Source: Xylella taiwanensis
GTDB taxonomy: Bacteria > Pseudomonadota > Gammaproteobacteria > Xanthomonadales > Xanthomonadaceae
Reading direction: 5' to 3'
Assembly (NCBI RefSeq): GCF_013177435.1
Contig: NZ_CP053627.1
Coordinates: forward strand, 450,001-482,000
Length of the DNA stretch: 32,000 nt
The number at the start of each line of letters is the position of its first letter. Position 1 is the first letter of the stretch. Below the pieces are notes generated by a model, which saw only the letters and a program-made list of their open reading frames with translations, was not told where the DNA came from and did no database searches. Positions 1-32,000 of this stretch are shown one piece after another. The position numbers and the translations under genes are program-made.

Positions 1-32
1 ATCAGGGACAGTGTTAGAGAAGACCGTAAGGT

Positions 33-58
33 GTAAAGAACGAAGTTTGGTTCTTTAC
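33..58 (+). terminator. Possible stem-loop in the left flank, outside the transposon IR
   Basis: Perfect 9-bp stem GTAAAGAAC / GTTCTTTAC with an 8-nt loop, followed by T-rich TGTTGTCGGTTGTTT. The stem is AT-rich, so this is weak. Confidence 0.3.
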
Positions 59-81
59 TGTTGTCGGTTGTTTACAAAGTT

Positions 82-120
82 GGGGTTTTGAGGCGCAGAG
101 GAACGGTAGATGCACTTCAG
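82..120 (+). repeat. Tn3-family terminal inverted repeat (IR-A, left)
   Basis: GGGGTTTTGAGGCGCAGAGGAACGGTAGATGCACTTCAG matches the reverse complement of 3055-3093 at 35/39 by eye. The match continues 9 bp inward (CCTGCATCT). The GGGG...CAG(T/A)GGAACG...T(A/C)AG layout resembles the Tn3 38-bp IR. Confidence 0.8.
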
Positions 121-687
121 CCTGCATCTGGTGGGTCCGGGCAAGCAGCCGTGATACGGTCGCTGGGTGCACATTGAACAATCGGGCAGCATCCGCTGCC
201 GTTTTCTGTCCAGTGCGGACCAAGTGCACGATTTCCAGTGCTTGAGGAGCTTTGAGCTTGGGGCGACGTCCACCAATACGCCCGTCTTTCCTTGCGGCAT
301 CCAGTCCGTGTTTTGTGCGCTCATGCAGTATGGCGCGCTCACATTCAGCAAACGCCCCTACCATTTGCATCATCATGCGCCCCGCCGGCGGGGTGGTATC
401 GATCGTTTCGGTCAAACTCTGAAATCCCGTGCTGGCGTGCTGGATTTTGTCCATGAGTGTCAGCACATCTTTCAAGGAGCGCGACAGACGATCTAGTTTC
501 CAGACCACCACTACATCACCTTTGTGTAGTTGACCCAACAGCTGGTGTAGTTCGGGCCGTTCCCATCGACCGCTGGAAGCTTTCTCCTGGAAGATGAGTT
601 CGCATCCCGCTGAGGTGAGTGCACCGATCTGAGCGGCGGTGTCTTGATCCTTGGTGGAAACACGGGCGTAGCCGATACGTATGGCGG

Positions 688-966
688 TCAGAGGTATTCT
701 TGCCGGGCATGTACGACGTTGACGACTTCAATGGAGTCGACCACGACACGATAGATCACGATCTAGTTCGGGTGGGCCACGATCTCTCGTGTCCCTGGTA
801 CACGGCCAGGTCGGAACATGTAGGGATGTGCGGAGGCTAGTAACACGGACGCTTCAATGAGTACTTTCATGCGCCGCGCGGTAAGCGGATTTTCGTAAGC
901 GATGAAACGTATCAACGAGGCCAAGTCATCGCGTGCGGATGTACGCCAGTGAAGCGGCAACGTCAT
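688..966 (-). pseudogene. parE: ParE/RelE-family toxin with an in-frame TAG
   Basis: The 67-aa ORF ends ...GRVPGTREIVAHPN, then TAG (763-765). The same frame continues IVIYRVVVDSIEVVNVVHARQEYL to TGA at 688-690. The stop sits where the conserved Tyr of the HPNY motif is expected. Confidence 0.75.
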
Positions 967-1166
967 GTTTGCTTACGATGCTGCTCGGCTTCAGCGATGA
1001 TCGCATCCATCTCAGCCATCACTTGATCGTGTGGAACGCTTGGGCGCGAATCGTCCAGGCTTGCCTGGACCTTGGCGCGGAACCAACGGTCGTAGCTGGC
1101 CGCCTGTTCTTCGGTGGCGAACTCGGAAATGATCGGGTCGAGCGGCGTGGTTTTCATGACAATCAC
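963..1166 (-). CDS. Putative antitoxin partner of the ParE-like toxin
   Basis: Small acidic 64-67 aa ORF (MKTTPLDPIISEFATEEQAASYDRWFRAKV...). Its stop overlaps the parE-like start by 4 bp (963-966). Confidence 0.6.
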   Translation of the reverse strand: MIVMKTTPLDPIISEFATEEQAASYDRWFRAKVQASLDDSRPSVPHDQVMAEMDAIIAEAEQHRKQT

Positions 1167-1273
1167 CTCGAAAATGTAACCGGCTAATTTATTGCAAAAA
1201 CCTGTTGCCTATGGGGCATGCTATCCAATTGCGTTATGCAACGCGCAAGCCCTTTGCCGCCATCCGTCAGCCA

Positions 1274-1303
1274 CCCTTGCATAAACGATCGTTTGTGCAA
1301 GGG
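1274..1303. promoter_or_regulatory. 30-bp near-perfect palindrome between antitoxin and tnpA (candidate res subsite or TA operator)
   Basis: CCCTTGCATAAACGATCGTTTGTGCAAGGG is palindromic except for one symmetric pair. Further TGCAA/TTGCA motifs occur at 1184-1250. Confidence 0.45.
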
Positions 1304-1325
1304 CCATAGACCTAGCGTCCACACC

Positions 1326-2305
1326 ATGCCCGTCTAATGCCTCACCGCTGAGCAACGGGTCGATGACGGCCGGTACGTAACCGGACCCACGGCGATAGAT
1401 CTGGCCCGATATTTTCATCTGGACGATAACGACCGACAGTTTATCGCTGCCAAGCGTGGTGATCACAATCGACTGGGATTTGCTGTGCAGCTGACCAAGG
1501 TACGTTTCCTTGGCCGCTTCCTCGACGACACCACTCAGATTCCGGCCAGTGTGCTGATCGTACTGGCCAGGCAGCTCGCACTCGACGATCCGGCCCAGTG
1601 TATAGCGAACTATCATGATCAACGCCAACGACTACGGCACATCAAAGAAATGCGTACTCGCTACGGCTACGTCGAGATGACCGAGCGCCAAGTCGGATAC
1701 CGTCTGACCCGTTGGCTTTATATGCTGTGCTGGACCGGCACTGACCGACCCAGCGTGCTGTTCGAGCGCGCAACTAGCTGGTTGACTCACGCATAAAGTG
1801 CTGCTCCCAGGTAGCAGTACCCTCGAGCGGTCTATTGCTCGCTTGCGTAACCGGATGGAAAAACGGCTCTGGCGATTACCTCGGTCGAGGTATCAGCCAT
1901 GATCAGCAGCTCAGGCTGGAAAGCATGTGGGTGGTTCCTCCCTGTAGTCCCAGTTCGGAACTGGATCGCCTGCGTACCGGAGCAGTGATGATCAGCAGTC
2001 CATTGCTGGTCCACACCTTGCGACGCCGCCACTCGGTACGCGAGTTGGGTATTCAGCTGCCTGCGGCAGCGCGTATTCCAGCGACCCGAGTCGCTGCTCT
2101 TGCGCGATTCGCGGGTGCTGCAAAGTCAGTGCGATCTTGCGCTTGCTACAAGCGCGCCACGTGGCCACCTTGGCGGCATTGGCATATTGTCTGGAAGTCC
2201 ACGGCGCAAGACGATGCCTTGGAAGTGTTGGAGGCGCTCCTGCGCGAGTTATACGGTGGTGCTATCAAGGGGTCAGCTCATGAAACGGAAAAAATCGTAC
2301 GTTAA
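1326..2305 (+). pseudogene. tnpA: Tn3-family transposase, N-terminal ~330 codons only; nonsense at codon 4 and at least 2 frameshifts
   Basis: ATG CCC GTC TAA then CLTAEQRVDDGRYVTGPTAIDLARYFHLDDNDRQFIAAKRGDHNRLGFAVQLTKVRFLG (DUF4158-type N-terminus). The frame changes near 1796 (HKVLLPGSSTLERSIARLRNRMEKRLWRL) and near 1890 (QQLRLESMWVVPP.SPSSELDRLRTG...AQDDALEVLEALLRELY). It ends abruptly next to IR-B. Confidence 0.8.
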
Positions 2306-2316
2306 GCCTGTGGAGA

Positions 2317-2348
2317 TGACGGAAATTTCGGCGGTTCCCGCTTAACAA
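2317..2348 (-). repeat. Candidate Tn3-family transposon end (IR-B, copy 1)
   Basis: TGACGGAAATTTCGGCGGTTCCCGCTTAACAA. Its reverse complement matches 10918-10949 (22 contiguous identical bases GGAACCGCCGAAATTTCCGTCA plus partial outer matches). It lies directly after a truncated tnpA frame, as the other copy does. Confidence 0.55.
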
Positions 2349-2349
2349 T

Positions 2350-2636
2350 GAGGCTGAAGTCGGTTCACTGTTCCACTGCTCCCCGAACCCCCACTGGAGA
2401 AGGTGCAGCGGGGTGAGCAGCCTGCAGACTTCAAGTCTATGCCTTCAATTGGCAATGGCGTTGAAGAGTGGCGAGTGTGGGACGACTCTGGCACTTATCG
2501 TGTTGTCTACACCGCAAGATTGGCCAATGCCGTTTATGTCTTACATGTTTTTCATAAAGAAGACACAAGTCACAAGCAAGCGCGACGTGAAGCTTGCCAA
2601 GAAGCGATACACCAAACTTATGAGAGGTGCCAAATG
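2350..2636 (+). pseudogene. RelE/HigB (Gp49-like) toxin remnant, shortened at the N-terminus and frameshifted
   Basis: VQRGEQPADFKSMPSIGNGVEEWRVWDDSGTYRVVYTARLANAVYVLHVFHK is typical of the family. The native tail KKTQVTSKRDVKLAKKRYTKLMRGAK* lies in another frame (shift near 2558). The ATG at 2349-2351 opens a third frame (MRLKSVH...). Confidence 0.65.
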
Positions 2637-2915
2637 AGCGAGATTGAAACGTTCAACAGCGTATGGGATGCATTGGCAGACACACCGGAACAAGCGGCGA
2701 ACCTTCGTGCCAGGGCTGAACTCATGCGGCAAATCGCAGCTGTCATTGAGGCAAACGACTGGAAGCAATCGCAAGCTGCAACGCATTGCGGTGTTACCCA
2801 ACCACACATCAACGACTTACTGCGCGGTCGCATCTCGCGGTTTTCATTGGATGCCTTGGTGAACATCGCCACAGCCATCGGACGGCGTGTTCACGTGAAA
2901 TTGGAAGCTGCATAA
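2634..2915 (+). CDS. higA: XRE-family HTH antitoxin (HigA-like)
   Basis: MSEIETFNSVWDALADTPEQAANLRARAELMRQIAAVIEANDWKQSQAATHCGVTQPHINDLLRGRISRFSLDALVNIA. The ATG overlaps the native toxin stop (AAATGAGC). The ORF track shows it fused to the toxin only because of the toxin frameshift. Confidence 0.8.
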   Translation: MSEIETFNSVWDALADTPEQAANLRARAELMRQIAAVIEANDWKQSQAATHCGVTQPHINDLLRGRISRFSLDALVNIATAIGRRVHVKLEAA

Positions 2916-2926
2916 CCGCATAGAAG

Positions 2927-2950
2927 AAAGGCCCGGAAGGGCCTTTATTG
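2927..2950 (+). terminator. Rho-independent terminator after the antitoxin
   Basis: AAAGGCCC-GGAA-GGGCCTTT hairpin followed by ATTG. Confidence 0.7.
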
Positions 2951-3054
2951 CGCTGTTGATTACTCACTGTTCGGCGGTCACTTCCCATCGCAGAGCGTCG
3001 ATTTCTTTCCGCACCAGCACAAATTTGCCTTCGGCGGCGACGCCGAGATGCAGG

Positions 3055-3093
3055 CTTAAGTGCATCTACCGTTCCACTGCGCCTCAACCCCCC
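3055..3093 (-). repeat. Tn3-family terminal inverted repeat (IR-A, right)
   Basis: The reverse complement reads GGGGGGTTGAGGCGCAGTGGAACGGTAGATGCACTTAAG. It pairs with 82-120. Confidence 0.8.
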
Positions 3094-3184
3094 TTTCCCC
3101 AAGAAAGTGTTGTTTTCCGTATCAGTGAAAACGACGAAAATGTTCCATTGATTATTTTCGCTTCTCGAACGCCTTAGTTATTTC

Positions 3185-4542
3185 CTACCTCATGCGAACC
3201 CGACGCGGTTGACGTTCCTGCTGCTGCGTCTGTTGCTGGGCACGTGTTTGATGCTTCTCGATAGCCTTGCCAACAGCCGCACCCCCCTGACGTTCAACAC
3301 CTTCGATGCCAAGTGAGCTTTTGGTGGCAAGATCGTTGCAGTCGGTGAAGCCTTTCGGATTGTCAGTTTGCTCAGGCAACGACTTCGAGATTGCCAGAAT
3401 CAAATGCGGCGACTGTTCCATAACCCAAGGCCTGCGATAGCCCTCGCCGATGACGATCACGGGTGCTGCTGCAATAGCATCAAGGCCACCTATTGGATGA
3501 AAGCAACCCTCCTTGCGACTCCGCTTCGCAAACTGCTTAGTATCGTCCTCTTGGATGTATGGCATCGTCCATTGCTTACCATCCGAATCGATGCCCGGAG
3601 TGTAAGTTTTCTGGCCATCGCGGTCAGTGTACACACCCGTCTGTGGCGTGATGCCTTTAGCTTTGAGGTAGGGCGTCGGCACGATAACAGGCACAAGGTC
3701 GGCCATTTGCTTGACGACACGTTGCGCGGCACCTTACCAGTACGGTTGTTCTTGATATAGCCGGCCGGGTGCCCCTCAAGGTAAGCGACATAAAAACCAG
3801 CCTTCTCACCCTTCCTGTCTCCTTCGACCTCAATACGGTGCTTCTTAGCGTCCATGATGGGATGATCACCTCTCACGAGGCATCCCATGCTTCGTAACGT
3901 CTCCGCAAATTCTTCCTCCGGGGAAAGCGCCGGACGTTGCCGACTTGAGACTTCCGTGGCAATCCACGGCTTCAACTTGTCCAGATCAGCCCCAGGATTT
4001 GCGTACCAACATTTTGCCGCCTTATCCCAATCAACCGCATTTTCACCGTTCGGAAGCTTTCCAGCGATTTCCTTGACCGCATCTCGTTGCTCGAAAACAA
4101 CCGCAAGCCAAGTCTTTTTAATTGCCAGATTCGTTGCCTTCGCTTCATGACTAGGTAACCATTGCTTGATCTTGTCGAGGTCAGCGCCCAACCTTGCATA
4201 CCACCGCTTCTCTTGCTTGTCCCAATCAATAGCGCACTTTCCATCAGCTAGATTGCCTGCGGCGTGTTTCGCGGCTTCCTTCTGCTTGTACGGCAAATCG
4301 AGCCATACTTTTTCCGGTGTAATGTTGCCAGGCACGAGTTGCACCGACACGGCTTCTTGGGCTCGTATGGCGGTAGTGTACTCAGACGTTTTGCGCACCT
4401 CTTTTTTAGCGGCTAAAACATCCTTGTCGATGCTGTTTGTGTTCAGCACGCCTTGTTCTTGCTGCATCATCACTTCCTGATTCTGAGCAGTAGAACACTC
4501 GGCCCTGAGACTCGAAAAAGCAATCAACGCGTTGGCATTCAC
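3185..4542 (-). pseudogene. Plasmid/conjugative DNA primase (TraC-like: two DUF5710-like N-terminal repeats, then a Toprim region), frameshifted with internal deletions
   Basis: Repeats ...AAKHAAGNLADGKCAIDWDKQEKRWYARLGADLDKIKQWLP / ...AGKLPNGENAVDWDKAAKCWYANPGADLDKLKPWI, then GFYVAYLEGHPAGYIKNNRTG. Frameshift near 3715. Relative to the paralogue at 21638-22251 it lacks about 130 bp and about 19 bp in the Toprim part (GEGY...EQTDNPK). Confidence 0.75.
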
Positions 4543-5125
4543 CGCACGTGTCGAGACGATTAATACGATGGACGCCTATCTTGGTTCTCTGCCGGGGCAT
4601 GGTGTCGAGAATGTGCGTTGCCCGCTGCTGAATACAATGAATTTGGCCGATCTGCTACCGACCAGCACATTTGGACAGGTGAGAATCGCCCGCCATCGTC
4701 GCTTTTCCCTCCGAACGCTCCGCCCCTACTGCATGGTGTCACGAGCGGGAATTCTCACATGCGTATCAATTTGCATGTGTGTGATCTCGGCCACGCCATC
4801 ATTTTCGGGCCAACCTGAACGGGCAAATCGACCAAGCTGGGCTTGGTGGCATTCCAGTGGCGTCGTTACCTAGGGGCGCGCATCTACGCCTTCGACAAGG
4901 GCCTGTCGATGTACCCGACATGTAAAGCCGGGCGTGGTCGGTACTTCAGCATCGCATCAAATGCCGACGAGCTGGCCTTCGCGCCGTTGTCGCGACTTGA
5001 TACTCGCACGTATCGTGCATGGGCAATGGAATGGATTGACACGATCCTTGCTTTGAATGGCGCGATGACAACTCCTGCGCAGCGTAACGTGATTGCCGAG
5101 GCAATTCTGAGCATGCATGAGAGCA
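4532..5125 (+). pseudogene. trbE: VirB4/TrbE ATPase internal fragment; frameshift and TGA inside Walker A
   Basis: ...MDAYLGSLPGHGVENVRCPLLNTMNLADLLP, frameshift near 4675, then WTGENRPP..FPPNAPPLLHGVTSGNSHMRINLHVCDLGHAIIFGPT-TGA-TGKSTKLGLVAF..RRYLGARIYAFDKG. The N-terminal ~400 codons and the C-terminal half are missing. Confidence 0.75.
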
Positions 5126-5129
5126 AATC

Positions 5130-5327
5130 GTGCTCAAAGACACTTGGCAAATCGATTGGCAAGAGACCGTGCGTGCGCGTGATGGCTCACTCAAGGAAGC
5201 GCCGTACATGATGCGTGTGCTCGTGACGATCTACCAAAACAAGGATACGGAAATGAAGTTGGAGCAGATGTTCAGCAACCCACATTTCGTTTTCGTCAAA
5301 GACTACAACTGGTCGAAGCAACTTTAA
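5130..5327 (+). pseudogene. trbF: VirB8/TrbF C-terminal remnant
   Basis: Only about 65 codons (..WQIDWQETVRARDGSLKEAPYMMRVLVTIYQ....FSNPHFVFVKDYNWSKQL*). It abuts the trbE fragment and lies immediately upstream of trbG. The assignment rests on position and the C-terminal motif. Confidence 0.45.
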
Positions 5328-5342
5328 GCCTGGGGCCTTGCT

Positions 5343-6233
5343 ATGAAAAAGACTCTTATTTCTGCTCTGATTCTCGGCTTGGTGCCGATGGCTGTAATCG
5401 CAGCCCCCGGCACTGACCCACTGGCTGATCAGTATTTTTCTAAAAATGAGCCGAAGTTGACACCGCAAGAAAAGGCGGTTGTTGCTATCGGTAAAAAATG
5501 GCAGGAAGGTCAGGACGTGCAATCGTTCCAAGGTTCTGATGGTTCGATTAACTGGCCGTACCTATCGGGTAAGCAATATCCGATCATGTGTGCTGTGCTG
5601 CAAGTCTGCGACATTGCTTTACAGTCTGGCGAAAACGTCAACCGCATGAACGTTGGTGATCCGCGCTATACAGTCGAGCCAGCTGTCACCGGCTCAGGTG
5701 CATCACAAGTACTGCATCTCATCTTGAAGCCGCTCGATGTGGGCCTCGATACGACGCTCGTACTAACCACGGATCGGCGCACGTATCATTTCCGACTGCG
5801 TTCGAGCCGCACGCAGCTCATGCCGTTTGTATCGTTCACGTACCCCGAGGACGCAATGGCAAAGTGGGACGCAATTAAAGCTCGCGAAACGAAGGTACGT
5901 CAGGACAATACCATTCCGCAGACCGGCGAATACCTGGGGAACCTCAACTTCGATGACACGCTGACTGGTTCGGCTCGTTGGAAGCCGGTTCGCGGTTACA
6001 ACGATGGTCGCAAGACCATCATCGAAATGCCGTCCAAGATGCAACAAAGCGAAGCGCCGGCGCTGCTCGTTGTGCGTAAGGACGGAGGGCTGTTCACAGA
6101 TGCGGAAACGCAGATGGTGAACTACCGTGTTCAAGACAACCGCTACATCGTAGACACGATCTTTGACAAGGCGATCCTCGTATCCGGCGTCGGTTCGAGC
6201 CAAGCCAAGGTGACGATCACGAGGGAGAACTAA
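5343..6233 (+). CDS. trbG: VirB9/TrbG T4SS outer-membrane core protein
   Basis: Signal peptide (MKKTLISALILGLVPMAVIAAPG). Family-typical blocks include TTLVLTTDRRTYHFRLRS, WKPVRGYNDGRKTIIEMP and NYRVQDNRYIVDTIFDKAILVSG. Confidence 0.85.
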   Translation: MKKTLISALILGLVPMAVIAAPGTDPLADQYFSKNEPKLTPQEKAVVAIGKKWQEGQDVQSFQGSDGSINWPYLSGKQYPIMCAVLQVCDIALQSGENVNRMNVGDPRYTVEPAVTGSGASQVLHLILKPLDVGLDTTLVLTTDRRTYHFRLRSSRTQLMPFVSFTYPEDAMAKWDAIKARETKVRQDNTIPQTGEYLGNLNFDDTLTGSARWKPVRGYNDGRKTIIEMPSKMQQSEAPALLVVRKDGGLFTDAETQMVNYRVQDNRYIVDTIFDKAILVSGVGSSQAKVTITREN

Positions 6234-6235
6234 CC

Positions 6236-6670
6236 ATGCGCAAGTTCATGATGAGCGCGGTCGTCATGGCCGTAATGGTAGGCATCGCCGGCTGTGCAAC
6301 ACAAGGTCCGTATGGCAACTATGCGGCGGCTTCGCTTGATGCCAATAAGATGATGGCCGATGCAACGGTGGCGCAGCTTGTGTCGCTGTATCCACCAGCG
6401 CATACGCAGTTCAACTTTCAACAGCCGACTACGGTGCGGCCCTGCTGACCTCCCTGCGTGGCAAGGGCTATTCCGTCTTGGAGTACAGCCCGCAGCCGCA
6501 GGTTGCTCCTGCCAAATTTGCGGCGACCGCAGCGACTGCTAATGGACTCGCCACAGCCACCTCAGAGTCAGGCTTCCCCCTTAGTGACGTGGTTGATTCC
6601 CCTGAGTCAATGAGTCTGTACCGCATCACGGTTCATGTTGGTGTGCAGTCGATCAGTCGGGCATTCGTGA
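6236..6670 (+). pseudogene. trbH: TrbH-like lipoprotein (VirB7 position), frameshifted
   Basis: Lipobox MVGIAGC. YPPAHTQFNFQQP continues in another frame as DYGAALLTSLRGKGYSVLEY...LYRITVHVGVQSISRAF. The shift is near 6425. Confidence 0.55.
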
Positions 6671-7525
6671 TCGCGCGAGGAAATACTTGCCCAGATTGCG
6701 AACGTGCGCCGGCAAATGGACGCAAACGCAGCAAGCGGGGATCCGACAAGTTCCTATCAAGCACAGTTGGCCAGGATTCGCGCGGACCTCGGTGGTGGCG
6801 ACTCGGACAGTAGCCCGCAACTCTTGCAGGTCTCAGCATCGTCCAGCAGTAAGGATGTGTCACAGTTTGCGAACAATGGGCAGGGCGATCGGTGGAAGTT
6901 CGACCAAGAGATACAAGCCCCGCGTTCTAACTTCGAGATTCGTGCCGGCGGCGTCATTCCCGGCGTAATGATTAGCGGCGTGAACTCTGATTTGCCTGGA
7001 CAAATCATGGGCCAAGTGGCCCAGGACGTGTATGACACGGCAACGGGAAAATATCTGCTCATTCCGCAAGGCACGCGCCTAGTCGGCACGTACAACAGTA
7101 ACGTCGCATATGGGCAAGGTGCGATCCTCATTGCATGGCAACGTCTCGTGTTTCCCGATGGTAAGGCACTGGACATTAGTGCGATGCCCGGTGCCGACAA
7201 TGCTGGCTACGCTGGTTTCCGCGATCAGGTTAACAATCATTACGCACGCATCTTCGGGTCTGCACTGCTCATGTCAGGCGTGACGGCCGCTGCGTCGTAT
7301 GCGACGGACCGAAACAGAAACAACAGTGGCGTCTACAGCCAGCCAACCGCTAGTAGTGAGTTGAGCCAGGCACTCGGTCAGCCGCTCGGCAACGTGACGG
7401 CACAGATGATCTCAAAGAATCTGAACATCGCTCCGACTCTCGCAATTCGCCCAGGCTATCGCTTCAACATCATCATTGTGAAGGACCTCAATTTCACGAA
7501 GCCGTACAAGTCCTTTGATTACTGA
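6671..7525 (+). pseudogene. trbI: VirB10/TrbI, C-terminal ~280 codons only (N-terminal TM and Pro-rich part deleted)
   Basis: IRAGGVIPGVMISGVNSDLPGQIMGQVAQDVYD, LIPQGTRLVGTYNS, VFPDGKALDI..MPGADNAGYAGFRDQVNNHY, RPGYRFNIIIVKDL. The open frame starts right after a TGA at 6668 and the only start is GTG 6704. Full-length members are much longer. Confidence 0.75.
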
Positions 7526-7537
7526 CGCCAAGGAGAC

Positions 7538-8317
7538 ATGACCATGAAAACGTTCTTGAAAAACGTGTTAACTATCAAAGTCGCTGGTCTAGCGGTCGTT
7601 CTGCTCGCGGGTATCTCGCCGCCGATACAAGCCAGTATGCCGGTTATCGACAGTAGTAATCTGGCGCAAAATATCGTCAGCGCCGTGCAACAAGTTGCGG
7701 CTGTCGAGAAGCAAATTCAGCAGTACCAGACGCAGTTACAACAGTATCAAAACATGCTGCAAAACACCGTTGCACCGGCCACTTACATTTGGGATCAAGC
7801 GAGCCAGGTGATGAACAAGCTTATGGCGGCGCAAGACACCTTGAGCTACTACAAAAAACAGGTGGGCGGCATTGATTCGTATCTGTCGCGTTATCAGGAC
7901 GTGGGTTATTACCGCACTTTGCCGTGCTTCACGGCTGCGGGTTGCCCGTCGTCGCAGTTGCAAGTCATACAGGACGCGCAGGCTAACAACGCGGAAGCCG
8001 TGAAACGCGCGAACGATGCCTTGCTAAAAAGCCTCGATCAGCAGCAACAGACGCTCACGAGCGATGCCGCGACGCTCCAAAAACTGCAATCCCAGGCAAT
8101 GAGCGCGCAAGGGCAAATGCAGGCGTTACAGGCAGGTCATCAACTAGCCAGCGTCCAAATCAACCAGCTCTTGCAAATCAGGGGCATGTTGGCCGCACAG
8201 GCCACAGCAGCCGCCACGAGCGCATCCAATGATGCAGATAAAGCAGCACTGACAGCCGCTGCTGCTGAGGCATTCCGTTCGGGCAGCTTCACTAAAAGTG
8301 TGGTTCGAAAATGGTAA
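7538..8317 (+). CDS. trbJ: TrbJ/VirB5-like T4SS protein
   Basis: Signal peptide, then PVIDSSNLAQNIVSAVQQVAAVEKQIQQYQTQLQQYQNMLQNT (coiled, Q-rich TrbJ-type N-terminus). AAGGAG RBS at 7529-7534; the alternative start is 7544. Confidence 0.75.
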   Translation: MTMKTFLKNVLTIKVAGLAVVLLAGISPPIQASMPVIDSSNLAQNIVSAVQQVAAVEKQIQQYQTQLQQYQNMLQNTVAPATYIWDQASQVMNKLMAAQDTLSYYKKQVGGIDSYLSRYQDVGYYRTLPCFTAAGCPSSQLQVIQDAQANNAEAVKRANDALLKSLDQQQQTLTSDAATLQKLQSQAMSAQGQMQALQAGHQLASVQINQLLQIRGMLAAQATAAATSASNDADKAALTAAAAEAFRSGSFTKSVVRKW

Positions 8318-8338
8318 CTCCAGGGGGATATTCATGAA
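8288..8338 (+). repeat. Direct repeat 1 flanking the eex-like gene
   Basis: TTCACTAAAAGTGTGGTTCGAAAATGGTAACTCCAGGGGGATATTCATGAA is about 46/51 identical to 8541-8591. It covers the last codons of trbJ, an RBS, and the ATG of the next gene. Confidence 0.8.
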
Positions 8339-8570
8339 ACGAGTTATAGCGATTGGCTGTGTATATTTAGGCTGCCTCCTGCTTGCCTCCTGCGGCAAGC
8401 CAGTGCATTCCGTCGATTACTACATGCAACACGAGGATGAGCGAAATGCCATGCTCGAAAAGTGCAAGACCGACCCAGACCTCGTAACGCGAGATGGGAA
8501 CTGCCGCAGCGCCGCCGATGCGCAGCTGAGGTCGGGTAATTTCACTAAAAGCCCGATTCGAAAATGGTAA
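8334..8570 (+). CDS. Small lipoprotein in the entry-exclusion position (TrbK/Eex-like)
   Basis: Lipobox LLLASCGKP, 78 aa, located between trbJ and trbL as RP4 trbK and pKM101 eex are. DYYMQHEDERNAMLEKCKTDP...NC motif. Confidence 0.6.
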   Translation: MKRVIAIGCVYLGCLLLASCGKPVHSVDYYMQHEDERNAMLEKCKTDPDLVTRDGNCRSAADAQLRSGNFTKSPIRKW

Positions 8571-8591
8571 CTTCAGGGGGATATTCATGAA
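8541..8591 (+). repeat. Direct repeat 2 flanking the eex-like gene
   Basis: TTCACTAAAAGCCCGATTCGAAAATGGTAACTTCAGGGGGATATTCATGAA. See 8288-8338. Confidence 0.8.
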
Positions 8592-10035
8592 GAAGCTCCC
8601 TGTAATGCCAGTGCTGGCATTGGTGCTATTGCTGTTTGCTGTGCAGGCGCATGCGCAAACTTCAGTGGATAGCGCTGGCTTGATGGATAACATTCTCGAC
8701 CATTTCTACCAGGTCGCTAATACCTGGTCAGCCAAGATGGTCAGCTACGCGAGCTGGCTGTTTTGGAGTCTCGTGCTATTGAGCATGGTTTGGACGTACG
8801 GGATGATGGCCTTGCGCAAGGCCGACATTCAGGAGTTCCTTGCCGAGACGATTCGGTTCCTGGCAGTAACTTGCTTCTTCTGGTGGATTCTAATCAATGG
8901 TCCGGGTATCGCAACTTCGATTATCAATTCGTTGCGGCAGATCGCCGCCAATGCCACCGGCTTGGATAACGCGCTCTCACCGTCCGGCATTGTCGATATT
9001 GGTTTTGACATTGCCTCGAATGTCTTTAAAAAGTCCTCGGTTTGGTCGCCAGTCGACTCTTTCCCCGGCATTATCATCTTGGCCGTGATTCTTGTTGTGC
9101 TAGCTTTGGTCAGTGTAAACATGCTTCTGCTGTTGGTGTCGAGTTGGATCCTATCCTACGGAGCGGTTTTCCTACTCGGCTTCGGCGGCGGCCGGTGGAC
9201 CTCCGACATTGCGATCAGTTACTACAAGACGGTGCTCGGCATCGGTATGCAGCTCTTCGCAATGATCTTGATCATCGGCATCGGTAATTCGTTCATCGAC
9301 CAGTATTACGCAACTATGTCGAAAGGCACGATCACGATGAATGGACTTCTGGTCATGCTCGTGGTGTCCATCATCCTGCTCGTGTTGGTAAATAAGGTTC
9401 CTCCGATGTTTGCCAGTATCGTAGGCGGTGGCGGCTCTACGGCAGGCATTGGCAATTTCGGTACGGGTGCTGCCCTCGGCGCTGCGGCCACTGCCGGCGC
9501 TGCCATCATGGCTGGTGCATCAAGCGCGGCAGGCGGGGCGTCAGCTATCAAGGCCGCATTCCAGTCGGCCCAGCAGAACATGGCGAGCGGTAGCGGCATG
9601 TTCTCGGGCAGTTCAGGCGGTGGCTCTGGTTCAGGTGGCAATTCTAGCGGTGCATCGTCCGGTGGCAGCAGCGGGTTCATATCGGCGATGGGTACAACAG
9701 GGCGCTTTGCTGCTGACATGGGAGCGAATCTCGCCAAGGGTGCGGGCCAAGTCGCTAAAGACAAGGTTGGGAGCATGGTTGCATCCGCTAAAGAGCGGAT
9801 CGCAGACACTACTGGCGGCAAGGTTGCATCCGCAATCCGCAACAACATGGGTGCATCTGGAACAGACGCCGGCAACGTCGATACCGGCAGCACGCAGACA
9901 GGATCTAACGGGGTGTCCGGGCAATACACCTTCGGAGGTGACAGCCTAGCAGGTGCAACGCAGGGCGGTTCTGAGACGGCCATGAATGATGAGGTGGCTG
10001 CGTTCGTAAACAAAGATCAGCCAAAGTCATTGTAA
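8587..10035 (+). CDS. trbL: TrbL/VirB6 polytopic inner-membrane T4SS protein with a Gly/Ser/Ala-rich tail
   Basis: Signal peptide plus multiple hydrophobic spans (WLFWSLVLLSMVWTYGMM, IIILAVILVVLALVSVNMLLLLVSSWILSYGAVFLLGFGGGRW). Low-complexity C-terminal ~190 aa. Confidence 0.8.
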   Translation: MKKLPVMPVLALVLLLFAVQAHAQTSVDSAGLMDNILDHFYQVANTWSAKMVSYASWLFWSLVLLSMVWTYGMMALRKADIQEFLAETIRFLAVTCFFWWILINGPGIATSIINSLRQIAANATGLDNALSPSGIVDIGFDIASNVFKKSSVWSPVDSFPGIIILAVILVVLALVSVNMLLLLVSSWILSYGAVFLLGFGGGRWTSDIAISYYKTVLGIGMQLFAMILIIGIGNSFIDQYYATMSKGTITMNGLLVMLVVSIILLVLVNKVPPMFASIVGGGGSTAGIGNFGTGAALGAAATAGAAIMAGASSAAGGASAIKAAFQSAQQNMASGSGMFSGSSGGGSGSGGNSSGASSGGSSGFISAMGTTGRFAADMGANLAKGAGQVAKDKVGSMVASAKERIADTTGGKVASAIRNNMGASGTDAGNVDTGSTQTGSNGVSGQYTFGGDSLAGATQGGSETAMNDEVAAFVNKDQPKSL

Positions 10036-10067
10036 TAATGCAAAGCTGGTCGTTCTAAAATGAGCCT

Positions 10068-10292
10068 TTGATGAGGAAATTTACGCTCGTAGCCTTCCTG
10101 TCTTTTATCGCACTTGCGGGATGCAGCCAGGAGAAGGACAAATGTATCAAAGACGCGACTGTGGAAGGTTGCCCGCACTACGACGGCAATATTAAGCACT
10201 CGCCAGCAAAAAGCTGGTCATTCAATGACGCCTCCGTATCGGAATCACAAAAGCCGACTGAAGGCTCTGCATCGGAATCAAAAGGGAAATAA
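10068..10292 (+). CDS. Small lipoprotein, unknown function
   Basis: Lipobox FIALAGCSQ, 74 aa, embedded in the trb operon. Confidence 0.5.
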   Translation: MMRKFTLVAFLSFIALAGCSQEKDKCIKDATVEGCPHYDGNIKHSPAKSWSFNDASVSESQKPTEGSASESKGK

Positions 10293-10293
10293 A

Positions 10294-10902
10294 ATGCCCT
10301 TCCTTGATCTGCCACCGCAAATACAAGAGCGCGTCGTCTGCTCGATTACGGCTGCCGTCAAGTACGAGGTTCCGGCGAACATTGTGCTAGCAGTGGCCGA
10401 GCAAGAAGCTGGCAAGCCTGGCCAATGGGTCAAGAACACAAACGGCACACAGGATGTGGGACCGATGCAGTTCAACACGGCTTACTTAGCCGAATTACGC
10501 CAGTATGGGATCACGGCGCAAGACGTAGCACAAGGTGGGTGCTATTCCTATGATCTGGCCGCGTGGCGCTTGCGCGGTCACTTGCGCAGCGACCAGGGTG
10601 ATATTTGGACGCGAGCGGCGAATTACCATTCACGCACGCCGCAGTACAACGCAGTCTATCGCACCTCTCTCATCAAGCGAGCCAGAACGTGGGAAAACTG
10701 GCTCGTCGCCCGCTTTCCCACGTTCGATGCCACGCAATCTGGCAAAACACCAGCACCTCCCATAGCAACTCCTACCCAGCCTGTGCAGGTCGGCAATGCC
10801 TCAATACCAGTCCGGCACTACAACGCGGCAGCGGCAGCAGCTCTGGAAGCTACATTTAGACGCGAGTCACAAAATAATTTAATCTTCGCTAAGAGTTTTT
10901 AA
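10294..10902 (+). CDS. Lytic transglycosylase (SLT domain; VirB1/TrbN-like)
   Basis: VLAVAEQEAG (catalytic Glu context) ... GTQDVGPMQFNTAYL ... AANYHSRTPQYN. ATG at 10294, after the upstream stop at 10290-10292. The longer listed ORF (10114) is out of context. Confidence 0.75.
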   Translation: MPFLDLPPQIQERVVCSITAAVKYEVPANIVLAVAEQEAGKPGQWVKNTNGTQDVGPMQFNTAYLAELRQYGITAQDVAQGGCYSYDLAAWRLRGHLRSDQGDIWTRAANYHSRTPQYNAVYRTSLIKRARTWENWLVARFPTFDATQSGKTPAPPIATPTQPVQVGNASIPVRHYNAAAAAALEATFRRESQNNLIFAKSF

Positions 10903-10911
10903 AAGTATTTA

Positions 10912-12132
10912 TTAGAGGTTGTAAGCCGGAACCGCCGAAATTTCCGTCAGCCAATCAAACTGGCTTGTCTTGCGCCTGATTGATGCGTTCCTGCATCGCC
11001 TGCATGACTTCTTCATGAAAGTCGAGAGTGTGTCGCCCATCTCGGCCTGCAGATCCGCAATGAACCGTTCGGCATCGAGCGGCAGATTCAGTGCCCGGTA
11101 GTAGTCCTTCCGATTCAGATCGAAGTCGGCTGGCAGATCATCGTCGGGGTTGCGGTAACGGTTCGCGCCAACCACCCAGACTTCCTTGCAGCGCAGCCGC
11201 TCGCGTAGCGCTTCCAGCGCGGCAATTTCATAGGTGACGCGATTAACCCTATCCCGGCCAACGGCATCCTTTTCCATCACAGCTTCGCGCCATAGGCCGC
11301 GTACCACGCCATCGAGCGGCACGTCTTCATCGGGCGGGAAGGTGTGCACCTTGGTGTCGACGAAGCGCTTCACCAAGTCGAGCGCATCCATCACAGGGCG
11401 GTGACGGTCGTTATTGGAGCGGAATTGCAACGCGGCCAGGAGGGTCGGCACCATGCGGCGGTAGTGGCCCTGGTACGAATTGCGGATCACCGTGCGTAGC
11501 GTGGTACGGTAGGTTGGGCCGGTGGCTTTCCACTCCTTGACAAGATCGCGCAACTTTTGCTCATCGACCACCGGGAACACCACGTCGCGTACTACGCCGT
11601 CCGGCTGAGTCAGCGTGGCATCGGCCAAGTTGAACAGCAGGTTCTGCTTGCCGGAAACGCGCTTGAGGTCTTCCAGCAACTCCCGCTCGACCTTACGCTC
11701 GGCCCGCGCGCCGATCTGGTGAATAGTTTCGATTAGCAAGTCCACCAAGTCGTCGGTCAGACTGCGGGCGCGCAGGTAGACAAAGGCGGCCAGCCAAGTA
11801 ATCCGTGCGACATCAGGATGTCGGCGCAAGCCGCGGGGCACTTCAACTGATACACGCTGCCGACAGCGTTCCAGATCACGCGGCGAAGTGCCGTCGAACA
11901 AGTCGGCGGGCAGCTCGATGCCCCGGATCAGTTCTAGCTTCGCCAACTCGTCCTGCATGCTGGCAAGGCTGGGCCGGCCGGGACTGCCGCGCAGCTTCAG
12001 CAGCACGGCCGGTGCGCTGCCTATGGCCTCTTCATGGGCATCAGCGCCACTCTCCTCGTTGCCGGCTTTCTCGGGACGCAGCAAGGAATCCAGGCGCTCG
12101 TGGGTAACAGGCGACAACTGTTCAAAGACGTT
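10912..12132 (-). pseudogene. tnpA: Tn3-family transposase internal fragment (N-terminus and catalytic C-terminal half missing)
   Basis: ...LRRHPDVARITWLAAFVYLRARSLTDDLVDLLIETIHQIGARAERKV...YRRMVPTLLAALQFRSNNDRHRPVMDALDLVKRF...VNRVTYEIAALEALRERLRCKEVWVVGANRYRNPDDDLPADF. After ...RFIADLQAEMGDTLSTF the frame jumps to about 30 end-proximal codons running into IR-B. Confidence 0.8.
10918..10949 (+). repeat. Candidate Tn3-family transposon end (IR-B, copy 2)
   Basis: GTTGTAAGCCGGAACCGCCGAAATTTCCGTCA is an inverted match to 2317-2348. It lies at the 3' end of a minus-strand tnpA frame. Confidence 0.55.
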
Positions 12133-12396
12133 TTCGATCAGGCGTCCGAGTTCGCGTTGGTAGCCGGGCCAGAACCAGGCGGGGCCAAGATCGAAACGGT
12201 CAACGGGGCTTGCTTGCGCTGCTCCGTGGGAAACGACCTGTCCCGAGGCGTCGGCAGAGGCGATACGCCCACCAGGTGCCTCCCGTGCTTCCAGCACCAC
12301 GTAATCGGTCACGCCCTGGCGTGCCAGCAGATAGGCTGCGTACAGGCCGCTCAAGCCAGCGCCGACGATGACGATGCGTGCGGTATGCAGACTCAT
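12133..12396 (-). pseudogene. FAD-dependent amine oxidase, N-terminal ~88 codons, fused in frame to the tnpA fragment
   Basis: MSLHTARIVIVGAGLSGLYAAYLLARQGVTDYVVLEAREAPGGRI (GxGxxG dinucleotide fold) ...FDLGPAWFWPGYQRELGRLIE. The sequence then switches to transposase. Confidence 0.7.
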
Positions 12397-13061
12397 GCCG
12401 CTACCGCCACATCGGACAAATGGCCCGTCTTGAGGTACACAGTGGCACCTTGATCGCCAGCACGAGGCACAGCAGGTTCACCTGCCGGCAGTCGCAGCCA
12501 ACTGCCTTGCTCGTAGCGCGTCCCCTCCAGCATCACGGTGCCTGATACGACCAGAATTTCCGCGCCGTCTTGCGACGCTTCGAGAATATTTGCGCCAGCA
12601 GCCAGGCGCTGCAGGCTGACCTGCTCGCCTTCAGTCGCGAACAACGGGCACACCTCACGCGCACCCTCGCGGCGCCAATTGGCCAAGTCTCGCGTGTCAA
12701 TGCGGACGCTGCGCGTCTCGTTATCCGGCATCTGCTGGAGCTTGACGAAAATGACTGCGCCCTCGGCACTGGAGGGCTGATGGCTGGAGCCGGGCGGGTT
12801 GCGCAGATACCAGCCTGCCGGGTAATGCCGGTCTCCTTCGGAGAAGGTTCCTGACAGCACCAGGATTTCCTCGCCACCCGGATGCGGGTGCGCGGGAAAG
12901 TAGGATTCGGGTGCATACCGCACGATGCTGGTGGCACGGGCCTTCTCCGCGCCCACGCGATCCAGCATCACCCGCTCGACGCCTCCCTGGGGCGAGGCGA
13001 CCCATTGGTAATTGCCGGATGTCACGATGGCGCGGCGGGTGAAATCAGCATTGATCAGCAT
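12393..13061 (-). CDS. Cupin-domain protein (ChrR-like cupin, no anti-sigma zinc domain)
   Basis: Two cupin-like halves: PHPGGEEILVLSGTFSEGDRHYPAGWYLRNPPGSSH and GAEILVVSGTVMLEGTRYEQGSWLRLPAG. Probable start is MLINADF at 13061. Its stop abuts the amine oxidase start. Confidence 0.7.
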   Translation of the reverse strand: MLINADFTRRAIVTSGNYQWVASPQGGVERVMLDRVGAEKARATSIVRYAPESYFPAHPHPGGEEILVLSGTFSEGDRHYPAGWYLRNPPGSSHQPSSAEGAVIFVKLQQMPDNETRSVRIDTRDLANWRREGAREVCPLFATEGEQVSLQRLAAGANILEASQDGAEILVVSGTVMLEGTRYEQGSWLRLPAGEPAVPRAGDQGATVYLKTGHLSDVAVAA

Positions 13062-13131
13062 GATGTTTATCCAAACGGGGACAGCGGCATGGCTCGTCCA
13101 GGCGATGGCAGCCATCCCCGGTCAATACGGC

Positions 13132-13476
13132 TTACTTGGCGGGCAGTTGCTGGTAGGCCTCGACAACACGTGCCGAGTAGGTCAGCGCAGCACCCGCGTT
13201 CAACGCGATGGCAACACCCAGGGCTTCGGTGATTTCTTCGAAGGTGGCGCCGTGTTCGACGGCCTTCTTGGTGTGCACGGAGATGCAGCCGTCGCAGCGG
13301 GTGGTGATGGCTACTGCCAGTGCGATCAACTCGTGCATCTTGGGTTCCAGATGGCCGGTCTTGACGGCTGCGTTGTCGATCGTCATCAGGCCGCGCATCA
13401 CGTCCGGGCTTTGTTTGGCGTAGTCGCCCACGCGCTCCAGCAGGGAGTCGCGATAAGCATTCCAGTCTTGCATCAT
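13132..13476 (-). CDS. Carboxymuconolactone decarboxylase / AhpD-like family protein
   Basis: 114 aa; KMHELIALAVAITTRCDGCISVHTKKAVEHGAT (CxxC in an AhpD-like core). Confidence 0.75.
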   Translation of the reverse strand: MMQDWNAYRDSLLERVGDYAKQSPDVMRGLMTIDNAAVKTGHLEPKMHELIALAVAITTRCDGCISVHTKKAVEHGATFEEITEALGVAIALNAGAALTYSARVVEAYQQLPAK

Positions 13477-13588
13477 GGTTGTTCTCTAATAACAGGTTAA
13501 AGCCGGACGTAGGCACGCCCCGGCTGTGGTTTCAGTAGGAAGCCCCCGCCATCGGCGTACCGATGGCGGGAGGCGCTACAGACAGCGA

Positions 13589-14122
13589 TCAGTCAGCGAA
13601 AGTGGTGATGACGTCCACCGGCCGCACCAGGGTGTCGCGCAAGGTGGAGGCTTGCTCGACGGCGGCAATCATCGCCTGCAGTTGCTCATGGCTGGCGTTG
13701 GGCGACTTGGCGTGTACCTTCACGCGCACCTGATTGACGCCAGGCGGCACGCTTGGGTCCACATCGGCTTCCAGTTCCAGGCGCACACCCTCCAACGCGA
13801 TCCCTCGTTGGGCGGCGATCATCGCGATGCCGACCGTGTAGCAAGAGGCCAGCGCCTGCAGCAAATACTCGACGGAGTTGGGGCCAGCATCGGTGCCCAA
13901 AGGAACCGGCTCGTCGCTGACCAAGGTGAAACGTCCCGCACGGGCTTCGTCACGCTGGCCGCCCATCACGGCTGCACCCGTGGTCGCGGTCAACTTGCTG
14001 CCGCCGTTCCACGTGCCATTCAATGACAGCGTGAACTTGGTGGCTTCACGGTTTGCGCGGCCTGCCTTGCCGGCTTCCGCCAGGACGTTCAGATCGACGC
14101 CGTTGAGCGAGGTGGTTGTCAT
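13589..14122 (-). CDS. OsmC/Ohr-family protein
   Basis: 177 aa; GPNSVEYLLQALASCYTVGIAMIAAQRGIALEGVRLELEADVD is typical OsmC-fold sequence. Confidence 0.7.
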   Translation of the reverse strand: MTTTSLNGVDLNVLAEAGKAGRANREATKFTLSLNGTWNGGSKLTATTGAAVMGGQRDEARAGRFTLVSDEPVPLGTDAGPNSVEYLLQALASCYTVGIAMIAAQRGIALEGVRLELEADVDPSVPPGVNQVRVKVHAKSPNASHEQLQAMIAAVEQASTLRDTLVRPVDVITTFAD

Positions 14123-14412
14123 CCGTTGCTCCTTACGCGACGCTGTAGATGCGCACGTCCGGCGCAGCGTCGAGCAGCGGCCAGGCCACCGACGACATCG
14201 GTGGTGAAGAGATCGCTTTGCAGGTAGGCGTTTGCGTTCTCCACGGTGTCAAAGCCGTGCTGCACCTGCACGTCTTCGTCGCGCACCAGGAGTTCCTTGG
14301 ACTGGGCGCCCTTGATGGTGTCGAGGAACGGCGCCTTGTATTTCTGATAGACACCGGCGGCAGCCGCACGATTGGCGTTGGCGATCTTGAGGGTGATTTG
14401 CAGATAGACCAT
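14119..14412 (-). CDS. Small hypothetical protein (about 93-97 aa); possible 1-bp frameshift near its 3' end
   Basis: MVYLQITLKIANANRAAAAGVYQKYKAPFLDTIKGAQSKELLVRDEDVQVQHGFDTVENANAYLQSDLF. The Arg-rich listed tail (AAARRCAGRAHLQRRVRSNG) looks unnatural. The alternative frame gives PLLDAAPDVRIYSVA* (stop 14133). Confidence 0.45.
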   Translation of the reverse strand: MVYLQITLKIANANRAAAAGVYQKYKAPFLDTIKGAQSKELLVRDEDVQVQHGFDTVENANAYLQSDLFTTDVVGGLAAARRCAGRAHLQRRVRSNG

Positions 14413-14477
14413 GTTGATTTCCTTTCCAGGTTGATAAAAACAGGGCAGGCACCGTCAAAGCGCCTGCATGCGACACA

Positions 14478-15251
14478 TCAGTTGCGGCCAGCCATCACGC
14501 CGCCATCGACATCCCAAACGGCGCCAGTGACCCAGCCCGCCTTGTCTGACAGCAGGAAGGCGACCACTTCCGCCACATCCTGCGGCGTGCCCACGCGGCC
14601 GATCGGGTGAAAGCTGTTGAACCCTTGCAGCGCGCTGTGGACTTCGGCCTTGGGAATGAAGCCTTCGTAGATCGGGGTCTGCACCACGGCAGGCGACACA
14701 GCGTTGACACGGATGTTCTTACCGGCCAGTTCCATGGCCAGATGCTGGGTCAGGGAATGCAGGCCGGCCTTGGCCATGGAGTACGCCGAGGACGGCGTGG
14801 CCGCGATGGCCTGCTTGCCCCACATCGAACCGATGTTCACGATCGCGCCCGGACGGTTCTTGGCAACCAGATTGGCGGCGACCTTCTGCGTGATGAAGAA
14901 CGTGGCTTTGTTCAGTTGCATGTACTGGTCGTAGTCCGCGCCCGAATGCTCCAGGAACGGTTTGGGGAAGAACACTCCAGCGGCATTGACCAGCAGGTCG
15001 ATATCCGCGTGCTGCTCGTCCAAGGTCTTGATCAGCGAAGCCACGGCCTCGTCATTGGTCAGGTCTGCGGTCAGTGCCCAGACTTGACCCAGCGCAGCAA
15101 GCTCCTTGCGCGCTTCTTCGGTCTTCTCCGGGCGGTTGCCCACGATGACGACGCTGCCGCCGTCGGCCAGCACGGTGCGTGCGATCTGCATGCCCATGCC
15201 GCTGGTGCCGCCGACAACCAGCAGCTTCTTGCCCTTGAATTGATTGCTCAT
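14478..15251 (-). CDS. Short-chain dehydrogenase/reductase (SDR)
   Basis: [24 protein letters not shown] (TGxxxGxG), NAAG, and a YSMAK catalytic Tyr-Lys motif. Start at 15251 rather than the listed 15401. Confidence 0.85.
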
Positions 15252-15448
15252 CTTGAAATCCTCTCTGTTGGCCCGCCGCTCGGCAGGGGATGAATAGAAG
15301 AAAAACTGTTGATTCCGAAGGTGGCAGCATTGCCGCACCTTCCAGCTCCGTATGAATTTTTCTCTGGAATAAGCGTTATTGTTCTCCTGTTCCCAAAGCA
15401 AGACAAACCATATAAAGTGTCAGTCATTGAAAGAAAAACTTTATCGAA

Positions 15449-16366
15449 ATGAAGTCACCCGTCCACCTGAATGCCTTGCGCGCCTTCGAGGCCAGCGTCC
15501 GCCACCAGAGCTTTTCTGCGGCGGCGGCCGAACTCAACGTCACGCCAGCAGCGGTAGGCCAACTCGTGCGCTCGCTGGAAGACTGGCTGGGAACGCCGCT
15601 CTTCGTGCGGGGCAGCAGCGGCCGCGTGCGGCTCGTTCCCACAGAGGCCGCTGAGCGGGCACTGCCCGATATCCGCGCCGGGTTTGATCGGCTAACCCTG
15701 GGGATGGAGAGACTTCAGGAGGGTGCGACAAACGGCGTGCTGACCGTGGCCGTCAGCCCAGCCTTCGCAGCGAAATGGCTATTACCCCGCATCGACCGCT
15801 TCCAGGCCGTCTGCGCCGACACGGATGTGCGCTTGGACACCAACCTCAAACCCGTGGATTTCGTAGCTCAGCGGGTTGATATCGGGGTGCGATATGGTGC
15901 CGGCCAATGGCCGGGGTTGACCGCCGAGAAGCTGATGGACGAAGAGGTTTATCCGGTGTGCTCGCCCCAATTGCTGCGTGAGCACTGGCGCTTGCAAAAG
16001 CCTGCGGACCTGGCCCAGGAAACCCTGATCCACGATTTGTCCATGGACCGACACACAGTGTTCCCGAGCTGGGAGGCTTGGATGCAGAAAGCCGGTGTGA
16101 CAGATGCCATTACCCAACGAGGCATGCAGATCAACAATTCTGCTGCGGTCCTACAGGCGGCGATCGAGGGGCATGGCGTAGCGCTGGCGCGCAGTGTTAT
16201 GGCTCGTGACGACTTGGCAAGCGGACGTCTGGTAAGACTGTTTCCAGACATCAACTTTGCTTCTGCACTGGCGTACTACGTTGTGTATCGACCGGAATGT
16301 GCGAGCTTGCGCAAACTGACTACCTTTCGGGATTGGTTGCTAGCAGAAGCCGCCCATTCGGGGTAG
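15449..16366 (+). CDS. LysR-family transcriptional regulator (GcvA-like), divergent from the SDR operon
   Basis: N-terminal wHTH LNALRAFEASVRHQSFSAAAAELNVTPAAVGQLVRSLEDWLGTPLF, followed by a LysR substrate-binding domain. Confidence 0.85.
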   Translation: MKSPVHLNALRAFEASVRHQSFSAAAAELNVTPAAVGQLVRSLEDWLGTPLFVRGSSGRVRLVPTEAAERALPDIRAGFDRLTLGMERLQEGATNGVLTVAVSPAFAAKWLLPRIDRFQAVCADTDVRLDTNLKPVDFVAQRVDIGVRYGAGQWPGLTAEKLMDEEVYPVCSPQLLREHWRLQKPADLAQETLIHDLSMDRHTVFPSWEAWMQKAGVTDAITQRGMQINNSAAVLQAAIEGHGVALARSVMARDDLASGRLVRLFPDINFASALAYYVVYRPECASLRKLTTFRDWLLAEAAHSG

Positions 16367-16393
16367 AACGAGCAGTCGTGTCACCAGCCGCCA

Positions 16394-16705
16394 TTACTCT
16401 TTGAGCCGGTCAACCAGTCGTGTTATCAGGTCCATGCGCTCATGGAAAATAGCCACGATCAGAGCAGGCGCTCCCTCACGCGGCAAACAGAAGACGTAAT
16501 GATGTTCGTACCGCCCCATCCGTAGAGCCGGAAAAAGCGCACTCATGTCTTTGAACACCCCCCGGCCATCGGCGAGACTGGCGATACCCTGTTCCAACGT
16601 AGCAATGTAGCGGCGCACCTGCGCATCGCCCCATTGCTTGCGGGTGTAGCGGACGATGCCGCGCAGATCGGATTCTGCCGCCGCAGTGAGAACGTAGCGG
16701 ATCAA
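16394..16705 (-). CDS. parE: ParE-family toxin (intact)
   Basis: 103 aa; MIRYVLTAAAESDLRGIVRYTRKQWGDAQVRRYIATLEQGI...HHYVFCLPREGAPALIVAIFHERMDL. Confidence 0.8.
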   Translation of the reverse strand: MIRYVLTAAAESDLRGIVRYTRKQWGDAQVRRYIATLEQGIASLADGRGVFKDMSALFPALRMGRYEHHYVFCLPREGAPALIVAIFHERMDLITRLVDRLKE

Positions 16706-16953
16706 GCCCTGCCTTCGGTCAGTTCTTCATTGAGAATTTCGCTGATGCTCTTGGCAGACACATTGCCGGCAAGTCCCTCGTGGATACGTGTGCCGAGCAG
16801 GGTTTTCAGTTCCTCCCATGCCTGATTGGCATCAGCGTCGCCGGGAAACAGCTTTTCCAGCGCATATTGCTTGATGGTCTTGCCCTGCAAGGCAGCCAGC
16901 GCTTTCAGGCTTTGGTGCTGCCGGTTTGTTATGTCTATGGTCAGGCGACTCAT
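16702..16953 (-). CDS. parD: ParD-like antitoxin
   Basis: MSRLTIDITNRQHQSLKALAALQGKTIKQYALEKLF (RHH-like N-terminus). 4-bp overlap with parE. Start at 16953. Confidence 0.75.
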   Translation of the reverse strand: MSRLTIDITNRQHQSLKALAALQGKTIKQYALEKLFPGDADANQAWEELKTLLGTRIHEGLAGNVSAKSISEILNEELTEGRA

Positions 16954-16983
16954 GGGATAACATCCACAATTATACATCCCCAC

Positions 16984-17003
16984 ATTAGCGCATATGTGCT
17001 AAT
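16984..17003. promoter_or_regulatory. Near-palindrome in the parD-tnpR divergent intergenic region (candidate res subsite or operator)
   Basis: ATTAGCGCATATGTGCTAAT has inverted halves around a central TATA/AT. It lies in the 222-bp gap between divergently oriented parD and tnpR. Confidence 0.4.
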
Positions 17004-17175
17004 GGAGCAAGCAGTTGTACATGGCAGTATTGGTGCAGGCTGTCGTAAAACACTTGTTTTCCGTCATATCTGCAACAGTCGTATGCACCCACCTCCTAGC
17101 GGCCCAAAAATTGTTCGGAAAACTCTGTCGCCATGCGTCATCATACGGAAACCTATTTTTGATGGTTATCCGCCT

Positions 17176-17769
17176 ATGTTGGTTGGCTACATGCGCGTGT
17201 CGTCGGACTCCGACCGGCAGAGTACGGACTTGCAGCGCGATGCGCTGCTCGCTGTCGGCGTCGATGTCCGGCACCTATTCGAGGATCGCGCTTCTGGTGC
17301 GAAGGATGACCGTGCCGGTTTGGTGCGGGCACTCGAATTCGTCCGGCCCGGCGACGTGCTGGTGGTGTGGAAGCTCGACCGGCTCGGCCGCTCGCTGTCG
17401 CATCTGCTTGCCATCGTGACCTCGCTCAAGGACAAACGGGTGGCGTTCCGTTCGTTGACGGAAAACTTGGATACCACGACACCCTCGGGTGAATTCCTGT
17501 TCCAGGTGTTCGGCGCGCTCGCGCAGTATGAACGCGCCTTGATCCAGGAGCGCGTCGTCGCCGGCCTGGCCACCGCACGTAAACGCGGCCGGATCGGTGG
17601 CCGGCCGCAGGCGATCACTGGCGAGAAGTTGGACGCCATCATCGCCGCGCTGGATGGCGGCATGTCCAAGGCGGCGGTATGCCGCAACTTCGGCGTCAAG
17701 CGAACCACGCTGATCGAGACCCTGGCACGGGTCAGTTGGACAGGCTCTCGTGGAGCGTCATCGCAATGA
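17176..17769 (+). CDS. tnpR: Serine recombinase/resolvase of Tn3-family element C
   Basis: MLVGYMRVSSDSDRQSTDLQRDAL...VLVVWKLDRLGRSLSHL...FGALAQYERALIQERV...GRIGGRP plus a C-terminal HTH. The stop overlaps the tnpA ATG (ATGA at 17766-17769). Confidence 0.9.
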   Translation: MLVGYMRVSSDSDRQSTDLQRDALLAVGVDVRHLFEDRASGAKDDRAGLVRALEFVRPGDVLVVWKLDRLGRSLSHLLAIVTSLKDKRVAFRSLTENLDTTTPSGEFLFQVFGALAQYERALIQERVVAGLATARKRGRIGGRPQAITGEKLDAIIAALDGGMSKAAVCRNFGVKRTTLIETLARVSWTGSRGASSQ

Positions 17770-19098
17770 CGGCCAAGAGCGAACGATTGACCGTCCTGTC
17801 GGACGCCGAGCAGGAAGCCTTGTACGGGTTGCCGGATTTCGACGACACCCAAAGGGTGGAATACCTTGCGCTGACCGAAGCCGAACTGGCGCTCGCCAGC
17901 GGCCGGCCCAGCCTCACCGCCCAGGTCTATTGCGTCTTGCACATCGGCTACTTCAAGGCCAAGCACGCCTTCTTCCGCTTCGACTGGAACGAGGTCGAAG
18001 ACGATTGCGTCTTCGTGCTGAGCCGTTATTTCCACGGCGAGCCGTTCCAGCGCAAGCCGATCACCAAGCACGAGCATTACGCCCAGCGTGAGCGGATCGC
18101 GGAGTTGTTCGGCTACCGGCCGTGGGGGGCCGACTTCATGCCGCAGCTTGTCGCGCTGGCGGCGCAAATCGTGCGGCGCGACGTGACGCCTGGGTTCGTC
18201 GCCGCCGAGCTGATCGTCTGGCTCAACGAACACAAAATCATCCGGCCGGGCTATACCACCCTGCAAGAGCTGGTCAGTGAAGCCCTGTCCGTCGAACGTC
18301 GGCGGCTGGGCGGGCCTGCTGGCGGAAGTGCTGGACAAACCAGCTAAGGCCGCACTGGGCCAGCTCCTGGTGCGTGATGACACCCTGTCGCAACTGGCAG
18401 CGCTCAAGCAAGACGCCAAGGATTTCGGCTGGCGTCAGATGGCCCGCGAGCGAGAGAAGCGCGCCACGTTGGAGCCGCTTCATGGGATCGCCAAGGCGCT
18501 GCTGCCCAAGCTCGGCGTCTCACATCAGAACCTGCTGTACTACGCCAGCATGGCGAACTTCTACACCATCCACGACCTGCGCAATCTGAAAGCCGATCAG
18601 ACGCACCTCTACCTGCTGTGCTATGCCTGGGTACGCTACCGGCAACTCTCCGACAACCTGGTCGATGCGATGGCCTACCACATGAAGCAATTGGAGGAGG
18701 AAAGCAGCGCAGACGCAAAGCAGTCCTTTGCTGCCGAACAGACACGCCGTCAGCAAAATACGCCGCAGCAGGTCGGCCGCCTGCTGTCGCTCTACATCGA
18801 CGACAGCGTGCCCGATCCCACGCCGTTCGGCGATGTTCGCCAGCGCGCTTACAAGATCATGCCGCGCGACACGCTGCAAACCACGGTACAGCGGATGAGC
18901 GAGAAGCCGGTGAGCAAACTGGCGCTGCACTGGCAGGCAGTGGACGGCCTGGCCGAGCGTATCCGCCGCCATCTTCGGCCGCTACACGTTGCGCTCGACC
19001 TGGCTGGCACCGACCCGAACAGCCCGTGGCTGGCGGCGCTGACCTGGGCCAAGGGCGTGTTCGCCAAGCAGCAGCAAATGAAGGATGGCATCTATTGA
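17766..19098 (+). pseudogene. tnpA: Tn3-family transposase, N-terminal ~440 codons, frameshifted and 3'-truncated
   Basis: MTAKSERLTVLSDAEQEALYGLPDFDDTQRVEYLALTEAEL... Frameshift near 18305 (an extra G in CTGGGCGGG restores ...ERRRLAGLLAEVLDKP). Transposase sequence stops near 19080, where the lower-GC insert begins. Confidence 0.8.
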
Positions 19099-19119
19099 TA
19101 GGTTTTTGTTTTACGGAGG

Positions 19120-19145
19120 TTGGATCTCGCAGTGCGGCGTATAAT
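19120..19145 (+). promoter_or_regulatory. Possible sigma70-type promoter for the TIR-caspase pair
   Basis: Perfect TATAAT at 19140-19145. The best -35 is TTGGAT at 19120-19125, but the spacer is only 14 bp, so this is weak. Confidence 0.3.
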
Positions 19146-19218
19146 GAATTTCGCCGGCTGGCTGCGCGAGGATGTGTGCCTTATACACTGCAAACACAAT
19201 TCATTAAGGAGCGTTACT

Positions 19219-19590
19219 ATGGCCGACAATAAAGTCATCTTCGTTGCCTTCGCCATCGAAGATGAGAACATCCGCAACATGATCAAGGGGCAGTCTTTGC
19301 GTACCGACTCGCCCTTTGAGTACATAGATATGTCTGTCAAAGAGGCTTACGAAGAAGAGTGGAAAAAGAAGGTGCGAACTCGCATCCTTCGCTCCGATGG
19401 CGTCCTTGTCATCGTCAGCAAAAACTCCCTCAACTCCAGTGGGCAGCAGTGGGAGATTCAATGCGCCAAGGAAGAGAAGAAAAAAATTCGTGGCATCTGG
19501 GCCTATAAGGAAGATCGCACCGACCTCGCCGGTGTGGATACGATGGTCTGGACTTGGGACAACATCGCTGCCTGGATTAATAGCCTTTAA
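19219..19590 (+). CDS. TIR-like domain protein (DUF1863 / ThsB-type), 123 aa
   Basis: AAGGAG at 19206-19211, 7 nt before the ATG at 19219. [13 protein letters not shown] (flavodoxin-like beta1), [36 protein letters not shown] (the W-E-I motif places a candidate catalytic Glu at E79). Size and motif order fit stand-alone bacterial TIR-like proteins. Confidence 0.75.
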
Positions 19591-20576
19591 TGCGTAAAGC
19601 ACTTGTAGTCGGCATCAACAGCTACGCCAACGTTTCACCACTCTATGGTTGCGTGAACGATGCGTTAGCGGTTAATACCATGCTTAGTCGGCACGCCGAT
19701 GGGTCAGTGAATTTCGGTGTTAAGTGTTTAACCGCCACTGGATCAAGCGGTTCGGTTGGGAGAGATGAGCTTCGAAAGGCCATCGCAAGCCTTTTCGATG
19801 GTGATGGTGAAGTTTCACTCTTCTACTTTGCCGGGCACGGTCACATCGAAGCGACGGGTGGCTACCTTTGCTCTTCTGACGTCAAGACCGGAAACGACGG
19901 CGTGCCGTTGGCCGAAATCATGACGATGGCCAACCAATCGAAGATTCAGAACCGCTTGATCATTCTCGATAGCTGTTACAGCGGTGTCACAGGAGGAAGC
20001 CCGTTGCAGCAGAAGGTAGCCGAGATCAGCGATGGAGTGACCATCCTCACTGCCTCAACAGCAGAACAGTATGCAACTGAAGAAAATAGGGCTGGGGTCT
20101 TTACCAGCTTGTTAATCGATGCGCTTGGCGGCGCTGCCGCAAACCTCGTCGGAGATGTGACGCCAGGCGGTGTCTATGCACATGTAGACCAGTCGCTCGG
20201 GCCATGGGCGCAACGACCTGTTTTTAAGACCAACGTTAAACGTTTCGTTTCCTTGCGGAAAGTACAACCTCCCTTGGAACCTGCGGAACTTCGCCGGATT
20301 TCAGAGTTTTTCCCGGCCCCTGGATTTCAGTTCCAGCTTGACCCGACGTATGAGCCAGAGCGGTATGAGACCTGGGCCACAGACCCCAAAAGCGTTCCAG
20401 CTCCAGACCCTGACCACAACGCGATCTTCAAAATCCTACAGAATTACAACCGCGTAGGGCTTGTTATGCCTGAAGGTGCTCCGCACATGTGGCATGCTGC
20501 AATGGAGAGCAAAACCATTCGTCTCACGGCTCTCGGTGAGTACTACCGACTGCTCGCAGTAAAGAACCTAATATAG
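19590..20576 (+). CDS. Caspase-like (peptidase C14 / metacaspase-type) protease with an uncharacterised ~110-aa C-terminal region, 328 aa
   Basis: [23 protein letters not shown]; His-Cys dyad in [10 protein letters not shown] (H83) and [11 protein letters not shown] (C129). The ATG shares one base with the TIR gene stop (TAATG). Confidence 0.85.
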
Positions 20577-20663
20577 GGGCTGGGGGTAGTTGAAGATCGG
20601 CCGCGTTATTGCGGTTGCAATTACCCGAACAGAAATTCAGAGATTCGACTCGTTGTGCTTGAC

Positions 20664-20772
20664 ATGAAGCGAATCGCAGTGCGTGAAGCGGTAGGCCGCT
20701 TCCGCACCGCGAACCCGCGCGTCTTCGGCTCGGTGCTTCATGGAACCGACCGTGATGGCAGCGATATCGATC
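20664..20772 (+). pseudogene. Nucleotidyltransferase (MNT-type antitoxin-like) 5' fragment, about 36 codons
   Basis: MKRIAVREAVGRFRTANPRVFGSVLHGTDRDGSDIDLLVDAL (GS...D.D motif), cut off at the junction with the second tnpR copy. No HEPN partner is present. Confidence 0.6.
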
Positions 20773-20774
20773 TG

Positions 20775-21222
20775 TTGGTTGATGCGCTCGCTCGAATTCG
20801 TCCACCCTGGCGACGTGCTGGTCGTGTGGAAACTAGACCGGCTCGGCCGCTCGCTGTCGCACCTGCTGGCCATCGTAACTTCGCTCAAAGACAAACGGGT
20901 GGCCTTCCGCTCGCTGACGGAAAACCTGGACACCACGACGCCATCGGGGGAATTTCTGTTCCAGGTATTTGGTGCGCTCGCGCAATACGAGCGCGCGTTG
21001 ATCCAGGAGCGCGTCGTCGCTGGCCTGGTTGCTGCCCGCAAACGTGGTCGGATCGGCGGACGGCCACAAGCAGTCACTGGTGAGAAGCTGGACACCATCG
21101 TAGCCGCGCTTGATGGTGGCATGTCCAAAGCGGCAGTATGCCGCAACTTCGGCGTCAAGCGAACCACGCTGATCGAGACCCTGGTACGGGTCGGTTGGAT
21201 GGGTTGCCGTGGAGCGTCATAG
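20775..21222 (+). pseudogene. tnpR: Second, 5'-truncated and diverged copy of the element-C resolvase (from about codon 55)
   Basis: ..LEFVHPGDVLVVWKLDRLGRSLSHLLAIVTSLKDKRVAFRSL... is collinear with 17335-17769. About 85-88% nt identity by eye, with mostly third-position differences. Confidence 0.8.
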
Positions 21223-21224
21223 CG

Positions 21225-21345
21225 ATGACAACTAAGAGCGAACGATCCCCCACCATTTGGCGATGTGCGCCAGTGCGCCTACAAGATCATGCCCCACGAT
21301 ACGCTCCAAACCAGCGCACAACGTATGAGCGTGAAGCCGGTGAAT
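21225..21345 (+). pseudogene. tnpA: Remnant of the element-C-type tnpA with a large internal deletion
   Basis: ATGACAACTAAGAGCGAACGA (compare 17766-17786) is joined directly to sequence matching 18818-18908 (..GGCGATGTGCGCCAGTGCGCCTACAAGATCATGCC..). Confidence 0.7.
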
Positions 21346-21396
21346 TACTAATGATGACCAAGGGACTTAACTAGCTAAGTCTCTCGGTCATAGGGT

Positions 21397-21633
21397 TTAA
21401 CTGCATTCAATGCTTAGGCGGGCTGCTTCGATCAGAACATCAATTGGTTTCCCGAGCAGAATCTCCGCTGTTTCAGCCGTGATGGGACGATCATCGGTTT
21501 GGTAGCCGTTTTCATCAATCTTTTCGAGACCCAGCATAGATGAATCAACCCATCCAAAGGGCGACTCTGGAATTCGGTTCCACTGATCCTCCCATTCGGC
21601 TTTTGTTTCCCATCCAGCACCACCAAGTGTCAA
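21397..21633 (-). CDS. Hypothetical small protein downstream of primase copy 2 (start uncertain, possibly TTG)
   Basis: Open frame ...LTLGGAGWETKAEWEDQWNRIPESPFGWVDSSMLGLEKIDENGYQTDDRPITAETAEILLGKPIDVLIEAARLSIECS*. No ATG near its 5' end and no family recognised. Confidence 0.3.
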   Translation of the reverse strand: MTLGGAGWETKAEWEDQWNRIPESPFGWVDSSMLGLEKIDENGYQTDDRPITAETAEILLGKPIDVLIEAARLSIECS

Positions 21634-21637
21634 TTTC

Positions 21638-22251
21638 CTACCCCATGCGAACCCGACGCGGTTGACGTTCCTGCTTCCATTCACGTTGTTGTTCCTGTTG
21701 CTGAGCACGTGTTTGATGCTTCTCGATAGCCTTGCCAACAGCCGCACGCACCTGGCGTTCAACACCTTCGATGCCAAGTACGCTTTTGGTGGCAAGATCG
21801 TTGAAGTCGGTGAAACTTTTCGGATTGTCCGTTTGTTCACCGGGAGCGAAAATCGGAAAGAACGCCGTACCACCCACAGCAAGCGCTGCTTCTTTGGCCT
21901 TGGTCTTGCCGGGATTATTCTGTAAGGACTGATCATCGTCACCGGCAATCACGATGGGCTTGTTCGGGAAAATTTTGTGCAACGCCTTGGCAACGACTTC
22001 GAGGTTGCCAGCATCAAATGCGGCAACTGTCCCATAACCCAGGGCCTGCGACACCTGCGCGGCGGTGGCATAGCCCTCGCCGATGACGATCACGGGTGCT
22101 GCTGCAATAGCATCAAGGCCACCTATTGGATGAAAGCAACCCTCCTTGCGACTCCGCTTCGCAAACTGCTTAGTATCGTCCTCTTGGATGTATGGCATCG
22201 TCCATTGCTTACCATCCGAATCGATGCCCGGAATGTAAGTTTTCTGGCCAT
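21638..22251 (-). pseudogene. Primase 3' portion (Toprim region), second copy, 5'-truncated at the cassette array
   Basis: MPYIQEDDTKQFAKRSRKEGCFHPIGGLDAIAAAPVIVIGEGYATAAQVSQALGYGTVAAFDAGNLEVVAKALHKIFPNKPIVIAGDDDQ... This is collinear with 3181-3618 but lacks that copy's two deletions. Homology ends at CTGGCCAT (22244-22251). Confidence 0.8.
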
Positions 22252-22416
22252 ATCACTGTTTTATAAAGTGGTAATACCGTGAATGGACTCAGCAATACCC
22301 AGATGCTTCAAGGGATGTTCCATAACGGCGACCCTATTCGGGGGAGCGATTCTGCCGCAGCTATCTACTCTCTGCAGCGCCCGGATCTGATGCACACCGC
22401 CATGTCAGATGTTTGA
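22252..22416 (+). pseudogene. 5'-truncated copy of the 89-aa ORF family (leftmost, broken cassette)
   Basis: ..SGNTVNGLSNTQMLQGMFHNGDPIRGSDSAAAIYSLQRPDLMHTAMSDV* aligns with codons ~37-89 of 23113-23382. Confidence 0.7.
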
Positions 22417-22594
22417 TGCAACACGATATTGTTGGGTTTCATCAAGGATTTCACAGGCATGTATATCACCCAGGTGAGGAGGTCAAAAAAACAGGAGGGA
22501 TTCTTAAATAGGAATGATGATTAAACAACAGGAACGCTTTTACCCAGCATCACAGGTGTTGTATCTCTATATTTAAACTCTTAAAGGACATGAC

Positions 22595-23095
22595 ATGCCG
22601 TTTATTAATGAAATTCCCGCAGCGGAAGATATCGAAAAATATGGTTTGCCTTATAAAAACGATCTGAATTTACCCATGCGTCTGCGTAATGAATGGACTG
22701 TGGATCGTGAACGCAACTTTCATTTATACGGACTTGGTGCTACTGGAAATCAAGCGTTTGAAGAAAAAATTTATCATCGCTTTAAACTTTATTTGAATGG
22801 AAAAAATTTTATTGTTGAATTGGAAGATGGGGGGGCCTTGAGGTTTGATGACAATCCTAATGTTGTTGTATGGAGCAAATTAATGTCGATTTGGTTGATA
22901 CCTCATGATCAGGTGAGCCCCCTGAAGATATTGCCGCCCTCGGCCTGGGAAACCCCCGATGCGCCGCAACCGCTATTGGATAATTATTCGCTCAATCAAT
23001 TTGTCACCATTCTGAAAGAAGCATTCACTGTGTATGGAGACGGTTACGCTAATCGTTACATCCATACTCCCATTGTGGTCCGTTTTGGATTTTAA
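22595..23095 (+). CDS. Cassette protein 1 (166 aa), unknown family; candidate immunity-type protein
   Basis: AAGGA RBS. MPFINEIPAAEDIEKYGLP...WTVDRERNFHLYG...LYLNG.NFIVEL...SPLKILPPSAWETPDAPQPLLDNYSLNQF..ILKEA...PIVVRFGF. Paralogous to 23561 and 24537. Confidence 0.8.
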   Translation: MPFINEIPAAEDIEKYGLPYKNDLNLPMRLRNEWTVDRERNFHLYGLGATGNQAFEEKIYHRFKLYLNGKNFIVELEDGGALRFDDNPNVVVWSKLMSIWLIPHDQVSPLKILPPSAWETPDAPQPLLDNYSLNQFVTILKEAFTVYGDGYANRYIHTPIVVRFGF

Positions 23096-23112
23096 ATCAT
23101 AGGAAGATAGTC

Positions 23113-23382
23113 ATGGCACTTACTGCAGAACAAGCCAACGCATTACTTGACAGCATCACTACCAAGGAGCAGTTGCGCAATTTAATTAATCAGCTGGATA
23201 TCAACAGCGGTGGCCGTACCACCATTTTATACAGCGGTCATACTGTGAATGGACTCGATAACTCCCAGATTCTCCAGGGCATGCTGCATCACGGCGACGC
23301 TATCCGGGGGAGCGATCACGCCGCGGCTCTTTACTCTCCGCAGCGCCGGTATATGATGCACACCGCCATGTCAGATGTTTGA
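23113..23382 (+). CDS. 89-aa ORF: first ~64 codons homologous to the RTX protein N-terminus, then a 25-aa family-specific tail
   Basis: MALTAEQANALLDSITTKEQLRNLINQLDINSGGRTTILYSGHTVNGLDNSQILQGMLHHGD | AIRGSDHAAALYSPQRRYMMHTAMSDV*. RBS AGGAAG. Confidence 0.6.
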   Translation: MALTAEQANALLDSITTKEQLRNLINQLDINSGGRTTILYSGHTVNGLDNSQILQGMLHHGDAIRGSDHAAALYSPQRRYMMHTAMSDV

Positions 23383-23560
23383 TGTAACACGATATCGTCG
23401 GGTTTCATCAAGCATTTCACAGGCATGTATATCACCCAGGTGAGGAGATCAAAAAAACAGGAAGGATTCTTAAACAGGAATGATGATTAAACAACAGGAA
23501 CACTTTTACCCAGCATCACAGGTGTTGTATCTCTATATTTAAATTCTCAAAGGACATCAC

Positions 23561-24070
23561 ATGCCGTTTATTAATGAAATTCCCACCGCGGAAGATATTG
23601 AAAAATATGGATTGCCTTTTAAAAAAGATTTGACCTTGCGTATGGAACTGCGCAGACAATGGACTGTGGATCGTGAACGCAACTTTCACTTATACGGAGG
23701 TGGTGCTAATGCAAATCAGGCATTTACAGATGTTTTTTATTATGAGTTCGATCTTTATCTGAATGGTTCGAAATTTATTATCGAATTGGACCGCGACCGT
23801 ACTCGTGGACCCTCGAATTTTGAAGACAACCCCTATGTCATCACGTGGAGCAAATTGATGTCGATCAAGGTGATGCCTCGTGATCAAGTGAGCCCCCTGA
23901 AGACATTGCCTCCCTCGGCCTGGGAAAACCCCGATGCACCGCAACCTTTATTGGACAATTATTCGCTCAATCAATTTATCGCCATCCTGAAAGAAGCGGT
24001 GACTGTGCGTGGTGCAGGTGACTCTAATCGTCACATCCATAATCCCATTGTGGTCCGTTTTGGATTTTAA
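23561..24070 (+). CDS. Cassette protein 2 (169 aa), paralogue
   Basis: Same N- and C-terminal blocks as cassette 1. The central third has diverged (..GGGANANQAFTDVFYYEFDLYLNGSKFIIELDRDRTRGPSNFEDNPYVITW..). Confidence 0.8.
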   Translation: MPFINEIPTAEDIEKYGLPFKKDLTLRMELRRQWTVDRERNFHLYGGGANANQAFTDVFYYEFDLYLNGSKFIIELDRDRTRGPSNFEDNPYVITWSKLMSIKVMPRDQVSPLKTLPPSAWENPDAPQPLLDNYSLNQFIAILKEAVTVRGAGDSNRHIHNPIVVRFGF

Positions 24071-24087
24071 ATCAGAGGAAGATCAGC

Positions 24088-24357
24088 ATGGCACTCACTG
24101 CAGAACAAGCCAACGCATTACTTGGCAGCATTACCACTCAAGAACAGTTACGCGATTTAATTAATCGGCTGGATATCAACAGTGGCGGCAGTACCACCGT
24201 TTTATACAGTGGTAATACCGTGAATGGACTCGATAACTCCCAAATTCTCCAGGGGATGTTGCATAACGGCGACGCTATTTGGGGGAGCGATTACGCTGCG
24301 ACTCTTTACTCTCCGCAGCGCCGCTATATGCTGCAAACAGCTGTGTCAGATCTTTGA
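24088..24357 (+). CDS. 89-aa ORF, second full copy
   Basis: MALTAEQANALLGSITTQEQLRDLINRLDINSGGSTTVLYSGNTVNGLDNSQILQGMLHNGD | AIWGSDYAATLYSPQRRYMLQTAVSDL*. Confidence 0.6.
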   Translation: MALTAEQANALLGSITTQEQLRDLINRLDINSGGSTTVLYSGNTVNGLDNSQILQGMLHNGDAIWGSDYAATLYSPQRRYMLQTAVSDL

Positions 24358-24536
24358 TGAAACACGATATGATGGTGTTTCATCAAGGATTTCACAGGCA
24401 TGTACATCATTATCAGATGAGGAGGTCAAGAAACAGGAGGGATTCTTAAACAGGAATGATGATTAAACAACAGGAACGCTTTTACCCAGCATCACAGGTG
24501 TTGTATCTCTATATTTAAACTCTCAAAGGACATCAC

Positions 24537-25043
24537 ATGCCGTTTATTAATGAAATTCCATCAGAAGAAGATATCGAAAAATATGGATTGCTTCATCTTT
24601 ATAAAAAAAACGAGATATTACCTATCGAAATACGCCGTCAATGGACAGTTGATCATGAGCGTAACTTTTATTTATGTGGAATCGGTCAAAGAGGGAGTCA
24701 AGCGAGTGATGAACCCGTTTATTACCAATTCCAGTTATATCTTAATGGCCCCAAATTTATTGTTGAATTGGATCGTGGTTATGGCCCCTCGACTTTCAAT
24801 GACAATCCCTATGTTGTTAGATGGGACACAATTGTGTCTATCAACGCGGTTTCCAATCCTATGAAACCTCTCGTTTCGTTGCCACATTCAGCTTGGAAGA
24901 ACTCCGATGAACCGCAACCAGTGTTGGATAACTATTCACTTAATGAATTCATCACGATTTTGAAAGAGGCGTTGACAACACGCGGAGCGGGGGAAAGTAA
25001 CCGTCACATCCATCATCCCATTGTGGTCCAGTTTGGATTCTAA
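24537..25043 (+). CDS. Cassette protein 3 (168 aa), the paralogue immediately upstream of the full-length RTX gene
   Basis: The most diverged copy (..LLHLYKKNEILPIEIRRQWTVDHERNFYLCGIGQRGSQASDEPVYYQFQLYLNGPKFIVELDRGYGPSTFNDNPYVVRWDTIVSINAVSNPMKPLVSLP..). Confidence 0.8.
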   Translation: MPFINEIPSEEDIEKYGLLHLYKKNEILPIEIRRQWTVDHERNFYLCGIGQRGSQASDEPVYYQFQLYLNGPKFIVELDRGYGPSTFNDNPYVVRWDTIVSINAVSNPMKPLVSLPHSAWKNSDEPQPVLDNYSLNEFITILKEALTTRGAGESNRHIHHPIVVQFGF

Positions 25044-25068
25044 AATTTTAAATCAGAGGAAGATCAGC

Positions 25069-28000
25069 ATGTCACTCACCGCAGAACAAGCCAACGCATT
25101 ACTCGACAGTATCACTACCAAAGAGCAACTGCGCGATTTAATTAACCAGCTCGATATCAACAGTGGCGGCAGTACCACCGTTTTATACAGTGGTAATACC
25201 GTGAATGGACTCGATAACTTCCAAATTCTCCAGGGCATGCTGCATAACGGCGACGATATCAGGGTCATCGATAACACCGAAGCGGCCAAGTTTCTGAATG
25301 TCACGCCTGGCGATCCCAATCGAAATGATGTACTTGAGGAGAAACTGCAACAAATTTTTGGTGATGACCCTAATGAGCGCAACAGCCGCTCCAACCAATT
25401 CCTTTTCGGCGAAAGAACTGCCGATGGCACCCGTTTCCCGAACGGCGCTTGGGACAACATATCGGCCCGCTTTGTGGATGCCACCGTCGGCGAGGTGCGC
25501 ACGCTGACCGGCGGTGCGTCTGTCAATGGCGTGTTTAATCAAACCGAACTGCCGCGCCTGCTGAATAACCCCAATATCACCTCGGTGGATGGCCTGCCCT
25601 TATCCGACTTGCAACGGCTGGGGCCGGCGGCGGCCTTCCAGGCGATTTCAGCGCAATCCGACAACTTGTCCGGCTACATCAAGGTGGCCATTGATGCCGA
25701 TGGCCGCATCATACATTTACCTGATGGCGTGCCACGCTTGGATAGCCGCCAGTACTTCGGGCTGACCGGTGTAGAAGGCAAACCCCCGCTGGTGGATACG
25801 GGGCGTTACGGCAGCTTTGACAGATTCATCCCCGAGCGCCGCAGCGGTCATGTGGATGGGGCGCGCCTGGTGCAGGAGATCAAAGACGGCTATCAGAGCG
25901 CCTCGCGGTTGCTGGGGCCGGAGTCTGGCGCGGCACGGGCGAATGCGCTGCGCGTACTGGGCAAAATGGGTGTGGCGGCGGATCTGCTCTCGCTGGCGAC
26001 GATGGTGCACGATGCCAATGCGGCCTACGCCCGCGGCGATACCAGCGCCGGCAACACGATTGTGCAGGATTGGACCAGCCGCTATCTGGGCGGGCTGATG
26101 GGTGGTTTGATGGAGGCACAAGCAGTCGGGTCGCTGCTGACGCCGTTGTATATGGATGGCCCGGCCGGGGCGATTTTTGCTTCCATCCTGACGCTAGCGG
26201 CGGGTGTGGAGGGCACCTTCTTAGGCAGCCATTACCTGGGGGATGTGCTGAACAAGATATTCGACCAATTGCATCGGCTCGGCCAGGTGTCGGAGCAGGC
26301 GCTCCACGATTGGATCACGCACATGAGCGATGCCTTCCACCGCCTATCCGGTCAACTACACAAAGACAGCGACGCTTTTATGACGCTGCTTCATGACCTG
26401 TTCGGCTATCAGCGTGATGTCCGCGACCCGCTGGTGCTGGATCTGGATGGCGACGGCATCAAACACGCCAGCGGCTGGATTAAATCCGATGACGGCTTGC
26501 TAGTGCTGGACCGCAACGGCAACGGACACATTGATGACGGCAGCGAACTGTTCGGTGCCGATACCCTATTGGCCAACGGCCAGAAAGCCACCTCCGGCTT
26601 TGAGGCACTGCGCGATCTGGACAGCAACGGGGATGGCGTCTTTGATGCCGGCGACACCCGCTTTACCGACGTGCGCGTGTGGCGCGATCTCAATCAGGAT
26701 GGCCGCTCCCAGACCAACGAGCTGTTCACCCTCTCCAGCCTGGGCATTGCCTCGATCGCCCTGACGCCCACCGACACCCAGCGCGTCAACTTGAACGACG
26801 GTAATTTCATTGATGGCCGCGGCACCTACACCCGCAGCGATGGCCGCACCGGCGTCGTTGGCAACCTGCAATTGGGTCTGGACCACTTCTACCGCGACTA
26901 CAACGGCGCCCACGCCCAAGTGACCGTGAGCGAGGCGGCCCGCGCCTTACCAGCCATCACCGGCAGCGGCGCGGTGCGCGATCTGCAAGAAGCCGCCAGC
27001 CAGTCACCGGCCTTATTGGCGGCCGTTCAAGCGCTATTGTCCGGCACCACTCCGGGCACCCTGCGCGCCGCGCTGGATCAGGTCATTGCCCTGTGGGCCG
27101 ACACCTCAACCATGCGTAGCAGCGAGGAGCGCCTCGAAGCCTCCGGGGACATGCAGCGCAATGTGTATTACCAATGGTTCGTCCCTGCTGCCGTGATCGC
27201 CCAGGGCCAGGAGGCCGTTCAGACCTGGACCCAGCAGCAGCATGCCCGGCTTGGGCCGATCATCGGCATCCTGGAGAAGTTCAACGGCTCCACCCTGGTC
27301 AGCGATCACAACGGCCAGATCTCCATGGGGGGGCAGATCTTCAGCTGGAACCGCGTGGTCCATCCTGACGGACACGGCGAAGAGGTAATGACCTTCCGGT
27401 TCCTGCCGGAGCAGTTCGATCCCTTGATTGACCCCTTCACGAAGGCCTATGCCCACCTGAAAGAATCCATCTATATCCGGCTGGTGCTCCAGCAGCGGCT
27501 CAGCGATTACCTGTCCGGACTCACCATGACATATCACCACGGTGTGATGGGCTGGGATGCCTCCGGGGTGCACGCCAAGCTGGATGACACCTGGCAGCAC
27601 AACAAAGCCCAGGCGCTTCAGGATGCGATGGACCTGTACCGCTACGGCAGCGATGCCCTTGCTGGCAGCGACTGGAAGCCGCTGGATACCTTGCGCGACA
27701 TGATCGACCGTACCGCCGCCGCCCCTGATGGCATACAGGCCCTGAAGGAGGCGGGTACGCCCTTTGTGTCTGGAGATCTGGAAGGCAGTGCCGCGGCGGA
27801 TATCATGTTCGGCGATGCCGGAGCCAATACCCTCAGTGGCGGCGCTGGCGACGATGTGCTGTCCGGCGGCGGCGGAGACGACACGCTGTACGGTGGTGAG
27901 GGCAACGATATCCTGCGTGGCGATGCGGGCAACGACCTGCTGTACGGCAGCTCCCAAAACAATACCTACCTGTTTAACCAAGGAGACGGCCACGACACCC

Positions 28001-29370
28001 TCGTGGATCAAGGCGGTAGCGACACCATCGTGTTTGGCACAGGCATTGCCGCCAGCGACATCCGAGGATGGTTGCAAGGTCAGGATGTAGTGCTGGATTT
28101 GGGCAACGGCCACGACAGCATTCGGTTCAAGAACAGGGTGAACTCCGATGGAGGGCGTGACACACGCACCGACATCGAACAGATCACCTTTGCCGATGGC
28201 ACCGTCTGGACCGGAAAGACGTTGAATGACATGGCGTTAACCACACAGGGCACCTCCGGCAACGACACCCTGCAGGGCTGGCAAGGCCGGGACACCATGC
28301 TGGGCGGCGCTGGCGATGACACGCTGTCCGGCCGCGGCGGCGATGATGTGCTGCTGGGCGGGGATGGCAACGACCTGCTGGACGGCGGCAGCGGCAGCAA
28401 CCGTCTGGAGGGCGGCGCCGGTAACGATGTGCTCAAGGTGTCTGCGTATTACTCCTCTGACAACGTGCTGAGCGGTGGTACCGGCGATGACACGCTGTAC
28501 GGCAGTAATAATTCGGACACGTATTTGTTCGAGAAAGGAGACGGCCACGACACCATTGTGGAACAGGGCGGTACCGACAAACTCGTGTTGGGCGCCGGGA
28601 TTGTGGCCAGTGATGTCAAGGTGCTGCGCGAAGGTCAAGACGTGGTGCTGGACCTGGGCAACGGCCACGACAGCATCCGCTTGAAGGACTGGTTGACCTC
28701 CGATGGCTACCGTAGCAGCACTGCCCACATTGAGCAGATCGTGTTTGCTGATGGCACGGTCTGGACTGGGGAGACGTTAAGCGACATCGGCCTGACGACC
28801 GTCGGCACCTCTGGCGACAACACCCTGCAGGGCTGGCAAGGCCGGGACATCCTGCTGGGCGGCGCTGGCGATGACGTGCTGTCCGGCGGCGCTGGCACCA
28901 ACCGTCTGGAAGGCGGTGCCGGTAACGACGTGCTCAAAGTGTCGGCGTATTACTCCTCTGACAACGTGCTGAGCGGTGGTACCGGCGATGACACGCTGTA
29001 CGGCAGTAATAATTCGGACACGTATTTGTTCGAGAAAGGAGACGGCCACGACACCCTCGTGGAACAGGGCGGTACCGACAGGCTGGTGTTTGGTGAGGGA
29101 CTGCATCGTGAAGAGGCGCTCTTTACGAAGTCAGGAGACGATCTCTCCATCCTTTTCAATCATGGGGACGATCAGGTGACCGTGGCAGGCTGGTTCAGTA
29201 CGCCGGCGCATCAGGTGGAATCTTTCGTATTCCAGGATGGGACGGTGCTGTCCGGTGAGGTGGAGCGTTTGATTGCGGCGATGGCGATGCCGTCCGCGGT
29301 GACCACGACACAGGCGACGGTGCGCGACACTAACGAGCATCACTTACTGGTCGCCAGTTCGATTGTCTGA
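25069..29370 (+). CDS. Large RTX-type (hemolysin-type Ca-binding nonapeptide repeat) protein, 1433 aa; probable T1SS substrate with an N-terminal effector region
   Basis: Start MSLTAEQ at 25069 with RBS AGAGGAAG (the listed 25021 Met lies inside the upstream gene). DLDGDG / NGNGHIDDGSELFG / DSNGDGVFD Ca-binding-like block. Three modules of GGAGNDVL / GGxGDDTLYG nonapeptides at 27.8-29.1 kb. Unstructured C-terminal tail ...HHLLVASSIV*. Confidence 0.9.
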   Translation: MSLTAEQANALLDSITTKEQLRDLINQLDINSGGSTTVLYSGNTVNGLDNFQILQGMLHNGDDIRVIDNTEAAKFLNVTPGDPNRNDVLEEKLQQIFGDDPNERNSRSNQFLFGERTADGTRFPNGAWDNISARFVDATVGEVRTLTGGASVNGVFNQTELPRLLNNPNITSVDGLPLSDLQRLGPAAAFQAISAQSDNLSGYIKVAIDADGRIIHLPDGVPRLDSRQYFGLTGVEGKPPLVDTGRYGSFDRFIPERRSGHVDGARLVQEIKDGYQSASRLLGPESGAARANALRVLGKMGVAADLLSLATMVHDANAAYARGDTSAGNTIVQDWTSRYLGGLMGGLMEAQAVGSLLTPLYMDGPAGAIFASILTLAAGVEGTFLGSHYLGDVLNKIFDQLHRLGQVSEQALHDWITHMSDAFHRLSGQLHKDSDAFMTLLHDLFGYQRDVRDPLVLDLDGDGIKHASGWIKSDDGLLVLDRNGNGHIDDGSELFGADTLLANGQKATSGFEALRDLDSNGDGVFDAGDTRFTDVRVWRDLNQDGRSQTNELFTLSSLGIASIALTPTDTQRVNLNDGNFIDGRGTYTRSDGRTGVVGNLQLGLDHFYRDYNGAHAQVTVSEAARALPAITGSGAVRDLQEAASQSPALLAAVQALLSGTTPGTLRAALDQVIALWADTSTMRSSEERLEASGDMQRNVYYQWFVPAAVIAQGQEAVQTWTQQQHARLGPIIGILEKFNGSTLVSDHNGQISMGGQIFSWNRVVHPDGHGEEVMTFRFLPEQFDPLIDPFTKAYAHLKESIYIRLVLQQRLSDYLSGLTMTYHHGVMGWDASGVHAKLDDTWQHNKAQALQDAMDLYRYGSDALAGSDWKPLDTLRDMIDRTAAAPDGIQALKEAGTPFVSGDLEGSAAADIMFGDAGANTLSGGAGDDVLSGGGGDDTLYGGEGNDILRGDAGNDLLYGSSQNNTYLFNQGDGHDTLVDQGGSDTIVFGTGIAASDIRGWLQGQDVVLDLGNGHDSIRFKNRVNSDGGRDTRTDIEQITFADGTVWTGKTLNDMALTTQGTSGNDTLQGWQGRDTMLGGAGDDTLSGRGGDDVLLGGDGNDLLDGGSGSNRLEGGAGNDVLKVSAYYSSDNVLSGGTGDDTLYGSNNSDTYLFEKGDGHDTIVEQGGTDKLVLGAGIVASDVKVLREGQDVVLDLGNGHDSIRLKDWLTSDGYRSSTAHIEQIVFADGTVWTGETLSDIGLTTVGTSGDNTLQGWQGRDILLGGAGDDVLSGGAGTNRLEGGAGNDVLKVSAYYSSDNVLSGGTGDDTLYGSNNSDTYLFEKGDGHDTLVEQGGTDRLVFGEGLHREEALFTKSGDDLSILFNHGDDQVTVAGWFSTPAHQVESFVFQDGTVLSGEVERLIAAMAMPSAVTTTQATVRDTNEHHLLVASSIV
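27800..29100 (+). repeat. Three tandem RTX modules inside the gene, with long near-identical DNA stretches
   Basis: For example, 28426-28560 and 28917-29051 (GGTAACGA.GTGCTCAA.GTGTC.GCGTATTACTCCTCTGACAACGTGCTGAGCGGTGGTACCGGCGATGACACGCTGTACGGCAGTAATAATTCGGACACGTATTTGTTCGAGAAAGGAGACGGCCACGACACC) are nearly identical. Confidence 0.85.
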
Positions 29371-29390
29371 GGGTGTGTTGTGTTACTGGG

Positions 29391-29412
29391 AGGCCCCGCA
29401 GATGCGGGGCCT
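29391..29412 (+). terminator. GC-rich hairpin 20 nt after the RTX stop
   Basis: AGGCCCCGC-AGAT-GCGGGGCCT followed by CTTGGTAT. The U-tract is weak. Confidence 0.55.
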
Positions 29413-29427
29413 CTTGGTATGGCCTCT

Positions 29428-29440
29428 GGGGGGGGGGGGG
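29428..29440 (+). repeat. Homopolymeric G13 tract
   Basis: TCT-GGGGGGGGGGGGG-TGTTTG, in the convergent intergenic region between the RTX gene and tadA. Confidence 0.95.
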
Positions 29441-29613
29441 TGTTTGAGACCAAAGGAATGCAAGCTGCCTTGATAGGGTAGGTGTGTAGTGATGGTTTGA
29501 AGTTGTAGGGTGCCCGGTGGGGTGGGTGTATCGGGGCGGTTTGGATGGCGGTGTGGGGTGCAGTTTTGATATGCATCGGATGGGTGTCTGTGTCGCCACG
29601 TCAGGGGGAGGTG

Positions 29614-30117
29614 TTATTCCGGCAGCGGTGATTGTCCGCGCTTGGTACGAAAGTAGTTGGTCAGGCGGCGTGAGGCATCTTCGGCAAGGACGCCGCCGCA
29701 GACGTGCACACGGTGGTTGTGGCGAGGGTCGGCAAGTACATTGAATCTGCTGCCGCAGGCGCCTGTTTTGGGATCGGCAGCGGCGTAGATGAGGCGTGCA
29801 ATCCGTGCGTGGACGATGGCCATGGCGCACATCATGCACGGTTCTAGGGTCACGTAGAGTGTGCAGCCAGGCAGGCGATGATTACGCAACTGTTGGCCGC
29901 CGGCCCGCAGCGCCATGATTTCGGCGTGGGCACTGGGGTCGTGGCTGGTGATGTTGTAGTTGTACCCTTCGCCGAGGAGGGTCCCTTCGGGACTGAGCAG
30001 CACTGCGCCGACGGGGATTTCATCGAATTCAGAGGCTGCACGGTTGGCCAGGGTCAGTGCATGGCGCATCCAGTGGGTGTCGTCAGGGAAGACGGCGCTG
30101 GGGTGTATCGCAGGCAT
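29614..30117 (-). CDS. tadA: tRNA adenosine(34) deaminase
   Basis: HWMRHALTLANRAA...IPVGAVLL...HAEIMALR...TLYVTLEPCMMCAMAIVHARIARLIY (HAE / PCxxC zinc motifs). Start MPAIHP at 30117. Confidence 0.9.
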   Translation of the reverse strand: MPAIHPSAVFPDDTHWMRHALTLANRAASEFDEIPVGAVLLSPEGTLLGEGYNYNITSHDPSAHAEIMALRAGGQQLRNHRLPGCTLYVTLEPCMMCAMAIVHARIARLIYAAADPKTGACGSRFNVLADPRHNHRVHVCGGVLAEDASRRLTNYFRTKRGQSPLPE

Positions 30118-30124
30118 GTTCGTT

Positions 30125-30619
30125 TCACGTTGTTTCGCTGTGGCGATGGAGGAAGGCTTTAAATGCGGCAAGTGTTGCTTCGCTGACGTGATGTTCGATT
30201 CCTTCGGCGTCGCAGCGTGCGGTTGCTGCATCAATGCCGAGTGCCAGGAGGAAGCGTTCTACGGTTTGATGGCATTCGCGGCTGGAGGCAGCGAGTTCTT
30301 TGCCTGCAGGGGTCAGGAATGCGCCTCGGTAGGGGCGTTGTATGACCCATCCATCGCGTACAAGACGCTTGAGCATTTTAGCGACAGTCGGTTGGGCAAC
30401 ACCTAAGCGTGCGGCGATGTCCACTTGGCGGGCTTCGCCGCTATCGGCGAGAAGATCGGAGATCAATTCGACGTAGTCTTTCACCAGTTCGGCACGGCGG
30501 GCTTCGCGCACTTGACGGAAGCTTTCTACGTGAATGTCTGCATCGATCAGGGGCTGTTCCGCTGCTTCAGTTTTTCCGTGATTGGATACTTTGTGCCTCG
30601 TGTTCATCGGGGATTGCAT
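30125..30619 (-). CDS. mntR: DtxR/MntR-family manganese-responsive transcriptional regulator
   Basis: [85 protein letters not shown]. Divergent from mntH. Confidence 0.85.
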
Positions 30620-30788
30620 CGTTGGTCATCGCTAGTTTGACGTAACTTCCTGGTGATTGCTTCTATCGCATGATAGGAACGCATTGCGATTTTCTGGGGA
30701 AAATGCTCTGAACGGTGCAAGGTTGGCACCAAGATATTTTCTTGGCGTTGTTGTGGTCTGCATGGTGTGTGATCTCTTTGGGAAGTGA

Positions 30789-30814
30789 GTTGCTATATAG
30801 CATTTGCTATAAAA
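30789..30814. promoter_or_regulatory. Candidate MntR operator in the mntR-mntH intergenic region
   Basis: GT-TGCTATATAGCA-TTTGCTATAAAA contains a perfect 12-bp palindrome, TGCTAT/ATAGCA, plus an extra GCTAT half-site. ATAGC/GCTAT half-sites resemble enterobacterial MntR boxes. Confidence 0.45.
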
Positions 30815-30844
30815 TGAAGCGTGCCGTTGCTTACCAATCGTTCT

Positions 30845-32000
30845 ATGTCCTCGTTTCAACCTATGTCTCCGGTCTCTAATTCCCCCAGTCTTGGAGAGAT
30901 GCATGCCAGTGTCGCGGTGTCGCGCAGTGGGCATTGGGGGTTCCGTTTGTTGGCCTTTCTCGGGCCGGGCTATATGGTGTCGGTCGGCTATATGGATCCT
31001 GGCAATTGGGCGACGGGTTTGGCGGGTGGTTCGCGTTTCGGCTATATGCTGTTATCGGTCATTCTGCTTTCCAATGTGATGGCGATTGTGTTGCAAGCAC
31101 TGGCGGCACGCTTGGGCATCGCCAGTGATCTGGACTTAGCCCAGGCGTGCCGGGCGCGCTATTCGCGTAGGACGAATCTGGCGTTGTGGGTGGTCTGCGA
31201 GTTGGCGATTGTTGCTTGTGATTTGGCTGAAGTGATCGGTACGGCGATTGCGCTCAATCTGCTGTTTGGTATTCCCATCTCTTGGGGGGTCATCATCACG
31301 GCGGTCGACGTGATTCTGGTGCTGTTGTTGATGCACCGTGGCTTCCGTGCGCTTGAAGCGTTTGTGATCACCCTGTTGTTGATAATCTTCGGATGCTTCG
31401 CGGTCCAAATGGTGCTGGCGGCGCCGCCCTTGCAGGAGGTGCTGGGCGGCTTTGTGCCACGCTGGCAGGTGGTTGCCGATCCGCAAGCACTGTACTTGGC
31501 CATCGGTATTGTTGGTGCCACGGTGATGCCTCATAACCTGTACTTGCACTCTTCGATTGTGCAGACCCGTGCTTATCCGCGCACGCCTGTTGGACGGCGC
31601 GCGGCGCTGCGTTGGGCAGTGACTGACAGTACTTTGGCGCTGATGTTCGCGTTGTTTATCAATGCTTCGATTCTGATTCTGGCGGCAGCGGTGTTTCATG
31701 CTCAGCATCGCTTCGATGTGCAGGAAATCGAGCAGGCGCACCAATTACTTGCACCGCTACTTGGGGTTGGGGTTGCGTCGACGTTGTTTGCGACGGCTCT
31801 GCTTGCTTCAGGGATCAATTCGACAGTGACGGCGACGTTGGCTGGGCAGATCGTGATGGAGGGGTTCTTGCGGTTGCGGTTGACGCCGTGGTTGCGACGT
31901 TTGCTGACGCGCGGTTTAGCGATTGTGCCGGTGATTGTGGTGACGTTGTTGTATGGCGAGCGAGGTACTGCGCATCTGCTGGTGTTGAGTCAAGTGGTAC
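30845..32000 (+). CDS. mntH: Nramp-family Mn2+/H+ transporter, 3' end outside the window
   Basis: My own translation from ATG 30845: [70 protein letters not shown]...[19 protein letters not shown]... There is no stop before 32000, which is why it is absent from the ORF track. Confidence 0.9.

Follow-up and report, generated by a model that had tools for sequence, protein, structure and literature searches.

[quoted passage not shown]

Xylella taiwanensis causes pear leaf scorch. Its chromosome carries, amid the remains of transposons, two short genes that share a single base, one for a small TIR-like protein and one for a caspase-like protease. Is this pair an anti-phage system in which the first protein signals and the second executes and, if so, is it a known system or an architecture of its own? 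A first-pass annotation, made from the DNA letters and a list of open reading frames, had raised both questions. We address them here for a window of 32,000 nucleotides (contig NZ_CP053627.1, positions 450,001 to 482,000, forward strand), by which we mean the whole stretch of DNA that was analyzed; all coordinates are counted from its first base.

The first gene, thsB, opens with an ATG at 19219, seven bases downstream of a Shine-Dalgarno sequence (AAGGAG, 19206-19211), and closes with a TAA at 19588-19590. The second, thsE, a frame of 328 aa, runs from an ATG at 19590 to a TAG at 20574-20576. The stop of one and the start of the other have base 19590 in common, a stop/start overlap of one base that would make the two genes a single expression unit. 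The features of the pair are:

19219..19590, + strand: thsB, a 123-aa stand-alone TIR-domain protein, predicted signal synthase with catalytic Glu79 (open reading frame and profile matches)
19588..19592, + strand: TAATG stop/start overlap coupling thsB and thsE, read from the sequence
19590..20261, + strand: protease part of thsE, residues 1-224, a caspase-like C14 domain with a His83/Cys129 dyad
20262..20576, + strand: C-terminal domain of thsE, residues 225-328 plus the stop codon, outside any Pfam family and presumed to sense the signal molecule N7-cADPR

Profile searches agree on the nature of both proteins. The product of thsB matches the Pfam family ThsB_TIR (PF08937; E 2.3e-6, 28.3 bits, above the cut-off of 21.2) and several PADLOC ThsB models, falls just under the cut-off of the Pfam family TIR_2 (26.0 bits, cut-off 28) and carries the motif G75-Q-Q-W-E79-I80; these HMM matches, together with the orthology described below, point to a TIR protein. 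The product of thsE matches Peptidase_C14 over residues 1-202 (Pfam, E 1.4e-15) as well as the PADLOC caspase model, and its dyad lies within the motifs FYFAGH83G and LDSC129YSG. Some 104-125 C-terminal residues fall outside the C14 match, and the Pfam search matched no family in the last ~105. The initial description of the locus is thereby borne out: the two frames of 123 and 328 aa and their TAATG overlap have the coordinates and motifs claimed for them, the TIR-like (ThsB-type) and C14 caspase-like calls agree with the profiles, and the "about 110" extra C-terminal residues said to lack a recognizable motif correspond to the part left unmatched. Both proteins are exact X. taiwanensis database entries (AXI82797.1 and AXI82798.1), and the locus lies within the 2.82-Mb chromosome of the species (CP011800.1 / CP087686.1). 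The exact proteins occur on 32 contigs for which every recorded source name is X. taiwanensis; the alleles are thus stably maintained.

When searched against 5.8 billion proteins, the effector retrieved thousands of relatives, the best 120 of which are 326-329 aa long and 81-100% identical. One of them, annotated as a peptidase C14 of Pseudomonas sp. 1-7 (P0083), is 84% identical and aligns gap-free across 328 of 328 residues. Immediately upstream of its gene, another (P0162 / L001:5630-5998) encodes a protein that is 88% identical to the Xylella TIR over 123 of 123 residues, again gap-free. The order of the two Pseudomonas genes and the lengths of their products match those of the Xylella pair, and they too overlap by one base (TGATG).

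Type IV Thoeris was defined on the Pseudomonas sp. 1-7 operon (Rousset et al., bioRxiv 10.1101/2024.10.24.620036; cited in a later paper as Science 387:510, 2025). That operon shields E. coli from phage T6 in a manner resembling abortive infection, and its defense is abolished by the substitution E79Q in PsTIR or C129A in PsCaspase; the operon of E. coli 328 protects against T6 as well. A small molecule made by the TIR protein, and made only during infection, activates PsCaspase, which then cuts numerous proteins, EF-Tu included, after arginine (Rousset et al., 10.1101/2024.10.24.620036). The molecule is N7-cADPR, and its production is shown for the Pseudomonas and E. coli orthologues. Later work named the effector ThsE, and a phage counter-defense is known in TadIV-1, a sponge that sequesters N7-cADPR.

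The published detection rule for type IV systems asks for a ThsB_TIR or TIR_2 gene within one gene of a caspase-like effector (Rousset et al., 10.1101/2024.10.24.620036). At the Xylella locus, the ThsB_TIR score of 28.3 bits exceeds 21.2 and the genes are directly adjacent, overlapping by a base; the effector is of the PsCaspase type over its entire length, including the C-terminal domain of the family. E79 aligns with the catalytic E79 of PsTIR, and H83 and C129 with the dyad of PsCaspase. The locus is hence known in kind, its genes being closely orthologous to a model system already in print. The first-pass annotation had read the pair as an anti-phage module in which a TIR-made signal switches on a caspase effector, and the orthology (88% and 84%) supports this reading. 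It had further wondered whether the pair belongs to a recently described TIR-caspase variant of Thoeris or forms a distinct architecture: the pair falls within type IV, and the second option is rejected; gene order, lengths and overlap are those of the Pseudomonas sp. 1-7 operon. Two of the catalytic residues it had proposed, E79 and C129, occupy the very positions of the published inactivating mutations.

We infer the mechanism of the Xylella copy, step by step, from the orthologous Pseudomonas sp. 1-7 system. Phage infection would switch on the small TIR protein, which, through Glu79, would convert NAD+ into the cyclic signal N7-cADPR. This molecule would activate the caspase-like protease (His83/Cys129), probably by binding to its C-terminal domain in a dimer, and the protease would then cleave many cellular proteins after arginine, including EF-Tu. 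The infected cell would thus stop or die before phage progeny are released, protecting the population. We put the probability that the pair is an orthologue of the Pseudomonas sp. 1-7 type IV Thoeris system and acts by that mechanism at roughly 90%. As to the other Thoeris class considered, type I was rejected: no ThsA (SIR2-SLOG) gene lies within 10 kb on either side, and the adjacent effector is a C14 protease.

The locus may already have been listed. Taiwanese pear leaf scorch strains were once filed under X. fastidiosa and now bear the name X. taiwanensis. Table S1 of the type IV systems includes an entry 'Xylella fastidiosa Wufong-1' (IMG genes 2753513518 and 2753513519; genome 2751185833) (Rousset et al., 10.1101/2024.10.24.620036). 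A literature search for a paper linking strain Wufong-1 to X. taiwanensis found none; given the change of name, this entry is probably the same locus as the pair studied here.

What is the C-terminal domain of the effector? It aligns gap-free to the C-terminus of PsCaspase. A search with residues 222-328 against 1.84 billion representative proteins (E up to 0.001) returned 393 representative clusters. Most hits of ~310-366 aa carry the domain at their C-terminus, and the three full-length hits that were scanned with Pfam (P0241, P0346 and P0377; 329-366 aa) all contain a C14 domain. Four proteins of 216-247 aa (P0293, P0305, P0372 and P0374) have it in mid-protein, lack any Pfam domain and may be fragments that were mis-called; other hits are short fragments. 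The domain search thus suggests a module that belongs to the ThsE effector family. That it forms an N7-cADPR pocket in a dimer is the hypothesis of the authors who described the system (Rousset et al., 10.1101/2024.10.24.620036); the guess in the first-pass annotation that the extension senses a ligand coincides with it.

Structural comparison adds little on this domain. A PDB sequence search with the effector matched only plant metacaspase-4 (E 4e-4) and no structure of a close homologue, one with the TIR protein found no relative at E up to 0.01, and a search of the open-access literature found no structural paper on a type IV effector. The TIR protein was modeled with AF2 on a shallow alignment of 26 sequences, all at least 85% identical, and its model, with a mean pLDDT of 47, is too poor to support a fold comparison. 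The effector model, whose alignment holds only homologues at least 81% identical, is of low confidence overall (mean pLDDT 57.6); confidence is moderate up to residue 130 and in parts of the C-terminal domain. From the PDB it retrieves, at E of about 1e-5 to 1e-3 and with TM scores of just 0.3-0.4, MALT1, caspase-1, caspase-4/11 and metacaspases. The model is consistent with a caspase fold and uninformative on the C-terminal domain.

Pairing of the two genes is widespread. In a scan with one genome per species, 519 genomes encode a relative of the effector. The best 80 of these, which were examined, span Gammaproteobacteria, Betaproteobacteria (Thiobacillus, Achromobacter), Alphaproteobacteria, Bacteroidota, Nitrospirota, Planctomycetota, Acidobacteriota, candidate phyla and one archaeal bin. 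By tblastn, a TIR homologue lies immediately upstream of the caspase gene in 73 of these 80 loci, and in one more (L067) it lies downstream on the opposite strand. Of the six loci in which tblastn found no TIR, the three that were examined (L018, L079 and L071) each have a different gene of the ThsB_TIR family at the same position (Pfam E 1.8e-11 to 3.1e-16). In about 30 of the 80, the distance from the end of the TIR match to the start of the caspase is 3 nt, as in Xylella, and a T(A/G)ATG junction is present in the six related loci checked. Conservation as a pair in unrelated genomes, proposed at the outset as a check, is hence confirmed across phyla. H83 and C129 are invariant in all 82 aligned effectors and E79 in all 76 TIR proteins. 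Against six orthologues, pairwise dN/dS is 0.03-0.09 for the TIR gene and 0.07-0.12 for the effector gene where dS could be estimated, synonymous sites being near saturation relative to the Pseudomonas copy (dS ~1.5-2.5); these ratios argue that purifying selection maintains both genes. As a separate observation, near-identical effectors elsewhere are paired with ThsB proteins of unrelated clades: several TIR lineages may converge on the same signal, or the effector may accept more than one.

The pair is set in a mobile environment, with the following features around it:

17037..19075, + strand: left flank, a Tn3-family remnant with 88-89.5% DNA identity to plasmid Tn3-family tnpR-tnpA
19076..19218, + strand: operon leader, unique sequence from the end of Tn3 homology to the start of thsB
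20655..21343, + strand: right flank, with a nucleotidyltransferase fragment, a 5'-truncated resolvase copy and a transposase scrap

The "roughly 1.7-kb" insert of visibly lower GC inside transposon debris that had been described for this locus is an accurate picture: GC is 0.49-0.55 across the pair versus 0.60-0.65 in the flanks, and the insert, of ~1.70 kb, lies between two decayed copies of a Tn3-family transposon. We place it at 19076-20778 because homology to Tn3, shared on the left with many plasmids, ends abruptly at 19075 and the second resolvase copy begins at 20779. In the left flank, the resolvase gene is intact (17176-17769, Pfam Resolvase match), and the transposase gene is frameshifted and 3'-truncated (17679-19098, with an N-terminal Pfam DUF4158). 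The right flank begins with a nucleotidyltransferase fragment of about 45 codons (20655 to ~20790), whose match to NTP_transf_2 is weak. It continues with the resolvase copy (20779-21222), which lacks its first ~50 codons and matches only positions 53-144 of the Pfam Resolvase profile, and a transposase scrap of ~100 nt (21243-21343). Direct repeats link the two sides, 17320-17619 with 20779-21078 (85%) and 18813-18913 with 21243-21343 (83%).

Further out, the window holds genes for conjugative type IV secretion (CagX/VirB9, TrbI and TrbL) and a lytic transglycosylase, a ParDE pair and a segment that matches 38-kb conjugative plasmids of X. fastidiosa at 83% identity. The secretion genes, ParDE and the plasmid-like segment place the pair in an integrated, conjugative-plasmid-like mobile region. 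Neighbors called within 10 kb comprise ParDE, resolvases, unannotated small ORFs and an RTX-type protein; among those called in the 10 kb on either side there is no gasdermin, CD-NTase, Avs, CRISPR, EACC1 or ThsA gene. A megablast search of the cassette against plasmids gave no match, and a search for inverted repeats bracketing it found none, the 19 short pairs detected all being at chance level. When 15000-24000 was compared by blastn with the 80-plus related loci, homology was confined to 19198-20582 and none was seen in the flanks. What spreads is in essence the gene pair.

The leader deserves a comment of its own. A perfect TATAAT had been pointed out upstream of the pair; the motif is there, at 19140-19145, but its reading as a promoter is not borne out. 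A scan of the + strand upstream of the operon found no sigma-70-like site and no -35 partner for it. The leader that contains it is conserved in no related locus, DNA homology there beginning at 19198-19219. We do not count the TATAAT as a demonstrated promoter because it has no acceptable -35 element and the sequence is absent from related loci. Bases 19076-19112 of the leader are identical to a stretch of the X. taiwanensis plasmid pPLS206.

Descent from a type IV system would not by itself make the Xylella copy a working one, and the effector carries several unusual residues. In its C-terminal domain, presumed to bind the ligand, residue 318 is Tyr (Y318), whereas it is His in every one of the 81 other homologues. 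Beside the catalytic Cys, Y130 replaces a His found in 77 of 81 others, R167 a Gly found in 76 of 81, P231 a Leu found in 73 of 81, and Y259 a His found in all 31 close homologues. With 17 private changes, the Xylella effector has the highest number among 32 close homologues, for which the median is 8, and the mobile-element genes around the pair are themselves degraded (frameshifted tnpA, truncated resolvase, fragments of a nucleotidyltransferase and a Toprim gene). One could conclude that the system is decaying in X. taiwanensis, its activation impaired by these substitutions and its defense lost. We consider this unlikely. In the broader alignment of 82 sequences the private changes number six, an unremarkable value equaled or exceeded by 20 of the 81 others, and the TIR protein keeps every residue shared by 85% or more of the 75 other TIR sequences compared. 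The identical proteins on all 32 contigs speak against ongoing loss, and both reading frames, the base they share and every catalytic residue are preserved. We take the substitutions as a modest warning that activity may be reduced or changed, and do not regard the genes as pseudogenes. Also unlikely is the idea that the allele is a natural variant with altered signaling via Y318 and Y130. These two residues could shift how tightly or how selectively the effector binds its ligand, or how active it is at rest; or they could be an early sign that a pathogen restricted to its host has begun to lose the system.

Two other functions for the pair seem to us highly improbable. The caspase might serve a different conflict system (gasdermin, CBASS or Avs, the CHAT/PCaspase of type III CRISPR, or EACC1), with the TIR gene an incidental neighbor. 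Its top NCBIfam match is indeed 'caspase, EACC1-associated type' (NF047832, E 2.4e-24), and it has a weak match to CHAT (E 0.12). The EACC1 match, at 86 bits, falls far under the curated cut-off of 140 and was rejected, and none of the partner genes is found among the called neighbors; moreover, the TIR gene adjoins the caspase gene across phyla, and the effector is 84% identical to a caspase that a TIR protein activates. The pair might instead act mainly as an addiction or stabilization module for its carrier element, resembling a toxin-antitoxin system and not sensing phages, as its location in an integrated conjugative-element-like region near ParDE and transposon remnants might suggest, together with the slight toxicity of the E. 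coli 328 homologue upon induction (Rousset et al., 10.1101/2024.10.24.620036). Yet the protease of the orthologue is silent until the TIR signal is made during infection (Rousset et al., 10.1101/2024.10.24.620036), there is no evidence of antitoxin behavior, and flanks that differ entirely from one locus to the next leave no common carrier to be stabilized. Type IV Thoeris therefore remains the reading that we favor.

To the biology of defense the locus adds little, the mechanism, signal, distribution and TadIV-1 counter-defense of type IV systems having been published already. Such interest as it has lies in the host, in the allele and in the swapping of unrelated ThsB clades onto near-identical effectors. 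Phage cocktails are deployed against X. fastidiosa, a relative, and biocontrol phages of Xylella could be hampered by an abortive-infection system that is intact and carried on a mobile region. The allele with H318Y and H130Y, in turn, offers a cheap natural probe of the step at which the effector is activated.

How does the pair compare with known systems? With the type IV Thoeris of Pseudomonas sp. 1-7 it shares gene order, protein lengths (123 and 328 aa), the one-base overlap, E79, H83 and C129 at the same positions and the same C-terminal domain. The host is a different one, and the flanks are completely different: a DUF6338 gene found ~600 bp upstream in the Pseudomonas loci is missing from the Xylella locus. 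Relative to the Pseudomonas sp. 1-7 effector, the Xylella protein differs by H130Y, G167R, L231P, H259Y and H318Y. Type I Thoeris likewise couples a ThsB-type TIR protein, through an NAD+-derived signal of the cyclic ADPR family, to a separate effector that acts by abortive infection; there, however, the effector is the SIR2-SLOG NADase ThsA and the signal 3'cADPR, whereas the Xylella effector is a caspase-like protease and the signal of its type IV orthologue is N7-cADPR. The C14/caspase fold and the His-Cys dyad also recur in gasdermin-activating proteases and in PCaspase of type III-B CRISPR-Cas, the latter described as a promiscuous, possibly arginine-directed executioner (Rousset et al., 10.1101/2024.10.24.620036). 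Those proteases are switched on by proteolytic cleavage or target one specific gasdermin, while members of the ThsE family are activated by a nucleotide that a TIR protein makes and are set apart by a C-terminal domain of their own.

[quoted passage not shown] Four loci from other genomes illustrate this, each with the caspase at 5001 and a TIR gene directly 5' of it:

L018, 4591-5001, ThsB_TIR-family gene
L031, 4591-5001, ThsB_TIR-family gene
L079, 4552-4989, ThsB_TIR-family gene
L071, 4553-4987, ThsB-type TIR gene

The effectors of L018, L031 and L079 share 77-86% identity with that of the window, yet their TIR partners are different ThsB_TIR-family proteins: the L031 TIR shares only 28% identity with that of the window, and tblastn detected no similarity to the window's TIR in the upstream TIRs of L018 and L079. 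The L071 effector is more distant (60% identity), and its TIR was likewise not detected by tblastn with the window's TIR. Across the 80 species-level loci compared, TIR identity to the window's protein is bimodal, at 60-93% versus 27-43%. A separate arrangement was observed at the Planctomycetota locus L067, where three consecutive small ORFs follow the effector (6000-7342) in place of a single upstream TIR gene:

6000-6530, minus strand, Pfam ThsB_TIR match (E 2.5e-8)
6418-6954, minus strand, TIR-like as judged by eye only
6854-7342, plus strand, TIR-like as judged by eye only

The window itself is a conjugative plasmid or ICE that has become integrated and is decaying. One stretch, annotated in 38-kb plasmids of X. 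fastidiosa as a zincin-like metallopeptidase domain protein, shares 83% identity with them. The TIR-caspase pair lies among the following features:

5343-10902 and 21638-22259, conjugative type IV secretion genes (CagX/VirB9, TrbI, TrbL, SLT) and a Toprim-domain fragment
16394-16956, minus strand, intact ParE/ParD toxin-antitoxin pair, just upstream of the Tn3 resolvase
17679-18347 and 18277-19098, ORFs of a broken Tn3-family transposase
20779-21343, second, more heavily deleted tnpR-tnpA copy

The transposase gene (17679-19098) is split by a frameshift near 18280-18350 and breaks off at 19075. Directly after this last base of Tn3 homology begins a 37-base stretch (19076-19112) that is 100% identical to bases 3001-3037 of L087, part of pPLS206, a conjugative plasmid of X. 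taiwanensis (32.6 kb). There it lies 44 bp 3' of a recombinase gene, and it may mark a junction or site of recombination. On the other side of the pair, 20655-20790 holds the beginning of a nucleotidyltransferase gene of the MNT-antitoxin kind, about 45 codons (MKRIAVREAVGRF...GSDIDLLVDA), in a frame-shifted fusion to a 5'-truncated resolvase, the leftover of another small cassette.

Further downstream, in DNA of markedly low GC (0.37-0.48), three paralogous ORFs stand in tandem (22595-25043; 166-169 aa; 59-72% identity to the first). They directly precede the gene for an RTX-type protein of 1449 aa that carries HemolysinCabind and HCBP_related repeats (25021-29370). The two tandem ORFs scanned (22595-23095 and 23561-24070) gave no Pfam match. 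The arrangement resembles that of a toxin or bacteriocin locus in which small partner genes form an array.

In all four contexts bearing the effector of Pseudomonas sp. 1-7, host of the published type IV Thoeris operon, a gene for a 196-aa DUF6338 protein lies about 600 bp 5' of the TIR gene:

L001, 4428-5018, DUF6338 gene
L002, 4428-5018, DUF6338 gene
L003, 2923-3513, DUF6338 gene
L004, 2071-2661, DUF6338 gene

The remaining flanks of these four contexts are dissimilar, and the DUF6338 gene may have an accessory role or simply be linked. The Xylella locus differs from the Pseudomonas sp. 1-7 contexts in carrying the pair without DUF6338.

Follow-up and report, generated by a model that had tools for sequence, protein, structure and literature searches.

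In CDI (cdiA-CT/cdiI) and Rhs orphan arrays, extra partner genes joined to toxin-gene fragments lie beside a full-length toxin gene, in numbers and orders that differ from strain to strain. MARTX effector domains are internal and are freed inside eukaryotic cells by a cysteine protease domain. The 'clip-and-link' RTX proteins FrpC (Neisseria meningitidis) and ApxIVA carry an N-terminal domain of ~400-450 residues and, separating it from the RTX repeats, a self-processing module (SPM) with an Asp-Pro scissile bond; frpC has a partner gene, frpD, immediately upstream. Another group of relatives is formed by the ADP-ribosyl-cyclase (ARC) toxins, namely Tac1/Tci1 (T7SSb LXG), Pantoea ARCtox/ARCimm (T6SS PAAR) and Tox-ARC (Zhang et al. 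2012), which use several delivery scaffolds and adjoin a small partner gene. Bayer-Santos et al. 2019 (PMC6759196) already proposed FrpC-like RTX proteins as T1SS antibacterial effectors with an immunity partner, and described in Stenotrophomonas maltophilia the X-Tfe/X-Tfi pair Smlt3024/Smlt3025, whose toxic N-terminal domain is common to X-T4SS effectors and many RTX N-termini. Finally, Gambetta, Matthews & Syvanen 2018 (PMC5935956) reported four X. fastidiosa RTX loci with "modular repeats", each an 'ORFan' plus an 'N-terminal repeat', which they called a mobile element, leaving both ORFan and N-terminus without an assigned function. The novelty implied by a sequence-only reading of the Xylella taiwanensis DNA is thus lost to this 2018 description, although the literature we searched gives no explanation of the X. 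fastidiosa arrangement.

We analyzed a 32,000-nucleotide stretch of X. taiwanensis (NZ_CP053627.1, positions 450,001 to 482,000; hereafter the window), in which three ~975-bp units and a broken fourth precede an RTX gene of 1433 aa counted from its ATG (25069-29370; Table 1). Each unit holds a gene of 166-169 aa, an 89-aa stub of the RTX 5' end and a conserved spacer, with no ORFs beyond the small gene and the stub, and the direct-repeat families are spaced at 966-982 bp. Units, small genes, 89-aa ORFs and RTX gene all lie where the sequence-only reading had placed them, NCBI gene calls give identical lengths, and a chance origin of the repeats and ORF layout is ruled out. The rise in GC that it described along the RTX gene is also present, from 0.39-0.46 across the array, through 0.50 at 25001-25500, to 0.60-0.64 farther into the gene. 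The X. fastidiosa RTX operons occupy the same chromosomal locus, with the RTX gene followed by tadA, mntR and mntH, and share the tandem modules upstream of a full-length RTX gene, the abrupt loss of homology with an inverted repeat near the break, and a low GC (41-44%). They differ in that the junction between stub and RTX homology falls at codon ~86, versus ~64 in X. taiwanensis, where the stubs have 89 aa and the left end is cut off by mobile DNA.

Table 1. Features of the X. taiwanensis RTX locus (positions within the window).
Feature	Position	Strand	Remarks
Toprim fragment, mobile-element DNA adjoining leftmost stub	21638-22198	minus	
Truncated, decayed stub of the leftmost broken unit	22245..22416	+	Matches stub codons ~37-89; in-frame stop
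Spacer copy 0	22417..22594	+	Conserved hairpin ~22403-22455; ribosome-binding region of small gene 1
Small gene 1, 166 aa	22595..23095	+	Orphan copy, putative immunity family
Stub 1, 89 aa	23113..23382	+	Codons 1-64 match RTX 5' end, then 25-codon tail; lacks catalytic W128, E160
Spacer copy 1	23383..23560	+	92-98% identity among units; hairpin 23369-23421, 25-nt arms; 17-nt repeat (x2.3) 23455-23493
Small gene 2, 169 aa	23561..24070	+	Orphan copy
Stub 2, 89 aa	24088..24357	+	
Spacer copy 2	24358..24536	+	Hairpin 24344-24396
Small gene 3, 168 aa	24537..25043	+	RTX-proximal; putative cognate immunity gene
RTX residues 1-250, ADP-ribosyl-cyclase (CD38-fold) NADase-like toxin domain (predicted)	25069..25818	+	W128 at 25450-25452; catalytic Glu160 at 25546-25548
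RTX residues ~262-445, helical region	25852..26403	+	Hydrophobic, glycine-rich segments ~aa 291-314, 339-388
Asp453-Pro454 scissile bond and FrpC-type SPM	26425..26958	+	
RTX nonapeptide repeat blocks and three HCBP_related domains	27784..29268	+	Type I secretion part, with C-terminal tail to 29370

On profile comparison and a structural model, the first 250 RTX residues form a domain of the ADP-ribosyl-cyclase/CD38 fold, with ARCtox and Tac1, two antibacterial toxins that deplete NAD(P)+, as homologues. Single-sequence phmmer matched the RTX N-terminus to ARCtox (PDB 9RO8, E = 1e-4) and Tac1 (9OUF, E = 0.0095), and a profile of 16 diverse N-domains reached 4.1e-8 and 5.9e-6, respectively, with the significant match to solved ARC toxins spanning just ~52 residues of the C-lobe. 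The AlphaFold model of the domain has pLDDT 83-94 over most of its length, and the top 50 Foldseek hits in PDB were ARC folds without exception, including ARCtox (probability 1.00), CD38, Tac1 and the Vibrio vulnificus MARTX NADase RDTND, with modest E-values (5.9e-3) and TM-scores of 0.52-0.54 only if normalized by the small targets. W128, S132 and E160 are invariant across 16-27 diverse homologues. W128 and E160 align to ARCtox W323 and E356, which mutagenesis found to be required for toxicity, and E160 aligns to CD38 E226 and to Tac1 E573, required for NAD(P)+ hydrolysis; the essential Glu and a substrate-binding Trp are kept. Since the N-lobe Trp of ARCtox (W273) is apparently Tyr/Phe here and the residue corresponding to the second Glu, E146 of CD38, varies, the enzyme may differ in chemistry or be inactive. 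The N-terminal effector proposed by the sequence-only reading therefore gains homology to proven antibacterial NADase toxins and conserved catalytic residues, while toxicity and enzymatic activity of the head are themselves predictions from sequence. In contrast to the other ARC toxins, this domain sits at the extreme N-terminus and its partner gene is upstream and not Imm74; T1SS RTX and X-T4SS scaffolds are not listed for the ARC domain in the two 2025 ARC-toxin papers or the 2012 survey. Smlt3024 was rejected as a member of the same domain family (residues 4-260 against the N-domain profile, hhalign probability 1.8%); by the published description it acts, apparently, in the periplasm, and a periplasmic FrpD-like lipoprotein confers immunity to it (PMC6759196).

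Downstream of the head, the helical region is a candidate membrane-insertion or translocation module, whose final ~55 residues are common to a paralogous Xylella RTX protein with a different N-terminus. D453-P454 precedes a match to the FrpC self-processing module (E = 3e-25), PF26745 is listed for the RTX protein in precomputed Pfam annotation, and the Asp-Pro site is placed so as to release both head and helical region. A folded N-terminal enzyme is an awkward cargo for type I secretion, which counts against the toxin model given below. The V. vulnificus MARTX is likewise a T1SS-exported RTX protein with an NADase of related fold, released by autoprocessing where release is here predicted; it differs in that the NADase-like domain here is N-terminal and accompanied by an SPM and a dedicated small partner gene. 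T1SS genes were absent from the window; they adjoin three related loci (L001, L022 and L024) and a paralogous X. fastidiosa locus (L013).

Because the secretion signal is C-terminal, an effector should be N-terminal and its partner gene upstream, a logic of the sequence-only reading that the family upholds: a member of the small-gene family lies directly 5' of every full-length homologue examined. The gap between it and the N-domain gene is 0-30 nt in the window, in X. fastidiosa and in 10/10 non-Xylella loci, these being the loci with a full-length N-domain gene visible (they include Limnobacter, Halarcobacter, Methylomagnum, Methylosoma and five metagenome contigs); at L024 the neighboring copy matches just weakly, with a strong match 1.1 kb upstream. 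The small gene keeps this place whichever C-terminal delivery module follows, including in one non-RTX partner, an X-T4SS effector that combines Tle1-like, PG-binding and XVIPCD domains. The family comprises 904 clusters, every one named hypothetical or unnamed and none with a Pfam domain. The protein lacks a signal peptide, and its alpha+beta model is confident (pLDDT 82.7); searches of known immunity families (Imm74 included), solved folds, Pfam, NCBIfam and PDB gave no match. FrpD, an outer-membrane lipoprotein of different fold, was likewise absent from the sequence and fold searches. The small gene is probably an antidote (immunity) gene, and its product would neutralize the head. We consider it very unlikely that it is instead a chaperone, secretion adaptor or activator of the N-terminal domain, in the way that RtxC activates pore-forming RTX toxins or that ORF1 upstream of apxIVA is reportedly required for ApxIVA activity. 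The strict adjacency across secretion routes, the strong conservation of the WT.DRE motif and of the first residues (M-x-F-x-N-E), and the dissimilarity to known immunity families would suit such a role, but acyltransferase or enzyme-like motifs are absent along with the database matches, no common adaptor is known for T1SS and X-T4SS substrates, and chaperones do not normally occur in sets of diverged paralogues that trade proximal and orphan places from strain to strain.

Such swapping is seen among relatives, whose comparison the sequence-only reading had proposed. Module number and order differ among X. fastidiosa subspecies, and a small-gene type that adjoins the RTX gene in one subspecies lies farther upstream, as an orphan, in another; Xff_2, one such orphan, shares 93-94% identity with the RTX-proximal copies of pauca and multiplex and only 75% with its own proximal copy. 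ARC-domain identity rises and falls with that of the proximal small protein (r = 0.94; 10 non-independent pairs). Within the window, the small proteins are 59-72% identical and their genes 51-70% at the nucleotide level in the center, against 91.5-93.8% for the spacers, so they are indeed more diverged than their flanks. Small gene 2 resembles X. fastidiosa copies (73-80%) more than it does small gene 3 (64%), which diverges furthest among the Xylella members (56-64% identity to the others). The diversifying selection suggested to explain this divergence was not borne out, since dN/dS between pairs stays at 0.17-0.38 over the whole gene and 0.25-0.43 over its central third and gives no signal of positive selection or an arms race; the three paralogues have intact ORFs at dS 0.5-1.4 and are under purifying selection. 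The missing arms-race signal would fit a host-directed virulence factor, whose NADase head acts on plant (xylem parenchyma) or insect cells while the adjacent small gene just shields the producer, in the way that IFS shields Streptococcus pyogenes from its own NADase, and the upstream copies are selectively unimportant duplicates. ARCtox is toxic to yeast too, MARTX RDTND, which is related in structure, is an NADase directed at the host, and all four X. fastidiosa RTX genes are expressed in diseased grapevine leaves (Gambetta et al.; PMC5935956). We nevertheless regard this account as unlikely: purifying selection has kept three paralogues intact, subspecies swap proximal and orphan types, and the head and small-gene pair also occurs in free-living methanotrophs, Limnobacter and Halarcobacter and on an effector that carries XVIPCD and belongs to the bacteria-killing X-T4SS type.

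The stubs differ from the RTX 5' end at 21-22/192 nt over codons 1-64, and identity collapses where the sequence-only reading had put the end of homology, from 80-100% to about 35-40% past ~25260, with weak similarity for ~40 nt more. Displaced modules with alternative toxins, as that reading had foreseen, are not what the array holds: the stubs are all of one toxin type and all stop before residue ~90, short of the catalytic part, and in another lineage (L014) the stub is an RTX copy that lacks an internal segment. By their sequence, they are therefore remnants and not alternative warheads. Relative to CDI/Rhs orphans, the array is a mirror image whose fragments are 5' ends lying upstream, truncated before the active site.

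The published interpretation of these repeats as a mobile element now seems quite improbable. Its attractions are the low GC of the array, a conserved inverted repeat near the end of the stub-RTX homology, the mosaic N-termini of the four Xylella RTX proteins, a stub closest to Ralstonia, and module-like arrays in unrelated lineages. However, the unit lacks a transposase, an integrase and terminal-repeat structure, the low GC continues into the toxin head, the junction varies by species, and the plain internal deletion at L014 fits duplication, deletion and unequal crossing-over. Stubs and spacers may also have functions of their own, the stubs as small proteins or decoys, the spacer hairpin as an RNA regulator, or both together as homology arms for cassette exchange, a doubtful proposal that is compatible with the polymorphic-toxin reading given below. 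The stub ORFs are unbroken and share one length, with dN/dS ~0.1 in codons 1-64 versus ~0.5 in the tail, and stubs that retain 48-87 codons recur in independent lineages. The spacers show 92-98% identity (96-98% across 23460-23560) against dS 0.45-1.4 at neighboring synonymous sites, and across species their hairpin is preserved, with a single compensatory change (folding z = -2.95). Yet low dN/dS is also expected from repeated conversion or copying from functional toxin genes, and stub 2 has a 60-nt stretch 100% identical to the RTX gene; moreover, tails and junctions differ between species, the leftmost stub is decayed, and a comparison with Rfam gave no match.

We favor, with a probability of about 0.62, a type-I-secreted polymorphic toxin that mirrors CDI/Rhs toxins, together with its antidote genes; none of the four contrary findings named in the sequence-only reading turned up. 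The head would be an N-terminal ARC-fold NAD(P)+ glycohydrolase followed by the hydrophobic helical module (~260-445), the SPM and the RTX repeats, with export driven by the C-terminal repeats and secretion signal. Extracellular Ca2+ would then fold the repeats and SPM, and the Asp453-Pro454 bond would break, freeing the 453-residue head or cross-linking it to a target surface, where the hydrophobic module may aid entry of the enzyme into the target cytoplasm and NAD(P)+ would be depleted. In the producer, the cytoplasmic product of the adjacent upstream 168-aa gene would bind and block the enzyme. The two upstream paralogues would be retained orphan antidotes, kept by purifying selection and shuffled through unequal recombination, each followed by a 5' fragment of the toxin gene that is not itself toxic. 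Such a remnant would stay because a duplication spanning the antidote gene must end within the 4.3-kb toxin gene and only non-catalytic copies are tolerated.

Relative to PMC5935956, the present analysis adds the assignment of the NADase fold, the study of the partner family and the swapping of orphan and proximal types. Delivery route and target organism are predictions, and since host-directed NADases also need an antidote gene, plant or insect cells could be the target of the Xylella toxin.

[quoted passage not shown] The direct-repeat families are spaced 966-982 bp apart, and DNA alignment places a truncated stub, with a stop codon within its frame, at the left edge of the array from ~22245. 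Over codons 1-64 (192 nt) the stubs show 21-22 differences from the RTX 5' end, and the identity drops after ~25260, reaching background within about 40 nt. The small proteins of the array share 59-72% identity with one another, and the non-coding spacer between units has 91.5-93.8% identity along its whole length, with 96-98% in the final 100 nt. GC content is 0.39-0.46 in the array and 0.60-0.64 over most of the RTX gene. Gene calls in the X. taiwanensis chromosome records CP011800 and CP087686 are identical to those of the window by exact-protein look-up. A promoter and terminator scan returned fewer promoter-like sites than shuffled sequences and was uninformative.

Features of the array in the window and hairpins of the corresponding X. 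fastidiosa locus (L010)
Feature	Sequence	Position	Description	Basis
Small gene, first orphan	window	22595-23095	166 aa; same strand as the other two small genes	ORF listing
Small gene, second orphan	window	23561-24070	169 aa; same strand	ORF listing
Small gene, RTX-proximal	window	24537-25043	168 aa; same strand	ORF listing
Stub	window	23113-23382	89 aa	ORF listing
Stub	window	24088-24357	89 aa	ORF listing
RTX gene	window	ATG at 25069	1433 aa	ORF listing
Hairpin	window	22403-22455	25-nt arms; overlaps stub stop codon	
Hairpin	window	23369-23421	25-nt arms; overlaps stub stop codon	
Hairpin	window	24344-24396	25-nt arms; overlaps stub stop codon	
Hairpin	X. fastidiosa L010	7821-7876		
Hairpin	X. 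fastidiosa L010	8829-8884		
Hairpin	X. fastidiosa L010	9840-9895		

The geometry of the array is already published, because Gambetta, Matthews and Syvanen (BMC Genomics 2018, PMC5935956) described it at each of the four RTX loci of X. fastidiosa. Their "modular repeats", each an "ORFan" plus an "N-terminal repeat", lose homology abruptly, carry an inverted repeat near the break, have 41-44% GC and differ in number in every strain; function was left unassigned and a new kind of mobile element was proposed (PMC5935956). The window matches this description, with tandem modules of an ORFan and an RTX 5' copy upstream of a full-length RTX gene, the identity break at ~25260, a hairpin about 100 nt downstream of the break, and the low GC of the array (0.39-0.46). 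The locus is orthologous to an X. fastidiosa RTX locus, as RTX aa 1-250 are 74-79% identical and the small-gene family and downstream genes are shared. The flank 3' of the RTX gene (tadA, mntR, mntH) and the gene families are common to the window and subspecies fastidiosa, pauca and multiplex. Our literature search found no paper that gives RTX N-termini an ARC (ADP-ribosyl-cyclase) fold or names the Xylella ORFans immunity genes.

X. taiwanensis lacks the proA-side flank of X. fastidiosa, and mobile DNA in its place, with conjugative T4SS genes, resolvases, a transposase fragment, a TIR-caspase pair and a Toprim fragment, accounts for the broken leftmost unit. This mobile block (5343-10035 and 16780-22198) encodes VirB9/CagX, TrbI/VirB10, TrbL/VirB6, two resolvases, a Tn3-like transposase fragment and the Toprim fragment, and cuts the leftmost unit at ~22245. 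At 19120-20576 (+) it holds a ThsB-like TIR protein (Pfam 4e-6; PADLOC ThsB 1.8e-6) followed at once by a caspase-like Peptidase_C14 protein (Pfam 1.4e-15; PADLOC 'caspase' 1.9e-20), with resolvase genes and the transposase fragment on the flanks; the two genes are a candidate defence pair on mobile DNA.

The RTX head (residues 1-250) was assigned by sequence and structure searches. RTX aa 1-260 and the stubs matched nothing in Pfam, NCBIfam or PADLOC even at E <= 10. Single-sequence search of the PDB returned ARCtox of Pantoea ananatis (9RO8, E = 1e-4) and Tac1 of Streptococcus parasanguinis (9OUF, E = 0.0095), and a profile of 16 diverse homologues of the domain returned the same two proteins at E = 4.1e-8 and 5.9e-6, with the significant match confined to the C-lobe. 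The AlphaFold model of residues 1-250 has a pLDDT of 83-94 over most of its length, and its 50 best Foldseek matches in the PDB are all ARC-fold proteins (50/50; ARCtox, the V. vulnificus MARTX NADase RDTND, CD38, Tac1 and Aplysia cyclase), at modest scores (probability up to 1.00, for ARCtox, E = 5.9e-3, target-normalised TM 0.52-0.54). W128, S132 and E160 are invariant across 16-27 diverse homologues; in the alignment W128 corresponds to ARCtox W323, and E160 to ARCtox E356, Tac1 E573 and CD38 E226. ARCtox and Tac1 are ADP-ribosyl cyclases of the CD38 fold that kill via NAD(P)+ depletion and are neutralised by an adjacent immunity protein, and mutagenesis has shown that ARCtox needs W323 and E356 for toxicity, and Tac1 E573 for NAD(P)+ hydrolysis (PMC12605009, PMC12356396). 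The N-lobe alignment is weak: the position of ARCtox W273 appears to be Tyr40 or Phe in the head family, and the candidates for the second Glu (CD38 E146, Tac1 E516) are D68, which is variable, and E71, which is mostly Glu/Asp and Pro in one homologue, so neither is invariant. The head is a predicted homologue of ARC/CD38-fold NAD(P)+ glycohydrolase toxins, and by family it would share their enzyme activity and toxicity.

Behind the head, residues ~262-445 are helical, with hydrophobic, glycine-rich segments at about 291-314 and 339-388. Asp453-Pro454 lies just before a match to the FrpC self-processing module (SPM; 6SJW, E = 3.4e-25 at residues 457-544 in the PDB sequence search), and precomputed Pfam lists PF26745. 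Asp-Pro is the scissile bond of "clip-and-link" RTX proteins, and Ca2+-dependent cleavage would occur here if the module behaves like the rest of its family. In the C-terminal part, Pfam detects RTX nonapeptide repeats (HemolysinCabind, 2.3e-42) and three HCBP_related domains (2.5e-29). RTX proteins are exported by type I secretion systems (T1SS). No T1SS genes lie within the window; such genes adjoin the relatives' loci L001, L022 and L024 and the paralogous X. fastidiosa locus L013. A paralogous Xylella RTX protein with an unrelated N-terminus (P0041/P0043) shares with the RTX protein of the window the ~55 residues that precede the Asp-Pro bond and the whole of the sequence beyond it, in agreement with Table 1 of Gambetta et al., and the ~55 shared residues thus mark the junction between variable and constant regions. 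At L013 (X. fastidiosa CP072933, 2389-9308), HlyB (C39 ABC) and HlyD genes are followed by ORFs of 207, 90 and 205 aa and then by the RTX gene, whose N-terminus is unrelated to the head, yet shares the ~55 residues before Asp-Pro; the gene is truncated at 435 aa in that strain. Neither this type of N-terminus nor the ORFs upstream of it matched any known family or gave an assignable domain.

The head occurs well beyond Xylella. A homology search with RTX aa 1-470 gave at least 10 matches and a metagenome scan gave 4 loci, and the exhaustive HMMER search identified at least 505 cluster representatives, 233 of them at E <= 1e-10. Among the 150 matches listed, nearly all begin within the first ~40 residues, in proteins of up to 4249 aa. 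Long members carry RTX repeats (24/27), HCBP_related domains (21/27), a Tle1-like lipase domain (3/27) or XVIPCD (2/27), the C-terminal signal of the bacteria-killing Xanthomonadales T4SS (X-T4SS) effectors. In one such effector (L003), the order is ARC-like head, Tle1-like domain, PG-binding domain and XVIPCD. Judged by these domain assignments, the head is a cassette used by two or more delivery systems, each of which recognises a signal at the C-terminus, so that the effector must sit at the N-terminus. This was the argument of the sequence-only reading for RTX proteins, and the occurrence of the head on both RTX scaffolds and an XVIPCD effector agrees with it. The 2012 polymorphic toxin survey lists Tox-ARC only with T2SS, T5SS, T6SS and T7SS, and the two 2025 ARC-toxin papers never mention RTX or T1SS (PMC12605009, PMC12356396).

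The small proteins matched nothing in Pfam, NCBIfam or PADLOC even at E <= 10, and sequence and profile searches of the PDB returned noise only. Their model is alpha+beta and confident (pLDDT 82.7), and its fold is left unassigned because the best Foldseek match to solved structures has an E of only 0.4. Profile search extends the small-gene family to at least 904 clusters of 130-210 aa, in which all named members are called "hypothetical" and precomputed Pfam gives '-' for 120 of the 120 matches listed; 16/16 family members examined lack a match to Imm74 or any other Pfam family (E <= 1). Family members begin with an invariant M-x-F-x-N-E and share a conserved WT.DRE motif. A FrpD-like lipoprotein was considered as its identity and rejected, the small protein being without signal peptide or lipobox and FrpD being absent from the PDB sequence and fold matches. 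X. taiwanensis also encodes a 122-aa family member with an internal deletion (FUT69_04965, P0032), about 40 locus tags from the array.

We ran HMMs of the small protein and the head on six-frame translations and found that, at every locus where the full-length head-bearing gene is visible, its start lies 0-30 nt behind the end of a small-gene homologue; these loci are the window, four X. fastidiosa genomes, Limnobacter, the T4SS effector locus, Halarcobacter, Methylomagnum, Methylosoma and five metagenome contigs. A genome scan with small-protein patterns confirmed at least 5 loci. On metagenome contig L024 the toxin-adjacent copy is a weak match and a strong one lies 1.1 kb upstream. Between the two homologues on this metagenome-assembled genome is a 2OG-Fe(II) oxygenase gene (6506-7057), and T1SS ABC and MFP genes are found upstream. 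The linkage across scaffolds indicates that the partner gene travels with the head and not with the RTX scaffold. Head homology and small-gene linkage together lend good support, from homology and genomic context, to the toxin/antidote logic put forward in the sequence-only reading, in which the small genes would be the antidotes.

The evolution of the array departs from that reading in two respects. It had attributed the divergence of the small genes to diversifying selection; pairwise NG86 estimates give dS of 0.47-1.42 and dN/dS of 0.17-0.38 overall and 0.25-0.43 in the central third. The paralogues are old and under purifying selection, and all three small genes are therefore maintained genes. 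The RTX-proximal small protein of X. taiwanensis is an outlier among Xylella copies (56-64% identity), and the two orphans resemble X. fastidiosa copies (up to 80%) more than they resemble their own proximal copy. Within X. fastidiosa, an orphan of subspecies fastidiosa (Xff_2) has 93-94% identity with the RTX-proximal proteins of pauca and multiplex, against only 75% with its own proximal copy, and the fastidiosa proximal protein is most similar (84%) to a pauca orphan; by these identities, small-gene types are shuffled within the species. ARC-head divergence tracks proximal small-protein divergence with r = 0.94, which is only indicative because the pairs share phylogeny. X. fastidiosa subspecies differ in how many modules they have, in the length of their stubs (115-157 aa) and in their frameshifted copies; cassette number and order, for which a comparison of relatives had been proposed, both vary.

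The second departure concerns the stubs, which had been expected to represent displaced modules with alternative toxins. All stubs are of one toxin type (HMM positions 1-64/87), only their partner genes differ, and none has the active site: they all stop before residue ~90, and W128 and E160 are thus absent. In X. taiwanensis the junction falls at codon ~64, whereas X. fastidiosa has it at ~86. Arrays of small gene plus stub also occur outside Xylella, in Stenoxybacter acetivorans and two metagenome contigs (L014 968-2713; L017 242-1438; L023 5923-7262). In the L014 stub, residues ~1-50 of the toxin run straight into the post-SPM region, which makes this stub an internally deleted RTX copy. 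We read the stubs as remnants of duplications that take in the small gene and stop within the toxin gene; duplicates that keep the catalytic part would be purged.

Stub codons 1-64 have a dN/dS of ~0.1. The spacer (23383-23560 and its copies) is 92-98% identical between units, as against dS of 0.45-1.4 at synonymous sites of the flanking stub and small gene, and carries a 17-nt tandem repeat (AAACAGGAAGGATGATT, x2.3). Within the stub tail and spacer, conservation between X. taiwanensis and X. fastidiosa is confined to the hairpin (~57 nt, 77% identity). One of its base pairs has changed from G-C to A-T in a compensatory manner, and the region folds better than shuffles (z = -2.95). Rfam gave only a sub-threshold chance match on the array. 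An origin of stub tail and spacer from the RTX 3' end or other local DNA was rejected, since they match only other units and the X. fastidiosa hairpin. The low stub dN/dS and the spacer conservation may reflect conversion by the live gene, a regulatory RNA or selection that preserves homology arms.

We compared the locus with known kinds of system. As in the Tox-ARC toxins Tac1 and ARCtox, the catalytic Glu and C-lobe Trp are kept, whereas the Imm74 partner was not found here; Imm74 is typical for ARC toxins and not universal, as T6SS members described with Tac1 use another fold. The SPM, Asp-Pro bond and downstream RTX repeats of the "clip-and-link" proteins FrpC and ApxIVA are present, but no FrpD-like lipoprotein partner was found. 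With CDI/Rhs polymorphic toxins the locus has in common one toxin domain on differing scaffolds (RTX and the XVIPCD effector L003), and a fixed junction between a toxin region that varies and a delivery region that does not, seen in the comparison with P0041/P0043. CDI/Rhs orphans carry alternative toxin domains with their own immunity genes, whereas the stubs here are of the same type and lack the active site, and the accelerated or positive selection on the specificity determinant of CDI/Rhs is not seen here by pairwise NG86 dN/dS. The general idea is already in print, as Bayer-Santos et al. 2019 (PMC6759196) proposed that FrpC may be an antibacterial effector exported by a T1SS, with FrpD conferring immunity; they also showed that the toxic N-terminal domain of Smlt3024 is shared by X-T4SS effectors and RTX proteins. 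The RTX head is not a Smlt3024 homologue (hhalign probability 1.8% for a partial Smlt3024, rebuilt from the supplement, against the N-domain profile), and BLASTP of the partial Smlt3024 with the P0041 N-terminus gave no significant similarity.

A further-reaching reading, to which we give a probability of about 0.35, is that SPM-containing RTX proteins are a large unrecognised class of reversed, type-I-secreted polymorphic antibacterial toxins, with a released head, a new immunity family and an orphan reservoir. The N-terminal warhead would be a CD38-fold NADase, of a family with at least 505 protein clusters, freed outside the cell by Ca2+-triggered Asp-Pro self-cleavage and taken into the target by the hydrophobic module next to it. 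Its neutralisation would fall to a new family of cytoplasmic immunity proteins, with at least 904 clusters, no Pfam family and no matching solved fold. The modules of orphan gene, 5' stub and spacer would be the mirror image of CDI/Rhs orphans and serve as an immunity reservoir and as homology arms for swapping the proximal cassette. To the architecture, homologies and gene linkage observed, this adds enzyme activity, toxicity, neutralisation, Ca2+ cleavage, target entry and target identity, which we infer from the named families, that is, ARC toxins, SPM chemistry, X-T4SS XVIPCD effectors and T1SS export. The toxin may also have a host-directed role, the small gene providing self-protection only. 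We lean towards interbacterial use, because the pair is present in free-living bacteria and on an effector of the bacteria-killing type of T4SS, and because diverged orphans are maintained.

Xylella is a quarantine plant pathogen whose four RTX loci have been without assigned function since the first genome. If the antibacterial reading is true, an NAD(P)+-depleting toxin with its antidote family would explain these loci, with consequences for how strains compete in xylem and insect vectors and for biocontrol strains. The FrpC-type "clip-and-link" module would gain a purpose in releasing an N-terminal warhead, the delivery modes recognised for ARC toxins would come to include type I secretion and placement at the N-terminus, and a widespread immunity-like family that is blank in current databases would be defined.
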